This document shows, one piece after another, positions 1-59,780 of a DNA stretch of 59,780 bases. This DNA comes from Limisphaerales bacterium (lineage in GTDB: Bacteria > Verrucomicrobiota > Verrucomicrobiia > Limisphaerales > CAIMTB01), in the NCBI GenBank assembly GCA_046155815.1, contig JBJXFY010000021.1, forward strand, positions 1 to 59,780. Direction: 5' to 3'. Positions within the stretch are counted from its first letter, which is position 1, and each line of letters opens with the position of its first letter. The notes beneath the pieces are model-generated. The model made no database searches, was not told where the DNA came from, and saw nothing but the letters and a program-made list of their open reading frames with translations. The position numbers were made by a program, and so were the translations under genes.

Positions 1-437
1 ACGATGGCCGCCGGCAGCCCGCGGGCGACCTCGGCGGCGAGCGTCGGGCCGGACAGCGCCACCACCGCGGCGCGCAGCGCGGCGGACTCGATGACGCCGC
101 TCATGGTCAGGCCGCTGGCGAACTCAATGCCCTTGGTCACGCTCACGACGAGGCCGGCATAACCGGCGAGCGCGGCGGCCACTTCCCGCACGCCCCGTGA
201 GGGCACGGCCATGACGACGAGATCCGCGCCGGAGCAGGCGGTGCGGGCGTCCGGCTCCGCGCGCCAGCCCGCGGGCAGCTCCACGCCGGGGAGGTAGCGC
301 GGATTGCGGCGGGTGGCGGCGAGGTCGGCGAGGTCGGCGGGATCGTGGCCCCAGAGGGTGACGGCGTGGCCGTTGCGGTGGAGGAGCAGGGCGAGCGCCG
401 TGCCCCAGGCGCCGGAACCGAGGACGGTGGTGTTCAT
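1..437 (-). CDS. gpsA: NAD(P)H-dependent glycerol-3-phosphate dehydrogenase, N-terminal ~145 aa (3' end outside window)
   Basis: Own minus-strand translation from ATG at 437: MNTTVLGSGAWGTALALLLHRNGHAVTLWGHDP...VTKGIEF...LSGPTLAAEVARGLPAAIV. GxGxxG Rossmann start and GpsA-like motif order. Lies just downstream of plsY. Not in the ORF track because it runs off the window edge. Confidence 0.85.
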   Translation of the reverse strand, partial: MNTTVLGSGAWGTALALLLHRNGHAVTLWGHDPADLADLAATRRNPRYLPGVELPAGWRAEPDARTACSGADLVVMAVPSRGVREVAAALAGYAGLVVSVTKGIEFASGLTMSGVIESAALRAAVVALSGPTLAAEVARGLPAAI

Positions 438-458
438 GCGGGGCAGAAGGGTTTCATG

Positions 459-600
459 GAACAGCGAAGGCGCGGGGAAGTGAAGTTCAGCCGCAAGGCC
501 TGCCAGTTCTGGAAGCCCGTCGGGGATTTTCTCCGCCTTGGTTCTGCCGGGCGGCCTTCATCCGTTTTTTCTCCTGCGCCTCTTCGCGCCTTCGCTGTTC
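459..600. repeat. ~140-nt element bounded by a perfect 16-bp inverted repeat (GAACAGCGAAGGCGCG / CGCGCCTTCGCTGTTC), copy A
   Basis: Arms at 459..474 and 585..600 are exact reverse complements. Located in the ~180-nt plsY-gpsA spacer. A second copy with the same arm motif and nearly the same arm spacing is at 43273..43411. Confidence 0.7.
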
Positions 601-617
601 AACGTGCGTTTCACGGT

Positions 618-1256
618 TCATGCGGGCGGTGGGGCCGCGGGTTTCTGGCCGAGCCGCGGCTCGGTGCCGGCGGAAAGCCGGCGGAGGTTGCCGCGGTGGC
701 GGAAGATCGCCAGCAGTCCCAGCAGCAGCGCCAGGGCGAAGAGCCGCCGGTCCGCCTCGAAGAGCCACGCCGAGACCGGCAGCGACAAGGCGGCGGCCAG
801 CGAGCCGACCGAGACGTAGCGCGTGGCGGCGAGCGCGGCGAAGAACGCCGCGGTGGCGATCAGGCCTGTGACCGGCATGAGGCCGTACAGGACGCCGGCG
901 GAGGTGGCGATGCCCTTGCCGCCCTTGAAGCGCAGCCAGCAGGTGTAGTTGTGGCCCAGCACGGCGCCGACCCCGGCCAGGATGCGCAGGCCCGTGCCGG
1001 GGCCGGGCGCCCCGAGGCCGGCGGTCACGGCGAGCGGGAGCAGCGCGACGGCGGTCCAGCCCTTCAGCGCGTCTAGGGTGAAGACGGCGATGCCGGCCGG
1101 CCTGCCGAGGACGCGCATGGCGTTGGTCGCGCCGATGTTGCCGCTGCCCAGGGTACGCAGGTCCACGCCCTTCAGCCGCGCGGCGAGGTACCCGAACGGG
1201 ACGGACCCGAGCAGGTAGGCCCCCAACGCGGTGAGCAGGTAGGCGAGCGGCGGCAC
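618..1256 (-). CDS. plsY: glycerol-3-phosphate acyltransferase PlsY
   Basis: ORF 618..1358(-). The stretch LGAYLLGSVPFGYLAARLKGVDLRTLGSGNIGATNAMRVLG is the PlsY signature. The track start (TTG at 1358) adds an Arg/Pro-rich extension, whereas the in-frame GTG at 1256 gives a normal ~212-aa protein. Start uncertain. Confidence 0.85.
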   Translation of the reverse strand: MPPLAYLLTALGAYLLGSVPFGYLAARLKGVDLRTLGSGNIGATNAMRVLGRPAGIAVFTLDALKGWTAVALLPLAVTAGLGAPGPGTGLRILAGVGAVLGHNYTCWLRFKGGKGIATSAGVLYGLMPVTGLIATAAFFAALAATRYVSVGSLAAALSLPVSAWLFEADRRLFALALLLGLLAIFRHRGNLRRLSAGTEPRLGQKPAAPPPA

Positions 1257-1354
1257 GGGGCGGAGGTTGGGGGCCGGGAAAACCCGCGGGCAAGGCTGCG
1301 GTGGCGGCGCGGCAGGAGGCTTGAAGCGGAGAACGGCCCCGTGGCACCGACCCT

Positions 1355-2290
1355 TCAATGGATCGGCACCGGCACGACGCGGGCGAAAGCGCGCGGCCCG
1401 TCCGCCGGAAGTCCGAACTCACCAATCGTCCCGCCGGCGCGGACCACCGGCCCGGCCGGCCACCACGGACCCGTGACTTCCGGCGCCGATTCCACCTGAT
1501 AGGTCATCCCGGCCACGGTCGCGTAACTGAAGCGGAGCGTTTCCCCGTCCGGCACGCCCGCCGAGTGAACGCGCAGGCCCGACGCCGGATCCTTCGGATT
1601 GGTCGCGGCGTCGAACTCCGTCCGTTCATCCAGGCCGTCCGCGTCGAAGTCATCGGACCCGTCCCGCGCGAGCGATCCGAAATTGGCCACCTCCCAGTCG
1701 TCATCCAGCCCGTCATCGTCGGCGTCGGGTTCGGCCTCCTGCGCCACGAACACTCCCCGTCCGGCACCGGCCTCGTCCCATGCCTCAAAGGCGAAGCTGC
1801 GGCTGTCCGCCGACCAAGCCCCGTCGGAGGCGACCCGGACCAGCAGCCCGAGGCCGGGGAGGTCGAGCGTGAGCGCCATGGTGCGTCCCAGGCGCAGGGC
1901 GCGGAGGAAAAGGTCCACCCGGCCGTTGGTGTCGTCCGCCACGAGGTTCGCCGCCTCGGTCGCCAGCGCGATGAAACGCCCGTCCGCGCTGACGGCCAAA
2001 TCAGGCGAGTGCCCGTCGGCCGCCTGTCCGGCGGCGTTGGTCGTGACCAGCGTCAACGGACCGTCGGGCAGGGAACGATGCCAGACCTGGAGCGGCCCGA
2101 GCGGCCGGCCGGCCGCCGTGGCGAGGAAAAAGAGGCTGCGGCCGTCGCCCGCCAGCACCGGCGCATGGGTTCCGCCGGCGGGCGTGATGGAGCTGCGTCC
2201 GAAGCGAAAAGGCTCCGCTCCCAGGGCGCAGACACCCAGCATCGGGACGACTGAGAGAATCAGAAGCTGGATGATGCTCCGCGCGGCCAT
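1355..2290 (-). CDS. secreted hypothetical protein (signal peptide, propeller-like region, acidic DxDxDG-type repeats, C-terminal YxVE...W...FxRV module)
   Basis: ORF 1355..2344(-). Internal ATG at 2290 gives MAARSIIQLLILSVVPMLGVCALG, a signal peptide. Contains DADDDGLDDDWE...DDFDADGLDERTEFDAATNPKDPASGL, then ...AGMTYQVESAPEVTGPWW...RAFARVVPVP. Confidence 0.6.
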   Translation of the reverse strand: MAARSIIQLLILSVVPMLGVCALGAEPFRFGRSSITPAGGTHAPVLAGDGRSLFFLATAAGRPLGPLQVWHRSLPDGPLTLVTTNAAGQAADGHSPDLAVSADGRFIALATEAANLVADDTNGRVDLFLRALRLGRTMALTLDLPGLGLLVRVASDGAWSADSRSFAFEAWDEAGAGRGVFVAQEAEPDADDDGLDDDWEVANFGSLARDGSDDFDADGLDERTEFDAATNPKDPASGLRVHSAGVPDGETLRFSYATVAGMTYQVESAPEVTGPWWPAGPVVRAGGTIGEFGLPADGPRAFARVVPVPIH

Positions 2291-2380
2291 GAGGAACGAC
2301 GGGCGAGGCTTCCACCCGTTACCGCGGCCGTCAGCTTGACTCACGCAGGGTCACAACCGAGCCCATCGGCGCCTTCCGTC

Positions 2381-3225
2381 ATGGTCCGCCCGCATTCGCA
2401 GTCACGCCGCGCCTTCACACGGCCTGACGCCGTGGGACTCATGGCCGCGCTGGGCGTGATGGCCCTGCTGGTGACGGGCGCCACGGGCGGACGCGACGGC
2501 CGCCGGGCGGCCTGCCTGGATCATGTGCGCCAACTGGCCATGGCTTCCGTCATGTATGCCGGGGACCACGGCGACACCCTGCCTCATTCGGGCTGGGGCC
2601 TGCGCGGCGCGGACTGCTGGGCGCATGCCGTCCAGGTGAACGGCCAGACCATCCCCTACTTGGTGGGAAAGGACGATCCCACGCCCCAGCTCCCCTACCT
2701 GCGCGCGGGCCAGCTTTGGCCCTACCTCCGCCGTGAGGCCGTTTTCATGTGCCCGCAGGATGTCACGGAGCGTTCCGGCAGCCCTTATTCATCGTGGCGC
2801 CAGCGTGATCTCAAGATCACGAGCTACACCATGAACAGTTCCGTGATCGGCCACGCAGATATTCGGATTGGGGCTGTGCATCAGCTCAGCCGGTTTGCGC
2901 CGGATGCGTTTCTTCTGTGGGGGCGGATGAGACCCGGCCCTTTCTCTTCAATGATGCGGTGAGCTACCCGAGCGAAACCCCTTCTGCCCGGCACGGCCCA
3001 AGCCGGCTCCCGGTATCGAATCAAAACGCCACCAATGACAGCCACGGCTGCCATGTAGGCCGGTTTGACGGCTCCGCCGGTTTCGTCAGCCGCGCCGAGT
3101 TTATTTCCGAGAGCGGAGGAAGCGAACAGGTCGGCAACTCCATCATCAGGATCGTCCCGACGAATCTGCCCAACCGCGCGTGGTGCGCGCCGGACATGCG
3201 GACCGGCGGCTACCCGCGGCCTTGA
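2381..3225 (+). pseudogene. prepilin-like (H-X9-DG type) protein, split by a -1 frameshift in a G-run near 2919..2923
   Basis: ORF 2336..2962 carries a degenerate prepilin leader (RRAFTRPDAVGLMAALGVMALLV) and CLDHVRQLAMASVMYAGDHGDTLP. ORF 2917..3225, in another frame, continues with ADETRPFLFNDAVSYPSE...HGCHVGRFDGSAGFV, the H-X9-DG tail. The two join cleanly as ...FLLWG/ADETRPF... if one G is added to the tgggggc run. Confidence 0.6.
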
Positions 3226-3230
3226 GCGGG

Positions 3231-4244
3231 TCAGTGCGGGCTCTCCGCGTAGTGCTTGCGCAGGAGGTCCACGCCGAAGTCTCCGTCGAAGGAACGCCAC
3301 ACCGCGTGGATGTGGTTGTTGTTGTTCTGCACGTTGTCGTACTCGAGCAGGAAGGTCGCGCCCTGCACGCGGTAGTAGTGCCCCTCGCCGGGCTCGAGGC
3401 CGCCCATCCAGGCAAAGCGGATGTTCTCCGGGCCGCTGTCCATGATCTTCCGCATCTCCGCCTCCGCCATCTCCGGCCGGACGCGACGGAGGTATTCCTC
3501 CACCAGCGCGCGCAGCTGCTCCTTCTGGCCCTCCTCGAGGTCGCCGGCGCGGAGGCCCTTGTCCTCGAGCGGGCCGACCTTCTTCTCCGCGGCGGTGAAG
3601 ATGTCCGCCGGCGCCTTGTCCGCGATCACGGCCACGCGGCGCTGCTCGGGCGTGAGCGACTTCACCAGCGCGCGGGCCAGGTCCTCCTCGGGGCCGAGCG
3701 CGCGCAGGCCCTTGAGCGGGCCGTCCTTCACCGTCGCAGGGTTGGCGCCAAGGAAGGACGGCGTGCCGGCGAGGTGGCCCTTCACGATGCTGAAGTTGAC
3801 GGAGAGATGATGGCCTTCGAGCCGCCAGCCCCAGGTGCCGGCGGGCGCCGGTTCGCCGAAGATGGTGACGTAGTAGCGGGCCGGGTCGCGCAGCGGGCCG
3901 GAGCCTTTCTCGATCTCCTTGAGCACGGTCTCGAGGCTCATGATGGTGCTGGCCTTCACGAGGCCGCGCTGGCCCAGGCCGGTGGCGAGCAGCGCGTGGG
4001 CGAGATGCTGCTGGGCCGGGGTGAGCTCGCCCCAGGCGAGGCCCTTCCGGTCGCGCGGGATGAAGTGCCAGTTCAGCCGCTCCTCGTTCTTGAACTCAAA
4101 GGTCGCCTTGGCGCGTTGCTCGGGCGTGAGCGACGCCAGCCACGCGGTGGCGCCGGCGGCCATCTCGGCGGCGGGTTCGTGGGCGCGCAGCGGCAGGACA
4201 AGCGTGCAGGCGAGGGCGAGGAGGGCCGTGGCAGGCAGGTGCAT
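3231..4244 (-). CDS. DUF3500 family protein (secreted)
   Basis: ORF 3231..4286(-). ATG at 4244 gives the signal peptide MHLPATALLALACTLVLPLRA. Contains LEGHHLSVNF...FLGANP and C-terminal NVQNNNNHIHAVWRSFDGDFGVDLLRKHY, typical of DUF3500. Confidence 0.75.
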   Translation of the reverse strand: MHLPATALLALACTLVLPLRAHEPAAEMAAGATAWLASLTPEQRAKATFEFKNEERLNWHFIPRDRKGLAWGELTPAQQHLAHALLATGLGQRGLVKASTIMSLETVLKEIEKGSGPLRDPARYYVTIFGEPAPAGTWGWRLEGHHLSVNFSIVKGHLAGTPSFLGANPATVKDGPLKGLRALGPEEDLARALVKSLTPEQRRVAVIADKAPADIFTAAEKKVGPLEDKGLRAGDLEEGQKEQLRALVEEYLRRVRPEMAEAEMRKIMDSGPENIRFAWMGGLEPGEGHYYRVQGATFLLEYDNVQNNNNHIHAVWRSFDGDFGVDLLRKHYAESPH

Positions 4245-4301
4245 GGAGGGAGGCTCGCGACAGCCCGGCCTGCGGTGCAATGCCATTTCTCATCTCTTCG
4301 T

Positions 4302-4362
4302 CGTGCTCCTGCCCGTCCTCGTCTGCAACGGACGTTCGAGCACGAGGACGGGGAGGAGCACG
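4302..4362. repeat. 21-bp-stem hairpin (CGTGCTCCTGCCCGTCCTCGT ... ACGAGGACGGGGAGGAGCACG), one mismatch, 19-nt loop
   Basis: Arms at 4302..4322 and 4342..4362 are reverse complements except one position. Located in the divergent spacer between the DUF3500 gene (start 4244) and the ymdB-like gene (start 4441). Confidence 0.7.
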
Positions 4363-4440
4363 GGCATTCAGGTCGCCGGTCCGCGCCCCGCTGGCGACTC
4401 GTTCATTGCCCCGGCCGCGCTTCCTTTTAGGGTGGCCGCG

Positions 4441-5232
4441 GTGAACCTCCTCTTTATCGGTGACATCGTGGGCGCGCCCGGCCGGCGGGCGGTCCGCACG
4501 CTGCTGCCGGCCCTGCGTGCCCGCCACGACCTTCACCTTGTCATCGCCAACGGCGAAAACAGCGCGGGTGGCGCCGGCATCACGCCCGACACCGCGTCCG
4601 AGATTTTCGCGGCCGGCGTGGACATCATCACCACGGGGGACCATCTCTGGGACCAGAAGGAAGTGAGTGAACTCCTGCTCCGGGAGACGCGCTTCCTGCG
4701 CCCGTTGAACTACCCCGCCGGCACCCTGGGCCAGGGCAGCACCGTCTGGCAGCGCGACGGCCTGCCCTCCGTGGGCATCCTGAACGCGCAGGGCCGGACC
4801 TTCATGCCGCCGCTGGACAACCCCTTCACCGTGGCGCCGCCCGAGGTCGAACGCGTGCGCCGGCACACGCCGCTGATCTTCGTGGATTTCCACGCCGAGG
4901 CCACGTCCGAGAAGATCGCCTTCGCGCGCATGCTCGACGGGAAGGTCTCCGCCGTCGTGGGCACGCACACGCACGTGCAGACGGCCGACGAGCAGATCTT
5001 CCCCGGCGGCACCGCGTACCTCACCGACGCCGGCTTCACCGGGCCGCACGAGAGCGTGCTGGGGCGCGAGATTGATCCGGTGGTGCGCAAGTTCCAGACC
5101 TGCGCCCCGGCGAAGTTTGGCATCGCCGCCGGCCGCATCCTGCTCCAGGGCGCGCTCATCCGCGTGGACGACCAGACCGGCCGCGCGCTGGCCATCGAGC
5201 GCGTTTCCGAGCCGCTGCCCGCGCACTCCTGA
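4441..5232 (+). CDS. ymdB: YmdB-like metallophosphoesterase (TIGR00282-type 2',3'-cyclic nucleotide phosphodiesterase family)
   Basis: 3' part of ORF 3919..5232. The in-frame GTG at 4441 gives VNLLFIGDIVGAPGRRAV...VIANGENSAGGAGIT...DIITTGDHLWDQKEV...DFHAEATSEK...GTHTHVQTAD. The upstream part of the ORF shadows the opposite-strand DUF3500 gene. Confidence 0.8.
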   Translation: MNLLFIGDIVGAPGRRAVRTLLPALRARHDLHLVIANGENSAGGAGITPDTASEIFAAGVDIITTGDHLWDQKEVSELLLRETRFLRPLNYPAGTLGQGSTVWQRDGLPSVGILNAQGRTFMPPLDNPFTVAPPEVERVRRHTPLIFVDFHAEATSEKIAFARMLDGKVSAVVGTHTHVQTADEQIFPGGTAYLTDAGFTGPHESVLGREIDPVVRKFQTCAPAKFGIAAGRILLQGALIRVDDQTGRALAIERVSEPLPAHS

Positions 5233-5247
5233 AACGCCGACAACTGG

Positions 5248-5367
5248 AACCGCAGATGACCGCAGAAAAACGCAGATGGGGAGGGGTGGCGAAGGCTCCG
5301 GCACTCAGCCGCTGGCGGCTGCGATCAGCGCTGTTGAATCTGCGTTCATCTGCGTTCATCTGCGGTT
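5248..5367. repeat. imperfect 30-nt inverted repeat (AACCGCAGATGACCGCAGAAAAACGCAGAT ... ATCTGCGTTCATCTGCGTTCATCTGCGGTT) with 60-nt spacer
   Basis: Arms at 5248..5277 and 5338..5367. The right arm contains a direct 10-nt duplication (ATCTGCGTTC x2). Fills the ymdB-xseA spacer. Confidence 0.65.
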
Positions 5368-5400
5368 CTCCTCCTTTCCCCGCGGTTCGCTGCTGAAGCC

Positions 5401-6921
5401 ATGCCGCGCCCGGCCACCAGCCAGTGGGAGTTCGGCGACCTGTTCTCCGGCGCGCGCCCGGCGGAGCCCGCGGCTCCGGCGCCCGCGGCGCGCACCCTGT
5501 TCTCCGTCACGGAGATCACCCGGCAGGTGAAGGGCCTGCTCGAGGGCCGCTTCGGCGACGTATGGATCACGGGCGAGATCACCAACCTCCGCTCCCAGCC
5601 CTCGGGCCATGCCTATTTCACCCTCAAGGACGCCGCCGCGCAGCTCGCCTGCGTGCTCTTCCGCGGCGTCACGGGCGTCGCGCGGGGGCTGCTGCAGGAC
5701 GGCGCCTGCGTGAACCTCGGCGGGGAACTCACCGTGTACGAGGCCCGCGGGCAGTATCAGCTCCTCGTCCGCGCGGTGGAGGCCCGGGGCGAGGGCGCGC
5801 TCATGGCGGCCTTCGAGCGGCTGAAGCGCCGGCTGGAGGCGGAGGGCCTCTTCCGGCCGGAGCGCAAGCGTCCGCTGCCGCGCTTCCCCCGCTGCGTCGG
5901 CCTCGTCACCTCGCCCGCAGGCGCCGCGCTGCGCGACGTGCTTTCCGTCGTCCGCCGCCGTCATCCGGGCCTCGAACTGATCCTCGCCCCTTGCCGCGTC
6001 CAGGGCGCCGGTGCCGCGGAGGAGATCGCGGCGGCCATCCGGCGGCTCAACGCCTACGCTGTGGCGGAGAGGGAAATGGAGGAAGAGGCGCGGACGGGAA
6101 AAGGAGCCGAGGGGCGGTTTGGCGGGGGTTCGATCTCCTTTTCCCCTTCTCCCCTTTTCCCCCGTTCCACGTCCATCCCCGAGGCCATCCTTGTAACCCG
6201 CGGCGGCGGGAGCCTCGAGGACCTGTGGGCCTTCAACGAGGAGACCGTGGCCCGTGCCATCGCGGAGTCGGCCCTCCCGGTCGTCTCGGCCGTGGGGCAC
6301 GAGATTGACTTCACGATCAGCGACTTCACCGCCGACCTGCGCGCCGCCACGCCCAGCGCCGCCGCCGAACTGCTCACCGCCGGCTACGTCGCCGCGCGCG
6401 GGACGCTGGCCGATGACGTGACCCGGTTGCGGCGCGCCATGGCCGGCCGGCTCGCCGCGCTGACCCGGGACGTCGGCGGCCCCACGCAGCGCCTCGAACG
6501 ACGCCATCCGCGCCGCCAGCTTGCCGAACGCGCCCAGCGCCTCGACGAAGCCCGCGAACGCCTCGCCCGCGCCACCGCCGGCGGGCTCCGCGGCCGCCGC
6601 GTGTCGGCCGGCGAATTCGCCCGCCGCCTCGCGCGCCTGCGGCCGGGGCTGCGCCTCGCAAAGCTCCGCGATGAACTCACACGCCGCCTCGGCGAGTTCA
6701 ACCCGCTGGCCGCGCGCGGGGTGGCCGCGCGCCGCGAGCGCCTCGCCGTCGCCGAGGCCCGCCTGCGCCTGCTTTCGCCCGACGCCGTCCTCGCCCGCGG
6801 CTACTCGATTACCCTGGAAGCCGACAGCGGCCGCGTGCTGCGCGACGCGCGGGAAGTACCGGCCGGCTCGAACCTCCGCACCCGCCTCGCCCGCGGAGAG
6901 GTCCGCAGCCGGGCGGAGTGA
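5401..6921 (+). CDS. xseA: exodeoxyribonuclease VII large subunit
   Basis: ORF 5401..6921. Shows the OB-fold start SVTEITRQVKGLLEGRFGDVWITGEITNLRSQPSGHAYFTLKD, then VTRGGGSLEDLWAFNEE...VSAVGHEIDFTISDFTADLRAATPSAAAE. Carries an extra ~40 aa before the RGGGS motif (see the repeat at 6061..6180). Confidence 0.9.
   Translation: MPRPATSQWEFGDLFSGARPAEPAAPAPAARTLFSVTEITRQVKGLLEGRFGDVWITGEITNLRSQPSGHAYFTLKDAAAQLACVLFRGVTGVARGLLQDGACVNLGGELTVYEARGQYQLLVRAVEARGEGALMAAFERLKRRLEAEGLFRPERKRPLPRFPRCVGLVTSPAGAALRDVLSVVRRRHPGLELILAPCRVQGAGAAEEIAAAIRRLNAYAVAEREMEEEARTGKGAEGRFGGGSISFSPSPLFPRSTSIPEAILVTRGGGSLEDLWAFNEETVARAIAESALPVVSAVGHEIDFTISDFTADLRAATPSAAAELLTAGYVAARGTLADDVTRLRRAMAGRLAALTRDVGGPTQRLERRHPRRQLAERAQRLDEARERLARATAGGLRGRRVSAGEFARRLARLRPGLRLAKLRDELTRRLGEFNPLAARGVAARRERLAVAEARLRLLSPDAVLARGYSITLEADSGRVLRDAREVPAGSNLRTRLARGEVRSRAE
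6061..6180. repeat. purine-rich/pyrimidine-rich palindromic insert inside xseA (in frame, ~120 nt)
   Basis: GGGAAAAGGAG (6096..6106) is the exact reverse complement of CTCCTTTTCCC (6135..6145). It is flanked by GAGAGGGAAATGGAGGAAGAGG on the left and CCCCTTCTCCCCTTTTCCCCC on the right. Encodes VAEREMEEEARTGKGAEGRFGGGSISFSPSPLFPRSTSIP, which E. coli XseA (recalled from memory) lacks between the ...ANQRNEC and DVLIVGRGGGS segments. Confidence 0.6.
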
Positions 6922-7017
6922 AGGGGGCGGACTTGGCCTTGGAACTTTCCCCGCCGCCGCCCTAGCTTCCCCGCCCCGGCGGCGCGGCCGACGTTCGTTC
7001 CGCCCCCGAATCTGTGC

Positions 7018-8100
7018 ATGCAAGTCACTGAAAACCTGCGCGTCGTCAACCTGGCGCGGCTGATCACGCCGCGCCTGCTCAAGGACCGCGTCCCGTCCCC
7101 GCCCGCCGCACTGCGGACCGTCATCACCGGCCGCGCCACCGTCGAGCGCATCCTGCGCGGCGACGACCCGCGCCTGCTCGTCGTCGTCGGGCCGTGCTCG
7201 ATCCACGACGTGCGCAGCGCCTGCGAGTACGCCGGGCGCCTCGCCGCGCTGCGCGGCGAGCTCGGCGACCGCCTCGAACTGGTGATGCGCGTTTACTTCG
7301 AGAAGCCCCGGACCATCGTCGGCTGGAAGGGCCTCATCAACGACCCGCACCTCAACGGCTCCTACGACATCGAGACCGGCCTCGGGCGTGCGCGGGAAAT
7401 CCTGCTGCACGCCAACGGGCTGGGCCTGCCCGCCGCCACCGAGTTTCTGGACCCCATCGTGCCGCAGTACATCGCGGACCTGGTGACGTGGGCCGCCATC
7501 GGCGCGCGCACCACGGAGTCTCAGACGCACCGCCAGATGGCCAGTGGCCTCTCGATGCCCGTGGGCTTCAAGAACGGCACGGACGGCAGCCTCCAGATCG
7601 CGCTCGACGCCATGCTCGCCGCGCGGCACCCGCACTGTTTCCTCGGCATTGACGAGGACGGCTTCACCAGCGTGGTCCGCACCGCGGGCAACCCCTGCGG
7701 CCACGTCGTGCTGCGCGGCGGCAAGGCCGGCACGAACTACGACCGGGAAAGCATCGCCGCCGCCGTGGCCGGGCTCGAGGCCGCCCGGCTTCCGCGCGGG
7801 CTGATGGTGGACTGCAGCCACGCGAACTCGGCCAAGCAGCATCTCCGGCAGGAGGAGGTCTGGCATTCGGTCATCGCCCAGCGCGTCGCGGGCAACACCG
7901 CCCTGATCGGCATGATGGTGGAAAGCCACCTCCACGAGGGCAGCCAGCCCGCCGGCGATCCCGCGACGCTCCGCCACGGCGTGTCCATCACCGACGCCTG
8001 CCTCGGCTGGGAGACCACGGAACGGATGCTCCGCCACGCACATCGCGAGCTGGGCGGGAGTGTCGCGGCTGAACCGGCAGTGAAGCTTGTGGCGGCATGA
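7018..8100 (+). CDS. aroG: 3-deoxy-7-phosphoheptulonate (DAHP) synthase, class I
   Basis: ORF 7018..8100. Contains [12 protein letters not shown]...[19 protein letters not shown]...[29 protein letters not shown]...DCSHANS. The isozyme (F/G/H) cannot be assigned. Confidence 0.9.
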
Positions 8101-8123
8101 GAACCGTCGCGCCGGACGGGGTG

Positions 8124-8235
8124 GGAAATTCCAAGCCCCAAGCTTTAAGTTCCACGGGCCAAACCCTGCTGCTGCGTGCGCCTTGGAGCTTGGGGTTGGG
8201 AGCTTTCTTGGAGCTTGGAACCTGGTCCTTGGATT
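8124..8235. repeat. REP-like element: imperfect inverted repeat TCCAAGCCCCAAGCT / AGCTTGGGGTTGGGA plus direct repeat TTGGAGCTTGG x2
   Basis: Inverted arms at 8130..8144 and 8187..8201 (13/15 complementary). TTGGAGCTTGG occurs at 8183..8193 and 8208..8218. Fills the DAHP synthase-hisF spacer. Confidence 0.6.
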
Positions 8236-8242
8236 TTTCCTG

Positions 8243-9019
8243 ATGCTCGCCAAACGCCTCATCCCCTGCCTCGACGTGCATGACGGGCACGTCACGCGCG
8301 GCGCGCAGTTCGGCCGCGCTGAGGCCGGCGGCCTGCGCAACGTGGGCGACCCGGTCGCCCTGGCCATGCGTTACAACGAGCAGGGAGCGGACGAGCTGGT
8401 TTTCTACGACATCACCGCCAGCGCGCACGGCCGCGCGACGATGGTGGACGTGATCGAGCGCACCGCCTCGGAGTGCTTCATGCCGCTCACCGTGGGCGGC
8501 GGCCTCCGCAGCGTGGAGGACATGTACGCCATGCTTCGCGCCGGCGCGGACAAGGTGAGCCTCAACTCCTCCGCGCTGAGGACGCCGGACCTGATCCGCG
8601 CCGGGGCGGAGAAGTTCGGCAGCCAGTGCATCGTGGTCTCGCTGGACGTGAAGCGCGTCGCGCCGGACCGCTGGGAGGTCTTCGCGAAGGGCGGCCGCGA
8701 GGCCACGGGCCGCGAGGCGCTGGCGTGGGCGCGGGAGGCCGTGGCGCTCGGGGCCGGGGAGATCGTGCTGAACAGCATGGACGCGGACGGCATGAAGACC
8801 GGGTACGACCTCGAGATCACGCGGCGCGTGAGCGACGCCGTGCCCGTGCCGGTGGTGGCCAGCGGCGGCGCCGGCGCGCTCGAGCACCTGGCCGACGTGC
8901 TGACGCTTGGCCACGCGGACGCCGCGCTGGCCGCGAGCATCTTCCACTACGGCACGTTCACGATTCCGCAGGCGAAGGAGTTCCTCGCCGCGCGCGGCGT
9001 GGCGGTGCGGCCGGTTTGA
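8243..9019 (+). CDS. hisF: imidazole glycerol phosphate synthase cyclase subunit
   Basis: ORF 8087..9019. ATG at 8243 gives [20 protein letters not shown]...[12 protein letters not shown]...GGGLRS...VVASGGAG, the HisF pattern. The upstream part of the ORF is the REP-like spacer. Confidence 0.9.
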
Positions 9020-9069
9020 AGAATTCGCCGTGGCGGGAGGACGCCCGGCCAGCCATCCTACCCCTTCTG

Positions 9070-9456
9070 ATGAGCTTTCTGGACCCGTTGAAGTTCACCG
9101 CCGACGGCCTCATTCCCGCGATCATCCAGGACCATGCGGACGGGCGGGTGCTAATGATGGCGTGGATGAACCGCGCCTCGCTCGAGCAGACCATCGCGAC
9201 CGGCCTCACGCACTTCTGGAGCCGTTCGCGGCAGAAGTTCTGGATGAAGGGCGAGTCCAGCGGCCATGTGCAGCGGGTGAAGGACATCGCCTTCGACTGC
9301 GACGGCGACACGCTGCTCATCCGCGTGGAGCAGACGGGCGCAGCCTGCCACGAGGGCTACCGCTCGTGCTTCTTCCGCTCGATTCGTGGCGGCAGCGCAG
9401 CGGAGGTGACCGAGCCGAGGCTGCAGGATCCCGACGAGATTTATGGCCGGAAGTGA
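9070..9456 (+). CDS. hisI: phosphoribosyl-AMP cyclohydrolase
   Basis: 3' part of ORF 8473..9456. ATG at 9070 gives [41 protein letters not shown]...[18 protein letters not shown]...[27 protein letters not shown]. Confidence 0.9.
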
Positions 9457-10042
9457 CGCCTTCGGGCCGGACGAGTTCGTCGCGTTCGGGTCGCTGGCGC
9501 ACGCGGGTTTTGCGCTGCTGCTCGGCTTCGCGCGCGGGGCGGACCTGCTGAGCACGTGGATCGCCACGCCGACGCTGGCGCTCGAGGCGAACCCCGTCGC
9601 CCGCCGGCTCGGCTGGCGCGGCGGGGCGGCCTTCAACCTCGCGGGCTGCGTGCTGCTCGGCCTGTGGCCGCTGCTCGCCATCGCCGTGGCCACCACCAGC
9701 CTGCTCGTGGCCGCGCACAACCTCGACTCCGCCTGGCTCATGCGCCTGTACGGCGAGAGCGGCTACCGCCTGTGGCGGGCGGACACGCTCCGCAACGGCC
9801 GGCGCGGCGAGTTCATCTTGCTGCTCGTGACGCGGATGGGCCTCTTCGCGCTGCTCGGGGCGGGCCTCATGCTCTTCAGCGGCCTGCGGCTCGTGCCGTT
9901 CGCGGTCGGGCTGGGCGTGGTGACCTACGCGGTGGCCGTGGTGTTCTACACGCTGCTGGCGCTGCGCCGCTTGCGGCCGGCCCCCGGGATGGACCCGCTC
10001 CCCGGCACCGCCGGCATCCCCCACCGTGAACCGGGAGTTTGA
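9443..10042 (+). CDS. hypothetical polytopic membrane protein
   Basis: ORF 9443..10042. Has 4-5 hydrophobic segments and ordinary amino-acid composition. Overlaps the hisI stop by 14 nt and the next gene's start by 17 nt, an operon-like arrangement. Confidence 0.5.
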
Positions 10043-11603
10043 CCTCGCCATCGTCGGCTCGGGTTTCGGCGGGTCGCTGCTGGCGATGGTGGCGCGGCGC
10101 CTGGGCCGGACGGTCGCGCTGCTGGAGAGGGGGACGCACCCGCGCTTCGTCATCGGCGAATCCTCGACGCCGCTGGCGAACCTGCTCCTGGAGGAACTCG
10201 CCGACGCGTACGGCCTGCCGCGACTCAAGCCGCTCGTGAAATGGGGCGCCTGGCGCGCGGCGTACCCGGACCTGCCCGTCGGGCTGAAGCGCGGGTTCAC
10301 CTTCTTCCATCACCGTCTCGGCGAGGCGTTCACCGACGACACCACGCGCGGCCGGCAACTGCTCGTGGCCGCCAGCCCGCATGACGGGATCGCCGACACG
10401 CACTGGTACCGGCCGGCCTTCGACCACTTCCTGGTGCGCGAGGCGGAGGCGCTGGGCGTGGAGTACCGCGACCGCTGCGAGGTGATGGAAGTGAAGGTTT
10501 CGCCCGCCGGCGCGGCGCTGACCTGCCGGCGGGACGGCCGGGAAGAAATGCTTCAGGCCCGGTTCGTCGCGGATGCCGGCAACAACCCCCGCGGCGTGCT
10601 GGCGCGCTCGCTCGGCCTCGCCGAACGGCCCGCGCCCACGATGCCCGCGACGCAGGCGCTGTACGCCCATTTCCACGGCGTGCGGCGGCTGGACGCGCTG
10701 CCCATCACGCCGGCGATCGCCTCCGCGCCATACCCGGCGGATGACGCGGCGGTGCATCACTGCTTCCCCGGCGGGTGGATCTGGGTGCTGCGCTTCGATC
10801 ATGGCATCACCAGCGCAGGCGTGGCGGCGGAGGACGCGCTGGCCCGCAAGCTGAACCTCGCGGAGGGCGCTCCGGCATGGGCGCGGCTGCTGGCGCGGCT
10901 GCCGACGGTGCGCGCGCAGTTTGCCGGCGCGGAGCCGGTCACGCCGTTCGTCCACGCGCCGCGGCTGACCTTCGGCGTCGGGCCGGCGGCGGGGCCGGGC
11001 TGGGCGCTGCTGCCTTCGGCGGCGGGTTTCGTGGACCCGATGATGTCCACGGGCTTCACGCTGACGCTGCTGGGAATCCACCGGCTGGCGCGGGCGTTCC
11101 AGGAGGCGTGGGGCACGCCCGCGCTGGCCGCCCATCTCGCGACCTACGCCGACGACACGCGCGCGGACTGGGCGGCCGTCGAGCGGCTGCTCGGCGCGCT
11201 GTACGCCAGCCTCGGCGACCCGGCGGCCTTCAACGAGGTGGCCCGGCTTTACTTCGCGGCGGTGATCTACGGCGAGACGGCGCGGCGGCTCGGGCGGCCG
11301 GAAGTCGCGGGCGGCCTGCTGCTGCGTAGCCACCCGGAGTTCGGGCCGGCGCTGAAGGAGCTTGGTCTCCTGGCCTTGCATCGGCAGGAAAGCTCCGGTC
11401 TGGATCGTTCCCGACACGCCGCGGCACTAGGTGCCGGAGTCGCCGCGCTGCTCGCCCGCTGCGATCTGGGCGGGCTGGCCGACCTGGACAGACGGAACTG
11501 GCACCCCGTGCTGGCCGCCGACCTGCTGGACCACCGCGGCCGCATCGGCGCGACGGAGGCGGAATGCCGCGCGTTGCTGGCGCGGGCAGGGTTCGTTGGA
11601 TGA
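10026..11603 (+). CDS. FAD-dependent oxidoreductase (flavin halogenase/monooxygenase-like fold)
   Basis: ORF 10026..11603 with GTG start. N-terminal dinucleotide motif [26 protein letters not shown] resembles the WxWxI motif of flavin-dependent halogenases. Function not assignable. Confidence 0.65.
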   Translation: MNREFDLAIVGSGFGGSLLAMVARRLGRTVALLERGTHPRFVIGESSTPLANLLLEELADAYGLPRLKPLVKWGAWRAAYPDLPVGLKRGFTFFHHRLGEAFTDDTTRGRQLLVAASPHDGIADTHWYRPAFDHFLVREAEALGVEYRDRCEVMEVKVSPAGAALTCRRDGREEMLQARFVADAGNNPRGVLARSLGLAERPAPTMPATQALYAHFHGVRRLDALPITPAIASAPYPADDAAVHHCFPGGWIWVLRFDHGITSAGVAAEDALARKLNLAEGAPAWARLLARLPTVRAQFAGAEPVTPFVHAPRLTFGVGPAAGPGWALLPSAAGFVDPMMSTGFTLTLLGIHRLARAFQEAWGTPALAAHLATYADDTRADWAAVERLLGALYASLGDPAAFNEVARLYFAAVIYGETARRLGRPEVAGGLLLRSHPEFGPALKELGLLALHRQESSGLDRSRHAAALGAGVAALLARCDLGGLADLDRRNWHPVLAADLLDHRGRIGATEAECRALLARAGFVG

Positions 11604-11715
11604 CGCGGCCGGGCGCCGCGGACACCTGCGGCGACGTGGCCTCGCCGCCACGGGCATCCTGCCAGCAAGGTGACGGCGGCACGTTCAGGCCGGCCCGCTT
11701 GCCGCGCGGGGTGCG

Positions 11716-13158
11716 ATGCCTAGCTTCCCCCCAATGAATGCGCGCCGCCTTTTCCTCACCGTCGCCGCGCTGCTGCTGGGATTCGCCACGCCGGCCATCC
11801 AGCGGGCGGAGCCGCCCGCGGAAGCCGCCCCGGCCGCGCCAGGCAAGGTCTTCATCCTGCCCATCCGCGGCGACATCATGCCGCCGATGACCTACGTGGT
11901 GCGCCGCGGCGTGAAGGAGGCGATGGACGCGCAGGCCGGCACGCTGGTGATTGACCTGGAGACCAACGGCGGGCGGGTGGACGTGACGGAGGAAATCCTC
12001 GGCATTCTCGGCCGCTTCCCCGGCCGCACGGTGACCTTTGTCAACGCGAAGGCCTTCTCCGCCGGGGCGTTCATCGCCTTCGGCACCCAGGAAATCTGGA
12101 TGGCGCCGGAGAGCGTCATCGGGGCCGCCGCGCCGATGGCGATGGGGCCGGGCGGGATGCCGGTCGAGCTGCCGGCCACGGTCGAGGCCAAGATGAACTC
12201 CGGGCTGAAGGCGCTCATCCGCACCCGGGCGGAGAAGTACGGGCACAACTTCGCCGTGATCGAGGCGATGATGGACCCGGACAAGGAGCTGAAGGTCGGC
12301 GACGAGGTGCTGAACGCGAAGGGGGACATCCTCACGCTCACGAACAACGAGGCGGAGCGGAAGTTCGGCGAGCCGCCGCAGCCGCTCGTCTCGCGCGGCA
12401 CGGTGGCGAGCCTGGAAGCGCTGCTGGACCGGCTCGGCGCGCCGGCGGACGGCCGCGTGCAAATCCAGCCGACGGGCGTGGAACGGTTCGGGTTCTGGCT
12501 GAACGCCATCAGTCCGCTGCTGCTCGCACTGGGCATCGTGGGGGTTTACATGGAATTCAAGACACCGGGCTTCGGCGTGCCGGGGGTCGTGGCGATCTGC
12601 GCCTTCGCGCTCTACTTCCTCGGCGGCTATCTGGCGGGGCTGTCGGGCATGGAGTGGATTCTCGTGTTTGCGCTGGGCCTCGCACTGGTGGCGGTGGAGC
12701 TGTTCTTCTTCCCCGGCACGATCCTAGTCGGAGCAACGGGGGCGACGCTGATGTTCGTCGCACTGGTGATGGCGGCGGTGGACCATTATCCGGGCATGCC
12801 GGCGGTGCCGGCCGTCGGCGCCCTGCGACTGCCGGTGCAGAACCTCGTGGTGGCGGCCCTGCTCACGCTCGGGCTGGGCTGGGCGGCCATGAAGATCCTG
12901 CCCCACACGCCGATGCAGCGCCTCGCGGTGTCACGCGGCACGAGCGGGACGCAGACCGAGCGGGCCATCGCCGAGGCGCAGGCGCGCGAGCTGGGCCTGA
13001 CCGGCGTCGCGATCTCGCCGCTGCGGCCGGGCGGCAAGGCGCAGTTCGGCGACCTGCTCCTCGACGTGGTGACCCAAGGCGAGCTCATCCCGCCCGGCAG
13101 CCCGGTGCGGGTGATCGGCCACCGGGGCCACGAGGCGCTGGTCGCGCTGGCGGGTTGA
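11716..13158 (+). CDS. NfeD-family membrane-bound ClpP-class serine protease
   Basis: ORF 11716..13158 (alternative ATG at 11734 gives MNARRLFLTVAALLLG). Has a ClpP-like region (VFILPIRGDIMPPMTYVVRRG...ETNGGRVD...AFSAGAFIA), four TM segments and a C-terminal NfeD OB-like tail (GKAQFGDLLLDVVTQGELIPPGSPVRVIG). Confidence 0.75.
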   Translation: MPSFPPMNARRLFLTVAALLLGFATPAIQRAEPPAEAAPAAPGKVFILPIRGDIMPPMTYVVRRGVKEAMDAQAGTLVIDLETNGGRVDVTEEILGILGRFPGRTVTFVNAKAFSAGAFIAFGTQEIWMAPESVIGAAAPMAMGPGGMPVELPATVEAKMNSGLKALIRTRAEKYGHNFAVIEAMMDPDKELKVGDEVLNAKGDILTLTNNEAERKFGEPPQPLVSRGTVASLEALLDRLGAPADGRVQIQPTGVERFGFWLNAISPLLLALGIVGVYMEFKTPGFGVPGVVAICAFALYFLGGYLAGLSGMEWILVFALGLALVAVELFFFPGTILVGATGATLMFVALVMAAVDHYPGMPAVPAVGALRLPVQNLVVAALLTLGLGWAAMKILPHTPMQRLAVSRGTSGTQTERAIAEAQARELGLTGVAISPLRPGGKAQFGDLLLDVVTQGELIPPGSPVRVIGHRGHEALVALAG

Positions 13159-13255
13159 GCCGCCGTGGACAAAAAGTTGTCAATCGTGGCCTTCCGCGGC
13201 CGGTCGGGCTTTCGCCTTGCGACGCCCGCCGCCGGTTTGTCAGGCTGAAGGCGTC

Positions 13256-14011
13256 ATGGCGGCCATCGGGCGATTCCAGAAGGGTGAGGACATTTTCCAC
13301 GCCAAGGTGGTGGACGGGGAACTCTTCCGCCTCCAGGGCGACGTGTTTGGCTCGCCCTCCTTCGACAAGAAACCCACGCCCGCCAGGGGCCTCAAGCTGC
13401 TGACGCCCGTCGCGCCGTCGAAGGTCATCGCCGTGGGCCTGAACTACGCGGACCACGCGCGCGAGGCCGGCAAGCCGCTGCCCAAGGAGCCGCTCTTTTG
13501 GCTCAAGGCGCCGACTTCCCTCATCCCCGACGGCGCCAAGATCGAGGTGCCCTTTCCCGAGCACCGCACGGATTTCGAGGCGGAGCTGGCCATCATCATC
13601 GGCCGGCGCATCCGCAACGTCACGCCCGCCGCCGCCTCCCGCTACATCCTTGGCTACACCGCCGCGCAGGACGTCAGCGACCGCACGATCCAGAACTCCG
13701 AGAGCCAGTTCGCGCGCTGCAAGAGCTTCGACACCTTCACCCCGCTCGGGCCGTACGTGGAGACGAAGGTTGACCCGCACGACCTGACCATCCAGCTCTT
13801 CCAGAACGGCCAGCTCCGGCAGAACAGCAACACCAGCCAGCTCATCTTCAACTGCTACCAGATCGTCAGCTTCATCTCGACGAACCTGACCCTGCTGCCC
13901 GGCGACGTGATCCTCACCGGCACGCCGAGCGGCGTCGGCCCGATCCAGGGCGGCGACCGGCTCGAGGTGCGCATCCAGGGGCTGGCGCCGCTGGTCAATA
14001 CGGTGAAGTAG
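13256..14011 (+). CDS. fumarylacetoacetate hydrolase (FAH) family protein
   Basis: ORF 13217..14011, ATG at 13256. Contains KVIAVGLNYADHAREAG...FEAELAIIIGR...GYTAAQDVSDR...KSFDTFTPLGP...LLPGDVILTGTPSGVGP. Confidence 0.85.
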   Translation: MAAIGRFQKGEDIFHAKVVDGELFRLQGDVFGSPSFDKKPTPARGLKLLTPVAPSKVIAVGLNYADHAREAGKPLPKEPLFWLKAPTSLIPDGAKIEVPFPEHRTDFEAELAIIIGRRIRNVTPAAASRYILGYTAAQDVSDRTIQNSESQFARCKSFDTFTPLGPYVETKVDPHDLTIQLFQNGQLRQNSNTSQLIFNCYQIVSFISTNLTLLPGDVILTGTPSGVGPIQGGDRLEVRIQGLAPLVNTVK

Positions 14012-14116
14012 CCCGCACCGCCGCCGCGTGCGGGGCCTGCCCACCGCCCCGGACCAAGGTTCGCCATCCGGTGCTTGTCGCGGGCTGGTTCTGCCCGCTT
14101 ACTCCCGCCCCTGTTC

Positions 14117-15871
14117 ATGCGCTGGACCCAAACCTTTATTCCGACGCTGAAGGAAGTTCCTTCGGACGCCGAGATCATCTCCCACCAGCTCCTGCTGCGC
14201 GCCGGCCTCGTGCGCAAGCTGACTGGCGGCCTCTACACCTTCCTCCCGCTCGGCGTCCGCGCCCTCCGCAAGGTCGAACGCATCGTCCGCGAGGAAATGG
14301 ACCGCGCCGGCGCGCTCGAGGTCCAGATGCCCGCCCTCCAGCCGCCTGACATCTGGCAGGCTTCCGGCCGCTACGAAACCGCCGCGTCCGTGCTCTTCAA
14401 GGTGCGAGACTCGGCCAAGAAGGAATGGGTGCTCAGCCCCACCGCCGAGGAGGTCATCACCACGCTCGCCGCCGGCGAGATCAATTCCTACCGGCAGATG
14501 CCGGTGAACTTCTACCAGGTCACGCTCAAGTTCCGCGACGAGATCCGCCCGCGCTTCGGCCTCATGCGCGCCAAGGAGTTCATCATGAAGGACGCCTACT
14601 CCTTCGACGCGACCGACGAGGGCGCCATGGCGAGCTACCGGAAGATGTATGACGCCTACACGCGCATCTTCGCCCGCTGCGGGCTGACGGTGTTTCCCGT
14701 CGAGGCCGACACCGGCGTCATCGGCGGCAACTACTCCCATGAGTTCATGGTGCCGGCGGAGACGGGCGAGAACGAGGTGGTCTATTGTGAGTCCGGCGAG
14801 TACGCGGCGAACATCGAGAAGGCCGTCAGCCGCGGCCCGCTCACGCCCACGCCCGCGGTCTCGACCGGGGCGGCACCGGAGAAGTTTCCCACGCCAGGCG
14901 TCCTCACCATCGAGGCGCTGGCGGCTGCACCCTACTCCGTGCCACCGCACGCTCAGATCAAGACGCTGGTGTACGTCTTGGACACGAAGCCCGCACTGAT
15001 CCTGCTGCGCGGCGACGACCAGCTCAACGAGGCCAAGCTCATGGCCCGCACGGGCGCGACCCACACCCGGCCGGCCACCGTCGAGGAATGCGTCGCCACC
15101 CTCGGCGCGAAGCCCGGTTCCCTCGGCGCCGTGGCCAACGTCCCCGCCGGCGTGAAGGTTTATGCCGACGAGCAGCTTCGCGGCTCGAAGGGCATGACCA
15201 CCGGCGCCAACGAGGACGGCTTCCACCTCCGCCACGTTGAGCTGGACCGCGACCTCCGGGTCACTCACTGGGCCGACTTCCGCACCGTGAACGCCGGCGA
15301 GCTGTGCGCGGCGACCGGCCGGCCGCTGAAGATCCGCCGCGCCATCGAGGTCGGCCACGTCTTCAAGCTGGGCACCAAGTACAGCGAGAAGTTGAACGCC
15401 ACCTTCCTCGCCGAGGACGGCCAGCGGCGCCCGTGCGTCATGGGCTGCTACGGCATCGGCGTCACGCGCACCCTCCAGGCCGTGCTTGAACAGAGTCATG
15501 ACAAGGACGGCGTGGTCTGGCCCGTGAGCGTCGCGCCCTACGAAGTCTGCCTCACGCCGTTGAACGTGGCCGGTGATTCCGCGCCGATGAAGCTCGCCGA
15601 GAAACTCTACTCCGAGCTCACCGCCGCCGGCATCGAGGTCATCCTCGACGACCGCGACGAACGGCCCGGCTTCAAGTTCAAGGACAGCGAACTGGTCGGC
15701 TTCCCGCTGCGCGTCGGCATCGGCGAGAAATCACTCGCGAAGGGCGAGGTGGAGCTGAAGCCCCGCGGCGGCACATTGCAGGCAGTGAAGGTGGAGGAGG
15801 CCGCGGCCAGGGTGATCGGGTGGATTCAGGCCGAGCGCAGGCGTCTGGCCACCGGGACTCAGGTGCATTGA
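14117..15871 (+). CDS. proS: proline--tRNA ligase
   Basis: ORF 14075..15871. ATG at 14117 gives MRWTQTFIPTLKEVPSDAEIISHQLLLRAGLVRKLTGGLYTFLPLG...FRDEIRPRFGLMRAKEFIMKDAYSF...GCYGIGVTR, with a bacterial-type editing insert. Confidence 0.92.
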   Translation: MRWTQTFIPTLKEVPSDAEIISHQLLLRAGLVRKLTGGLYTFLPLGVRALRKVERIVREEMDRAGALEVQMPALQPPDIWQASGRYETAASVLFKVRDSAKKEWVLSPTAEEVITTLAAGEINSYRQMPVNFYQVTLKFRDEIRPRFGLMRAKEFIMKDAYSFDATDEGAMASYRKMYDAYTRIFARCGLTVFPVEADTGVIGGNYSHEFMVPAETGENEVVYCESGEYAANIEKAVSRGPLTPTPAVSTGAAPEKFPTPGVLTIEALAAAPYSVPPHAQIKTLVYVLDTKPALILLRGDDQLNEAKLMARTGATHTRPATVEECVATLGAKPGSLGAVANVPAGVKVYADEQLRGSKGMTTGANEDGFHLRHVELDRDLRVTHWADFRTVNAGELCAATGRPLKIRRAIEVGHVFKLGTKYSEKLNATFLAEDGQRRPCVMGCYGIGVTRTLQAVLEQSHDKDGVVWPVSVAPYEVCLTPLNVAGDSAPMKLAEKLYSELTAAGIEVILDDRDERPGFKFKDSELVGFPLRVGIGEKSLAKGEVELKPRGGTLQAVKVEEAAARVIGWIQAERRRLATGTQVH

Positions 15872-16599
15872 TTGTAAGTCCACACCGCGCTCGTGGCCGG
15901 GTTCACGACGAAAACGACCTGCACGGAGTTGTCCTCGGCCTCAGGACCAAGCAAGGAGACTCCCAAGGTCTTCTCGCGCGCGGTGACGACAACGATCAGG
16001 AACTGCTCGCCGTCCTCCGGCAGATCCTGCACCGAGAGCGTGCGGTGGCTGCCGGCCGGGAAGAGCGCGAGGTAGGGAACCGGATGGGGGCCTTCAATCG
16101 CAAGGCCACGGGAGGGCAAAACCTCGGGATAGTCCGGATACGGATAGTCGCGGTCAGCCCGGCGGGCGCGGGGCGACTGACTCGCGATGAGGGCGCCGTC
16201 AGGCCCGGGTGCATAGGCCAGCTCCGGCCCCTCGCTGCTTCGGAACGGATGGAAGAGCGGCAGGTCGTCGGCCGGCATGGCAGGCAGGCCGAAGGGCAGC
16301 GAGGACGGCCGGAGGCGGAGCAGAAGATGGGGCCGGCAGCCCTTTGCAGGCCCCTGCCAGGCCAGCTCGTGCGCGCCGCCGAATCGGTTCGGCATTCCGT
16401 CCGTCTCCACCGGCCGGAGCACGATCAGCTGCCCTTGGTACCAGGCCCAAGGAAAGCGCGGCAGGCCGTCTTCCGGATCGTAGAGTGAATCAGGTATCTT
16501 GCAGGGCAGGCCGGCCAGCCGGGCCTTGCGCTCCTCGAGAATCTGCAGGCGTTCCTTCCGCCAAGCCTCAAGGCCGGCCATGAAGTCGGATGCACTCAT
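15859..16599 (-). CDS. hypothetical protein
   Basis: ORF 15859..16599(-). Ordinary composition (W/Y/F/D/E/K present), unlike the Arg/Gly-rich opposite-strand ORFs. Starts 18 nt after the stop of the upstream gene. Its 3' end overlaps the proS stop by 13 nt (convergent). No family recognised. Confidence 0.5.
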   Translation of the reverse strand: MSASDFMAGLEAWRKERLQILEERKARLAGLPCKIPDSLYDPEDGLPRFPWAWYQGQLIVLRPVETDGMPNRFGGAHELAWQGPAKGCRPHLLLRLRPSSLPFGLPAMPADDLPLFHPFRSSEGPELAYAPGPDGALIASQSPRARRADRDYPYPDYPEVLPSRGLAIEGPHPVPYLALFPAGSHRTLSVQDLPEDGEQFLIVVVTAREKTLGVSLLGPEAEDNSVQVVFVVNPATSAVWTYNQCT

Positions 16600-16617
16600 G
16601 CGGACCGAACGGGATCG

Positions 16618-19056
16618 TCACCTCGCCAGCTGCCTGGCCGCCGCCGTGCGGAGGCGCGCGTCGTCCGCCGCCGCGAGCTGGCCGATGAGCGCGGGATTAG
16701 GCGCGCCGAAGGCCTCGCGCAGCCACATGGCCTCCAGCTTGGCGCGCGGCTCCTTCTTCCGCGCGAGCCAGGGATCAATCTCCGGAACGACCTTCTCGGC
16801 CCCGCGCTGGCGCAGCACCAGCCGCGCCTGCTCCTGAAACCAGCCGTTGTTGGAGAGGGTGAGATCCAGGAGGTCCGGCGTGCCGAGCCGGGTGAGATCA
16901 CTGACTTCTGACCTCTGACTTCTGCCTTCCGCCTTCTTCGCCACCCGCCACACGCGGCCGTGCTCGTGGTCGCGGCGCGGGTCGCGGAAGTCCACCTCGC
17001 CGTGCTGGATGATCGGGTTGCTCCAATCGGCGATGTAGAGGGCGCCATCCGGCCCGAGCCGCACGTCAATCGGCCGGAAGGTCACGTTCGTGGAGCGCAG
17101 CAGGTCGGGCTGCTCCACGGTCTCGAATGTCGAGCCGACGTCCTTCAGCGCGAAGCGCACGATGCGGTGCGCGCGGAAGTCACAGGTCACCAGGTGGCCC
17201 TGCCACTCGGCCGGGAAGGCCGGGCTGTGAATGACCTCGAGGCTGGCGAACTTGGGATAGTTGCCGGGACTGATGCTGTCCGCCTCGCGCCGCATGTCGG
17301 CATAGGTGAAGTAGGTCGCGCCCTCCATCGCGTGATAGACGCCCTTGAAGCCGGCGCCGTCGGTGAAGAAATGGTTGCCCCACTGGTCCCAGTGATGGCC
17401 CCAGGGGTTGCAGCCGCCCTTGGTGAAAATGTCCAGCCTCCAGGTGTCCGGGTTCCACCGCCAGATTCCGGCGGAATTCAGCCGGCGCACGCCCCACGGC
17501 GTCTCAATATGGGTGTGGGTGTAGATGGACTGGCTCAGGTAGAGATGTCCGTCATACCCCCAGCGCAGCGTGTGCAGGTTGTGGTGAGTATCCTCGGTGC
17601 CGAAGGAACTCATGACGATCGTGCGCTGGTCGCCCTTCCCGTCGCCGTCGGTATCAGCGAAGTGCAGGAGCTGGTGGCTCGCGGCGACGTAGCAGCCGCC
17701 CTTCCCGTCCGGCACGACGCCGGTGGGGATGTGCAGGCCGTCGGCGAAGACGGTGGACTTGTCGGCCGTGCCGTCGCGGTCGGTGTCCTCGAGCACGATC
17801 ACGGCGTCCTCGGCGTCCTGGCCGGGCTTGATCTGCGGGTACATCCGCGAGCTGGCGACCCAGAGCCGGCCCTGCGGATCCCAGTTCATCTGGATGGGCT
17901 TGTAGAGCAGCGGATTCTCGGCCCAGAGCGTGACCTCAAGGCCGTCGTAAGTGTCGAAGGTCGGGCGCGGCTGTGGCTTGAAGTTCGGGTCGTGGTGGTC
18001 GGTCTTCCGGGCCGTGAGGGCCTTCACTTCGGCCACGACGGCGGGATCCTGGTTCTTCAGGTCGCGGAGCTTCGCGATGCGGCGGTCCCACTCCTCGATG
18101 AACGGGTCGAACTTGGGAATCTCGACGGCGTTCTGGCCCTGCTCGTGCTTGCGGAAGCCGAAGAGATAGGTCCAGTTCGCGGGCCGCCAGCGGTGGAAGA
18201 AGAGGTCGTTCTTCCGGCGGATGGCGGCGTTCAGAGCGGCCTCGGCCGGCGTCAGCGGCCCGGACCAAGGGGTGGGCGACAGCGTGGGCGCGGCTTCGCC
18301 GGCCAGCTCCCGCGTCAGCGCTGCGGCGTAGAGCCGGAAGCCGGCCTCGTTGGGCACGACGCCGCCGGAGTCACGCCGCACCGCAAAGTCGCCGCCCACG
18401 CGGGCCTCGGCCTTCTCCGGCGTCACGCGCCGCGCCCCGCGCACCGCGGCCGTCTCCGAGATCGCCTTCTCCACGGCCTGAACGGCGGCGTCCACCGCGC
18501 GGCCTTCGGGCGTGTCCGTGAGATGCCACCAGATGACGCCCGGCAGCACAAACCTCACCTCCTGCCCGCTCACCTCCTCAATGGCCGCCATCAGCTTGCC
18601 AAGGTCCGCCTTGAACTTCTCCTGCTTCGCCGGCTGCTCCGCGGCCGGGGTTTCGGCGAGCTCGAGCGCCGCCGTCATGCCGTAGCTGAGGAAGGCCACG
18701 GTGGGCTTCACGAGCGCGACCTGCTCCTTCACGCGCTTGAGCCATTCCTCCTCGGGCTTGTTCCAGTCGAAGCTGGCGCGCGCGCGGCCCAGCGGCGTGT
18801 CGCCGGCCCACGCGAGGTTGCGGAAGGTGACGTTGCGGTCCGGGAAGGCGGCCGTGAGGCGCGTCTCGAGGTGCCCGAAGTCCACCTCGCGCTCGAAGAA
18901 CGTGTCGCCGATGAAGAGGACGCGGTCGCCGTCCTTCAGCTCGAACTTCGGCGCGTCCGCGGCTCGGAGGAAAAAAGGCAAAAGGCAAAAGGCCAAGGGC
19001 AAAAGGTGGGCCAGCCACCGGCCGTGGCGGCGCTGAGGAAAGAAGAGGCGGTGCAT
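16618..19056 (-). CDS. SGNH/GDSL-hydrolase domain fused to a Pirellula/Verrucomicrobium-type putative dehydrogenase beta-propeller and HEAT-like tail
   Basis: ORF 16618..19176(-), ATG at 19056 (MHRLFFPQRRHGRWLAHLLPLAFCLLPFFLRAADA). SGNH part: RVLFIGDTFFERE...FRNLAWAGDT. Propeller part: WAENPLLYKPIQMNWDPQGRLWVA...DTDRDGTADK...DTDGDGKGD...GPDGALYIADW...HGRVWRV. No CXXCH motif present. Confidence 0.75.
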   Translation of the reverse strand: MHRLFFPQRRHGRWLAHLLPLAFCLLPFFLRAADAPKFELKDGDRVLFIGDTFFEREVDFGHLETRLTAAFPDRNVTFRNLAWAGDTPLGRARASFDWNKPEEEWLKRVKEQVALVKPTVAFLSYGMTAALELAETPAAEQPAKQEKFKADLGKLMAAIEEVSGQEVRFVLPGVIWWHLTDTPEGRAVDAAVQAVEKAISETAAVRGARRVTPEKAEARVGGDFAVRRDSGGVVPNEAGFRLYAAALTRELAGEAAPTLSPTPWSGPLTPAEAALNAAIRRKNDLFFHRWRPANWTYLFGFRKHEQGQNAVEIPKFDPFIEEWDRRIAKLRDLKNQDPAVVAEVKALTARKTDHHDPNFKPQPRPTFDTYDGLEVTLWAENPLLYKPIQMNWDPQGRLWVASSRMYPQIKPGQDAEDAVIVLEDTDRDGTADKSTVFADGLHIPTGVVPDGKGGCYVAASHQLLHFADTDGDGKGDQRTIVMSSFGTEDTHHNLHTLRWGYDGHLYLSQSIYTHTHIETPWGVRRLNSAGIWRWNPDTWRLDIFTKGGCNPWGHHWDQWGNHFFTDGAGFKGVYHAMEGATYFTYADMRREADSISPGNYPKFASLEVIHSPAFPAEWQGHLVTCDFRAHRIVRFALKDVGSTFETVEQPDLLRSTNVTFRPIDVRLGPDGALYIADWSNPIIQHGEVDFRDPRRDHEHGRVWRVAKKAEGRSQRSEVSDLTRLGTPDLLDLTLSNNGWFQEQARLVLRQRGAEKVVPEIDPWLARKKEPRAKLEAMWLREAFGAPNPALIGQLAAADDARLRTAAARQLAR

Positions 19057-19234
19057 GGGCGACACTGTGTGCCCAGGGCACGACCAAGGCCAGCACGCGT
19101 CGCACGGCCATCCGTGCGGCGGGGCGCCACAGGGCACATCCGGCGACGAGGCGTCGCCGCCACAGACAGGAAGCAAACCGCCGCCGGGCGGGCCGGCGGC
19201 GGGGCGGGAAACGGGAATGTGCCGACTGAAGCCG

Positions 19235-19855
19235 TCAGTTGGCGGGCTTGGCGGCAGCGTCGGCGGGCCGGAGGGCGTCGGCCGGCGCGGAGGCGTTGAG
19301 CGCCTTGATCATGTCGTCCGTGAGGTCGGCGCCGGTGTCGGCGAGGAGGAAGACAGGGGTCTGGTTGACGCTGTCGGCGGCCGTGTCAATGACGAGGTTG
19401 TAGCCGCCGGAGCGGGCCTTGGTGACGATGGCCTCGCGGATTTCGCGGAGGAGATTATCGCGCATGCGGCGGCGTTTCTCGAGGAGGGTGGCCTCGGACT
19501 GGCGCTGGAAAGACTGGACCTGCTGTTCGAGCTGCTTGATCTCAAGGAGCTTGTCCTTGGCGGTCTTGTCGCGCTTGGCGCGTTCCTCGGCGGAGACGGC
19601 CTGGTCATTGGCCCCTTCGACGAGCTTCTTGTAGTCCTCGTTGGACTTCTTGTAGTCCTCGAGCATCCCCTTGGCGGTCTTCTCGAGACCGGTGGCCTCT
19701 TCCTTGAGGCCGACGTCGGCCTGCTTGGTCTTGTAGTAGCCGTCGAAAACCTTGCGGAGGTCAATGGTGGCGATCTTCAGGGGCGTCTGGGCGGCGGCGG
19801 TGAGGAGCGAAGCGGCCAGCGCAAGGAACGTGAGGTGGAGGGTGCGGAGTTTCAT
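19235..19855 (-). CDS. skp: OmpH/Skp family periplasmic chaperone
   Basis: ORF 19235..19855(-). Signal peptide MKLRTLHLTFLALAASLLTAAAQ, then IATIDLRKVFDGYYKTKQ and a long K/E/Q-rich coiled coil. Immediately downstream of bamA. Confidence 0.85.
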   Translation of the reverse strand: MKLRTLHLTFLALAASLLTAAAQTPLKIATIDLRKVFDGYYKTKQADVGLKEEATGLEKTAKGMLEDYKKSNEDYKKLVEGANDQAVSAEERAKRDKTAKDKLLEIKQLEQQVQSFQRQSEATLLEKRRRMRDNLLREIREAIVTKARSGGYNLVIDTAADSVNQTPVFLLADTGADLTDDMIKALNASAPADALRPADAAAKPAN

Positions 19856-19883
19856 GGGTGCGGTTTAGACAGGGGCTGAAGGG

Positions 19884-22358
19884 TCAAAATTCGCGGGTGT
19901 AGCCGACGCCGAACTGGAAACGGCCGCCATCGGTGTCGTTGTAATCCTCGGCGGTGACAGGAAAGGCGTAGTCGAGCCGGATGGGGCCGATGGGGAGGTT
20001 CAGCCGGATGCCCACACCCCAGTTGTCGTTGTACGACTGGGTCTGGCGACCGGTGAGGTCAAAGCTGTAGGCATCCTGGTAAACCATGCCGATGTCATAG
20101 AACATGGCGAAGCGCAGGCGTTCAATGATGGGGATGCTGTATTCGACCGAGCCGAACCAATAGGTGCCGCCGCCGAGCGGCTCGCCGTTCACGTCCACCG
20201 GGCCGACCTCGCGGTAGTCGAAGCCCCGCAGGCTGTACAGGCCGCCGAGGAAGTAGCGGTCAAAGAGCGGGACGCTCTCCGTGTCGTCATAGGCCTCGAT
20301 GATTCCGATGCGGCCGATCAACTCGAGCACGTGCCCCTCGTCAAAGCCCCGGATGTACTGCGCGGCTCGCACCTCAAGCCGGTAGAAGTCCGTGTCGGCA
20401 CCGAGGGGTCCGCCGGCCAGGTCGGCGTTCAGCTCGATGCGCTGGCCCTTGTCCGGCAGGAGGACGCTGTTGCGGGAGTCCCAGACAAGCGTGCTGCCGA
20501 CCTTCGAGACGAGGCGGTCGCCCTCCTCGGCCTGAATCTCGGGCGAGGCGGCGGGCAGGCCCGTGGCGACCGTGGTGGTGCGTCCGGGACCGTCGGTGCG
20601 GGTGACCGGAACGAACTTGGCGCTCTCGTCGATGTCGATCTCGACGCGCTCGATGGTGTAGGAGAGGCCGGCGCGGATGAACTCGGTGAGGGATTTGGTG
20701 AGGCCGGCGCGGGCACCGGTGCGGATCTCGTCGTAGATGTCGGAGACGTAGTCGAGGTCGCGGTGGTAGAGGTCCACCTCGAAGGCGAGGCGCCGGCCGA
20801 GGAACCATGGCTCGACGAAGCTGATGAGATAGTCCTGACGCTCGGTGCCGAGCTGCAGGCGGAGGCGGATCTTCTGCCCGCCGCCGACAAAGTGGGGCGG
20901 GCGGAAGAGGTCAAAATTGCCCTGGCTGACCTCGACGAAACCGACGAGGGAGTCCACCGAGCTGAAGCCGGCACCGATGGTGAAGTTGCCGGTGTTCTTC
21001 TCGGAGACGTTGATGACGAGGTTGCGGCGGTTGGGGATTTCGGTCTCCTCGGCGCGGGCGTCCACCTTCTCGAAGTACTGGAGGCCGTAGAGGCGGTTGG
21101 TGCTGACCTTCACCCGGACCATGTTGAAAATCTCGCCGGGGGCGACGGCGAGCTCGCGGCGGATGACGCGGTCACGGGTCTTGGAGTTGCCCTTGATCTC
21201 GATCTGCTCGATATACGAGCGGTCGCCCTCGTTCACGCGGTACACCAGATCGATCGTGTTCGACTGGACGTTCGGGATCTTGAGGGCGCGCAGCGTCGAG
21301 GGGAAGTTGACGTCGATGTAGCCGCGGGAGCCGTAGAAGTCCTCGATGAGCTCGATGTCCTTGCCGTGAAGCTCGGGGCGGAAGACGTCGCCGGGGCTGA
21401 GATTCATGCCCGGCTGCACCCGCGTGCCGACGCGACGGCGCATGCTGCCAATGATCTCGTTGGTCGTGAAAAGCTTGTTGCCCTCGAAGGCGATGGTGCC
21501 GACGTGGTACTGCTGGCCCTCGGAGACGAACCACTGGATGATGATGCGTCGCTCGTCCACGGGCACGCGCTTCACGTCCTTCACCTCGAAGTCGATGAAG
21601 CCTTCGGACTGGTAGAAGGCGGCGAGGCGCTGGCGGTCCTCCTCGAACTCTTCCTGCTTGAGCCGGCCCGTGCCGGTGAGCCAGGAGAGCCAGTTCCAGC
21701 GGCGGGTCTTGATGGACTTGCGCAGCTTGCGCTGGGTGAAGGCCGGCGCATCCACGAACTCGACGTTCTTGATGCGGATGCGCGGCGACTCGACGATTTC
21801 GAAGGTGACCGTCCCGCGGCCGGCGTTCTCGTCGATGTTCACCACGTTGGTGACGGTCGTGCCGTGGAAGCCACGCTTCTCGTAGGACTCCTGGATGGCG
21901 CGGGCGTCGGCGAAGAGCTGCGCCTCGTCCAGCGGCTGGCCCACCTGCGAGGTGACCTTTTTCTGGAGGCGCCGGAGGCTGAAGCGCTCATGGCCCTCGA
22001 AGCGGATGTCCGCCAGAACCGGCCGGCCCTGCACGAAGTAGGTGAGCTTCACGCCGTCCGCGGCGCGGTCCTCGGTCACACGGATGTTGTAGAAGTAGCC
22101 GGTGGCGTAGAGGTTGCGGACGTCGTCATCGATGTTGAGCTTGCTGTAGCGGTCGCCCTCCTTGACGCGGACGTTCGCCAGGACGAGCTGGTCGCTGACC
22201 GCCCGGGGACCGACATGGCGAACCTCGATGCTCTTGATGGCAGGTTCGCTGCGCGGGTCGCGCTGCTGCGCCCACGCCGACGAGCCAAAGCCCCCCGCGA
22301 GCAGCAGGAGGCTCCAGAGCAGCGTCGTACTTGTGGCAAGGCTATTCCGCCGGGACAT
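19884..22358 (-). CDS. bamA: outer membrane protein assembly factor BamA
   Basis: ORF 19884..22772(-). ATG at 22358 gives MSRRNSLATSTTLLWSLLLLAGGFGSSAWAQ. POTRA repeats (IKSIEVRHVG...VKEGDRY...; IADIRFEGHERF...) and a C-terminal barrel ending ...RFQFGVGYTREF. The upstream ORF part is out-of-frame shadow of dnaB. Confidence 0.9.
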   Translation of the reverse strand: MSRRNSLATSTTLLWSLLLLAGGFGSSAWAQQRDPRSEPAIKSIEVRHVGPRAVSDQLVLANVRVKEGDRYSKLNIDDDVRNLYATGYFYNIRVTEDRAADGVKLTYFVQGRPVLADIRFEGHERFSLRRLQKKVTSQVGQPLDEAQLFADARAIQESYEKRGFHGTTVTNVVNIDENAGRGTVTFEIVESPRIRIKNVEFVDAPAFTQRKLRKSIKTRRWNWLSWLTGTGRLKQEEFEEDRQRLAAFYQSEGFIDFEVKDVKRVPVDERRIIIQWFVSEGQQYHVGTIAFEGNKLFTTNEIIGSMRRRVGTRVQPGMNLSPGDVFRPELHGKDIELIEDFYGSRGYIDVNFPSTLRALKIPNVQSNTIDLVYRVNEGDRSYIEQIEIKGNSKTRDRVIRRELAVAPGEIFNMVRVKVSTNRLYGLQYFEKVDARAEETEIPNRRNLVINVSEKNTGNFTIGAGFSSVDSLVGFVEVSQGNFDLFRPPHFVGGGQKIRLRLQLGTERQDYLISFVEPWFLGRRLAFEVDLYHRDLDYVSDIYDEIRTGARAGLTKSLTEFIRAGLSYTIERVEIDIDESAKFVPVTRTDGPGRTTTVATGLPAASPEIQAEEGDRLVSKVGSTLVWDSRNSVLLPDKGQRIELNADLAGGPLGADTDFYRLEVRAAQYIRGFDEGHVLELIGRIGIIEAYDDTESVPLFDRYFLGGLYSLRGFDYREVGPVDVNGEPLGGGTYWFGSVEYSIPIIERLRFAMFYDIGMVYQDAYSFDLTGRQTQSYNDNWGVGIRLNLPIGPIRLDYAFPVTAEDYNDTDGGRFQFGVGYTREF

Positions 22359-23901
22359 CGTCAGGGCGCACTTTGGCGGCGCCGCGGAACCGAGTAAACC
22401 CCTTAAAGAAGAGGAGGTCCACGTCGCCCGTCGGGCCATTGCGCTGTTTCGCGAGGAGCAGCTTGACGGACACGCCGTCCGGATGGTCCCGCGGCACGCT
22501 CTCGCCGTCGTCGTCGTCGCCCTCCGGGGGCTTGTAGAGCAGGCCGACGACGTCGGCGTCCTGCTCGATGGCGCCGGACTCGCGCAGGTCGGAGAGCTTC
22601 GGCTTGCGGCTCTTGTCCTTGTCCAGCTCGCGGTTGAGCTGGCTGAGGACGATGATCGGGATCTTGAGCTCCTTGGCCAGCCCCTTGATGCCGGAGGAGA
22701 TCTCGGCGACCTCCTGCTGGCGGTTGTCCCGCGCCTTGCGCGACTCCGAATGCAGGAGCTGGAGGTAGTCAATCACCACCATCTTGATCCCGTGCTGCTG
22801 GTGCATCCGGCGCGCGCGGGCCCGGAGCTGGAGGATCGAGAGGCCCGGCGTGTCGTCAATGTGCAGGGGCGCCGCCACGAGGTGCTGCGCCGCGTCCGTC
22901 AGCCGCGGCAGCTCCCGCTCTGCAAAGAACCCGTCGCGGATGTCGCGCAGGTTGACCTCGGAACGCGAGCACAGCATGCGCTCGACGAGCGACTCCGCCG
23001 TCATCTCGAGGCTGAACACACCGACGGCATGGCCTTTGTCCACGGCGATGTGCTCGGCGATGTTCATCGCCAGCGAGGTCTTGCCCATGCTGGGCCGTGC
23101 GGCGATCACGATCATCTCCCCGGGCCGCATCCCGTTGGTCATCTTGTCGAAGTCGCCGAAACCGCTGGGCAGGCCGTCCAGCTCGCCCTGCCGCTCGAGG
23201 CGGCGCTCGAGGTTCTTGATCGCCTTCCCGATCAGCTCAGGCATCCCGAGGATCTCCACCTTCTCGCGCTCCTCGCTGATGTGGAGGATGTCGCGCTCGA
23301 CCTCGTCCAGCAGCTCGTCCGCGCCGCCCTCGAACCCGTACACGCGCGAAATGACGTTCTGGCAGGTGTTCACCATGCGGCGGAGCAGGTGCTTCTCGAG
23401 GACGATCTCGAGGTAGTACTCAAGGTTGGCCGCGGAGGGCACGGCGTCCGGCAGCGTGCTCAGGTAGCCCAGACCGCCCACGCCCTCGAGCAGCCCGGCG
23501 TCCTTGAGCCGCTGGGCGACGGTGATCAGGTCCACGGGCACCTTGGCGTCGTACATCGCGACGAGGGTGTCGAAGAGCACCTGGTGGCGCAGGTCGTAGA
23601 AGACCGCGGCGGCGGGGGAGGGCTCCCAGACGTCGCGTTGGCCGGGTGCCGGTGCGGGGTGGCCGCCCGGGTTCTTGGCGCCCCGGATCTTCTGGAGGCA
23701 CAGGCCGAGGCATTCGTTGGGCGAAAGCAGGATGCAGCCCAGCACGCCGCGTTCGGCATCGGGCGCGTGGGGGGGGAGGCGGTCCACGCCCGGCGCGGCC
23801 TCCACCGGCTTGCGGCGGCGTCCGCCGCGGCGGAGGTCGGTCGGGGCGGGCGGGACGGGCCGGTCGCCCGGTCCGCCGAGGGGTTCTACGGAGTCAATCA
23901 T
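22342..23901 (-). CDS. dnaB: replicative DNA helicase DnaB
   Basis: ORF 22342..23964(-), ATG at 23901. Contains PPHAPDAERGVLGCILL...GLPSGFGDFDKMTNGMRPGEMIVIAARPSMGKTSLAMN...VIDYLQLL...LSQLNRELD...SDLRESGAIEQDADVV. Stop overlaps the bamA start by 17 nt. Confidence 0.92.
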   Translation of the reverse strand: MIDSVEPLGGPGDRPVPPAPTDLRRGGRRRKPVEAAPGVDRLPPHAPDAERGVLGCILLSPNECLGLCLQKIRGAKNPGGHPAPAPGQRDVWEPSPAAAVFYDLRHQVLFDTLVAMYDAKVPVDLITVAQRLKDAGLLEGVGGLGYLSTLPDAVPSAANLEYYLEIVLEKHLLRRMVNTCQNVISRVYGFEGGADELLDEVERDILHISEEREKVEILGMPELIGKAIKNLERRLERQGELDGLPSGFGDFDKMTNGMRPGEMIVIAARPSMGKTSLAMNIAEHIAVDKGHAVGVFSLEMTAESLVERMLCSRSEVNLRDIRDGFFAERELPRLTDAAQHLVAAPLHIDDTPGLSILQLRARARRMHQQHGIKMVVIDYLQLLHSESRKARDNRQQEVAEISSGIKGLAKELKIPIIVLSQLNRELDKDKSRKPKLSDLRESGAIEQDADVVGLLYKPPEGDDDDGESVPRDHPDGVSVKLLLAKQRNGPTGDVDLLFFKGFTRFRGAAKVRPDDVPAE

Positions 23902-24139
23902 CGCGAGCAAGGGGCCGGAGTTCACCGTGGCGCGTGTCGGAGCGCCAGCCCCGGTTGTCGGCAAAGTTGCTCACCTCCGGCGCGCGCGGAAAACGCCCCT
24001 CGGCGGCGACGGCGGGAGTTGTTCACCGCCCGGCGCCCGTGCCGCGTGCTGGCAACCGGAGGCCCCCCGCAGAACCGGCGGCCCGATGGGCTTGTGTCAT
24101 GCCATGGGCCGGGCGAGAACTGGCGCCGTCACCGCGGCG

Positions 24140-24227
24140 GCCGGCATGGCGAAATGGCAGACGCACGGGACTTAAAATCCCGGGACGGTCAACCGTCGTG
24201 CGGGTTCAAGTCCCGCTGCCGGCACCA
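24140..24227 (+). tRNA. tRNA-Leu (anticodon UAA), type II with long variable arm, CCA encoded
   Basis: Hand fold: acceptor GCCGGCA/TGCCGGC; D arm GCG-AAATGGCAGA-CGC; anticodon arm CGGGA-CTTAAAA-TCCCG (anticodon TAA); variable arm GACGG-TCAA-CCGTC; T arm GCGGG-TTCAAGT-CCCGC; discriminator A followed by CCA. Confidence 0.9.
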
Positions 24228-24251
24228 GCCGCGCCGTGATGACGCCGCGCC

Positions 24252-26189
24252 ATGCCCTACAGCCGACTTGCCGCCGACGTGAGCCAGCATCCCTTGGTGC
24301 CGCCGGGCGTGCTGGCCGCCCTGCTCGAGCGGCCCGCGCCGGCCGGCCGGCCGCTCAACCCGCACGACACGGAGTCCCTGAACCGGGTGCCGTGGCTGGA
24401 TCTGGTCGCACGCGCGCAGTCCGCCGGCCAGCTCAACGAGGAGCAGGCGCAGCGGCTGGTGGATGCGGACCGGGAGTTCACGATGCAGTTCGAGCGGCTG
24501 CGGCGGGACCTCCCGGAGGTGGCGGAGGTGACGGGCTGCGACGCGCTGTGCGTGGAGCGGCTGGCGCGGTCGCTCTTCGGCCTGCGGCTGCTGGGCGAGT
24601 ACCTCGAGGTGGCGCTGCCGCCGCAGGTCACCTACGAGCGCACGGCGCAGGGCACCGAGGACCTGCTCGAGGCGCTGGGCGCGGCGGTGCGGCGGCTGGT
24701 GGGCGGGGCGTGGTCCGTGCTGTTCCCGACGGGGGAGCTGAGCCTGGTGGCGGACGGCTCGGCGCAGTTCTGGGTGGCGTGCCTGCACAACCGCCGGCCG
24801 GACGAGATGGTGGCGGGCTTCATCGGCTACTTCCGCCGACCGCATGCCGACCGCTTCCGCGAATTGAACGGCTCCTACCAGCCCGACCGCCGGCTGCACG
24901 TGCGGGACGCCATCCGCGAGCACCTGGACACGGCGGGCGACCGGCTGAAGCAGCTCCGCGAGGCGGTGGCGGACGCGGTGAAGGAGGGGCCGGAGAAGAC
25001 CTTCCAGGAAATCTGCCGGCTGGCGGCGCGCCTTGAGCTGCATCCGGCGGCGCTGCAGTTCATCCACCACGCGGTGCGCGATGTGTGCGACGCGCTGGCC
25101 GGGCTGGACGGCCGCCTGAGCGCGCGGGAAAACCGCTTCGTGCAGTACCTGCTGCACCAGACCGGCCGGCAGGTGGAGGAATACGTCGCCCTGACCTCGG
25201 CGCGTCCCGAGCTGGCCGCGGACAACGTCACCGCCATCCTCGCGGAGCTGGACGCGCTGGTGGGCCTCGCGCCGGTCAAGGCCAAGGTGCGCGAGGCGGC
25301 GAACGTCGCGCGGCTCCAGCAGATGCGCGCCAGCCAGGGCCTCCCGCCCATCGCCACGAGCTACCACGCCGTCTTCACCGGCAATCCCGGCACCGGCAAG
25401 ACCACCGTCGCCCGCCTGCTCGGCCGCATCTACCGGGCGCTCGGCGTGCTGAAGAAGGGCCACCTGGTCGAGTGCGACCGCGCCGGCCTCGTGGCCGAGT
25501 ACCTCGGACAGACGGCGCACCGCACCAACGCGGCGGTGGACTCGGCGCTGGACGGCATCCTGTTCATTGACGAGGCCTACACGCTGGCAAAGGACCGCGA
25601 GGACTACGGCCGCGAGGCGATGGACACGCTGCTCAAGCGCATGGAGGATGAACGGGGGCGGCTGATCGTGGTGGTGGCGGGCTATCCGGCGGAGATGGAG
25701 CGCTTCATCAACTCGAACCCCGGCCTGCGCTCCCGCTTCAACCGCTACATCGACTTCCCGGACTACTCGCCGGCCGAGCTGGCGCGCATCTTCGCCTCCA
25801 TGTGCCGCCGGAGCGGGCTGCGGCTCGAGCCGGCGCTGCGCGAGCGGGTGCTGCGCTACTTCCACGTCGAGCACGCGCGGCGCGACCAGCATTTCGGCAA
25901 CGCGCGCCTCGCGCGGAACCTCTTCGAAGCCGTGGTCAGCGCGCAGGCCTCGCGGCTGGTGGACCTGGCCCAGCCCGCGCCGGACGCGCTCACGCTGCTG
26001 CACGCGCCGGACCTCGTGCTGGCCGTGGATGTGGAGAACGCGTTGCCGGACGTGGCATCCGCCGGCTGGGTGGTGAAATGCCCGAAATGCGCCACGCCCT
26101 ACGCCTGGTCCGCGGAACTCACGCTGACCGACGCTCAATGCACGAAGTGCGGCACGAACTACAACTGCGAGTTCGGCGAGCCGGCGTAA
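24252..26189 (+). CDS. AAA+ ATPase of the CbbX/SpoVK/EccA type with a ~340-aa unrecognised N-terminal region and C-terminal zinc-ribbon
   Basis: ORF 24252..26189. Walker A FTGNPGTGKTTVARLLG, Walker B GILFIDEAYTL, and GYPAEMERFINSNPGLRSRFNRYIDFPDY, typical of the CbbX/SpoVK clade. C-terminus VVKCPKCATPY...AQCTKCGTNYNCEF (4 Cys). Starts 25 nt after the tRNA 3' end. Confidence 0.8.
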   Translation: MPYSRLAADVSQHPLVPPGVLAALLERPAPAGRPLNPHDTESLNRVPWLDLVARAQSAGQLNEEQAQRLVDADREFTMQFERLRRDLPEVAEVTGCDALCVERLARSLFGLRLLGEYLEVALPPQVTYERTAQGTEDLLEALGAAVRRLVGGAWSVLFPTGELSLVADGSAQFWVACLHNRRPDEMVAGFIGYFRRPHADRFRELNGSYQPDRRLHVRDAIREHLDTAGDRLKQLREAVADAVKEGPEKTFQEICRLAARLELHPAALQFIHHAVRDVCDALAGLDGRLSARENRFVQYLLHQTGRQVEEYVALTSARPELAADNVTAILAELDALVGLAPVKAKVREAANVARLQQMRASQGLPPIATSYHAVFTGNPGTGKTTVARLLGRIYRALGVLKKGHLVECDRAGLVAEYLGQTAHRTNAAVDSALDGILFIDEAYTLAKDREDYGREAMDTLLKRMEDERGRLIVVVAGYPAEMERFINSNPGLRSRFNRYIDFPDYSPAELARIFASMCRRSGLRLEPALRERVLRYFHVEHARRDQHFGNARLARNLFEAVVSAQASRLVDLAQPAPDALTLLHAPDLVLAVDVENALPDVASAGWVVKCPKCATPYAWSAELTLTDAQCTKCGTNYNCEFGEPA

Positions 26190-26262
26190 CCCGTGGCGGC
26201 GACGCCCGCGTCGCCGAAGATGTCCGCGGCGCCCCGCCGCGGGAAGAAGCAGACCTCCGAAC

Positions 26263-26329
26263 GTAGGAGACGAGGTGAGGAGTCCCCAGCTTTCGAAGAA
26301 TGTCAAAGCCTCCTCACCCCGGCTCCTAC
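26263..26329. repeat. 20-bp-stem imperfect hairpin (GTAGGAGACGAGGTGAGGAG ... CTCCTCACCCCGGCTCCTAC), candidate terminator/REP
   Basis: Arms at 26263..26282 and 26310..26329, 18/20 complementary, 27-nt loop. Located ~75 nt after the AAA+ gene stop. No obvious T-tract follows. Confidence 0.55.
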
Positions 26330-26482
26330 AACCAGTGAATTCGGGCGACGGGGCGGCGCCGCCACGGCTGAAGAAAATTTCCCCTGGCGGCGTCAGGCCG
26401 GGAGTCGAAGCTTGGTCAAGCTGCCCGCCCGGTCGTGCCTTTCGGGTGGGACTTGAACTCCAATTTGATGCAGAGATCTGCC

Positions 26483-27205
26483 ATGAACTCTTTCCGCCAC
26501 CCGTCGTTCTGTTTCGCGCTCGTGCTCGCCGCCACGTCCGCCGGGCTGCCCGCCGCAGCCGTCTCCGTTCCCAACCATTCCTTCGAGGCGCCGGTCGTGC
26601 CGCAAGGCTTCCCGGCGCTCACGATCTTCGATTCCTGGCAGAAGGCACCGGCACCGGACGGGTTTCCGGCGGACCAGTGGGCGAACCTCTCCGGCATGTT
26701 CCCGAACGCGCCGGTCGGAGATCCGCGGCACCTCCAGAACGCGGACGGAAACCAGGTGGCGTTCCTCTTCCCCGTGCCGGGCGTGGCGGTCTCGCAGGAG
26801 CTCGGCTCGCTCTTCGAGGTCGGCCTGTCCTACGACCTGCGGATCGGGCTGCGCGGCGGCGGCGCGCTCACGCCCGGCGCCACCTTCCAGATCAGCCTTT
26901 TCTACAACGCCGGCGGCAGCCCGGTGACGGTGGCCTCAACCCAGGTCAGCGCCACGGCGGACTACGTCACCACCCCGGTGCTGTTCGAGATCGGGGCGCA
27001 GTCCCCCGTGGTGCAGGCGGGCGACGCCTGGGCCGGGAAGAACATCGGGGTGCGGTTGCTGGCCACGTCGGCCAACGGCGCGCCGGGCACCGCCTACTGG
27101 GAGGCGGACAACGTGCGGGTCACGGCGGTGCCAGAGCCGGGCACGCTGACGCTGCTGGGCCTCGGCGCGGCCGGAGGGTGGCTGTGGCGCCGCCGCCGGG
27201 CGTGA
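26483..27205 (+). CDS. PEP-CTERM-anchored secreted protein (beta-sandwich domain starting PNxSFE)
   Basis: ORF 26435..27205. ATG at 26483 gives MNSFRHPSFCFALVLAATSAGLPAAAVSVPNHSFE. C-terminus VPEPGTLTLLGLGAAGGWLWRRRRA is a canonical PEP-CTERM sorting signal. Confidence 0.8.
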   Translation: MNSFRHPSFCFALVLAATSAGLPAAAVSVPNHSFEAPVVPQGFPALTIFDSWQKAPAPDGFPADQWANLSGMFPNAPVGDPRHLQNADGNQVAFLFPVPGVAVSQELGSLFEVGLSYDLRIGLRGGGALTPGATFQISLFYNAGGSPVTVASTQVSATADYVTTPVLFEIGAQSPVVQAGDAWAGKNIGVRLLATSANGAPGTAYWEADNVRVTAVPEPGTLTLLGLGAAGGWLWRRRRA

Positions 27206-27249
27206 AGCCGTTTTCGCGGCCGGTCGGCCGCCGCGATTCCCCGCCCGAC

Positions 27250-28176
27250 GTGAACCGGCTGCGCATCCTCCTCCTGGCGGCCGGCATTTCATGCTGCGGC
27301 TGGCCGGGCGGATTGTTCGCCCAGCCGGTTCCGGTGCCGAACGGCTCCTTCGAGCTTCCGGCCACGCAGTTTGTGGATACACGGATGGACGCCTGGCAGG
27401 AGGCCCCCAAGCCGCCGGAATTTGACGAAGGCGGCGGCTTCCTCTGGGACCAGCTCACGGGCGTGTTCCGCAACACCCCGCCCGGATCACCCGACCACAT
27501 TGACAACTGCGACGGCCTCCAGGCCGCGTATTTCTTCGCCGTGCCCGGTGTCGGCTTCTTTCAGGATTACGACTCGGTGGACTGGAACGATCCGGAGCCT
27601 TCCCGCGCCTTCGACGCCCGGTTTGAGGCCGGCAAGTCCTACACGCTGACCTTCGGTGTCGTGGCCGGGGGCGGAAACATGCTGGAGGGCGTGTCCTTCG
27701 AGGCCGCGCTGTACTACCGCGACGGCAGCGGGACGAACCAGGCGGTCGTGTCGGCCACCAATGTAGTCTTCACCCGCGCCGCGTTCCCGACGCGCACCAC
27801 GCTGACGGAGGTCACGTTGCGGACGCCGTTCGTGCGGGCCGGAGATCCGTGGGCCGGACGGCACATCGGCATCCGCTTCCTGTCTACCGTCAGCGACGGG
27901 ATGAAGGGGGGCTACTGGGATCTGGACCACCTCCGCCTGGTCGCGGAGGGACCGGGCGAGATCACGCTCCGGACCGGGGTGATGGACGGCAAGCTGCAGG
28001 TGCGGTGGCCCTCGGTGGCCGGGTACCGGTACCAGCTTGAGCGCTCCACCGGGCTCGACACGTGGTCAGAGGAAGGCGCGGCGCAGCCGGGCACGGGCGG
28101 TGCGCTGGCGGCCGAGGTTCCGCTGGCCGGGCCGCCGCCGGCGTTCTTCCGCGTGCTCGCCACGCCGGGTACTTGA
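27250..28176 (+). CDS. secreted paralog of the preceding gene, with a C-terminal YxLE...W...FFRV module instead of PEP-CTERM
   Basis: 3' part of ORF 26275..28176. In-frame GTG at 27250 gives [37 protein letters not shown]. Collinear with the previous protein (DAWQEAPKP.., ..[32 protein letters not shown] versus ..GDAWAGKNIGVRLLAT..TAYWEADNVRVTAVPEP). Ends [25 protein letters not shown]...[12 protein letters not shown]. Confidence 0.7.
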
Positions 28177-28217
28177 GCTTCTGGCGCGTGGCCGGGAATG
28201 GGCGACATTGTCGGCGC

Positions 28218-29003
28218 ATGCGTGAGCCGCACCGCCGCCGCGGGGCCTTCACCCTCGTCGAGCTGCTCGTCGTGATCGCCATCGTGGCGCTGCTGGCGAG
28301 CCTGCTGCTGCCGGCGCTGGGCGCGGCCAAGGAAATGGGGCGCAGGGCGGCGTGCCTGTCCAACCTCCGGCAGGTCGGCCTCGCCATCCACACCTACGCC
28401 GGCGACTCGGACGGCCACATTCCCTACGGCCCGAAGGCGCCGCCTTTCACCAGCCCCGCCGAGCTGTATCCGGCCACCGGCACACCCACCAGCCTGCTCT
28501 CGCTGCGCAGCGGCGCGCCCGCAGGTCTCGGCCTGCTGCTGAAGGGGCACCTCGCGGCGCAGCCCCGCGTGCTCTTCTGCCCGGGCAGCGACCAGCCGCT
28601 GGACGCGCAGAAGGAACTGGCCAAGGTGGGCACCAATCAGGCGCAGGGCAGCTACTACTACCGGCATGGCGGCAAGACGGGACTCTTCGACGATCCGGCC
28701 GACACCGGGGCTCCGCGGAACATCCGGCTCGACGCGCTGGGCGAGAACCGCGCCGGGCTGCCCATCCGGGCGCTGGTCATGGACGCCAACTTCCTCTGCC
28801 CGCCGGACCTCGCCGCGTTCAACGTCCGGCCGCGCACGCACCACCGGCAGAAATTCGCCAACCTCCTCTTCTCGGACGGTCATGTGGAATCGCGCCGCAA
28901 CCTCGACTCGCGCTACACGGTGGACGTACGCGACTACGCGGAGATCCGGAACTCCTTTGACCGCATCCTGCGCGTGTTCGAGCTCGCGGACGCGGAACCG
29001 TGA
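28218..29003 (+). CDS. prepilin-type N-terminal cleavage/methylation domain protein (H-X9-DG type pseudopilin-like)
   Basis: ORF 28062..29003. ATG at 28218 gives [55 protein letters not shown]-terminal [17 protein letters not shown] matches the H-X9-DG motif. Confidence 0.85.
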
Positions 29004-29063
29004 GGAGGCGGCTGCCCCGTGATTCCCCTGCGTCCTGCCAGGCGCCGCGCCGGGGATCAGGGG

Positions 29064-30413
29064 TCAAGGCGGCGGCTTCAGGCGGCCCACGACCCCTGAC
29101 GCCGATTCAGGCGAGATCGCCAGCCGGTAAAACGCGGGCGCCGCGGGAGGTGGCACATCGCCATGGACTTCCGGGCCGGGCGCGGCGGGAACCCTGCTTG
29201 AGATGAGGGACCAATTCATCAGGTCCGGCGTCCGCTCGACCGCGTAACGCCAGCCCGGCGCGGCGTTCCAGCGCAGGCGCGGGATCGCGGGCCGGCCCTC
29301 GAGGGTGAGCGTGAGTTCCGGCCAACCGGGCTCGGCGCTCCACACCGAAAAATCATGAAACACGCCACGCGCCCGGATGGAACCGCCGAACGGAGGAGCC
29401 TGCCCGGCATCGCTGTAACTCGCGATGGCGAACGCGTCCACGAGGAAGTCCTCGCCCGCCGGGAGCACGACATCGGCAATCTCGCCGGCCGGCGAGGTCC
29501 GCGTGCGCAACGTGCGCGTGGCGGCCGAGTAGCGCAGGGAAACGGAGTAGGTCCGGCCCGGTGTGAGTTCCTCGGGAAACGCGAAGGCCGGGAAGAAACG
29601 GCCCGCCTGCGAGACGATCACGGGGGAGATCGTCGCGCCGAATCCCGTGTCGGGAAACCAGTTCCACTCGACGAGGTTTGGCGAGGCCGTGGCCGTGCCG
29701 CGCAGGAAGCCGGGCGCGTCGGCCTCCGCCCGGCGCTGGAGGCCGAAGGCGATCTGGAACGGTCCCGGCCGGCCGGGATGCACGCCGCCGGACGCCAAAA
29801 TCAGGGTGAAGCTGGCCGTGAGCTGGAAATCATTCGTAGCGGTCAACGGCCGGGGCAGCGGGCGGCGGAAGTAGCTGTTCATGTTGCTCGAGTTCCAGGT
29901 CACTTCCAGATGGCCTGCGGCCGGCTGCCAGATGACAAAGTTGGTCTCGCCGGTGGCTTCCCAGCCCTGGGTGAACGGGTCGGTGCCGAAGGATTCCTCC
30001 CACCCAACGGAAGTCTGGGCGTGAGTCACCGGGACCAGAATGAGGAGGACAAGCGTGATCAGGAGTGTCTTCCAGGGGCAGTGTCGGCAGCCGGACTCGC
30101 AGCACCGGCCGCGGCGGAGCAGATAACGCACGGAGAAGACGAAGCGCCGGTCCGGATCAAGGTAGAAGTCGCGGCCGGCGACGGGCGGCGCGTCCGGGCC
30201 GAGTTCGAGGGCTTCAAGGCAGCGGCGGCAGAGACACCGGCCGCGGGCGTGCTCGGGCAGGTGGCGGAGGCGTTCGGCGGGAAGGGTCAATTCGCCGCAC
30301 CAGCACGGGCCCTTGTGCAGGCTGGTGCTGGCGAGCTGGCAACGGTTGGCTTCGCCGCAGATGGGACACTCGGCGGCACAGGCCCCGGTGCACGGGGCGA
30401 CATCTTGGTTCAT
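29064..30413 (-). CDS. fusion protein: Cys-rich CWC domain + DUF5522-like CCxxGCRHCP domain + TM/signal-like segment + exported domain + C-terminal YxVE...W...FYRL module
   Basis: ORF 29064..30650(-), ATG at 30413 (MNQDVAPCTGACAAECPICGEANRCQLASTSLHKGPCWCGE...CLCRRCLE). Then DFYLDPDRRFVFSVRYLLRRGRCCESGCRHCPW, directly followed in frame by KTLLITLVLLILVPVTHAQT and a ~240-aa domain. Ends LRWNAAPGWRYAVERTPDLMNWS...PAFYRLAISPE. Confidence 0.65.
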   Translation of the reverse strand: MNQDVAPCTGACAAECPICGEANRCQLASTSLHKGPCWCGELTLPAERLRHLPEHARGRCLCRRCLEALELGPDAPPVAGRDFYLDPDRRFVFSVRYLLRRGRCCESGCRHCPWKTLLITLVLLILVPVTHAQTSVGWEESFGTDPFTQGWEATGETNFVIWQPAAGHLEVTWNSSNMNSYFRRPLPRPLTATNDFQLTASFTLILASGGVHPGRPGPFQIAFGLQRRAEADAPGFLRGTATASPNLVEWNWFPDTGFGATISPVIVSQAGRFFPAFAFPEELTPGRTYSVSLRYSAATRTLRTRTSPAGEIADVVLPAGEDFLVDAFAIASYSDAGQAPPFGGSIRARGVFHDFSVWSAEPGWPELTLTLEGRPAIPRLRWNAAPGWRYAVERTPDLMNWSLISSRVPAAPGPEVHGDVPPPAAPAFYRLAISPESASGVVGRLKPPP

Positions 30414-30877
30414 GGACTCGCAACGGTCCGGGCGCACGCCGGCGTGGCGCTGCGAGACCAGGGAATCCGCACGGCCTGCGCCCGCGGTTGCCCGGCCGTG
30501 CGCGGCCCGGGCTGGCCTCATCCCGCCCTGCAACGGGGCGGCCCCGGCCCATCCGGGCCGGGCTGACGAGTCCTGCGCCGCCGGCATCCTGACTGCGGGC
30601 CTCCGCCCCCGCTTCCGCCTTCCCGGCCGCACGGACAGTGACTCGTGCAAGTTTGCAGCCCGTCACAGCGGCGTCACCGCCCCCGGTTCTCGCGGGGTTC
30701 CCCGACACGGCACAGGTTCCCGCCGGCAGCAGCGGCCGGCGGGGTCAAAGAACGGGCCGAGTGTGAGTCAGGCTGTGGTCTGGCCAAGCAGAAACCACGC
30801 GCCGCCCCGGCCATCGTCCCGCGGGACGGCCGCCCCGACCCGTTGCATTCGCGGCATCCGCAGATACGGTGCCGTCC

Positions 30878-32560
30878 ATGGCTGAGCCGAAGAAGAAATC
30901 CGGCCCGCCGGGAACGCCGGCCGACCCGGTGCCTCCGCTAGGCGACCTGCTATCGACCGAGGAAATGGAGCGCCTCTCCACGCTCCAACTGCTTGACCTC
31001 GTCGCCTCCAAGCTTCCGCCGCGCAGCAGCGGACTGCTCGACCTCGTCTATCTCCGGGAACGCGTGCAGGGCCTCGAGGAGATGAATGACCAGGCCCGTG
31101 CCGCGCTCGAGAAGTACGGCGAGATCGTTGAGAAGCTACGTTCGCCCGCCTTCCGCATCGGCACCTACCTCGCGCCCCTCGAGCCGGACCGCGCGCACGT
31201 CTGCGTCGGCGGCACGGACTACGTGTGCCGAGTGGACCCGGCCGTGCCGCTCTCCGGCCTCCAGCTCGGCCAGCGCGTGCTTTGCAACGAGGCCTTCGCC
31301 GTCGTGCAGGGGCTGGGCTTCGACCGGCAGGGGCCGATTGTCCGGGTGGACGAGATGCTGAGCGACGGCCGGCTGCGCATCGGCAACGAGGGCGGCGTCA
31401 CGCCGCTCGTGGTCCTGCGCTCCGCCCTGCTCTCGAAGGAGAAGCTCAAGCCCGGCATGGAAATCCGCCTTGATGTGAACCAGCGCGTCGCGCTCGAGGT
31501 GATCGGCGTCGGCAAGCGCGTCGAGCGCTCGCTCGAGAAGGTCCACGAGCTGCCCTGGTCCGCCATCGGCGGGCAGGAGGAGGCCGTGCAGGCCATCCGC
31601 GACACCATCGAGCTGCCGTTCCTGCACCGCGACCTGTTCAGAAAGTTCCAGCACACGGTGCCGAAGGGCTTCCTGCTCTACGGCCCGCCCGGCTGCGGCA
31701 AGACGCTGCTCGGCAAGGCGACGGCCTACAACCTGCGCCGCCAGATCCGCGAGGCGACGGGCGTGGATCATCCGGAATTCTTCCTCCATGTGAAGGGCCC
31801 CGAGATCCTCAACATGTGGGTCGGCGAGTCCGAGCGGCAGGTGCGCGACCTCTTCGCCCAGTGCCGCGAGCGCGCGCACGACGGCGCGCTGGCCTTCCTC
31901 TTCATGGACGAGGCGGAGGCGCTGCTCGGCACGCGGCGCGGCGGGCGGGTGCATTCCATGAGCAACACGCTCGTGCCGATGTTCTGCACGGAGATGGACG
32001 GCCTCGAACCGCTGCAGAACGTGGTGGTGATCCTCGCCTCGAACCGCGCGGACCTGATTGACCCCGCGATCCTCCGGCCCGGCCGCGTGGACCGGAAGAT
32101 CAAGGTCGTGCGGCCCACGAAGGCGGCGGCGCAACGCATCTACGAGATCTACCTGCCGGCGGACCTGCCGCTGGCCGAGCCGCGCGAGCAGCTCGCCGCC
32201 GCGGTGACGGAGGCGCATTTCGCGCGCGCGCCGGAGAACGAGTTCCTTGAGGCCGTGTACCGCAGCGGCCGGCGCGACCTGCTGTACCGCGGCGACCTGG
32301 CGAGCGGAGCGGTCATCGCGGCGATCGTCGAGCGGGCGAAGGACTTTGCCATCCACCGCGCCATCGCCGGCAGCGGTGAGACCGCCCTCACGCGCGACGA
32401 CCTGCTCGCCGCGCTGGCCAAGGAGTACGTCGAGAACGAACTCTTCCCGCCCACGGACAGCACCGAGGACTGGCTGAAGCTGACGGACTTCGACCCCGAG
32501 AACGTCGTGCGCCTCGGCCCGGTGAAGCCGCGGAAGGCGGGCGCGGGGGCGGCGGTTTGA
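30878..32560 (+). CDS. mpa: Mpa/ARC-type proteasome-associated AAA ATPase homolog
   Basis: ORF 30869..32560 (ATG at 30878). N-terminal coiled coil and an OB-like region. AAA module LPFLHRDLFRKFQHTVPKGFLLYGPPGCGKTLL...FLFMDEAEALLGTRR...ILASNRADLIDPAILRPGRVDRKIKV. Mpa-specific tail FLEAVYRSGRRDLLYRGDLASGAVIAAIVERAKDFAI...NELFPPTDSTEDWLKL, collinear with M. tuberculosis Mpa as recalled. Ends ...RKAGAGAAV, with no GQYL-type tail. Confidence 0.85.
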   Translation: MAEPKKKSGPPGTPADPVPPLGDLLSTEEMERLSTLQLLDLVASKLPPRSSGLLDLVYLRERVQGLEEMNDQARAALEKYGEIVEKLRSPAFRIGTYLAPLEPDRAHVCVGGTDYVCRVDPAVPLSGLQLGQRVLCNEAFAVVQGLGFDRQGPIVRVDEMLSDGRLRIGNEGGVTPLVVLRSALLSKEKLKPGMEIRLDVNQRVALEVIGVGKRVERSLEKVHELPWSAIGGQEEAVQAIRDTIELPFLHRDLFRKFQHTVPKGFLLYGPPGCGKTLLGKATAYNLRRQIREATGVDHPEFFLHVKGPEILNMWVGESERQVRDLFAQCRERAHDGALAFLFMDEAEALLGTRRGGRVHSMSNTLVPMFCTEMDGLEPLQNVVVILASNRADLIDPAILRPGRVDRKIKVVRPTKAAAQRIYEIYLPADLPLAEPREQLAAAVTEAHFARAPENEFLEAVYRSGRRDLLYRGDLASGAVIAAIVERAKDFAIHRAIAGSGETALTRDDLLAALAKEYVENELFPPTDSTEDWLKLTDFDPENVVRLGPVKPRKAGAGAAV

Positions 32561-32601
32561 CCGGCGGTTGCCGGTGTCCTCAGCCAACCCATGCTTGTGT
32601 C

Positions 32602-32862
32602 ATGACCGCAACCATCGAGCTTCCGGATGAGTGCCGCGATCTTGTCGAGGCGCACCGGGGACGCCTGGGGGAGCTGCTGCTGCTCGGCATCGGGCAGGCA
32701 CGGATTCGTGAGGCGCGGCGGCGGTACGAGGAGGGCGAAATCTCCATCGGCCGCGCCGCGGAATTGGCGGGATTGACGCGCGCAGAGGTCATCCGCGAAG
32801 CGCTGGCCCGTGGAATCGAACCTGCGGTCTCGGAGGAGATGCTGGACGAAGTCACGCGATGA
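32602..32862 (+). CDS. UPF0175-family antitoxin-like HTH protein
   Basis: ORF 32557..32862. ATG at 32602 gives MTATIELPDECRDLVEAHRG...RRRYEEGEISIGRAAELAGLTRAEVIREALARGIEP. 4-nt ATGA overlap with the next gene. Confidence 0.7.
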   Translation: MTATIELPDECRDLVEAHRGRLGELLLLGIGQARIREARRRYEEGEISIGRAAELAGLTRAEVIREALARGIEPAVSEEMLDEVTR

Positions 32863-33338
32863 CCGCGGTCACCAACTCCGGCCCGTTGATGGCGCTGGCC
32901 AAGGTCGGTTCCTTGGAGCTGTTCAGACGCGCGTTTCACGAGGTGATCGTGCCGATGGAGGTTTTTGACGAGGTAGCGGTGGCCGGCGCGGACTCCACGG
33001 ATGGTGCCTTGATCAAGGAGGCCGTTCGCAACGGCTGGTTCCGGCTGCATCCCGCGCCGGCTCCGGCTGCCGAGGCGTGGGCGGGCCTCGACGCCGGCGG
33101 AACCGCGGCCATCCGGCTCGCACAGACTCTGCGAGCAGATGCGGTGCTGCTGGATGACATGGCCGCCCGGCGGGAGGCGCTCGCCCTAGGACTGCGCGTG
33201 ATGGGTACGCTGGGAATTCTGCTGCACGCGGTGGAGCTTGGAACGTGTCCGGAAGCGCAGGCGTTGGAAAGCCTCGACCGGATGCAGGCTAGGAAGGACA
33301 TCTGGCTGCGGCGCGAGCTGATGGAGGCGGCCTGTTGA
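32859..33338 (+). CDS. DUF3368-type PIN-like domain protein (toxin-like partner of UPF0175)
   Basis: ORF 32859..33338: MTAVTNSGPLMALAKVGSLELFRRAFHEVIVPMEVFDEV...LDAGGTAAIRLA...VLLDDMAARREALALGLRVMGTLGILLHAV. Matches the DUF3368 pattern, but positions where I expect acidic residues read N (VTNSG) and G (LDAGG). Confidence 0.65.
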   Translation: MTAVTNSGPLMALAKVGSLELFRRAFHEVIVPMEVFDEVAVAGADSTDGALIKEAVRNGWFRLHPAPAPAAEAWAGLDAGGTAAIRLAQTLRADAVLLDDMAARREALALGLRVMGTLGILLHAVELGTCPEAQALESLDRMQARKDIWLRRELMEAAC

Positions 33339-33363
33339 AACACGGAGTACCCCGGCGTCCAAC

Positions 33364-34899
33364 GTGACATCCCCCTCCCCCATCCTCTTCGGCCTCGAGA
33401 CCGAGCTGGGCATTGCGCGGGATGGCGCGCCCGAGCTGGACGTGGTGGCCGAGTCCATCGCGCTCGTCCGCAGCGTGACCGAGCCGGGCGTGCTGATGCG
33501 CTGGGACTACTCCGCCGAGAATCCGCACCGCGACGTGCGCGGCTTCGAGGTGGACGAGCTGCGCCAGGACTTCGATGAGGCGGGCTACCTGGCGCAGGAC
33601 GCCGCACGCGAGCTGAGCTGGGCCGAGATCAAGAGCGACTTCGTGCTCGGCAATGGCGCGCGTTTCTACAACGACCACGCCCACCCCGAGTACTGCACGC
33701 CCGAGTGCGCCTCCGTCGCGGACCTCGTCGCCCATGACCGCGCGGGCGAGCGCATCGCCACCGCCTGCGCGCGGCGCCTTTCGGAGGTGCGCGGCGCCGC
33801 CGTCCGCCTGTACAAGAACAACACGGACTTCCGCGGCCACAGCTACGGCTGCCACGAGAACTACCTCATCCCCCGCGCCGTTCCGTGGGAGGCGCTCGCC
33901 GCCGCCATCCAGGCCTTCCTCGTCACGCGCCAGATCTTCGCCGGCGCGGGCAAGTTCGCCGTCGAGGACGAGGACCGCTTCGTCGGCCCCGGCTTCCAGC
34001 TCGCGCAACGCAGCGACTTCTTCACCGAGCTGCAGAGCGTGGACACCATGCAGCGCCGGCCGCTCATCAACACGCGCGACGAGCCGCACGCCGACCCCGC
34101 CCTTTGGCGTCGCTTCCACGTCATCCTCGGCGACGCGAACATGTCGCCCTTCGCGACGTGGCTGAAGGCCGGCACGACGGCCCTGGTGCTCAGGGCCATC
34201 ATTCAGGCGGGACGGGCTTCCAGTCCGTCCTCCAGCCTCCGCTGGCCTGTGCTCGCCGATCCGCTTGCCGCCCTGCGCGCCATCTCGCGAGATCCGGCCT
34301 GGAAATGGGAGGTGAAGCTGGCCGGCCGCCGCACCGCCAGCGCCCTCGACATCCAGCGCGCCTACCTCGACGCGGTGAAGGCCCTCGGCGAACCCGCGAC
34401 GCCGGAGCACACGCAATTGATCGCCGCGTGGGAGGAAGTCCTGAACGACCTCGGCGCCGACCCGCGCCGCTGCGCCGACCGCCTCGACTGGGTGGCCAAG
34501 CACGAGCTGGTCCGCTCGTTTCAGAACGCCGAGGGCCTGGCCGACGATGATCCGTGGCTGCGCAGCCTCGACCTTGAGTATCACCGGCTGGATCCGGCGG
34601 AGGGCCTGTTCTTCGGACTCGAGCAGGCCGGGCAGTTGCGGCGTGTGGTGGACGACGCCCAGGTCGCCCGCGCCATCTACGACCCGCCGGCCGACACCCG
34701 TGCCCGCATCCGCGGACGGTGCGTGGACAAGTTCGAGTCAGCCGTCCACTCCGCGCAGTGGGACCACATCACTTTGAAGACTGCGGCCGGCCCGCTCAGG
34801 ATTGACCTGACGCAGCTCTTCTCCCCGGCCGAGCTCGCCCGCGTGGCCGCCGCCGTGGAGGCGGCGAGCACGCCGGACGACCTGCACTCGCTGCTGTGA
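33364..34899 (+). CDS. dop: PafA/Dop-superfamily enzyme, Dop (deamidase/depupylase)-like
   Basis: ORF 33364..34899 (GTG start). Contains LFGLETELGI, GARFYNDHAHPEYCTPEC, LYKNNTDFRGHSYGCHENYL, FLVTRQIFAGAGK, INTRDEPHADP, HVILGDANMS. Dop-like features: insert RWDYSAENPHRDVRGFEV, plus FQLAQRSDF, RAISRDPAW, LDWVAKHEL, PPADTRARIRG. Confidence 0.85.
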   Translation: MTSPSPILFGLETELGIARDGAPELDVVAESIALVRSVTEPGVLMRWDYSAENPHRDVRGFEVDELRQDFDEAGYLAQDAARELSWAEIKSDFVLGNGARFYNDHAHPEYCTPECASVADLVAHDRAGERIATACARRLSEVRGAAVRLYKNNTDFRGHSYGCHENYLIPRAVPWEALAAAIQAFLVTRQIFAGAGKFAVEDEDRFVGPGFQLAQRSDFFTELQSVDTMQRRPLINTRDEPHADPALWRRFHVILGDANMSPFATWLKAGTTALVLRAIIQAGRASSPSSSLRWPVLADPLAALRAISRDPAWKWEVKLAGRRTASALDIQRAYLDAVKALGEPATPEHTQLIAAWEEVLNDLGADPRRCADRLDWVAKHELVRSFQNAEGLADDDPWLRSLDLEYHRLDPAEGLFFGLEQAGQLRRVVDDAQVARAIYDPPADTRARIRGRCVDKFESAVHSAQWDHITLKTAAGPLRIDLTQLFSPAELARVAAAVEAASTPDDLHSLL

Positions 34900-34931
34900 C
34901 GGCCGCCGGGCCGGGAACCGGGGGACTGCCC

Positions 34932-37900
34932 CTAGGGTTCGCGCCGGGGCGGCTCGTCCGGCGGAGCGTTGGTCACCAGATTCCCAAGGGCATCGCCACT
35001 GCCGTCCTCCGCCGGGCCGCGGAAACCGCTGGCGATCCACCCGAGCGCCTGGAAAGGCCAGAAAAGGAACTTGGGCACGTACACGGGTTGTGGCTCCGGG
35101 TCGGCCAACGTGCCCGTGACCTTGAACTCGAACAGTTTCGTGATCGGCGCGGTGAGCACGCTGAAGAGCGGGCCAAGCAGCGAGACGTTGCGGAAGACAC
35201 GCGCCTCGACGCGCGTGTCCACCCGTCGCTCCAAGTCCACCGTGCCGCGGTAATCAAGCCGCACGAGCGCGCTGTTCATCAGCAGGTTGGTCGTGCGGAT
35301 GACGCCGTCGGTGATGGTGAAATCGGCGGTCGCACGGTCGAAGCGCTGGCTGCCGAGGCCGGGCATCAGGGTGTTCAGCGCCGGGCTCATGAAGCCGAAG
35401 ACCGGCACGTCCCAGATCAGGCCGTTCGTCAGCGAGGCGCGGCCGTGGCCGTTCCACGTCATCACGTCGGAGGTCAGGCCGGAGGTGACGTGCAGGTCCA
35501 GCTCGAGCTCGCCCTCGAGCCGGCTGTTGGTGGTGGCGGCATCGCGCATGAGCGGGCCGAGCCGCGCGCCCCGCACCAGTGCGGCGAAGCGGTACGGCGT
35601 GTCCGCCGCGCGCCCGCCCACCTCGAACTCCGCCCAGCCGTCCAGCACGCCTTCGTAGAAGCTTGCATTCAGGTTCGTCAGGGCCAGCCGCCCGCCGGCC
35701 CAACGCAGGTCCGCGTTGATGTTCCGGGCGTGCAGCCGCCAGAAGGTGAAGTCCTCGCCCGCAACGCCGAAGCGCAGGTCGCCGTCGTCCAGGTTCCGCC
35801 GCGCAAACGTGCCGTCCGCCACGATGCGCGGCGGCCGGCCGAAGCGGTAGTGGCGGATCTTCTCCGGGAACTCCGGGCTGATCAGCCCTGCGACCAGCGA
35901 CGGCTCCAGCGCGCTGACGACGTTCGTGAGCCACACGCGGTCCTCATCAAAATGATAGGCTGCCGTCCCGGCCGTGAGCGCCGCGCCGTCGCGGCGCGCG
36001 GCGACGTTCGTGAGCACCATCAGGCGGTTCGTGTACACCGCGCCGACGCTGAGGGCGTCGAAGCGCTCGCCGCGGAAGGCGAGGTTGGTGGCGGCTATCG
36101 TGCCGGCGATGCCCATGCGGTTCCCCTCCGTCCACGGGCCAAAGACGACCACGTCCGCCTCCACGCCTTCGGGAAAGGAGAAGAGGTCCAGCACGGTGCT
36201 GCTCGCCTCGCCGAGCACGGGCTTGAGCACCGGCGGCAGCACCCGGCCGCGCCCGGCGATGCGGTACTGGCCGGACGGCTTGTCGTAGTCAATGTCCACG
36301 GCCTGCGCGCCCTCGGGCCGGGTGCTTTCAAGGTCCGGCAGCCGCCAGCGGCCGGCGTCAAAGTCCAGGCTGGATCGGACCGAATCCACGGGCATGCCCT
36401 TGAACGAGGCCGGTCCCGTACGCACCCGGCCGGAGAACCGGAGGTTCGGCTCGAAGTCCCGCTGCCAGCGCACGGCCCGGTTGGTCCATGCGGGGAACCG
36501 CAGCGAGGCCGAGCCCGTGAATTCCGGCGGGTCGCGCCACTGAAAGCGGCCGAAGTTCGCCCGCCCCGCCGGCCCCAGAAGCGGGTCCAGGCCGTGCAGG
36601 TCGAAGGAGATGGCGACCGCGGCCTCAGCCACGCGCGACTCCACGTCCAGCGTGCCGCGGAGATCCAGCCGCCCGCGGTACAATTCCCCGGTGAGGCGCG
36701 AAACCTCCAGGCGCCTGCCGTCCCAAGCCGTCGCCAGCTCCAGCCGCCGCGCGGTGAAGGCCGGAGAAGCCGCGTCCTCCAGCGCGAGCGAGACCCGGCC
36801 CGCGAACGGCCGCAGGATGTTCCAGAAAGCCAGCTCAGGCGCGGATGCCCCCGGCCCCGCCGCCGGCCGCCACGCGGCATCCAGCTCCACCCGGGCGACC
36901 GAACCGGTCGCCGTCCGCAGGCCCCTCAGTTCCCCGCGCAAGGCGGCCTCCGCAGGCACGAGGTTGGTGCCCAGCCGGCCCAGCCGGCCTTCCAGGCGCA
37001 GCCCCGCGGCGCGCACGGGTTCCCCCAGCCACTCGCCCGCCTCGACCGCGCCCGCGGTGAGCGTGAAGTCCGTCGGCACGTCGCGGCGGCGCAGCAGCTC
37101 GAGGGGCGGCAGTGCGGCGGCCAGGTGATTGGTGGCCCGCAGCGTGAGGCTGCGCGCGCGCAGGCCGCGGGCATGCAGGTGCCCCGCGGTGACCTGCCAG
37201 GCGGCGTTGGTCGGCACCTCGAGCGCGGATCCGGCCAGGAGGCCGCCCTCGATGCGCAGCGCCTCGACACCGCCGTCCCCGGAGCGCGCCTCGGCCACGT
37301 CGAGCATGAGGCGCGCCTGGCGGACGCCTTCCACCGGCCCACCGGGGGGGAACCGCAGCGCGAGCCGGAGCCCCCGCACGTAGCCGCGCGGCGTGTCGGC
37401 CTCGGGCACCGCGAAGAGCAGTTCCGCGGCCGCGTCCTCGGGCCGTGCGGCGTCGCCCCGCACGAAGACGGTCAGGTACGGCGTGCCGGTCACGCGCCAC
37501 GAGTCGAAGGCCTCGAGGGCGTCCCGGAGCTCTGCCAGCATGCGGGCCCGGCGCGCCGCGTCGGGCGGCGCGCCGGCGCGCCGGCGGGTGAGCTGCACCG
37601 CGTTGGTGATGACGCCCGAGAACTCAAGTCGAACCCCCAGCACCTCGGCGGCGCAGCGGTCCACCTGCACCACGTCGCCAGGGTGGAAGGCGACCTCCGC
37701 GACGACGTGGCGGAACACCAGTGCGCGGGCTGCGGCGCGCCCGGCCGCGGGCAGCGGCTGCACCAGCTCGCCGTCCCGGATCTCCAGCGCGCGGAGCAGG
37801 CCGAGGTCGCCGCGCCACGGCGGCGGGCGGAGCCGGAGGCGGGCCTCGGGGATGCGCAGGACCGGGGCGTTGGTCCCCGCACCCAGCACCACCCGCAGGC

Positions 37901-38150
37901 CGCGCGCGAGCAGGCCGTCGCGGAGGCTGAACCGGAGAGAGGCGACGCCGGCCTCGAGGCCCTGCGCCCGCAGCTCGGCAAACACGCGCGCCTTCACCAC
38001 CTCCGGCACGCCGAGGAACTGGACCCAGCACAGCGCCGCCGCCGCCGCGAACACGCCCAGCAGCACGGCGATGCGACAGCCGCGGAGGACGCGCCGCCAG
38101 CGCGGCCGGGGAGGGCGGGGCTCCGTCTTCGTGGCCGCGGCTTCGTTCAC
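34932..38150 (-). CDS. AsmA-like/TamB-like large envelope protein (N-terminal TM anchor, AsmA_2-type C-terminus)
   Basis: ORF 34932..38150(-), GTG start. N-terminal anchor RIAVLLGVFAAAAALCWVQFL followed by a long repetitive beta-rich body. C-terminus GLIWDVPVFGFMSPALNTLMPGLGSQRFDRATADFTITDGVIRTTNLLMNSALVRLDYRGTVDL...FEFKVTGTLADP resembles AsmA-family ends. Confidence 0.65.
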   Translation of the reverse strand: MNEAAATKTEPRPPRPRWRRVLRGCRIAVLLGVFAAAAALCWVQFLGVPEVVKARVFAELRAQGLEAGVASLRFSLRDGLLARGLRVVLGAGTNAPVLRIPEARLRLRPPPWRGDLGLLRALEIRDGELVQPLPAAGRAAARALVFRHVVAEVAFHPGDVVQVDRCAAEVLGVRLEFSGVITNAVQLTRRRAGAPPDAARRARMLAELRDALEAFDSWRVTGTPYLTVFVRGDAARPEDAAAELLFAVPEADTPRGYVRGLRLALRFPPGGPVEGVRQARLMLDVAEARSGDGGVEALRIEGGLLAGSALEVPTNAAWQVTAGHLHARGLRARSLTLRATNHLAAALPPLELLRRRDVPTDFTLTAGAVEAGEWLGEPVRAAGLRLEGRLGRLGTNLVPAEAALRGELRGLRTATGSVARVELDAAWRPAAGPGASAPELAFWNILRPFAGRVSLALEDAASPAFTARRLELATAWDGRRLEVSRLTGELYRGRLDLRGTLDVESRVAEAAVAISFDLHGLDPLLGPAGRANFGRFQWRDPPEFTGSASLRFPAWTNRAVRWQRDFEPNLRFSGRVRTGPASFKGMPVDSVRSSLDFDAGRWRLPDLESTRPEGAQAVDIDYDKPSGQYRIAGRGRVLPPVLKPVLGEASSTVLDLFSFPEGVEADVVVFGPWTEGNRMGIAGTIAATNLAFRGERFDALSVGAVYTNRLMVLTNVAARRDGAALTAGTAAYHFDEDRVWLTNVVSALEPSLVAGLISPEFPEKIRHYRFGRPPRIVADGTFARRNLDDGDLRFGVAGEDFTFWRLHARNINADLRWAGGRLALTNLNASFYEGVLDGWAEFEVGGRAADTPYRFAALVRGARLGPLMRDAATTNSRLEGELELDLHVTSGLTSDVMTWNGHGRASLTNGLIWDVPVFGFMSPALNTLMPGLGSQRFDRATADFTITDGVIRTTNLLMNSALVRLDYRGTVDLERRVDTRVEARVFRNVSLLGPLFSVLTAPITKLFEFKVTGTLADPEPQPVYVPKFLFWPFQALGWIASGFRGPAEDGSGDALGNLVTNAPPDEPPRREP

Positions 38151-39958
38151 GGCGGGGGCGGGCCGCCACCGGGCAGCCGGAGCTGGGACCAGAGCGCGTC
38201 AAAGACGGGTCCGGCGAACTCAAAGACGGGGGCCTGCGCGCCGCCGGCGCGGGCGTAGACGTTGCCACGCGGGCTGCGCTTGCCGAAGTCCAGCAGCAGC
38301 GGAGGCGGGCGCGTGCCGGCGGCAGTGCGGAACTCGAGGGTCAGCTTGATGCCCGTGCTCAGGCCGAAGCGCCCGGCGGCGTCGTTGCGCGCCACCCAGC
38401 CGAGCGCGCGGGCGGACCCCAGCCGGTGCAGGGCCTCGTCGAGCGCGAAGGGATTGACCTCGTTGCGGTAAAGGGGCGGAAGCTCCCAGTGGTTCGTGCC
38501 CTGGCGCGTCAGGGACCATGGCTGGTCCCCGTGCTGCACGAGTACCGCGACGACATTTGTGCCGGGGAACGACCACAGGCCGAGGTCGCGCAGCTCCCAT
38601 GGCTCGACGTCCACCTCGGCCAGCTCCGCCGCAAGCACCTCGTACACCGGCGGCTCGCCCAACCGTCGCGCGTGGACGCGGTCCCCCCGCGCCGTGCCAA
38701 GGTCGAGCCGGGCCAGCGGGTTCGTCGAGCCGGCGGCGAGGAGCGTGAAGGACCGGCGCGGCGGAGCGAGGCCGAAGCGCGCCAGGTCCAGCTCGGTCAC
38801 GACCTCCTTCGCCACGTCCGCCATGCCCAGCGCGGTGAGCCGGGCGAGGAATCCCGCGGCCAGGCCCGGGTCGGCGTCCCACGCGTTGGTACCCTCCGTG
38901 AGCCGCCAGCCGTCGCCGCCGGCGGCGCGGGCGAGCGTGAAGTCGTTGGTGCCCGTGACCCGCACCGAGGCGAGGCTGGCGGGCGCAACGTCCAGGAGAC
39001 GCCGGTCAAGCAGCGCGGTGTATGGGACGCGCACCAGCGCGAGCAGCGCGGCGGGCACGGCGACGAGGTTGCCCGGCGCGGACCGGCGGGCATAAACGGC
39101 GCCGGCGGCGTTGGTGGCCGGGCCGCCCAGCTCCGCGGTGAGGAAGAAGTTCGTGCCGGTGCCGAAGGCGAGCGTGGCCTGCGGCGGCCGCAGGCCGAAC
39201 GCCTCCAGCCCGGCGGGCGGCGTATCCGTCACGAAGCGCCCGACCATGGCGCCCTCGATCCCGCGCAGCAGCTCCTCGACCTGCCGGACGTCCGCTCGCG
39301 CGGGCCGGGGCTCGATGATCTGCCAGGCGTCGTTCGTGCCGGTGCGGGTCAACGTCCACGCGCCGGCGGGCGAGGTGACGCGCAGGCGGTCGAAGCCGCC
39401 CGCCGCGGGGGGCAGAAAGCGCGGGTCGCGCCAGTCGTCCGCCCGCCGCGGCAGCGCGTCGAAGAGGCTGATGTCCGCGGTGAAGATGCCCGCCCGCCCG
39501 AGCGCCTGGAGGTGGACGGCGCCGCCGTCGAAAACGGGCAGTCCGAAATGGACCTCGGTCCCGCCGGCCGGGGTCCGCAGCACGAGCGCCGCCTGGGCCG
39601 GCGCCAGGCCGAAGGCCGCCGCGGCGTCCGGGCGGGCGCGCAGCTCGGCAGGCGGCAGCACGGAATGCCCCCGCAGTGCGGCCAGTCGGTCGAGCAGCGA
39701 GCGGATGCGGACCGGATGCCCCGGGTACTCGACCGGCTGGACCAGGTGCCAGGTGCCGTTCGAGCGCACGGCCTCGATGAGCAGGTTCGTCCACCGCACG
39801 GTGATGCTGAAGACGGCGGCGGGATCGAGCCCGCCAAGGACGGGCTGCGGGGCGGCGGCGCGGGCGCGGGCGAGGCGGCGCGGGCGCTCGACCAGCAGGA
39901 TGAACGCCGCCAGCGCGAGGGCCAGCGTCACCAGCCAGGCGGTGGTCTTGCGGTTCAT
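38147..39958 (-). CDS. DUF4340 domain protein
   Basis: ORF 38147..39958(-). N-terminal anchor MNRKTTAWLVTLALALAAFILLV. Repeated ...W.L.... modules. Sits directly after a GldG-like gene, as DUF4340 genes typically do. Its stop overlaps the next gene's start by 4 nt. Confidence 0.65.
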   Translation of the reverse strand: MNRKTTAWLVTLALALAAFILLVERPRRLARARAAAPQPVLGGLDPAAVFSITVRWTNLLIEAVRSNGTWHLVQPVEYPGHPVRIRSLLDRLAALRGHSVLPPAELRARPDAAAAFGLAPAQAALVLRTPAGGTEVHFGLPVFDGGAVHLQALGRAGIFTADISLFDALPRRADDWRDPRFLPPAAGGFDRLRVTSPAGAWTLTRTGTNDAWQIIEPRPARADVRQVEELLRGIEGAMVGRFVTDTPPAGLEAFGLRPPQATLAFGTGTNFFLTAELGGPATNAAGAVYARRSAPGNLVAVPAALLALVRVPYTALLDRRLLDVAPASLASVRVTGTNDFTLARAAGGDGWRLTEGTNAWDADPGLAAGFLARLTALGMADVAKEVVTELDLARFGLAPPRRSFTLLAAGSTNPLARLDLGTARGDRVHARRLGEPPVYEVLAAELAEVDVEPWELRDLGLWSFPGTNVVAVLVQHGDQPWSLTRQGTNHWELPPLYRNEVNPFALDEALHRLGSARALGWVARNDAAGRFGLSTGIKLTLEFRTAAGTRPPPLLLDFGKRSPRGNVYARAGGAQAPVFEFAGPVFDALWSQLRLPGGGPPPP

Positions 39959-39976
39959 CGCGGGAAATCTGCCGGA

Positions 39977-41464
39977 TCACCGCCGCCGCCACCAGACCAG
40001 CGCGCCGAGCAGCAGCACGCCGCCGGGCAGCACGCCGAGCAGCAGCCAGCGCAGCGTCCGCCGTTCGGCGGGTGACATGACCACTTGGTAGCTCCGCACC
40101 GGGCGCGGCGGCACTCCCGCCAGCAGCGGCGAGCGGTCCAGCAGCCAGTTCACCGCCAGCACCGCGAAGTCGCGGTTCGCCCCGAGGTCAATCACCCCGT
40201 TGGCGAGGAAGGTGGCGTCGCCCGTCACGACAAGCCGGGTGGTGCCGACGGCGGCGGCCACGCCGGGCAGCGCGCCCTTTTCGACCGCCACGGCGAGGGA
40301 CAGCTCGCCGCGCGGGCTGCCCGGCGCGACACGCCAGGCCCCGCGGGTGAACGTGGTGGCGGCCACGGCGTTGGTGCCGGTGAGAACCAGTCCATCCGCG
40401 CGGGCCAGGGCCCCGGCCCCGCCGGCCGGTTCGAGCGCCGCCACCAGCCGCGGCTGCACGAGCAGCAGCCGGCTGCCGCGCAGCGGGCGCGTGATCGGAT
40501 GCGCGCCAAACGCCCCGGCCTGCAGCAGGCCGCCCTCGGTGTTGGCCGGGTCCAGCACCAGGCTGTCCGGTGCGGACACGCCCCACTCGGCGAGCAGCGG
40601 CTCGAGGCCCGTCACGGCGCGGGACCGCAGCAGCACAAGCACCCGCCCGCCCCGGCGCAGGTACCCGTCCAGCGCCGCCAGCTCGCGCGCGGTGAAGGGG
40701 TCCTGCGGCCCCGCGAGCACCAGCAGCTCGCAGTCTCGCGGCACCTCGCCGGCGGCGGCCAGGTTCAGCGTCTCCACCCGCGCGTTGTCCTGGGCCATCA
40801 GGTCCGCAAACTGCCGGAAACCGGCCTGCGGCGCGTCCCCGGCGGGGTCGAACTCCCGGTGGCCGGTGACGAAGCAGACGCGGCGGGGGCGACCCTCGAT
40901 CACCGCGTGCAGCGCGGAGGTGAAGAGCGGCTCACCCCGGAACGCCACCGGCCGCACCTCCACCTCGCCGCGCAGCAGCGCACCGGTGTCGAATTCCGAG
41001 AGCTCGCGCGCATACACCACCTTCTGGAAGCCGCCCGAGTCGAAGAGCACGAGGTCCGGGCGGTCGCCGGCCAGGTCGAGCTGGTGCTCCCGCCGGAATG
41101 CCTGCGCCGCGGCGGGGTCGAGCGGGTAGTCGATTTCCCGCACGCGCACCCGCGGGGACGTGGCCTCGTACTCGCGCAGCAAAGCGCGCACGGCGGGGTA
41201 GGCGGGGTCGGTCCGGCTGAAGAACACCGTGACCCGCACCTCGTTGGTGAGCGCGCCGAGCACGCGCAGCGAGAGCGGCGAAAGCGGCGGCGTGCCTGTG
41301 GCTCCCCAGTGCAGCCGCGGGGCGTAGAGGACGGCGAGGTAGTTCGCCATGCCCGCCAGCGCCAGCACGGCGAGCAGCGACCAGGCCACGCTCCACGCGG
41401 CGCCGAGGCGCTGCGCGCGGGTGAAGCTGGGGCGGAGCCCGGGGGAATCGTCGTTCACGGTCAC
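39977..41464 (-). CDS. GldG-like ABC-transporter auxiliary protein (ABC-type uncharacterized transport system)
   Basis: ORF 39977..41620(-). In-frame GTG at 41464 overlaps the permease stop (GTGA). TM segments at both ends (WSVAWSLLAVLALAGMANYL; LRWLLLGVLPGGVLLLGALVWW). Contains ...VRVTVFFSRTDP...LREY.... Confidence 0.7.
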   Translation of the reverse strand: MTVNDDSPGLRPSFTRAQRLGAAWSVAWSLLAVLALAGMANYLAVLYAPRLHWGATGTPPLSPLSLRVLGALTNEVRVTVFFSRTDPAYPAVRALLREYEATSPRVRVREIDYPLDPAAAQAFRREHQLDLAGDRPDLVLFDSGGFQKVVYARELSEFDTGALLRGEVEVRPVAFRGEPLFTSALHAVIEGRPRRVCFVTGHREFDPAGDAPQAGFRQFADLMAQDNARVETLNLAAAGEVPRDCELLVLAGPQDPFTARELAALDGYLRRGGRVLVLLRSRAVTGLEPLLAEWGVSAPDSLVLDPANTEGGLLQAGAFGAHPITRPLRGSRLLLVQPRLVAALEPAGGAGALARADGLVLTGTNAVAATTFTRGAWRVAPGSPRGELSLAVAVEKGALPGVAAAVGTTRLVVTGDATFLANGVIDLGANRDFAVLAVNWLLDRSPLLAGVPPRPVRSYQVVMSPAERRTLRWLLLGVLPGGVLLLGALVWWRRR

Positions 41465-42210
41465 TTCCAGCGGCGGCTCTCCACCACCTTGGTCGTCACG
41501 AAAAGAAACAGCGCCGCCACGCTGGCGTGGAACACCACCTGGGCCACGTCCACCACGCCGCGCGCGAAGTCGCGCATGTGCTCCACCGGCGCGAGCTGGC
41601 GGAAAAGCGCCGCCTGCCACTCCGAGGCCGCCGGCCGGAGCTGCCCGAGGAAGCTCAGCGTGAAAAGCCCGACGCCCAGCACCAGCGCCACGATGGCGGC
41701 GATGATCTGGTTGTGCGTGAGCGCCGAGGCGAAGAGGCCCATCGCCACGTACACCGCGCTCAGCAGCAGGATGCCGAGGTACATCGCCGCCCAGGCGCCC
41801 CAGTCCGGCGGCGAGGCATCGTGCGTGAAATGCCGCACCAGCAGCAGGCAGCCCAGCAGCGGCAGCCAGGTCAGCATCACGAAGAGCAGGTTCGCCGTGA
41901 ACTTCGCCAGCACCACCTGCGCGTCGCCCACCGGTGCCGTCATCAGCGTCTCGTAGGTGCCGGCGGACTTCTCGAGCGCCAGGCTCCGCATGGTGATCAC
42001 CGGCGTGCCCAGCAGCAGGATCAGCCAGAAAAAGTACGTCTCGTGGAACAGCTCGGTCAGCGGCACGTCCACCGGCTCACGCAGGGCCTCGATCAGCACG
42101 AGGAACGAGATCCCCAGGAGCAGCAGCACCGCCGCCACCACCACATAGGCGATCATCGAGGCGAAGAACCCCGTCAGCTCCCGCCGCACCAGCACCCAGA
42201 ATGTCCTCAC
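41461..42210 (-). CDS. ABC-2 type transporter permease (GldF-like)
   Basis: ORF 41461..42210(-). Six hydrophobic segments. Contains MRSLALEKSAGTYETLMTAPV. Start overlaps the ATPase stop by 4 nt. Confidence 0.8.
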   Translation of the reverse strand: MRTFWVLVRRELTGFFASMIAYVVVAAVLLLLGISFLVLIEALREPVDVPLTELFHETYFFWLILLLGTPVITMRSLALEKSAGTYETLMTAPVGDAQVVLAKFTANLLFVMLTWLPLLGCLLLVRHFTHDASPPDWGAWAAMYLGILLLSAVYVAMGLFASALTHNQIIAAIVALVLGVGLFTLSFLGQLRPAASEWQAALFRQLAPVEHMRDFARGVVDVAQVVFHASVAALFLFVTTKVVESRRWK

Positions 42211-43172
42211 CCCGCCTCCTCCTCCCGCCCGGCCGCCGTCATGTGGACGAACACGTCCTCGAGCGAATGCCGTGTGAACGTCAGCTCCCGCAGCCGCCAG
42301 CCCCGGGCGCTCACCTCCGCGAACACCTGCTCCCGCAGGTCCGCGCCGTGGCCCGGCGTCAGGGCCACCCGCCAGTAATCACCCTCGGCCGCCGCCAGGT
42401 GGAAGCGCTCCACCTCCGGCGCGCCTTCCCAGCAGGCGCGCAGCTCGTCCTCGGGCGCGGCGATCTCCGCCACCACCTGGTTCCCCCCGCTGAACAGCCG
42501 CTGGAGATTCGCCGTGGTGTCCGCCGCGCGGATGCGCCCCTGGTGCAGGATCAGCACCCGGCCGCAGGTCATCTCCACCTCCGGCAGGATGTGGCTCGAG
42601 AGCAGCACCGTGTGCCGCCGGCCCAGCTCCTTGATCAGCTGCCGCAGCGACCGGATCTGGTTCGGGTCCAGCCCGATGGTCGGCTCGTCCAGGATGATCA
42701 GGTCCGGCTCGTGGACAATGGCGTCCGCCAGCCCGACGCGCTGCCGGTAGCCCTTGGAGAGCGTGCCGATCACGCGGCGCTGCACGTCCCCCAGGCCGCA
42801 CTGCTCCGTCACCGTGTCCACGCGCTCCCGGCATTCCGGGCCGAAAAGCCCCTTCAGCCGGGCGCGGAACTTCAGGTAGTCACGCACCGCAAGGTCAAAG
42901 GGCAGGGGGTTGTTCTCCGCCATGTAGCCGATGCGCCGCCGCACCTCGCGCGACTCGCGGAACACGTCATGCCCGGCCACGCGCACTGTGCCCGACGTCC
43001 CCGGCAGGAAGCCCGCCAGGATGCGCATGGTGGTCGTCTTGCCCGCACCGTTCGGGCCCAGGAAGCCCACGACCTCGCCCTGCCCCACGGTGAACGAGAG
43101 ATTCTCGATCGCGGTGCGGCCGGCGTAGCGTTTGGTGAGGTTCTCGACCTCGATGACGGGCGCGAGCTCCAT
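42207..43172 (-). CDS. ABC transporter ATP-binding protein (GldA-like)
   Basis: ORF 42207..43358(-). ATG at 43172 gives MELAPVIEVENLTKRYAGRTAIENLSFTVGQGEVVGFLGPNGAGKTTT. Signature LSKGYRQRVGLA and Walker B LIILDEPTIGLD. Confidence 0.9.
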   Translation of the reverse strand: MELAPVIEVENLTKRYAGRTAIENLSFTVGQGEVVGFLGPNGAGKTTTMRILAGFLPGTSGTVRVAGHDVFRESREVRRRIGYMAENNPLPFDLAVRDYLKFRARLKGLFGPECRERVDTVTEQCGLGDVQRRVIGTLSKGYRQRVGLADAIVHEPDLIILDEPTIGLDPNQIRSLRQLIKELGRRHTVLLSSHILPEVEMTCGRVLILHQGRIRAADTTANLQRLFSGGNQVVAEIAAPEDELRACWEGAPEVERFHLAAAEGDYWRVALTPGHGADLREQVFAEVSARGWRLRELTFTRHSLEDVFVHMTAAGREEEAG

Positions 43173-43272
43173 CAGGTGCGTGGATGCTGCGAGTGTTACG
43201 GCGTGGCGGCGAACTGAAAAGCCGACGCCGCAAAGGAATGAAGCTTCAACCGCAAGGGGCGGCGGGGAGATG

Positions 43273-43411
43273 GAACAGCGCAGGCGAGAAGGCGCAGAGG
43301 CCGGGACAGGCACGATTGAAGGCAGTCCCCGGCCATCCCGCCTCCCTTGTTGAACCACCCGGCCGCGGCACGGCCCCTGCCGTTCTCCGCATCTTCGCCC
43401 CTTCGCTGTTC
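43273..43411. repeat. ~140-nt element, copy B of the GAACAGCG...CCTTCGCTGTTC-bounded family
   Basis: GAACAGCGCAGG (43273..43284) and CCTTCGCTGTTC (43400..43411) are 11/12 complementary. Both ends resemble copy A: ATGGAACAGCG[A/C]AGGCG at the left, CTTCGC[G/C]CCTTCGCTGTTCAA at the right. Arm-to-arm span is 139 nt versus 142 nt. Located in the mutM-ABC ATPase spacer. Confidence 0.6.
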
Positions 43412-43423
43412 AAGTTCAGCCGC

Positions 43424-44275
43424 TCACCGTTGGCACCCCGTGCAGAAGTACGTGCTGCGCCCCGCCTGCACGATGCGCCGGATGGGCCGCCCGCACCGGC
43501 CGCATGGCTGCCCCGCGCGGTCATAGACCGCCAGGCGCTCGGCGTCGCCGTCCGGCACGCCCTCCGCCCGGCCGTAGTAGAACAACCCCTCGCGTCCCGC
43601 CACGCCGCCAAAGTCCAGCGGCACCGTCGAGCCGAAGCCGATCGCCTCCTCCAGCACGCCGCGGATGGCCCCGTGCAGCCGCACGGCCTCGGCCGGCTTC
43701 AGCCCGCCCGCGTGCCGACGCGGAGAAATCCGCGCGCGATGCAGCACCTCGCTGGCGTAGATGTTGCCCAGGCCGGCCACGAGGGACTGGTCGAGCAGGC
43801 GGACCTTGATGGCCTGCCGGCGGCGGCGCAGCGCGGCCCGCAGCGCCTCCGGGGTGAAGGCCCCGTCCCAGGGCTCCGGCCCGAGCGCGGCCAGCGGGGA
43901 GGCGTCCAGCGACAGCCGGCCAAAGCGCCGCGTGTCCTCAAACACCCAGCGGTGCGCGCCGAGCCCGAGCGCCACGACGGCGTGCTTCGGCAGCGCCGCG
44001 TCGCGCGGCTGCAGCCACATCCGGCCCGTCATGCCGAGGTGCCCCAGCAGCGTGAACGGCTCCCGGGCCCGCGCCCGGCGCAGGCGGAAGACGAGGAACT
44101 TCGCCCGCCGCGTCACGTCCTCGATCACCGCATCATGGAGCTGCGCCGCGAAGTCCGCCGGCACGTGCGGCCGGACGCTCTTCGCCCAGCCCACCTCGAC
44201 CCCGCGAATGCGGCGGCCGCGCAGCAGCGGAGCGAGATGCCTCACCAGAACTTCGACCTCGGGCAGTTCGGGCAT
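43424..44275 (-). CDS. mutM: formamidopyrimidine-DNA glycosylase
   Basis: ORF 43424..44386(-). ATG at 44275 gives MPELPEVEVLVRHL. Contains ...LGMTGR...LLDQSLVAGLGNIYASEVLHRARISP and the zinc finger CGRCGRPIRRIVQAGRSTYFCTGCQ. Confidence 0.9.
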   Translation of the reverse strand: MPELPEVEVLVRHLAPLLRGRRIRGVEVGWAKSVRPHVPADFAAQLHDAVIEDVTRRAKFLVFRLRRARAREPFTLLGHLGMTGRMWLQPRDAALPKHAVVALGLGAHRWVFEDTRRFGRLSLDASPLAALGPEPWDGAFTPEALRAALRRRRQAIKVRLLDQSLVAGLGNIYASEVLHRARISPRRHAGGLKPAEAVRLHGAIRGVLEEAIGFGSTVPLDFGGVAGREGLFYYGRAEGVPDGDAERLAVYDRAGQPCGRCGRPIRRIVQAGRSTYFCTGCQR

Positions 44276-44368
44276 CGCCACCATCCGTAGCGACGCCCCC
44301 GCCGCGCAGCAAACCTGGGCGTCGCCTTGCATCCGCCCGCGCGTCCGCGGCGTAGTCCCCGCTGACGC

Positions 44369-45247
44369 ATGAAAACGATCAACCACTGTCTCCTTGTCGT
44401 CTCCGTCCTCCCCGCCGCCGTCCTGCCGGTCGCGGCGCTCGACTTCTACGGCCTCGGCCTGTCCGGCGACCGCCTCGTGACCTTCCGCGAGGACGGCTCC
44501 GTCCAGAACGACGTCCCCATCACCGGCCTCAACGCCGGCGACACGCTCGCGGACATTGACCTCTTCGCCTCCGACAACCTGAAGCTCTACGGCCTCGGCA
44601 CGAGCGGCCAGTTGTACACGATCAACGCCGGCGGTGCGGCCGCCACGGTAGGCGCCGGCGCGGCGGTCGGCTCGCCTGTGGCGATGGACTTCAACCCGGC
44701 CGCGGACCGCCTGCGCGTGCTCTCCGGGGACTCAAACTTCCGCATCCAGCCCTTCACCGGCGCGCTCGCCGCAAGCGATGGCCTCTTCACCTACGCCGCC
44801 AGCGACCCGAACTTCGGCGCGGATCCCATGCTGGTCGCCGCCGCCTACGCCAACAATCTCGACAACCCCGGCTCGACCACATTCTTCAGCCTCGACGCCG
44901 GCCTGAACACGCTCGTGCGGCATTCCGGTGGACCGCAGTTCTCCACGCTGAACACCGTCGCCGGCCTCACGCTCGGCGGGATCCCGTTCGACCTCGGCCT
45001 GGACGCCGGCTTCGACATCATCAGCCCCGCCGTGGGTTTGGACTGGGCTTACGTCTCCAACGGGAATGACTTCTACTCGCTGAACCTGGCCGGCGGCCAG
45101 CTCAGCTCCCTCGCAGTCATTGGCGGCCCGACGCGGCTTCGCTCCTTCACGGGACAGGCCGTGCCCGAGGGCGGGACCTGGCTGGCGGGCGCCGCGGCGC
45201 TGGTGCTCGGCGGCCTCGGTTTCCGGCGGCGGATGTCATGCCGTTGA
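44369..45247 (+). CDS. DUF4394 domain protein with PEP-CTERM-like C-terminal anchor
   Basis: ORF 44369..45247, with signal peptide. Contains DFNPAADRLRVLSGDSNFRIQPFTG...AAAYANNLDNPGSTTFFSLDAGLNTLV, the DUF4394 pattern. C-terminus VPEGGTWLAGAAALVLGGLGFRRR. Confidence 0.7.
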   Translation: MKTINHCLLVVSVLPAAVLPVAALDFYGLGLSGDRLVTFREDGSVQNDVPITGLNAGDTLADIDLFASDNLKLYGLGTSGQLYTINAGGAAATVGAGAAVGSPVAMDFNPAADRLRVLSGDSNFRIQPFTGALAASDGLFTYAASDPNFGADPMLVAAAYANNLDNPGSTTFFSLDAGLNTLVRHSGGPQFSTLNTVAGLTLGGIPFDLGLDAGFDIISPAVGLDWAYVSNGNDFYSLNLAGGQLSSLAVIGGPTRLRSFTGQAVPEGGTWLAGAAALVLGGLGFRRRMSCR

Positions 45248-45317
45248 TCCGTTCCGCCGGTTCGTGCGATCCCCGCCGGCACCAGGTGCCGCCCGCCGGC
45301 GGGGATCCTTTTCGATC

Positions 45318-48300
45318 TCAAGGGCCCAGCATGACGCGGAAGAACCGGTGCGTGGGTCCGAGCAGTTCGGAGACTCGGACGACGCCCCCGCCGGCCGGGC
45401 CTTCCTCAATCACGGTCCAATGGACGAGATCCATGGAGGCCTCCACGCGGTAGCGTCCGGCCGGCCCCGTCGCGAAGCTGATCTGGAACCGGCCGCCTTG
45501 GACCGGCTGCGGCGGCAGCAGGATCTGGAGGGCCGTCACGGTGACGGCCACCGGGGGTGACGTGGCCGTGGCTCCGGCCTCGTCCGTGGCCAGCGCGGTG
45601 AGGCTGTGCAGGCCCGCGGGCGGCTGCGGCCAGCGCCAGGCGAAGGGCGCGTTGGTGCTCTCCCCGAGCCGCGTGGCGCCGGCGAAGAACTCGACCTTCG
45701 TCACGCGGCCGTCCGGGTCGGACGCCTCGGCCAGCAGGTCGAGAAAGGCCGGCTGCAGGAACGCCGAGCCCCCGGCAGGCACGGCGAGGCCGACCACCGG
45801 CGGCAAGTTCGGCGGGGCCGGCGGCAGCAGCGCGCCGGCCGGCACGACCTCGCGGGGCAGCCCCGGCACGGACCATTCGAGCCGGGCCACGGCGCCGCCG
45901 CCGTTCTCGAAGTAGTCCATGCGGATGGCGTACAGCCTCCCCGCCTCGAGCGTGATGGTGGCGCTGTGCTCGGTGGGCGGCTGGTCCACCCAGCGGTTGA
46001 TCATCTGCCGGCCGTCCACCCACAGGCGCACGCCGTCGTCCACCGTGGTGTAGAAGCGGTGCGTGCCGCTGACACCGGGCCGGACGCGGCCGGTCCAACG
46101 CACGGAGAAGGTGTCCGGACCGAACTGCGGATCGGGCGGGCCGTTGCCCCAGTCGAAGTTCACGGTGGGGTCCACGCGCGTGAGCCTGCGGCCGGTGAAG
46201 TTGATGTTGTCGTGGTACTCGGCGAGCAGGCCCGGCGTGTCACGGCCGATGACAGTGACGCCGACGGGCGCGGACTTGCCGGTCTGCCCGGCGGAATCTG
46301 TCGCGAAGGCGGTGAGCTCGAACGTGCCGCCCGAATCGGGCGACCAATCGAAGCGGAAAGGCGGCTCCGTCGCCTCTCCGAGCCGAATGGCGCCGCGGTA
46401 GTACTCGATTCGCACGATGCTGCCGTTGCTCGACGACGCGGTGGCCGTGAGCGGAATGTTCGCCGGGGTGTAGAACAGGGCGCCCGGCGCAGGCGAGGTC
46501 AGGGCCACCTCCGGCGGCGGGTCCAGCGAGAGAATCCAGCCGGCGAGCGCCAGCAGCGCGGGGCCGTCCACGACGTTCTTGGCGATCGGCGGCATCTTGT
46601 GGCTGGCGGTGGCCGTGGCGACGCGCTGGTACAGCACGGACCGGGCGAGGTCGCGGGCGACGACGTTGCGCGCGCCGGGGATGCCGAGGTCGTTCTGGAC
46701 CGTGCCGCCGAGGATGCCGGCGAGGCCGAGCGGCGTCTCGATGCGGGCGTCCCAGTTCGCGTTCACGCCGCCGGGGCGGTGGCAATGGGAGCAGTTCGCG
46801 TCGAGGTAGGAGCGGGCACGGTGCTCGAGGCTCGCGGCGTCGTTGGTGACGGTGGTCACGGCGGGCAGGGCGGCAAGCTGGGCCTCATCCAACGCGGGCG
46901 CGAAGTAGCCGGCCTGGTTCCACGCCCGGAGCTGGTTGTCGGTCACGCCGGTCTGCGGAAAGTGGAAGTCGCCGTTGCTCTGGCGGGTCTTCACGCCCAG
47001 CACGCCGCCGGCAGCGCGGGTGTGGCAGCTCAAGCAGTCCTGGCGGCTGGGGTAGTACCACGTCTGGGAACGCTGCTGGCGGAAGCGGAACTCCGCCGTG
47101 GCGCGCGCGCCGCCCGCCGTGTGGGCCGTGAGCGCCAGGCCGAAGTACACCGTGTCCGGCAGCGCGAGGGTCTTCGTCGCAGTCAGCCGCCAGGTCTCGC
47201 CATCGGCGCCGCTCCAGGCCGTCCAGACTTGGCCGGCGCGCTTCAGGCGCAGCCAGGTGCTGGGGAAGCCGACGCGCGGGTTCGGCACGGGCGGATAGAT
47301 GGCCGCGGCGCTGCCGCCCACGGTGTCGCGGGATTGGAATTCGTAGCCGCCGTCGTTGTTGTTACGCGGGGCGTTGCTCGGGAAGACGAGCGCGAAGATG
47401 TGACGGGCGTTCGGATTCAGCGAGTCGCGCACCATCAGGCCGGCCTTGGTGTACAGGTCCGTCTCGGTGAGCGAGGCGACGCGCACGGCGACGTCGAAGT
47501 CGCCCGTGCGCTGCTCGTAGGCATACCGGAACTGGTCGCTCGTGCCCCAGATGTCCGCGCCGCCCGCGGTCAGGCGGTAGCCGTCGCCCAGGTCCGCCGT
47601 GGAGCCGGCCACGGGACCGCCGATGTCCGCACTGGCGAGGCCGCCCACCGGCCGCGGCACGAGGATCGGGATCTCCTCCGCCTGCGCGCCCTCGACGATC
47701 TCCGCGTCCGAATGGTCCGGCCGCCAGCGGTAGCTCGCGCCGTACACGTAGCCATTCGTGCCGCGCACAAGGAGCCGGGTCTCCAGCCGCCGCCGTGCCG
47801 CGGGATCGCCGTCGTTCACCGGCAGGTCGAAGTGCTTCACCCAGACGGAACCGTCCGGGAAGCCCCATTCGCCGTTGGTCGCGAAGCCGATCGTCGTGCC
47901 GTCGGGAATGCCCATCCAGCGCAACTTCAGCGCGCCGTCGGACCAGAGCGGGGAATTGACGGTGTAGGGGATCAGCCCCGGCACGGCCGCGAGGGTGGCG
48001 AGGTTGGTGAACACGCCCGACTCGGACAGGAGGCGGGGCATCCTGGGTGCGGGCGGGCCGCCGCGCTGAAGCCGGTAAATCCGCCCGCCCAGGCTGCTGA
48101 GCTGGCAGAGGTACAGTTCGTTCCCGTGGTCGTACCCGAAGCTGGAAAGGCCCACGTAGTCGTTGCCCGGGTTGGGGCCGGGGCCGCGCGGGAGGGTGCA
48201 GAGCAGCCGCTTGGTCGGTGGCGTGGTGGATTCATCCAGCAGCCAGACGACGTTCGCGATGTTGTCGCCGAAGACGTACTTGCCGCCCAAGTCCGCGGCG

Positions 48301-49421
48301 AATTCGGTCCCCCGGTACACGTAGCCGCCGATGATCGCCGCACCCTCGCTGTGCGAATAGTCCACGGCCGCCGGGTGGTCTATCCCGATGTAGGGCGCCG
48401 TCAGCCGGGGCGCCGGCGTGCGGCCCTGCCGGCCCTCAATGCGGTTCCACTGGAAGTTGCGGCCAAAGGCGTCGCCCGGCTCGATGATGCTCAGCTCCTC
48501 CCATGATCCCTCGCCTACGTCGCCGATGAAGATGCGGCCGGTGGGCGGGTCAATCGTCATGCGGTGCGGGCTGCGCAGGCCGAGGGCGAAGAACTCCTCC
48601 AGCACGCCGGCCTGGCCGACGAACGGGTTGTCGTTCGGGATGTAATAGTTGGCCGTGCGGCTGCCACCGGGCAGCGGCTGCTTCGGAATGGGATGGCTCA
48701 CGTCCCCGCCACGCTGGTCCACGTCAATCCGGAGGATGCCGGAATGCAGGCTGGTGTTGATGCGCTGGTTGTTGCCGCCATTCGCATCGTCCCCATTCGT
48801 CAGGTAGAGGAAACCATCCCTCGGGTGGAAGAACATCCCGCCGCCGTTGTGCCAGACGGTTTCCGAGCGCTGGTCAATGAAGATGACCACCGAGCCGGGG
48901 ATGGCGACGCCGTTCGCGTCGAGCGTGTAGCGCTCCAGCCGGTCGCGGTTCGGCGTCGCCGTGGGCGGCCGGGCCGTGGCGCTGCCCCGCACGGTGCCCG
49001 GCGTGACGTAGGTGTAGTAGATGAACAGGTGGCGGTTGGTCTCGAAGCCCGGATGGAAGGCGATGCCGAGGAGACCCGAGTCATCCCACCCCTGGCACTG
49101 CGGGCTGAGATCGAGCACGAGGGTCCTGGCCGTGGTGTTGCGCTCGTTCGGGAAGTGGTAGATGCGGCCCTCGCGCTCCCAGACGACCAGGTTCGACGTG
49201 CCCGGCATGGGCAGCAGGCCCATCGCGTTCAGGAACGTGAGGTTGGGGAACGCCACCACGGCGGACCAGTTGCCCGAAAACGTCGGCGCGTCGGGCGGCA
49301 GCCGGCCACCGTGGAACGCCGCGAACGACGGCCGCTCGTTCAGTCCGTGGGGTGCGGCGGCCACAGTGGCCATCCCGGCCAACACCACGCCGAGACACAG
49401 GGCGCGGAGACAGGTCTTCAT
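45318..49421 (-). CDS. 1367-aa secreted multidomain protein: glucose/sorbosone-dehydrogenase-like propeller, two CXXCH motifs, Ig-like repeats, PA14 domain, C-terminal YRVE...W...FFRV module
   Basis: ORF 45318..49421(-), signal peptide MKTCLRALCLGVVLAGMATVAAA. GSDH-like region: GLLGIAFHPGF...RLERYTL...WHNGGGMFFHPRDGFLYLTNGD...SGILRIDVD. Heme-type motifs CLSCH and CSHCH. PA14-like region: GLLAEYHDNINFTG...FSVRWTGRV...HRFYTTVDDGVRLWVDG...YFENGGGAVARLEW. Ends GRYRVEASMDLVHWT...HRFFRVMLGP. Confidence 0.75.
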   Translation of the reverse strand: MKTCLRALCLGVVLAGMATVAAAPHGLNERPSFAAFHGGRLPPDAPTFSGNWSAVVAFPNLTFLNAMGLLPMPGTSNLVVWEREGRIYHFPNERNTTARTLVLDLSPQCQGWDDSGLLGIAFHPGFETNRHLFIYYTYVTPGTVRGSATARPPTATPNRDRLERYTLDANGVAIPGSVVIFIDQRSETVWHNGGGMFFHPRDGFLYLTNGDDANGGNNQRINTSLHSGILRIDVDQRGGDVSHPIPKQPLPGGSRTANYYIPNDNPFVGQAGVLEEFFALGLRSPHRMTIDPPTGRIFIGDVGEGSWEELSIIEPGDAFGRNFQWNRIEGRQGRTPAPRLTAPYIGIDHPAAVDYSHSEGAAIIGGYVYRGTEFAADLGGKYVFGDNIANVVWLLDESTTPPTKRLLCTLPRGPGPNPGNDYVGLSSFGYDHGNELYLCQLSSLGGRIYRLQRGGPPAPRMPRLLSESGVFTNLATLAAVPGLIPYTVNSPLWSDGALKLRWMGIPDGTTIGFATNGEWGFPDGSVWVKHFDLPVNDGDPAARRRLETRLLVRGTNGYVYGASYRWRPDHSDAEIVEGAQAEEIPILVPRPVGGLASADIGGPVAGSTADLGDGYRLTAGGADIWGTSDQFRYAYEQRTGDFDVAVRVASLTETDLYTKAGLMVRDSLNPNARHIFALVFPSNAPRNNNDGGYEFQSRDTVGGSAAAIYPPVPNPRVGFPSTWLRLKRAGQVWTAWSGADGETWRLTATKTLALPDTVYFGLALTAHTAGGARATAEFRFRQQRSQTWYYPSRQDCLSCHTRAAGGVLGVKTRQSNGDFHFPQTGVTDNQLRAWNQAGYFAPALDEAQLAALPAVTTVTNDAASLEHRARSYLDANCSHCHRPGGVNANWDARIETPLGLAGILGGTVQNDLGIPGARNVVARDLARSVLYQRVATATASHKMPPIAKNVVDGPALLALAGWILSLDPPPEVALTSPAPGALFYTPANIPLTATASSSNGSIVRIEYYRGAIRLGEATEPPFRFDWSPDSGGTFELTAFATDSAGQTGKSAPVGVTVIGRDTPGLLAEYHDNINFTGRRLTRVDPTVNFDWGNGPPDPQFGPDTFSVRWTGRVRPGVSGTHRFYTTVDDGVRLWVDGRQMINRWVDQPPTEHSATITLEAGRLYAIRMDYFENGGGAVARLEWSVPGLPREVVPAGALLPPAPPNLPPVVGLAVPAGGSAFLQPAFLDLLAEASDPDGRVTKVEFFAGATRLGESTNAPFAWRWPQPPAGLHSLTALATDEAGATATSPPVAVTVTALQILLPPQPVQGGRFQISFATGPAGRYRVEASMDLVHWTVIEEGPAGGGVVRVSELLGPTHRFFRVMLGP

Positions 49422-49607
49422 GGGTTTGAATGGTCTGCTGGGAGCCTAATCACCCTACACCGGCAGGTTCACCGGCGTCCTGTGACGACCCGGCAACAAG
49501 TATGCGGCGGCCGACACCTCCTTGCCCCCCGTGAGGGCGGCCCAGTCCACGCCGCCCAAGCCCGCAACAGAGCATCGCCGGCGTCCGGGCCAGGCCCCGC
49601 CGGGGCT

Positions 49608-50087
49608 TCACACGGCCGGCGGGGCCGCAATTTCCCGCCGGACCTCGGCCCAATGCTCCTCCGCAACCATGTAGCCGAGGCAGTTCTTCGCCCCGCAGGC
49701 GCAGGGGTAGTCGCGCCAGGACTCCAGTTCGTAGCCGTAGTTGAAGGTCAGCTCCTCGCCCGGCTCGATCGGCCGGAGCGCCACGATCCAGATGCGGTCG
49801 CCGTCCTGCTGCGCCTCGCAGTTGGGGTCGCAGGAATGGTTGAGGAAGCGCGCCGGGTTCCCCGGCACGTCGCCATCGAGGTCCCATTCCTCGTTCACGG
49901 TGAAGATGTACGGGTTCTCGGCGAGACAGCGGCGTTCGGATTCCGCCTTCGAGACGCGCTCGCCGAGGTACTCGATGACCTCCGTACCGGCCGGGATGGC
50001 GCGCCGCGCGTAGGCGCCGTGGCCGTGGATGCCCGACGGGCCGAGGGCGACCCATTCGTTCACCGGTTCGCGTGCGGGGTCGTTCAT
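49608..50087 (-). CDS. SET domain protein (putative protein-lysine methyltransferase)
   Basis: ORF 49608..50087(-). Contains [25 protein letters not shown]...[12 protein letters not shown]...[10 protein letters not shown] and the post-SET motif [11 protein letters not shown]. Confidence 0.85.
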
Positions 50088-50284
50088 GCGGGGCGCGTGG
50101 ACTGCCGCAAGGTTGCGGCGGAGGCAAGCCTGTTCGCGGGGTCTGTCCTGCTCGTGCCCGTGCCCGTGCCCGCCCTCGCGTGCCGGACCTTCGTGGGGCG
50201 GAGGCGACGACGAGGACGAAGACGAGCACGCTCCGCCCCCTCGCCCCTCGCCGGACGCCCGCGTGCCAGTATCCTCGCGGCGTC

Positions 50285-50938
50285 ATGAGCGAGACGCCGT
50301 TGAACGTCGCGGACCTGCGTCGGAACTACACGCGCGGGAAGCTGCTGGAGTCCGAGCTGCAAGCCGACCCGCTGGAGCAGTTCACGGCGTGGTTCAAGGA
50401 CGCCCTCGACGCCCGGCTCCCGGAGCCGAACGCCATGAGCCTCGCCACGGCCTGGGCCGACGGCCGGCCGCTGGTGCGCACCGTGCTGCTGAAGAACTAC
50501 GACGCGCGCGGCTTCGTCTTCTACACGAACCTCGAAAGCCGCAAGGCGCGGCAGTTGAAGGAAAACCCGCGCGCCGCGCTGCTCTTTCCGTGGCTGCTGC
50601 TCGAACGGCAGATCATCGTGACCGGCGGCGTGGAGCGGCTCTCCGTGGCGGAGACGGTGAAGTACTTCGTGACGCGCCCGCGCGACAGCCAGATCGCGGC
50701 GTGGGCCTCGCAGCAGAGCAGCCCGATCTCGTCGCGGCAGGTGCTGGAGCTGGAGTGGGCCGCGCTGAAGCGGAAGTTCGGCGCGGGCGAGGTGCCTCTG
50801 CCGGATTTCTGGGGCGGCTTCCGCGTCGCGCCGGAGACGGTTGAGTTCTGGCAGGGCGGCCCCAGCCGGCTGCACGACCGCTTCCTCTACACGCGGCCGG
50901 AGGCGTGCGGGTGGCGGATCGAGCGGCTGGCACCGTAA
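50285..50938 (+). CDS. pdxH: pyridoxamine 5'-phosphate oxidase
   Basis: ORF 50072..50938. ATG at 50285 gives [37 protein letters not shown]...[27 protein letters not shown]...[15 protein letters not shown]. Confidence 0.9.
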
Positions 50939-51130
50939 CGCGGCGGAAGAGCCTGGCCGCTGTCGGCAGGGCGCCCACTCCGTGCGCGCCGTTCGTGACC
51001 GGGGCGTCACGGCCCTCCGCATCGTCCGGCGCGGCTCCCCGGCGCAAGAAGGAGCCGCCCGTGTCGCCGCGGCGGGCCGGGGACTGCCCGCCCTACCGAC
51101 GTGACCTCCGGGAAGGACCGCCCTTTCATT

Positions 51131-51856
51131 TCATCGCTCCGCCTCACCGAGGTTGCGCCGCAGCAGGGCGGCGAGGGCGGCGGGGTTCTTGATCGTAAGG
51201 ACGGCACCGCGCACCTCGAGCAGGCCATGCTCGCGGAAGCGCGCCAGCGTGCGGGAAAACGTCTCGCTCACCGTGCCGAGCTCCGCCGCCAGCACGCGCT
51301 TGGTGGACGGAAGCTGCACGGTGGCGGGCTGTGCGGATGCCGGATCGGGGCAGCGCTTCACGAGCCAGTTGGCGAGGCGGGTCTCGACGTCCTTCAGCGT
51401 CAGGTCCTCAAGCTGCCCGACGAGCACGCGGAGGTGGGCGCTCATGCCGGCGAGGATGCGCAGCGCGAGTTCGGGCTGGCGGCGGAGCAGCGCGAGGAAT
51501 CCGTCCTTCCGCATCAGCAGAACCTGCGAGGACTCGACGGCCCGCGCGTCGGCGGGGTAGCCGGCGGCGGTGGCGAGGGTGGCCTCGGCAAAGGTCTCGC
51601 CGGCGCGGAAGACGTGGATGACCTGCTCCTTCCCGGCGGCGTTGACGCGGTGGACGTTGATCGCGCCGCGCTGCACCACGTAGAAGCCGCTGGAGGCGTC
51701 GCCCTCGCGGAAGAGATAATCTCCGCGGGCGAGCGGCTTCACGACCGCGCAGGCCGCGATGGCCTGCAGCTCCGCCGCCGGCAGCCCGGTGAAGAGCTGC
51801 GTGCCGCGCAGCACGTTGACGAGCACGGCCTCGCGGAGTTCGGCGGCGTTGGACAC
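51131..51856 (-). CDS. Crp/Fnr-family transcriptional regulator (Dnr/NnrR-like; no N-terminal Cys cluster)
   Basis: ORF 51131..51856(-), GTG start. cNMP-binding-like fold (LFREGDASSGFYVVQRGAINVH). HTH with TVSETFSRTL, the E--SR recognition motif of FNR-type box binders. Confidence 0.85.
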   Translation of the reverse strand: MSNAAELREAVLVNVLRGTQLFTGLPAAELQAIAACAVVKPLARGDYLFREGDASSGFYVVQRGAINVHRVNAAGKEQVIHVFRAGETFAEATLATAAGYPADARAVESSQVLLMRKDGFLALLRRQPELALRILAGMSAHLRVLVGQLEDLTLKDVETRLANWLVKRCPDPASAQPATVQLPSTKRVLAAELGTVSETFSRTLARFREHGLLEVRGAVLTIKNPAALAALLRRNLGEAER

Positions 51857-51865
51857 GCCGGGAGG

Positions 51866-52111
51866 CTAGGCCGCGCCGCGCCAGAAATAAATCCGCCACT
51901 CGCCCGGGCCGTGCTCGAGCCGCGAGCGGTAGCCTTCGGCCCCAAGCAGCTCGATGAGCGGCGAGGGCAGGAACGGCGCGATCACCAGCAGGCCGTCCTC
52001 CGGCCCGAGCGCGTCCACGCAGCGGCGGATGGCCGGCAGCGGCTCGCCCCCGCCGGCGAGGATGGGGCGCACGTCGAGCCGCTTGAACTGGCCGGCCGGA
52101 GGTTCGTTCAT
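51866..52111 (-). CDS. small DUF2249-like protein
   Basis: ORF 51866..52111(-), 81 aa. LDVRPILAGGGEPLPAIRRCVDALGPEDGLLVIAPFLPSPLIELL resembles DUF2249/TusA-like small proteins found in NO/nitrite gene clusters. ATGA overlap with the upstream GYD gene. Confidence 0.5.
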   Translation of the reverse strand: MNEPPAGQFKRLDVRPILAGGGEPLPAIRRCVDALGPEDGLLVIAPFLPSPLIELLGAEGYRSRLEHGPGEWRIYFWRGAA

Positions 52112-52398
52112 GGCGCGCGGAGGATGGCGTCAAACTCGGCGTCGATGAAGGCGGGCATGGTCTCAGGCCGGACGTTGCCCGCGGTCACGAGGTCGGCCAG
52201 CAGGTGCAGGATGGCGCCTTCATCCGGTGCCGAGGTGATGAGCACGCCGTCGCAGCCGCCGAGGGTCCAGTACTGGCCCTCGATCTTCACGCCGGCGCGG
52301 ACGGCGGCGGCATCGAAGTCATGGGCGCGCGTGGTAGAGCGGCGGAGTTCGCGGGCGCCCTGGTCCGTGAAGCGCAGGAGTGAAATGTAGCGTGGCAT
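52108..52398 (-). CDS. GYD domain protein
   Basis: ORF 52108..52548(-). ATG at 52398 gives [84 protein letters not shown]. Confidence 0.7.
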
Positions 52399-52453
52399 GG
52401 TGGTCCTTTTCCGGAGTTGCCGGGCAGCCTGCCGGGCCGACGGCGGACGTGCC

Positions 52454-52467
52454 TTGACCGCCGTCAA
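52454..52467. promoter_or_regulatory. FNR/Dnr-type box TTGAC-CGCC-GTCAA (perfect palindrome)
   Basis: Seen in the 174-nt divergent spacer. Centre lies ~62 nt upstream of the GYD-operon ATG and ~112 nt upstream of the nirK ATG. Matches the TTGAT-N4-ATCAA class consensus at 8 of 10 half-site positions. A Crp/Fnr regulator with the E--SR motif is encoded in the adjacent operon. Confidence 0.55.
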
Positions 52468-52509
52468 CGCGGGCATGGCTTCACGTCCTTGCAGCTTTCC
52501 CCGCGTGGC

Positions 52510-52523
52510 GTGACGCAGGTCAA
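52510..52523. promoter_or_regulatory. second, half-degenerate FNR-type box GTGAC-GCAG-GTCAA
   Basis: Centre lies ~56 nt upstream of the nirK ATG at 52573. One half-site is intact (GTCAA) and the other deviates at its first base. Confidence 0.35.
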
Positions 52524-52572
52524 GGCCCGCGGGAGGGTGGCGATTCATCTTCGCGCCAGCAAAGGCACCCCG

Positions 52573-54102
52573 ATGAAACCCAACCCCCGGTCCCTCGCCG
52601 CGCTGGCCGCCGCCCTCTTCCTACTGTCAGCCGTTCACCTCGCCGCCGCGGAGGGACCGCCAGGCGTCGGCGTGCCCAAGGGCCCCGCCGCGAAGGGCGC
52701 TGATCCCGCGGTCGTGGGCGAGGAACGGGCCGTCCTCACCAGCGCGCCGGACGTGCCGCCGCCGATCAAGCGCAGCCACCCCACCAAGGTCATCGTCGAG
52801 CTCGAGGTGCTGGAGGTGGTGAAGCGCATGGCCGACGGCGTGGACTACCTGTTCTGGACCTTCGGCGGCGACGTGCCGGGCAAGTTCATCCGCGTGCGCG
52901 AGGGCGACCTGGTGGAGTTTCACCTCCTGAACCACCCCACGAGCAAGCTGCCGCACAACATTGACCTGCACTCCGTCACCGGGCCGGGCGGCGGCGCGGC
53001 CAGCTCGTTCACCGCACCGGGGCACCGCTCGCAGTTCTCGTTCAAGGCGCTCAACCCCGGCCTGTATGTCTATCACTGCGCGACCGCGCCCGTGGGCATG
53101 CACGTCGCCAACGGCATGTACGGCCTGATCCTCGTCGAGCCGAAGGAGGGCCTGCCGCCGATGGACCGCGAGTTCTACGTGATGCAGGGCGACTTCTACA
53201 CCACCGGCAAGTTCGGCGAGGAGGGCCTCCAGCCCTTCGACAACAACAAGGCCATCGCCGAGCAGCCCACCTACGTCGTCTTCAACGGCGCGGTGAACGC
53301 GCTCGTCGGCGACCGCGCGCTCAAGGCGAAGGTCGGGGAGAAGGTCCGCATGTTTGTCGGCAACGGCGGCCCGAACCTCATCTCGTCCTTCCACGTCATC
53401 GGCGAGATCTTCGACACCGTCTACCAGGAAGGCGGCGTGGTGCCGTCACAGCGCCAGGTGCAGACTACGCTCGTGCCGGCCGGGGGCTCGGCCATCGTCG
53501 AGTTCGGCCTCGAGGTGCCGGGCACCTTCATCCTCGTGGACCACTCGCTCTTCCGCGCCTTCAACAAGGGCGCGCTCGGCATGCTCAAGGTCGAGGGGCC
53601 CGAGAACCTGCTCGTCTATTCCGGCAAGGAGGTGGACGCCGTGTACCTTGGCCAGCAGGCCGTGGCCGGCTCCGAATCCGAGCGTCGCGTCACGGAGCTG
53701 CAGGCCCAGCGCACTGCGGCCATCGCGGAGAACCCGAGGATCGCCGGCCTGACCAAGGAGATCCAGATGGAGAAGGGCCGCAACGTGTACATGCAGACCT
53801 GCTACGCCTGCCACATGCCCGAGGGCGAGGGCCTGCCCGGCGTCTTCCCGCCGCTCGCCAGGGCCGACTACCTCATGGCCGACAAGGAGCGCAGCATCCA
53901 CATCGTCCTCCAGGGCATGAGCGGCGCCATCACCGTCAACGGCAAGGACTACAACAGCGCCATGCCCGTGTTTGACCTCACCGACGACCAGGTGGCCAAC
54001 GTGCTCACCTACGTCCGCAACAGCTTCGGCAACTCCGGCGACGCCGTCCGCGTGGACGAGGTGAAACGTGTCCGCGCCTCGATCGGCGGCTCCGCCGACT
54101 GA
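52573..54102 (+). CDS. nirK: copper-containing nitrite reductase with C-terminal cytochrome c domain
   Basis: ORF 52417..54102. ATG at 52573 gives [26 protein letters not shown]. Copper ligand regions [10 protein letters not shown] and [21 protein letters not shown]-terminal CYACH heme motif with ...MPVF.... Confidence 0.9.
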
Positions 54103-54109
54103 TCCGCCC

Positions 54110-54937
54110 ATGAACCTCCGCCGTCACCTCCCCTTCGCGCCGCTGGCCGCGCTGCTCGCCGCCGCCGGGGCCTGGGCCGGGACGGCCACGCAACCGCCGC
54201 CCGGGATGGCCCTCATCCCGGGCGGCGTCTTCCGCCCCCTCTTCCGCGAGCCCACCGAGCCGGACGCCGTGCCGGTGGCCCCGTTCTTCCTCGACGTCGC
54301 GCCGGTGACGAACGGCGACTTCCTCGAATTCGTGCGGACGAACCCGCGCTGGCGCCGCTCGCAGGCGAAGCGCCTCTTCGCCGACGAGCAGTACCTCGCC
54401 CACTGGGCCGGCGACCTCGACCTCGGGCCGGACGCCGCGCGCCTCGCCGCCGCACCGGTGACGCGCGTGTCGTGGTTTGCGGCGAAGGCGTTCGCCGCGT
54501 GGCGCGGCGGCCGGCTGCCGACCACCGCCGAGTGGGAGTTCGCCGCCGGCGCGGGCTTCACCTCGGCCGCGGGCACCAACGAGCCGCCCTTCGTGCAGGC
54601 CATCGCCCGCTGGTACGGCACGCCCATGCCCGCCGTGATGCCCGCCGTGGCCGCCGGCCGGCCCAACTTCTGGGGCATCCACGACCTCCACGGCCTCGTC
54701 TGGGAATGGACCAGCGACTTCAACACCGCCCTCGTCACCGGCGACGCGCGAGGCGATACCGGCCTCGAACGCCGCCTCTTCTGCGGCGCCGGCTCGCTCG
54801 ACGCCGCGGACCGCGGAAACTTCCCCGCCTTCATGCGCTACGGCCTGCGCAGCAGCCTCAAGGCCGCCTACGCCCTCCCCAACCTCGGCTTCCGCTGCGC
54901 CCGCGACGCGGAGGCCGCCACCCCGGCCGCCCCATGA
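54110..54937 (+). CDS. nirV: formylglycine-generating-enzyme (SUMF1) family protein, NirV-like
   Basis: ORF 54068..54937, ATG at 54110 with signal peptide. Contains MALIPGGVF...FFLDVAPVTNGDFLEFV...PVTRVSWFAAKAFAAWRGGRLPTTAEWEFAA...GIHDLHGLVWEWTSD...LGFRCARD. Immediately follows nirK. Confidence 0.8.
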   Translation: MNLRRHLPFAPLAALLAAAGAWAGTATQPPPGMALIPGGVFRPLFREPTEPDAVPVAPFFLDVAPVTNGDFLEFVRTNPRWRRSQAKRLFADEQYLAHWAGDLDLGPDAARLAAAPVTRVSWFAAKAFAAWRGGRLPTTAEWEFAAGAGFTSAAGTNEPPFVQAIARWYGTPMPAVMPAVAAGRPNFWGIHDLHGLVWEWTSDFNTALVTGDARGDTGLERRLFCGAGSLDAADRGNFPAFMRYGLRSSLKAAYALPNLGFRCARDAEAATPAAP

Positions 54938-55554
54938 AACCTTTCGCCCTCCTGCTGTTCGTCCTGCTCGCCACATCCCCGGCCCCGGCCGCCGACACGT
55001 CCGCTGAGAAGCCCCCCTGCTGCCGACGCACCGAACCCGTCGCGAAGCCGACCGACGGCTCCCTCTACCAGCTCGAGTCCGAGTGGACCTCGGACGCCGG
55101 CCGCACGATCCGCCTGGGCGTCCTCCAGGGCCGGCCCCTGCTGGTGGCGATGTTCTTCACCACCTGCGAGTACGCCTGCCCGATCCTCGTGCACGACCTG
55201 CAGCGGATCCAGGAGTCGCTGCCCGCGGAGCTGCGCCGCGAGGTGGACATCCTGCTCGTCAGCTTCGACACCGAACGCGACACCCCCGCCGTGCTCCGCG
55301 CCTTCCGCGAGTCCAAGGGCCTCGGCAAGGATCACTGGACCCTGCTCACCGGCCGGGCCGACGACGTGCGGGAACTCGCCGCCCTGCTGGGCGTGAACTA
55401 CAAGAAGGAGGCCCGCGGCCAGTTCGCGCACTCAAACGTCATCACCCTGCTGAACCGCGACGGCGAGGTGGCGTACCAGCTCGCCGGCCTGCAGCAGGAT
55501 TCGGGCGCGCTGCTCGTCGCCGTCGGCAAGGCGGTCAGGGCGCCGGCGCGTTGA
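54934..55554 (+). CDS. SCO/SenC family copper chaperone (thioredoxin fold)
   Basis: 3' part of ORF 54472..55554. ATG at 54934 (ATGA overlap with nirV) gives MKPFALLLFVLLATSPAPA. Contains FFTTCEYACP (CxxxC), ...VSFDTERDTP... and ...FAHSN. Confidence 0.8.
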   Translation: MKPFALLLFVLLATSPAPAADTSAEKPPCCRRTEPVAKPTDGSLYQLESEWTSDAGRTIRLGVLQGRPLLVAMFFTTCEYACPILVHDLQRIQESLPAELRREVDILLVSFDTERDTPAVLRAFRESKGLGKDHWTLLTGRADDVRELAALLGVNYKKEARGQFAHSNVITLLNRDGEVAYQLAGLQQDSGALLVAVGKAVRAPAR

Positions 55555-55619
55555 CCTTGCGGCAGCGACGCCGCCATCCGCTGGACACCCCGGGGCGTCT
55601 CCGTAGCGTGCCGGCCACG

Positions 55620-56729
55620 ATGCCGGACCCGCGTCACGCGAAGCTTGCCCGCCAGCTCGTTGGCTACTCGACCGCCGTGCAGCCCGGCGACGTCGTGCTG
55701 CTCGAATTGACGGACGTGCCCGACGAATTTGCCGTCACCCTCATCCGGGCGGTGCGTGAGGCCGGCGGCATCCCGCTGGTCGAGTGCCGCCACAGCCGCG
55801 TGCAGCGCGAGGTTACCCGCGGGACCGGCGCGGCCCACGCCCGGCTCGTCCGTGATGTCGAGATGCACCGCATGAAGCGAGTTCAGGCCTTCATCGCCGT
55901 CCGCGGCAGCCACAATTCGAGTGAATCGGCCGACGTACCGACCGCCCTCCAGCAGCTCTACTCCAAGGCGCTGCGTCCGGTGACCGACCACCGTGTCAAC
56001 CGGACCCGCTGGTGCGTGCTGCGCTGGCCCACGCCGGCGATGGCCCAGTCCGCCGGCATGAGCACCGAGGCCTTCGAGGGCCTCTACTTCGACGTCTGCA
56101 CCCTCGACTACGCGAAGATGGCCCGGGCGATGGAGCCCCTCGCGGAGCGGATGCGCGCCGCCGACCGAGTGAAGATCACCGGCCCCGGCACGGACCTCAC
56201 CTTCAGCATCAAGGGCATCGGCGCCCAGGCCTGCGCCGGGCTCCGCAACATCCCCGACGGCGAGGTCTTCTCGTGTCCGGTGAAGAACTCAGTCAACGGC
56301 CACATCCAGTTCAACGCCCCCACCCTCTACTCCGGCAACCGGTTCGAGAACATCCGGCTCGGGTTCAAGAACGGCCGGATCATCAGGGCCACCGGCTCCA
56401 ACGAGGCGAAGCTGAACGCCATCCTCGACACGGATGCCGGGGCGCGCTGCACGGGCGAGTTCAGCCTGGGCTTCCATCCGCACATCCTGCATCCGATGTG
56501 TGACATTCTCTTCGATGAAAAGATCGCCGGTTCGCTCCATCTCACTCCCGGCCAGGCCTACGAGGTGTGCGACAACGGAAACCGTTCGTCCGTCCACTGG
56601 GACATGGTGCTCATCCAGCGCCCCGAGTACGGCGGCGGCGAGGTGTGGTTCGACAACCTGCTGGTCCGGAAGGACGGCCGCTTCGTGCCGAAGGATCTCC
56701 AGCCGTTGAATCCGGAGAAGCTCAAGTAG
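55620..56729 (+). CDS. M29-family aminopeptidase (AmpS/PepS-like)
   Basis: 3' part of ORF 55083..56729. ATG at 55620 gives MPDPRHAKLARQLVGYSTAVQPGDVVLLE. Contains ...NIPDGEVFSCP...GEFSLGFHP...DILFDEKIAGSLHLTPG...VHWDMV. Confidence 0.8.
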   Translation: MPDPRHAKLARQLVGYSTAVQPGDVVLLELTDVPDEFAVTLIRAVREAGGIPLVECRHSRVQREVTRGTGAAHARLVRDVEMHRMKRVQAFIAVRGSHNSSESADVPTALQQLYSKALRPVTDHRVNRTRWCVLRWPTPAMAQSAGMSTEAFEGLYFDVCTLDYAKMARAMEPLAERMRAADRVKITGPGTDLTFSIKGIGAQACAGLRNIPDGEVFSCPVKNSVNGHIQFNAPTLYSGNRFENIRLGFKNGRIIRATGSNEAKLNAILDTDAGARCTGEFSLGFHPHILHPMCDILFDEKIAGSLHLTPGQAYEVCDNGNRSSVHWDMVLIQRPEYGGGEVWFDNLLVRKDGRFVPKDLQPLNPEKLK

Positions 56730-56768
56730 GCCCACGCCGTCCCGATCCTCCGAGCTCACTTCGCCGCA

Positions 56769-58589
56769 ATGCCCGACCCCAGGCAGCCCGTCTATGACGA
56801 GAGCAAAATCAGGACGCTCTCCTCGATAGACCACATCCGCCTCCGCACCGGCATGTACATCGGCCGGCTGGGTGACGGTTCCCACTACGACGACGGCGGC
56901 TATATCCTGCTCAAGGAGGTCGTGGACAATGCCATTGACGAGTTCATCATGGGCCACGGCCGGCAGGTCGGGGTGACCATCGCCGACGGCCGGGTGACCG
57001 TGCGTGACTACGGCCGGGGCATCCCGCTCGGCAAGGTGATTGACTGCGTCAGCCAGATCAACACCGGCGCCAAGTACAACGACGAGGTTTTCCAGTTCTC
57101 CGTCGGCCTCAATGGCGTCGGCACCAAGGCGGTGAACGCCCTGTCGGAACACTTCGTCGTCCGCAGTCACCGCGAGGGCCAGTACTTCGAGGCGGAGTTC
57201 AGGCGCGGCCGGCTGGTGAAGGAGCGGAAGGGAAAGACCACGGACCCGGACGGCACCTATGTCGCCTTCACGCCCGACCCGGAGATCTTCAAGAAATGGG
57301 AGTTCCGGCCCGAACACCTGGACCATCGCTTCAAGCATTACTCCTACCTGAACAGCGGCCTGAAGATCCTCTTCAATGGCCAGGCCTACCAGTCGCGCCA
57401 CGGCCTGCTCGACCTGGTGGCGGAGGAGGTGAAGGACGAGGGCATCTATCCGCCGCTCCACTTCCAGTCCAAGACGCTGGAATTCTGCCTCACCCACTCC
57501 AACTCACGGTACGGGGAGACCTTCTGGTCGTTTGTGAACGGCCAGTACACCAGCGACGGCGGCACGCACCTGAGCGCCTTCCGCGAGGGCCTGCTCAAGG
57601 CCATGAACGAGGTCGGCGGCGGCAAGTTCGAGGGGGACGACGTGCGCGAAAGCATGATCGGCGCAGTCGCCATACGGCTGAAGGATCCCGTCTTCGAGTC
57701 GCAGACCAAGAACAAGCTGGGCAACACGGAAATCCGTTCGGAACTGGTCAACCAGGTCCGCGAGGAGATCGTCCGCTACCTGCACAGGGACAAGGACACC
57801 TGCGCGAAGATGCTCGCCAAGTGCGAGGACACGCAGCAGCTCCGCAAGGAGCTGCAGCAGGTGAAGAAGCTGGCCCGTGAGCGCGCCAAGGCGGTGAGTT
57901 TTCGCATCCCCCAGCTCAAGGACTGCAAAATCCACTTCGACAAGGCGAAGGGGAAGGGCCGCGGCTCGATGGTCTTCCTCTGCGAGGGCGTGAGCGCGGC
58001 CGGCTCCATCACGAGCTGCCGCGACGTGGGCACCCAGGCCGTCTTCACCCTCCGCGGCAAGCCTCTCAACGTCTGGGACCTCAAGCGCGACGTGATGTAC
58101 AGGAACGACGAGATGTACAACCTGATGCGGGCGCTGGACGTGGAGGACACCGTGGACAACCTGCGCTACGAGAAGGTGGTCCTCGCCACCGACGCCGACG
58201 TGGACGGCCTGCACATCCGGAACCTGCTCATCACCTACTTCTTCAAGTTCTTCGAGCCGCTGGTGCATGACGGCCACCTCCATGTCCTGGAGACGCCGCT
58301 CTTCCGCGTGCGAAACAGGCAGGAAACCACCTACTGCTACAGTGAGTCGGAGCGCGACGCGGCGGCGAAGAAGCTGGGAAAGGGCTGTGAGATCACCCGC
58401 TTCAAGGGGCTGGGTGAGATTTCGCCGAAGGAGTTTCGCCAGTTCATTGGAGACGACATGCGTCTGAGCCGCGTCGAGTTCGAGCCGAAGCCGGAGAGCA
58501 CGCACATCCTCGGCTTTTACATGGGCCGCAACACGCCCGAGCGCCGCGACTACATCATGGAGAACCTTGTGGTGCCGGTGGAGGATTGA
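56769..58589 (+). CDS. parE: type IIA DNA topoisomerase subunit B (short ParE-like form)
   Basis: ORF 56769..58589. Contains IRLRTGMYIG...LKEVVDNAIDE...VRDYGRGIP...GLNGVGTKAVNALS...QTKNKLGN...LCEGVSAAGS...LRGKPLNV...LATDADVDGLHI...KGLGE. The assignment as ParE rather than GyrB rests only on the ~606-aa length. Confidence 0.8.
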   Translation: MPDPRQPVYDESKIRTLSSIDHIRLRTGMYIGRLGDGSHYDDGGYILLKEVVDNAIDEFIMGHGRQVGVTIADGRVTVRDYGRGIPLGKVIDCVSQINTGAKYNDEVFQFSVGLNGVGTKAVNALSEHFVVRSHREGQYFEAEFRRGRLVKERKGKTTDPDGTYVAFTPDPEIFKKWEFRPEHLDHRFKHYSYLNSGLKILFNGQAYQSRHGLLDLVAEEVKDEGIYPPLHFQSKTLEFCLTHSNSRYGETFWSFVNGQYTSDGGTHLSAFREGLLKAMNEVGGGKFEGDDVRESMIGAVAIRLKDPVFESQTKNKLGNTEIRSELVNQVREEIVRYLHRDKDTCAKMLAKCEDTQQLRKELQQVKKLARERAKAVSFRIPQLKDCKIHFDKAKGKGRGSMVFLCEGVSAAGSITSCRDVGTQAVFTLRGKPLNVWDLKRDVMYRNDEMYNLMRALDVEDTVDNLRYEKVVLATDADVDGLHIRNLLITYFFKFFEPLVHDGHLHVLETPLFRVRNRQETTYCYSESERDAAAKKLGKGCEITRFKGLGEISPKEFRQFIGDDMRLSRVEFEPKPESTHILGFYMGRNTPERRDYIMENLVVPVED

Positions 58590-58692
58590 TGACCGCCGGG
58601 AGGGACTGGTCGGACCCAGGCCGCCGCGGCCGGTCGTCGGGAGGGCAGTTTCCGCTCGACCCCCGCACAGCCTCCGCCCCTACTCACCGCGC

Positions 58693-59780
58693 ATGGTCAT
58701 CGGCATTCCGAGGGAGATCAAAGACCAGGAGCACCGCGTCGCGCTGCTGCCCTCCGCGGCGTACCAGCTCATCCGCCGCGGTCACGGCGTCGTGGTCGAG
58801 CAGGGTGCCGGCCTGGGCGCCGGCTATCCCGACGCGGACTACATGCAGGCCGGCGCGACCCTTGTGCCGGCGCACCGCACCGTCTTCGAGAAGGCCGACC
58901 TCATCGTGAAGGTGAAGGAGCCGCTGCCGGCCGAGTACGGCCTGTTCCGGCCGGGCCAGATCCTCTTCACATACCTGCACCTCGCCGCGAACCGCGACTG
59001 CACCGAGGCCCTCATGCGCGCCAGGGTCACCGCCGTCGCGTACGAGACCATCGAGGTGAACCGCCGCCTGCCGCTGCTCGAACCCATGAGCGAGATCGCC
59101 GGCCGCATGAGCGTGATCGTGGGCGGGTACTTCCTCGCGAAGCACAACGGCGGCTCCGGCGTGCTGCTCGGCGGCGTGCCCGGCGTGCTCCCCGGCAAGG
59201 TCGTCGTGCTCGGCGGGGGCTCCAGCGGCATCAACGCCGCCCGCATGGCCACCGGCGTGGGCGCGGACGTCACCATCCTCGAGGTGGACCTCGAGCGGAT
59301 GCGCTTCCTGGACATCACGCTCCATTCCGCGCACACGCTCTACTCGAGCGAGGCACATCTCCTGGAGCTGCTGCCCTCCGTGGACCTGCTCATCGGCGCG
59401 GTGCTCGTGCCCGGAGCGCGCGCGCCCAAGCTCATCAAGCGCGACATGCTCCGCCGGATGCGGCCGGGCAGCGTGCTGGTGGACATCGCGATTGACCAGG
59501 GCGGCTGCGCCGAGACCTCACGCCCAACCACGCACGACGACCCGGTGTACGTCGAGGAGGGCGTGACCCACTACTGCGTGGCCAACATGCCCGGCGCCTA
59601 CGCGCGCACGGCGACGCAGGCCCTGACCAACGTCACCTTCGGGTACGTCCAGATGCTCGCCGACGGCGGCCTCGTGGAGGCGTGCCAGAAGCAGCCCGCG
59701 CTGCTCGGCGGCATCAACGTGATGGCGGGCAAAATCACCCTTCCGGCCGTCTCCCAGGCCCACGGCCTGCCCTGCACGGA
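58693..59780 (+). CDS. ald: alanine dehydrogenase (3' end outside window)
   Basis: Own translation from ATG at 58693: MVIGIPREIKDQEHRVALLPSAAYQLIRRGHGVVVEQGAGLGAGYPDADY...VKVKEPLPAEY...FTYLHLAAN...AYETIE...LLEPMSEIAGRMS...VVVLGGGSSGINAARMA...VDIAIDQGGC. Runs off the window edge, so it is not in the ORF track. Confidence 0.88.
   Translation, partial: MVIGIPREIKDQEHRVALLPSAAYQLIRRGHGVVVEQGAGLGAGYPDADYMQAGATLVPAHRTVFEKADLIVKVKEPLPAEYGLFRPGQILFTYLHLAANRDCTEALMRARVTAVAYETIEVNRRLPLLEPMSEIAGRMSVIVGGYFLAKHNGGSGVLLGGVPGVLPGKVVVLGGGSSGINAARMATGVGADVTILEVDLERMRFLDITLHSAHTLYSSEAHLLELLPSVDLLIGAVLVPGARAPKLIKRDMLRRMRPGSVLVDIAIDQGGCAETSRPTTHDDPVYVEEGVTHYCVANMPGAYARTATQALTNVTFGYVQMLADGGLVEACQKQPALLGGINVMAGKITLPAVSQAHGLPCT

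Follow-up and report, generated by a model that had tools for sequence, protein, structure and literature searches.

Organization of the locus

The window, by which we mean the whole 59,780-nucleotide stretch of DNA that was analysed, carries a gene whose 449-residue product comprises, in this order, a Cys_rich_CWC domain, a DUF5522 domain, one hydrophobic segment and a predicted exported part of ~315 residues; we refer to the first two domains as the head and to the exported part as the tail (Table 1). The gene is flanked by a divergent gene for an Mpa-type AAA ATPase and by a convergent gene for a DUF1559 protein (28062-29003). Its start codon occupies the same position as in four homologues (P0003-P0006) and in the homologous locus L003. 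The frame stays open upstream as far as a TTG at 30650; since an extension to that codon overlaps the riboswitch described below, we regard it as a shadow ORF.

Table 1. Features of the fusion gene and its upstream region, in the direction of transcription.
Feature	Position	Strand	Basis or details
Cobalamin (B12) riboswitch aptamer, predicted	30583-30702	minus	RF00174, core variant, model positions 46-168
Leader (expression platform), aptamer to start codon	30414-30582	minus	GC-rich, hairpin-forming repeats
Fusion CDS	29064-30413	minus	449 aa; ATG at 30413; stop codon 29064-29066
Cys_rich_CWC domain, residues 16-67	30213-30368	minus	Pfam PF14375
DUF5522 domain, residues 76-115	30069-30188	minus	Pfam PF17653
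Single hydrophobic segment KTLLITLVLLILVPVTHA, residues 115-132	30018-30071	minus	Hydropathy, charge asymmetry, alignment
Exported jelly-roll domain (predicted), about residues 133-365	29319-30017	minus	AlphaFold2 model, Foldseek
C-terminal beta-sandwich module, ~75 aa, ...GWRYxVE...W...FYRL	29100-29318	minus	Model and conservation
Disordered last 11 residues	29067-29099	minus	pLDDT < 50

The head combines two cysteine-rich domains

Within the head, the Pfam models of both domains score above their cut-offs: Cys_rich_CWC (PF14375) reaches 41.5 bits against a cut-off of 24 (E 1.7e-10), with the full model (1-50) covered, and DUF5522 (PF17653) reaches 54.6 bits against 25 (E 1.2e-14). A profile search of the genome to which the window belongs gave 46 bits for Cys_rich_CWC and 58.3 bits for DUF5522, and returned the fusion as the sole copy of each. 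The original prediction had assigned the two domains from their residue patterns, and both assignments hold. All signature cysteines of the CWC domain are present (C16, C19, C25, C37, C39, C60, C62 and C65) and, like the signatures C16-P-I-C19-G, C37-W-C39 and C60-L-C62-R-R-C65 that contain most of them, are kept across 28 aligned heads; the DUF5522 motif CCxxGCxxCP[WFY] appears as C104-C105-E-S-G-C109-R-H-C112-P. All 14 cysteines of the protein fall within the head and none within the tail.

In its scores against both HMMs and its complete set of signature cysteines, the head resembles stand-alone PF14375 and PF17653 proteins, but it differs from them in that the two domains are joined to one another and, further, to a transmembrane or signal segment and an exported part of ~315 residues. 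The earlier view that both families normally occur as small stand-alone proteins needs some qualification, as related operons already join the two domains in one protein of ~115-130 residues. Word-based searches with the head gave almost no matches, and a structural model of it (pLDDT 80.7) had no PDB match better than E 1.4 in Foldseek; neither a regulator domain nor a DNA- or RNA-binding fold was found at this level. A literature search for a function of DUF5522 or Cys_rich_CWC returned nothing.

A predicted former signal peptide joins the head to the tail

Inspection of the region between head and tail shows that the junction reads CRHCPW(114)-K(115)TLLITLVLLILVPVTHA(132)-Q(133)TSVGW. As noted originally, the codon for W114 is TGG (30072..30074), and neither a stop codon nor an ATG, GTG or TTG occurs between C112 and V129; the only GTG of the junction region encodes V129 itself, four codons before the predicted cleavage site. 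Residues 115-132 form the only hydrophobic segment of the protein (mean Kyte-Doolittle value 2.31 over 17 residues), flanked on the N-terminal side by four K/R and on the C-terminal side by three D/E and no K/R. The features of a Sec-type signal are therefore all in place, namely a positive N-terminal side, an 18-residue hydrophobic core and small residues at -3 and -1, and a signal-peptidase I site is predicted between THA and QT. The small residues at -3/-1 recur in all fused homologues (ARA, TYA, ARA and TFA), and in an alignment the segment coincides with the signal peptides at the N-termini of unfused tails, in agreement with the first description of it as signal-peptide-like. By alignment and composition, the segment is best read as a former signal peptide, which would now serve either as a signal-anchor or as an internal cleavable signal, with cleavage inferred from the site. 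Export of the head together with the tail by a Tat 'hitch-hiker' mechanism was considered and discarded, as the signal peptides of the tails carry no consistent twin-arginine motif.

The tail is predicted to adopt a lectin-like jelly-roll fold

The exported part had been described as one domain of ~240 residues that ends in a YxVE...W...FYRL module. An AlphaFold2 model of the tail (mean pLDDT 92.4, pTM 0.85) instead divides it into two, a jelly roll of ~230 residues and a β-sandwich of ~75 residues, the strands of which lie at model positions 235-302. The module is indeed found at the C-terminus, and across 78 sequences its W, Y, L, W, D, Y and R hardly vary. It also recurs on other secreted proteins of the window, with a weak match only.

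The top Foldseek matches of the jelly roll are legume lectins (E 1.6e-8, probability 1.00), with TM-scores of 0.55-0.62 when normalised to the target and 0.45 when normalised to the query, an rmsd of ~6 Å and 12-16% identity. In the model, residues ~133-365 thus form a concanavalin A/legume-lectin-like jelly roll. The tail shares this general fold with legume (L-type) lectins but not membership of their sequence family: no credible Pfam match was obtained for any of 78 tail members, Lectin_L-type_dom gave a weak match in one of the 78 (E 0.059), and a tail profile run against the PDB reached peanut lectin at E 0.59 only. No evidence of lectin Ca/Mn or sugar-binding sites was seen in the tail, and DUF4465 had no match at E up to 1 in the 78 sequences.

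The fusion is conserved and arose repeatedly

The proposal that the two parts are encoded by a gene fusion is borne out by comparison with homologues. The same in-frame junction is present in P0003-P0006, metagenomic homologues that come from other samples and are 57-63% identical, in which CPW[KRL] is followed by a hydrophobic segment and A-x-A, with differing codons at the join (WK, WR, WL); one of the four, P0005, was seen on 8 contigs. When the arrangement of head and tail was counted in the 80 best related genomic loci, the head adjoined the tail on the same strand in 24, with the head first in 13, the tail first in 8 and the two fused in frame in 3. Every one of the 21 unfused pairs has a 4-nt overlap (NTGA), in which the upstream TGA is combined with ATG (11 pairs), GTG (7) or TTG (3), indicating that head and tail are translationally coupled. 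A base other than C is expected before TGA by chance in roughly two thirds of cases, and the weight of this observation consequently lies on the constant -1 frame offset, the lack of any spacer in all 21 pairs and the use of ATG in 11.

The ancestral arrangement of two genes with an NTGA overlap, and the fact that TGG differs by a single base from TGA as well as from ATG, could be taken to mean that head and tail are translated separately here too, or that an assembly or sequencing artefact hides an ATGA-type stop/start at 30069-30074. Restoring NTGA would, however, require a change of frame, as the tails of unfused pairs are read in the -1 frame relative to their heads and the two share one frame here; moreover, four homologues of independent samples have the in-frame junction with different codons, and no ATG, GTG or TTG is available that would leave a signal peptide. 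We consider such a reading very unlikely, and the conserved junction, the common frame and the lack of a start codon led us to reject a sequencing error or a cryptic start as the main explanation. Two genes with a cryptic start, the alternative originally offered, misfit this genome, given that the junction has no usable start codon, but do describe the ancestral state, as seen in the 21 loci with the 4-nt overlap. Homologues with two separate genes, which had been named as grounds for refuting the fusion, likewise exist, but only at a distance (the same 21 loci), P0003-P0006 being fused; this distribution marks a Rosetta-stone fusion and not an artefact.

On a tree of the tails, the clade of the window is sister to nine loci with the head before the tail, and the fused state requires at least three changes, two of which are forced by strongly supported branches. 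The sequences thus indicate at least two or three origins of the fusion, with the head always N-terminal to the export signal. P0029, P0030, P0031 and P0033 are further, independently fused clusters, listed from a head profile with three full-length rows in which head and tail matches are mixed. The CWC domain alone is fused to the tail in P0073 and L056, and is joined to the N-terminal end of the pseudopilin's prepilin leader in P0123, L082, L086 and L087. No fusion in the opposite order, tail before head, was seen among the related loci and clusters. Fusions that recur in one direction argue for a cytoplasmic site of action of the head and an extracytoplasmic one of the tail.

In the lineage of the window, a deletion across the 4-nt overlap would have joined head and tail. 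Such an event would be topologically harmless, since the head stays cytoplasmic by the positive-inside rule and the tail is still exported; the product may be a bitopic N-in/C-out protein, or a precursor that is cut between THA and Q and leaves the head on a membrane stub. The head might also be imagined as a cleavable cytoplasmic leader, a pro-domain or reporter whose processing by signal peptidase I or prepilin peptidase yields, in the cytoplasm, a signal or cofactor carrier in stoichiometric proportion to the exported envelope component. It would then make sense that the head always precedes an export signal, be it of Sec type in the tail fusions or a prepilin leader in the pseudopilins, that small -3/-1 residues are kept after the hydrophobic segment in all fused forms, and that the head is translationally coupled to an exported protein in unfused operons. 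Topology alone, however, predicts the same pattern, since only head-first fusions keep the head cytoplasmic, and the head yielded no regulator or nucleic acid-binding fold; we find a leader role improbable.

A cobalamin riboswitch is predicted to control the fusion gene

On the sense strand, 170 nt upstream of the start codon, a covariance model search identified a cobalamin riboswitch: RF00174 matches with 36.9 bits (E 1.1e-6), where the gathering score is 31.5. Its B12 box, AGTCAGGATGCCGGC, is intact. The element fits only the core of the model, as in several relatives, and scores lower than the 57-86 bits of most relatives; the homologous leader of L003, which has RF00174 at 71.9 bits, is 87% identical to the window leader over ~360 nt, far above the identity of the proteins. 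A search of the leader between aptamer and start codon found no canonical T-run terminator. The fusion gene is, on this basis, predicted to be controlled by a cobalamin riboswitch. Riboswitches of this class repress genes for B12 uptake, scavenging and biosynthesis, as well as B12-independent isozymes. The riboswitch and the operon context, neither of which was picked up in the original prediction, carry most of the functional information on the locus.

Relatives share a predicted B12-responsive envelope operon

Examination of related loci shows that RF00174 lies upstream of the tail operon, on the same strand, in 67 of 75; four of the eight loci without it have less than 700 nt of contig upstream. 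Typically, the riboswitch is followed by genes for a secreted PEP-CTERM protein, the tail and a specific DUF1559 pseudopilin, with the head, when present, directly before or after the tail. Among the 80 best related loci, the operon-specific pseudopilin is found downstream of the tail in 65 and a PEP-CTERM-family gene upstream of it in 48. Clustering of the ORFs of related loci placed neither btuB nor btuFCD among the conserved operon genes, and returned no other recurring neighbour family, sigma-factor genes included. From these sequence comparisons, we conclude that the loci represent an undescribed, predicted B12-responsive envelope operon found widely across this order of Verrucomicrobiota. 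One subfamily of DUF1559 (H-X9-DG prepilin-type) proteins regularly accompanies the tail on its downstream side and is sometimes fused to CWC, as noted above, but the fusion protein of the window is itself no pseudopilin. A literature search for a link between cobalamin riboswitches and DUF1559 found nothing.

The genome of the window has only two cobalamin riboswitches, the second of which precedes a PEP-CTERM-family gene and the orthologous pseudopilin on another contig (C31). The operon is hence split here into two riboswitch units, head-tail in the window and PEP-CTERM protein plus pseudopilin on C31. The convergent DUF1559 gene beside the fusion was considered as the operon pseudopilin and set aside; it has only generic motifs in common with the C31 partner and is a generic paralogue. 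Three proteins with B12-binding domains are encoded in the genome; in its 94%-complete, 457-contig assembly, CbiC and CobS were not detected, and FecCD had no match above cut-off, giving a sub-cut-off match only.

Most tail operons function without any head, which indicates that the system can dispense with it, and DUF5522 was absent from 12 of 12 genomes that have the tail operon without an adjacent head. The stand-alone DUF5522 homologue P0028 adjoins genes for a HAD hydrolase and IMP dehydrogenase, a context without a B12 link, so that a B12 link of DUF5522 is shown for the tail operon only.

The regulatory context also bears on the proposed analogy to anti-sigma factors, in which a regulator would be held by a zinc-binding head and set free once the outer domain detects a ligand. 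The architecture does fit: membrane-bound members of the ZAS group (RsrA, ChrR, RslA type) likewise have a Cys-rich cytoplasmic N-terminus, a transmembrane helix and an outer domain. Unlike them, however, the window protein lacks any zf-HC2/ZAS match at E up to 1 as well as the HxxxCxxC motif (its head has H-x3-C-x-C and H-x4-C-x-C instead), and no sigma-factor gene lies adjacent, the neighbours being the Mpa-type ATPase and DUF1559 genes; none was found among the called genes of L003 either. Regulation, moreover, would already be supplied by the riboswitch, and head and tail of most relatives cannot signal across the membrane, being separate soluble and secreted proteins. We therefore abandon the analogy, and find it hard to assign such signalling any appreciable probability.

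Comparison with known B12-binding surface proteins

BtuG, BtuH and BtuJ1/BtuJ2 (the latter being DUF4465), accessory B12-binding proteins known from Bacteroides and other phyla, are secreted or exposed at the surface of B12 auxotrophs, and their genes lie downstream of cobalamin riboswitches. Secreted β-jellyroll DUF4465/BtuJ proteins under B12 riboswitches bind B12; DUF4465 has an augmented β-jellyroll fold and includes a verrucomicrobial member, D5EK51 of Coraliomargarita (10.1101/2025.08.21.671476). The tail resembles BtuJ in being a riboswitch-controlled, secreted jelly roll, although by its model the fold class is common to both in general terms only. Unlike BtuG, BtuH and BtuJ, it has no DUF4465 match and no lipobox, and it is partnered by a PEP-CTERM protein, a pseudopilin and a cytoplasmic protein rich in cysteines. 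An assignment of the tail to DUF4465 or another known B12 binder was rejected for want of any Pfam or sequence relation.

This absence of a sequence link to known B12 binders, together with carbohydrate-binding legume lectins as the best structural matches and operon partners of PEP-CTERM surface protein and pseudopilin type, would also suit an adhesin or lectin that is induced when B12 is scarce. The tail would in that case bind a glycan, a display of lectin-like and pilin-like proteins would attach the cell to B12 producers or particles, and the head would be co-regulated but unrelated. The structural match, however, covers the general fold only, and the metal- and sugar-binding residues of lectins were not identified in the tail; the accessory proteins of riboswitch-controlled B12 loci described in 10.1101/2025.08.21.671476, moreover, all bind B12 directly, and an adhesin does not explain why a Cys-rich cytoplasmic protein should be so strictly coupled to it. 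We judge an adhesin unlikely.

Interpretation and implications

The locus is a genuine fusion gene that probably unites a membrane-tethered, cytoplasmic Cys-rich partner with the periplasmic component of a B12-scavenging system, the function being read from the regulation only. We infer the link of either tail or head to corrinoids solely from regulation and gene neighbourhood. The gene would encode a cytoplasmic, metal-binding head with 12-14 cysteines, followed by the former Sec signal peptide, the lectin-like jelly roll and the small β-sandwich. The operon would be switched on when B12 is scarce and would act in corrinoid capture or uptake at the envelope, with the tail as a periplasmic or surface component and the head as an accessory Zn- or Fe-S-binding partner at the cytoplasmic face of the inner membrane.

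A more tentative extension of this scavenging model, which we regard as possible but doubtful, is that the four modules (PEP-CTERM surface protein, tail of lectin fold, specific DUF1559 pseudopilin and CWC-DUF5522 head) constitute an as yet undescribed B12 uptake route that replaces BtuFCD in B12-auxotrophic Verrucomicrobiota, in which corrinoid is caught outside, passed along a pseudopilus-type apparatus and received or processed by the head. If so, the head would process the corrinoid at the inner membrane face, for example by reduction or decyanation through cysteine-metal chemistry, and the fusion would link periplasmic binder and cytoplasmic acceptor in one polypeptide.

CWC and DUF5522 are widespread families without known function, and the DUF1559 expansions of Planctomycetota and Verrucomicrobiota are unexplained. 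The two riboswitch units described here make up the whole detectable B12-riboswitch regulon of this genome, in which no corrinoid synthesis genes and no clear BtuC-type permease were detected. The findings raise the questions of whether the tail binds cobamides, whether the head is a metal or Fe-S protein that acts on corrinoids, and whether pseudopilins take part in vitamin uptake. The locus and its relatives place CWC, DUF5522, a DUF1559 pseudopilin and a new lectin-fold family together in one predicted, ligand-defined regulon.

A conserved in-frame fusion

The original prediction placed Cys-rich domains in frame with a signal-peptide-like segment and an exported part, and this architecture is borne out by the open reading frame, by Pfam and by the junction sequence (...CRHCPW114-K115TLLITLVLLILVPVTHA132-Q133TSVGW). 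Cys_rich_CWC covers residues 16-67 (41.5 bits) and DUF5522 residues 76-115 (54.6 bits), each above its curated cut-off; the N-terminal head (residues 1-114) is a member of PF14375 and PF17653 because the defining HMM and motif are found for both, and an NCBIfam search with the 449-aa protein gave no match. As also predicted, a TGG codon precedes KTLL (W114, 30072-30074) and the junction lacks a start codon, ATG, GTG and TTG all being absent between C112 and V129. The frame stays open further 5', up to TTG 30650, through a stretch that is riboswitch; homologues begin at the position equivalent to ATG 30413.

Features of the fusion locus and of the second riboswitch unit in the same genome assembly (G000)
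Feature	Position	Strand	Remarks
Fusion CDS	ATG 30413 to stop 29064-29066	minus	449 aa
Cobalamin riboswitch aptamer RF00174	30583-30702	minus	Rfam; 170 nt upstream of start codon
C-terminal module	29100-29318	minus	fusion gene; modelled at high confidence
C-terminal module	27958-28173	plus	other window gene
Second cobalamin riboswitch	G000 contig C31:14858-15054	minus	59.6 bits
PEP-CTERM-family secreted protein gene and orthologous DUF1559 pseudopilin gene	L106 (locus on C31) 7035-8818	minus	after C31 riboswitch; 4-nt overlap

Four homologous proteins from other metagenomic samples (P0003-P0006; 439-463 aa, 57-63% identity) share both Pfam domains and the direct junction (CPWK/SLVV..ARA-QT, CPWR/PLLL..TYA-QT, CPWL/SLFI..ARA-QT and CPWR/ALVL..TFA-QT). 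P0005 is present on eight contigs, and in its locus, as in the window, the neighbor is a divergent Mpa-type ATPase belonging to the UBact-proteasome cluster. The window's genome holds a single match to CWC and a single match to DUF5522, both within the fusion ORF. On this comparative evidence we regard the fusion as real rather than an error. A base-call error as its origin is ruled out, because unfused head and tail (the exported part, from residue 133) are separate genes that do not share a frame; an artefact, or a cryptic start inside the ORF, is very improbable.

Descent from a coupled gene pair

A search for the exported part across one genome per prokaryotic species returned 282 relatives, the best 80 of which, nearly all from Verrucomicrobiota MAGs (Limisphaerales, Pedosphaera and similar), were analyzed as loci by separate tblastn queries with head and tail; the tail occurs in 148 of 201 sampled genomes of the window's order. 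Of the 80 loci, 24 have head and tail side by side on one strand, as head followed by tail in 13 (overlapping start: 7 ATG, 3 GTG, 3 TTG), as tail followed by head in eight (4 ATG, 4 GTG) and fused in frame in three (L038, L040 and L056). Where the head comes first, the start codon of the tail's signal peptide overlaps the head's TGA and the tail invariably takes the -1 frame relative to the head; where the tail comes first, the same 4-nt overlap joins the head's start to the tail's TGA. Chance alone will often place a non-C base before TGA; the case for translational coupling is that all 21 pairs have zero spacing, that the frame offset never varies and that 11 of the 21 use ATG. Maximum-likelihood analysis of 78 tails groups the window with its relative L003 in a clade (SH-aLRT 99) that is sister to nine head-first loci (SH-aLRT 84), and the fused state requires at least three changes, of which strongly supported branches force two. 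The comparison shows that the fusion gene descends from a translationally coupled gene pair.

At three tail-first loci (L017, L031 and L063) the CWC half of the head is lost or degraded and DUF5522 alone is kept, indicating that each of the two Cys-rich modules can be kept or lost without the other.

A predicted cytoplasmic head and exported tail

The sole hydrophobic segment (residues 115-132) has four K/R immediately on its N-terminal side and no K/R but three D/E on its C-terminal side, an asymmetry that by the positive-inside rule predicts a cytoplasmic head, with the remainder outside. The head contains all 14 cysteines and the tail lacks any; the conserved 12, of which CWC has eight and DUF5522 four (CCxxGCxxCP), could supply three Cys4 zinc sites or Fe-S clusters. 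A head model (pLDDT 80.7) resembled no solved structure in Foldseek (best E 1.4), and we found no literature mentioning DUF5522 or Cys_rich_CWC. The anti-sigma analogy first proposed for this architecture did not hold: both the ZAS motif and a sigma-factor neighbor were sought and are absent, which rejects a ZAS anti-sigma factor and leaves anti-sigma-like signaling the least probable reading considered.

In a phylum-wide sample of 301 genomes DUF5522 was found in only 2, and it is absent from all 12 tested genomes whose tail operon lacks an adjacent head. When present, the head sits within the operon, of which it is an accessory part; elsewhere DUF5522 can occupy unrelated contexts (for example P0028), and only within this operon is the head shown to be linked to B12.

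A scan of 1.8 billion cluster representatives yielded further fused clusters with differing linkers (P0029, P0030, P0031 and P0033) and one, P0073, in which CWC alone precedes a transmembrane segment and the tail; L056 is a second CWC-only fusion. Separately, CWC without DUF5522 is fused in frame, N-terminal to a prepilin leader and DUF1559 pseudopilin, in L082 (1776-2741), L086 (5008-5994), L087 (4939-5883) and P0123, the pseudopilin being the one that comes after the tail; the Cys-rich 'leader' of ~85 aa, unusually long, precedes the AFTLIELLVV cleavage/methylation motif. In P0012-P0025 (554-571 aa), and at loci L032, L033, L041, L048, L061 and L065, a single long secreted protein combines a PEP-CTERM-family N-terminal domain with the tail domain, a second Rosetta-stone link inside the same operon.

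Every head fusion found has the head N-terminal to the export signal, and none runs tail-head, an order that does occur among the separate genes. Topology offers the simplest explanation, since only a head-first fusion keeps the head cytoplasmic with its partner still exported; the pattern is consistent, if indirect, evidence for a head acting inside the cell and a tail acting outside. The fused protein may be bitopic (N-in/C-out) or cut at THA-Q with the head left on a membrane stub, and in either form the head would be tethered to the inner face of the membrane. That the head instead has its own role as a cleavable leader domain is quite unlikely.

A cobalamin riboswitch operon

The original prediction mentioned no regulatory element, and a cobalamin riboswitch lies upstream of the fusion gene. 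Its score is modest (36.9 bits, with the gathering score at 31.5; E 1.1e-6) and it aligns to the core of the RF00174 model (positions 46-168), like several relatives; the whole leader is 87% identical to that of L003, whereas the proteins are only ~59% identical. Most of the 465-nt spacer (30414-30877) between the divergent Mpa-type ATPase gene and the fusion gene is riboswitch and leader of the latter, on the other strand.

In 67 of 75 related loci the tail operon is preceded on its own strand by RF00174, mostly at 57-86 bits, and four of the eight loci without it (L024, L035, L042 and L050) have less than 700 nt of upstream contig. The usual order is riboswitch, a ~280-aa secreted protein with a PEP-CTERM end, tail with the head optionally before or after it, and a specific DUF1559/N_methyl pseudopilin. 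Of the 80 loci, 65 have the pseudopilin downstream of the tail on its strand (62 of the 73 with enough contig after the tail), and 48 have a PEP-CTERM-family gene upstream of the tail. The fusion gene is single, conserved, provided with a riboswitch leader and part of this operon; that it is a real riboswitch-controlled fusion belonging there is very likely.

Several neighboring elements were also seen. L028, one of the few tail genes without an upstream cobalamin riboswitch, has a SAM riboswitch downstream (6771-6887, plus strand, 78.5 bits), and in the L022 MAG five Acido-Lenti-1 motifs (RF01687, 38-51 bits; 116-1112, both strands, within 1 kb) stand upstream of the riboswitch operon. A DUF1559/N_methyl pseudopilin-like gene (28062-29003, plus strand) converges on the fusion gene, their stop codons 60 nt apart; it was rejected as the operon pseudopilin, being a generic paralogue in which only the N-terminal generic and H-X9-DG motifs align.

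Only two cobalamin riboswitches occur in the window's genome. Behind the second, on contig C31, lie a PEP-CTERM-family gene and the pseudopilin gene, the missing partners of the fusion gene; the canonical operon is therefore split here into two riboswitch units, which together are the entire detectable B12-riboswitch regulon. Three B12-binding-domain proteins were found, and neither CbiC, CobS nor, above cut-off, a FecCD/BtuC permease was found in this assembly, a draft MAG (94% complete, 457 contigs) in which absences are weak evidence. The profile weakly suggests a B12 user obliged to import complete cobamides and fits a cobamide auxotroph that does without the canonical B12 ABC importer of the inner membrane.

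A lectin-like fold and a possible role in corrinoid capture

An AlphaFold2 model of the tail built on 78 sequences is all-beta (pLDDT 92.4, pTM 0.85), and legume lectins are its top ~40 PDB matches in Foldseek (E 1.6e-8, probability 1.00; target-normalized TM 0.55-0.62, identity 12-16%), so the tail is modeled as a jelly roll of the concanavalin A type with a small beta-sandwich after it. No Pfam family, DUF4465 included, was credibly matched by any of the 78 members, and a profile search of PDB sequences reached only E 0.59 (peanut lectin). Membership of DUF4465 and of the L-type lectin sequence family was rejected; the tail has the general jelly-roll fold alone in common with either. A B12-scarcity-induced adhesin or lectin is unlikely. 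The C-terminal beta-sandwich module (~70 aa; GWxYxLE...W...FYRV) also ends several otherwise unrelated secreted proteins of the window and may act in their sorting, anchoring or oligomerization.

From what is known of cobalamin riboswitches, expression of the operon and fusion gene would rise when B12 is scarce, and the products may serve corrinoid acquisition or handling. A function in corrinoid capture or uptake is somewhat favored, and the combined reading, a riboswitch-controlled operon fusion serving that function, is likely. The nearest published parallel is the riboswitch-controlled accessory B12 binders of Bacteroides, whose DUF4465/BtuJ members are secreted beta-jellyrolls, with a verrucomicrobial representative among them (10.1101/2025.08.21.671476); we found no literature connecting cobalamin riboswitches with DUF1559 proteins. 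The locus would be of the riboswitch-controlled B12-scavenging type, assembled from wholly different parts, and what this particular fusion contributes is topological information.

Follow-up and report, generated by a model that had tools for sequence, protein, structure and literature searches.

An mpa-dop locus in a Verrucomicrobiota genome, probably part of a recently split and dispersed UBact-proteasome gene set

A UBact-proteasome system has been described in Gram-negative bacteria (Lehmann et al., 2017, BBRC 483:946; as cited in PMC12751074), and Pup-like genes had been noted in verrucomicrobia earlier (Iyer et al., 2008, PMC2588565). The actinobacterial Pup-proteasome system, composed of Mpa, Dop, Pup, PrcBA and PafA, has the same cluster order as the presumed ancestral arrangement of the verrucomicrobial genes, i.e., mpa-dop-UBact-prcB-prcA-pafA2, while the two modifiers differ in their ends, which are RTG[QE] for UBact and GG[QE] for Pup. 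In Corynebacterium, pupylation takes place without a proteasome, pup and pafA having been kept. The window considered here, i.e., the whole analyzed stretch of 59,780 nt (70% GC) from a Verrucomicrobiota chromosome, resembles the UBact-proteasome system in that its ATPase and Dop are orthologous to those of a complete cluster, with the same domains and conserved positions (97 and 94% amino acid identity, respectively, to the proteins of L169, the closest relative found, whose Dop is P0318). It differs in having mpa and dop only, with neither UBact nor 20S genes nor the ligase-type paralog next to them. The likeness to Corynebacterium lies in an ARC/Mpa ATPase and a Dop with no 20S genes nearby, but the window is devoid of a tag gene, and relatives of the same layout have 20S genes elsewhere. 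The features of the locus are as follows:

29064..30650, minus strand: upstream DUF5522 / Cys-rich CWC gene (Pfam), with 83% nucleotide identity to L169 positions 24-1400
30869/30878..32560, plus strand: Mpa/ARC-type proteasomal AAA+ ATPase, starting at GTG 30869 or ATG 30878 and ending in ...LGPVKPRKAGAGAAV
32602..32862, plus strand: UPF0175-family antitoxin of a type II toxin-antitoxin (TA) pair, 41 nt past the mpa stop (PF03683, 33.5 bits, cutoff 27.9)
32859..33338, plus strand: DUF3368 (PIN-like) toxin partner, with its stop 25 nt before dop (PF11848, 31.9 bits, cutoff 27.3)
33364..34899, plus strand: Dop-type Pup_ligase-family enzyme (deamidase/tag-removing branch), 511 aa (PF03136, 500.4 bits)
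34900..34931, no strand: rearrangement junction, similarity to L169 ending at the dop stop codon (blastn and comparison of both ends)
34932..38150, minus strand: convergent AsmA-family gene, a boundary marker outside the system (PF05170, 46.7 bits)

The ATPase matched the Pfam families AAA (PF00004, 107.7 bits), Prot_ATP_ID_OB_N (PF17758, 69.2 bits) and Prot_ATP_ID_OB_C (PF16450, 32.2 bits), the tandem proteasomal OB domains preceding the AAA+ module as is characteristic of Mpa/ARC. Its top PDB matches were Mpa/ARC of M. tuberculosis (7px9 and 7ljf, 312 bits over residues 10-554), which bears out the collinearity with mycobacterial Mpa claimed in an earlier note on this DNA, and its N-terminal region aligned well with relatives. 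The NCBIfam model TIGR03689 (pup_AAA) gave 412.6 bits over residues 62-548, below an equivalog cutoff of 504.75 that is tuned to actinobacteria and with the 97%-identical L169 ortholog sitting in a complete UBact-20S cluster. The same note had regarded the end of the protein as odd. The observation itself stands, as the tail reads ...KPRKAGAGAAV and the penultimate-Tyr (GQYL-type) 20S docking motif is absent, but the oddity does not, such a tail being typical of the family, 20S-adjacent orthologs included. Indeed, a penultimate Tyr was found in none of the verrucomicrobial Mpa proteins examined, including those encoded beside 20S genes, and the L169 Mpa, whose gene lies in a full UBact-20S cluster, ends in ...KPRKAGAGMAV. 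Unlike the penultimate-Tyr end of actinobacterial Mpa, the verrucomicrobial end is small/hydrophobic (G[IV][IV], or AAV in the window). Since the Tyr-less tail is normal in verrucomicrobia, the motif is not discriminating in this phylum. The tail was also considered as a marker of UBact-linked versus unlinked loci and was rejected, as tails do not differ by linkage. That Tyr-less tails are the rule in the phylum raises a small question about how the ATPase docks on the 20S core.

The Dop-type enzyme carries the Pup_ligase fold over its full length (PF03136, residues 8-469) and scored higher with the Dop model (TIGR03688, 446.2 bits) than with the PafA model (TIGR03686, 344.5 bits). The former value lies below the equivalog cutoff of 492.3 bits, as does that of the Dop from the canonical locus L012 (436.3 bits); scores under these actinobacterial cutoffs are a difference that both window proteins show from the Pup system, to which they are nevertheless similar over their full length. 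Among PDB structures, Dop (4b0r) aligned along the full length with 351.6 bits, whereas PafA (4b0t) reached 220.5 bits and only from residue 90 on. The N-terminal loop typical of Dop is kept, the window insert RWDYSAENPHRDVRGFEV aligning with RWDFEEENPLRDARGFEV of Acidothermus Dop, and the PafA-type paralog found in relatives is only 35% identical. Hence, the only PafA/Dop-family gene of the window is of the Dop type and not of the ligase type, as had been proposed, and both window proteins have orthologs in the complete L169 cluster.

In the 59.8 kb of the window, neither a six-frame regular-expression scan, nor tblastn, nor a profile search matched a Pup or UBact gene, in agreement with the earlier reading. 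The UBact profile, made from 59 verrucomicrobial sequences of this protein, reached at best 7.7 bits (E=0.26) over the window, compared with 121.8 bits for the positive control, and the scan and the profile likewise yielded no candidate modifier ORF there. The reported absence of proteasome alpha and beta genes from the window was also upheld, verrucomicrobial prcA and prcB queries having no tblastn match, and no second Pup_ligase gene was found in it by tblastn, the pafA2 query matching only dop, as a paralog.

These absences take on their meaning from the gene order of relatives, which is mpa-dop-UBact-prcB-prcA-pafA2. The synteny comparison that had been suggested was run, and it placed UBact directly 3' of dop in 62 of 80 related Dop-anchored genome loci, the 57-aa UBact gene beginning about 10-110 nt downstream of the dop end. 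In L012, for instance, dop is followed by UBact (NF033388, 86.7 bits), 20S beta, 20S alpha and a second Pup_ligase paralog. UBact had been expected between mpa and dop, and in this phylum it follows dop immediately. The L169 locus is complete (mpa-TA-dop-UBact-prcB-prcA-pafA2, with a UBact end of ...RYRQRTGE), and its DNA is 92-94% identical to the window across mpa and dop (94% in mpa), this similarity ending at the dop stop codon. The 3' end of the AsmA-family gene at 34932 confirms that a convergent gene ends 32 nt past dop. This gene is absent from the 10 kb that follow the L169 cluster; none of that DNA has a counterpart in the window, so at least 10 kb were lost or moved in the event. 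The DUF5522 gene is the only flanking gene syntenic between both loci, and a search for synteny through the AsmA, DUF4340, pilin-like and DUF5522 proteins of the window retrieved none in the first 160 loci. A search for a mobile element at the junction revealed no transposase or integrase among the genes of the window.

From this comparison, the UBact-proteasome genes of this organism are probably dispersed, mpa-dop in the window being one half of the set and the rest being predicted elsewhere in the genome. A recent rearrangement in the window lineage would have cut the cluster directly after dop, and a UBact-prcB-prcA-pafA2 module would now lie more than 25-30 kb off. The window has Dop only because the PafA-type paralog stands at the far end of the cluster and moves with UBact and prcBA upon a split. 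By homology to the Pup system, this paralog would attach UBact through its C-terminal Glu to lysines of substrates, the enzyme of the Dop type would deamidate Gln-ending UBact and/or strip UBact from substrates, and the Mpa hexamer would bind and unfold tagged proteins and deliver them to the PrcAB (20S) core. The locus is an ordinary part of an already described system for which profile models exist, and not a new system.

Split loci of both kinds occur in other genomes. Stand-alone mpa-dop (or dop) was found at 14 informative genome loci from at least five separate clades, with all genes intact, and the adjacency of mpa and dop was retained in every split lineage. Stand-alone UBact-prcB-prcA-pafA2 loci are as common: 13 of 35 informative PafA2-anchored metagenome loci had no upstream dop, and all 10 places encoding the UBact P0256 were of this kind. 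Both halves were seen in one genome in two cases. In ERZ25039534:contig_1519 (6,027,559 bp), mpa-dop occupies about 2.022-2.025 Mb and UBact-prcB-prcA-pafA2 about 2.051-2.054 Mb, the distance between them being about 26 kb. In the MAG SPRUCE 28, through a link that rests on MAG binning, dop without UBact is on JBEKIA010000188 (L060) and UBact-prcB-prcA-pafA2 on JBEKIA010000022 (L176). A further stand-alone UBact half lies on a 2.63-Mb contig (L161) with Dop unpaired; its assembly is frameshifted and prcB is split, and the Dop may be fragmented for this reason. The system of Verrucomicrobiota is modular, [mpa-dop] and [UBact-prcB-prcA-pafA2] being often apart, and the absence of UBact beside dop should therefore not be read as a genome-wide absence.

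Alternatively, UBact, prcB, prcA and pafA2 may have been lost recently, mpa-dop being a remnant that is undecayed or heading to a new role, which we consider unlikely. This reading can draw on the missing post-cluster DNA and on the recency of the break (dS of about 0.2 between window and L169), as a very recent deletion would leave both genes still undecayed. Fragmented states also exist elsewhere, such as pafA2-alone loci and dop-UBact-prcB loci without adjacent prcA or pafA2. Besides, the dN/dS of dop (0.15, window versus L169) slightly exceeds the values of UBact-linked pairs at like divergence (0.08-0.11), but it lies within those of other stand-alone pairs (0.05-0.18); the dN/dS of mpa is 0.07-0.08. 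Against a remnant, the window genes have neither frameshifts nor asymmetric acceleration, the derived Dop substitutions being symmetric (six in the window, six in L169). Changes at conserved sites are likewise lacking or, at the weaker count, near zero: among columns at least 97% conserved in UBact-linked orthologs, 0 of 169 were changed in Dop and 1 of 230 in Mpa. In the Dop tree, the window nests beside UBact-linked clades. Mpa and Dop of the window are ordinary members of their ortholog groups, constrained in the same way as those encoded beside UBact and 20S genes, and neither gene is decayed by its conserved sites and dN/dS. Moreover, old clades hold stand-alone mpa-dop intact, and in the two genomes that were visible beyond such a locus, the other half was there.

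It is very unlikely that UBact, the 20S genes and the ligase were truly lost while Mpa and the Dop-type enzyme were kept by selection as an unfoldase-amidase pair that needs neither tag nor proteasome. If true, such a pair might have a functional link with the TA cassettes, e.g., through antitoxin turnover. Very little credence can be given to an autonomous module acting with an unrecognized modifier or substrate, and possibly linked to the TA pair, in which Mpa and the Dop-type enzyme would work without UBact or 20S. Its arguments are the adjacency of mpa and dop in all split lineages, the recurrence of TA cassettes between them, and the precedent of proteasome-less pupylation in Corynebacterium. 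However, every position conserved in UBact-linked Dop is retained, the Mpa tail matches that of 20S-linked orthologs, the window offers no candidate modifier ORF, and genomes with stand-alone mpa-dop encode UBact and 20S elsewhere. The earlier note had left the choice between a split or remnant tagging locus and a proteasome-independent ATPase-amidase system with an unrecognized modifier. The former part is supported by the full cluster of L169, the break at the dop stop and the genomes with two halves; the latter is unsupported, in view of ordinary orthologs under the same constraint and a normal tail. Finally, a chimeric join right after dop in an otherwise canonical genome, which the abrupt end of L169 similarity at a stop codon might evoke, is very unlikely, as composition does not change across the junction, the 3' end of the convergent AsmA gene, 32 nt away, is clean, and breaks of this kind recur in numerous independent assemblies, long-read contigs among them.

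The TA pair reported between mpa and dop proved genuine, UPF0175 and DUF3368 being both above the Pfam threshold and their ORFs overlapping by 4 nt. It resembles other type II pairs in this overlap of a small antitoxin ORF with the toxin ORF, and differs in lying in the spacer of the mpa-dop operon, where the 94%-identical relative L169 has another cassette, ParDE, without DNA similarity to that of the window. Cassettes of the ParDE, VapC-PIN and Phd types were found in relatives. The pair would be a mobile cassette in a permissive operon spacer, and the repeated presence of various interchangeable TA cassettes at this site is a minor curiosity of the locus.

The locus lies in a chromosome segment with a GC content of 70% and has housekeeping neighbours (BamA, Skp, DnaB, AsmA, a DUF4340 gene with an ABC-2 transporter, Fpg and a GyrB/ParE-type topoisomerase). 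Four ORFs, all in one orientation, are followed by a convergent gene:

30869 or 30878 to 32560 (two possible starts): Mpa/ARC-type ATPase, with AAA and both proteasomal OB domains
32602 to 32862, co-oriented with the ATPase: UPF0175 antitoxin
32859 to 33338, co-oriented with the ATPase: DUF3368 toxin
33364 to 34899, co-oriented with the ATPase: Pup_ligase-family enzyme (Dop type)
Convergent, ending 32 nt past dop: AsmA-family gene

Almost the whole ATPase aligned to the ATPase model of the Pup system (412.6 bits, under the actinobacterial cutoff), and in the PDB it matched M. tuberculosis Mpa (312 bits). The Pup_ligase-family enzyme is assigned by sequence to the Dop type: the Dop model (446 bits) outscored the PafA model (344 bits), solved Dop structures cover it full length (351.6 bits) whereas the PafA structure covers it from residue 90 only (220.5 bits), and the insert described as Dop-type in an earlier note aligns to the Dop loop of a solved Dop.

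Regular expressions, tblastn and an HMM built from 59 UBact sequences (control, 121.8 bits; window maximum, 7.7 bits) all failed to reveal a UBact or Pup gene in the whole 59.8 kb, and neither 20S genes nor a second Pup_ligase gene were found there. These absences confirm the observation of the earlier note that the tag and the proteasome alpha and beta genes are lacking and that the only PafA/Dop-family gene is Dop-type. As the search covered 30.8 kb upstream and 24.9 kb downstream, the other half of the system, if present, lies farther off.

A scan with one genome per species yielded 80 verrucomicrobial loci with Dop 59-71% identical. A gene of 56-57 aa, reading MPDQ...KVDPDQA[KR]RYRQRTG[QE], begins about 10-110 nt after dop in 62 of them. 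In L012, one such relative's locus, the gene after dop matched the NCBIfam UBact model (86.7 bits); next come the genes for 20S beta and 20S alpha and then a second Pup_ligase paralog (pafA2), which shares 35% identity with the Dop type and was matched full length by the PafA model. With mpa usually directly upstream of dop, the arrangement in relatives indicates the ancestral order mpa-dop-UBact-prcB-prcA-pafA2, which shares the logic of the actinobacterial Pup cluster. Although the tag had been expected to separate mpa from dop, it normally follows dop, and it is at this very point that the window ceases to resemble its relatives. A C-terminal Gln, which would need deamidation, was found in 81/98 collected UBact sequences; in the window's nearest clade UBact mostly ends in Glu, so that the Dop-type enzyme there may act mainly in tag removal. 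In L004, from a MAG, the UBact ORF (about 11520-11690) terminates ...KVDPAAARIT, not ...KVDPDQAKRYRQRTGQ; the conjugation end is lost, whether the ORF is genuinely disrupted or misassembled. Several UBact proteins and four loci (L026, L027, L038, L066) are plainly verrucomicrobial by sequence and are recorded under Methylomirabilota, Klebsiella, Haliangiales, Omnitrophota, Saccharimonadales or Baltobacteraceae, probably through binning or labelling errors.

Protein search gave a sole close relative, P0318 (94% identical; all other matches at most 72%), the Dop encoded on the 30-kb contig L169. There, the order is DUF5522-like, pilin-like, mpa, ParD, ParE, dop, UBact, prcB, prcA, Mrr, pafA2; Mpa is 97% identical to that of the window, and UBact (HMM, 111 bits) ends in RTGE. 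DNA identity between the two reached 94% in mpa, 92% in dop and 83% in the upstream gene, and was nil in the mpa-dop spacer, which carries a different toxin-antitoxin cassette, and past the dop stop codon; nothing from the 10 kb that follows the L169 cluster has a counterpart in the window. Hence, the layout of the window is derived and recent: either a rearrangement or a large deletion produced it, with a breakpoint right after dop. The Mrr-type restriction endonuclease gene of L169 (Mrr_N, Mrr_cat; 8650-9564) is inserted between prcA and pafA2, and the locus seems prone to insertions throughout.

Split loci are plausible and common. Of the 76 informative genome loci anchored on Dop, 14 lacked UBact after dop; these belong to at least five clades, several of which diversified with both genes still intact. 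A metagenome scan that used the PafA-type paralog as its anchor (flanks up to 8 kb) gave 22 canonical loci and 13 with UBact-prcB-prcA-pafA2 without upstream dop/mpa; one common UBact variant was of this stand-alone type in all ten places encoding it, in at least four different neighbourhoods. Further fragmentations comprise pafA2 alone, mpa moved after pafA2, and dop-UBact-prcB without adjacent prcA/pafA2. Both halves were found in one genome in two cases. On ERZ25039534:contig_1519 (6,027,559 bp), a stand-alone mpa-dop (L162), with no UBact detected there by HMM, is followed by an aminotransferase and MgtE, and UBact-prcB-prcA-pafA2 without dop/mpa (L164) shares its strand at a distance of about 26 kb. 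In MAG SPRUCE 28, dop without UBact (JBEKIA010000188, L060) and UBact-prcB-prcA-pafA2 (JBEKIA010000022, L176) are linked in a binning-dependent manner.

Together with the full cluster of L169 and the break at the dop stop codon, these cases favour the split or remnant locus proposed earlier. The best reading is an mpa-dop module of the UBact-proteasome system, separated from the tag/protease/ligase module; by homology to the Pup system, Mpa would serve in recognition and unfolding, and the Dop-type enzyme in deamidation or tag removal. Pup-like genes were noted in verrucomicrobia in 2008 (PMC2588565), the name UBact dates from 2017 (a reference in PMC12751074), and UBact models exist in both NCBIfam and Pfam. 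The locus is therefore of an already-known kind, in a split arrangement that is common, though little remarked.

A recent and complete loss of the UBact-prcB-prcA-pafA2 module in this lineage is less likely; mpa and dop of the window show no decay. Among columns at least 97% conserved in UBact-adjacent orthologs, 0/169 were changed in Dop and 1/230 in Mpa (S351A), both within the range of UBact-linked sequences. The comparison with L169 (dS 0.20-0.25) put dN/dS at 0.07-0.08 in mpa and at 0.15 in dop. Since dop gave 0.08-0.11 in UBact-linked pairs of similar divergence and 0.05-0.18 in other stand-alone pairs, any relaxation is slight. Outgroup polarisation assigned six derived Dop substitutions each to the window and L169.

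An autonomous mpa-dop system using an unknown modifier, as the earlier note alternatively suggested, has no positive support, and the Mpa tail is uninformative on independence from the proteasome. The tail indeed lacks a penultimate Tyr, but this is no oddity: all verrucomicrobial Mpa examined, including those encoded beside 20S genes, lack it and end in ...RPRK(x5-9)G[IV][IV] or a close variant (...KPRKAGAGAAV in the window, 32510-32560; ...KPRKAGAGMAV in the complete cluster of L169). Given such tails even beside 20S genes, docking on the core may differ from that in Mycobacterium. In locus L031, from another relative, an ORF inserted after mpa (6436-6942) terminates ...DVIRLGPVHPRKNDGGSGVI. 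This closely repeats the C-terminal tail of Mpa, as if the 3' end of mpa had been duplicated by the insertion.

The spacer between mpa and dop is permissive for insertion. Short in most loci, it carries inserts in about ten lineages, toxin-antitoxin modules of differing family in at least five of them:

Window 32561-33363: UPF0175/DUF3368
L169 4466-5100 (L169-L171): ParDE
L054 9335-9989: ParDE
L068 about 1800-2378: PIN/VapC
L072 4060-4503: PIN/VapC
L015 8100-9629: Phd-type + ParD-like

The unrelated cassettes at the identical site in the window and in L169 (94% identical) indicate a swap. Other inserts encode small membrane proteins, a DnaJ-domain protein and a beta-propeller/lactonase-like protein.

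In a clade with mpa-(insert)-dop-UBact-prcB (L002, L004, L007, L010, L015, L027), no recognisable prcA/pafA2 was found up to 9 kb downstream of prcB; this third mode of splitting leaves the beta gene with no alpha gene beside it. Solitary PafA-type paralogs (L081, L082, L085; pafA2 at 10001 or 2319), which share about 70% identity with their counterparts in canonical clusters, lack UBact, 20S, dop and mpa in flanks of up to 10 kb. In one lineage (L173; L175, 179-2115), about 2 kb separate clpP-clpX from the stand-alone UBact-prcB-prcA-pafA2 downstream of it. In L161 (8464-9235), on a 2.63-Mb contig, a frameshift, probably a long-read indel error, splits prcB, and the gene finder missed UBact; automated gene calls can thus overlook parts of the system. 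In the window itself, a 645-aa protein (24252-26189, +), with about 370 N-terminal residues matching no family and a C-terminal AAA + AAA_lid_6 module (CbxX/SpoVK-like), is encoded 4.7 kb upstream of mpa, and this bacterial chromosome also encodes a SET-domain protein of 159 aa (49608-50087, -; PF00856, 91.4 bits).
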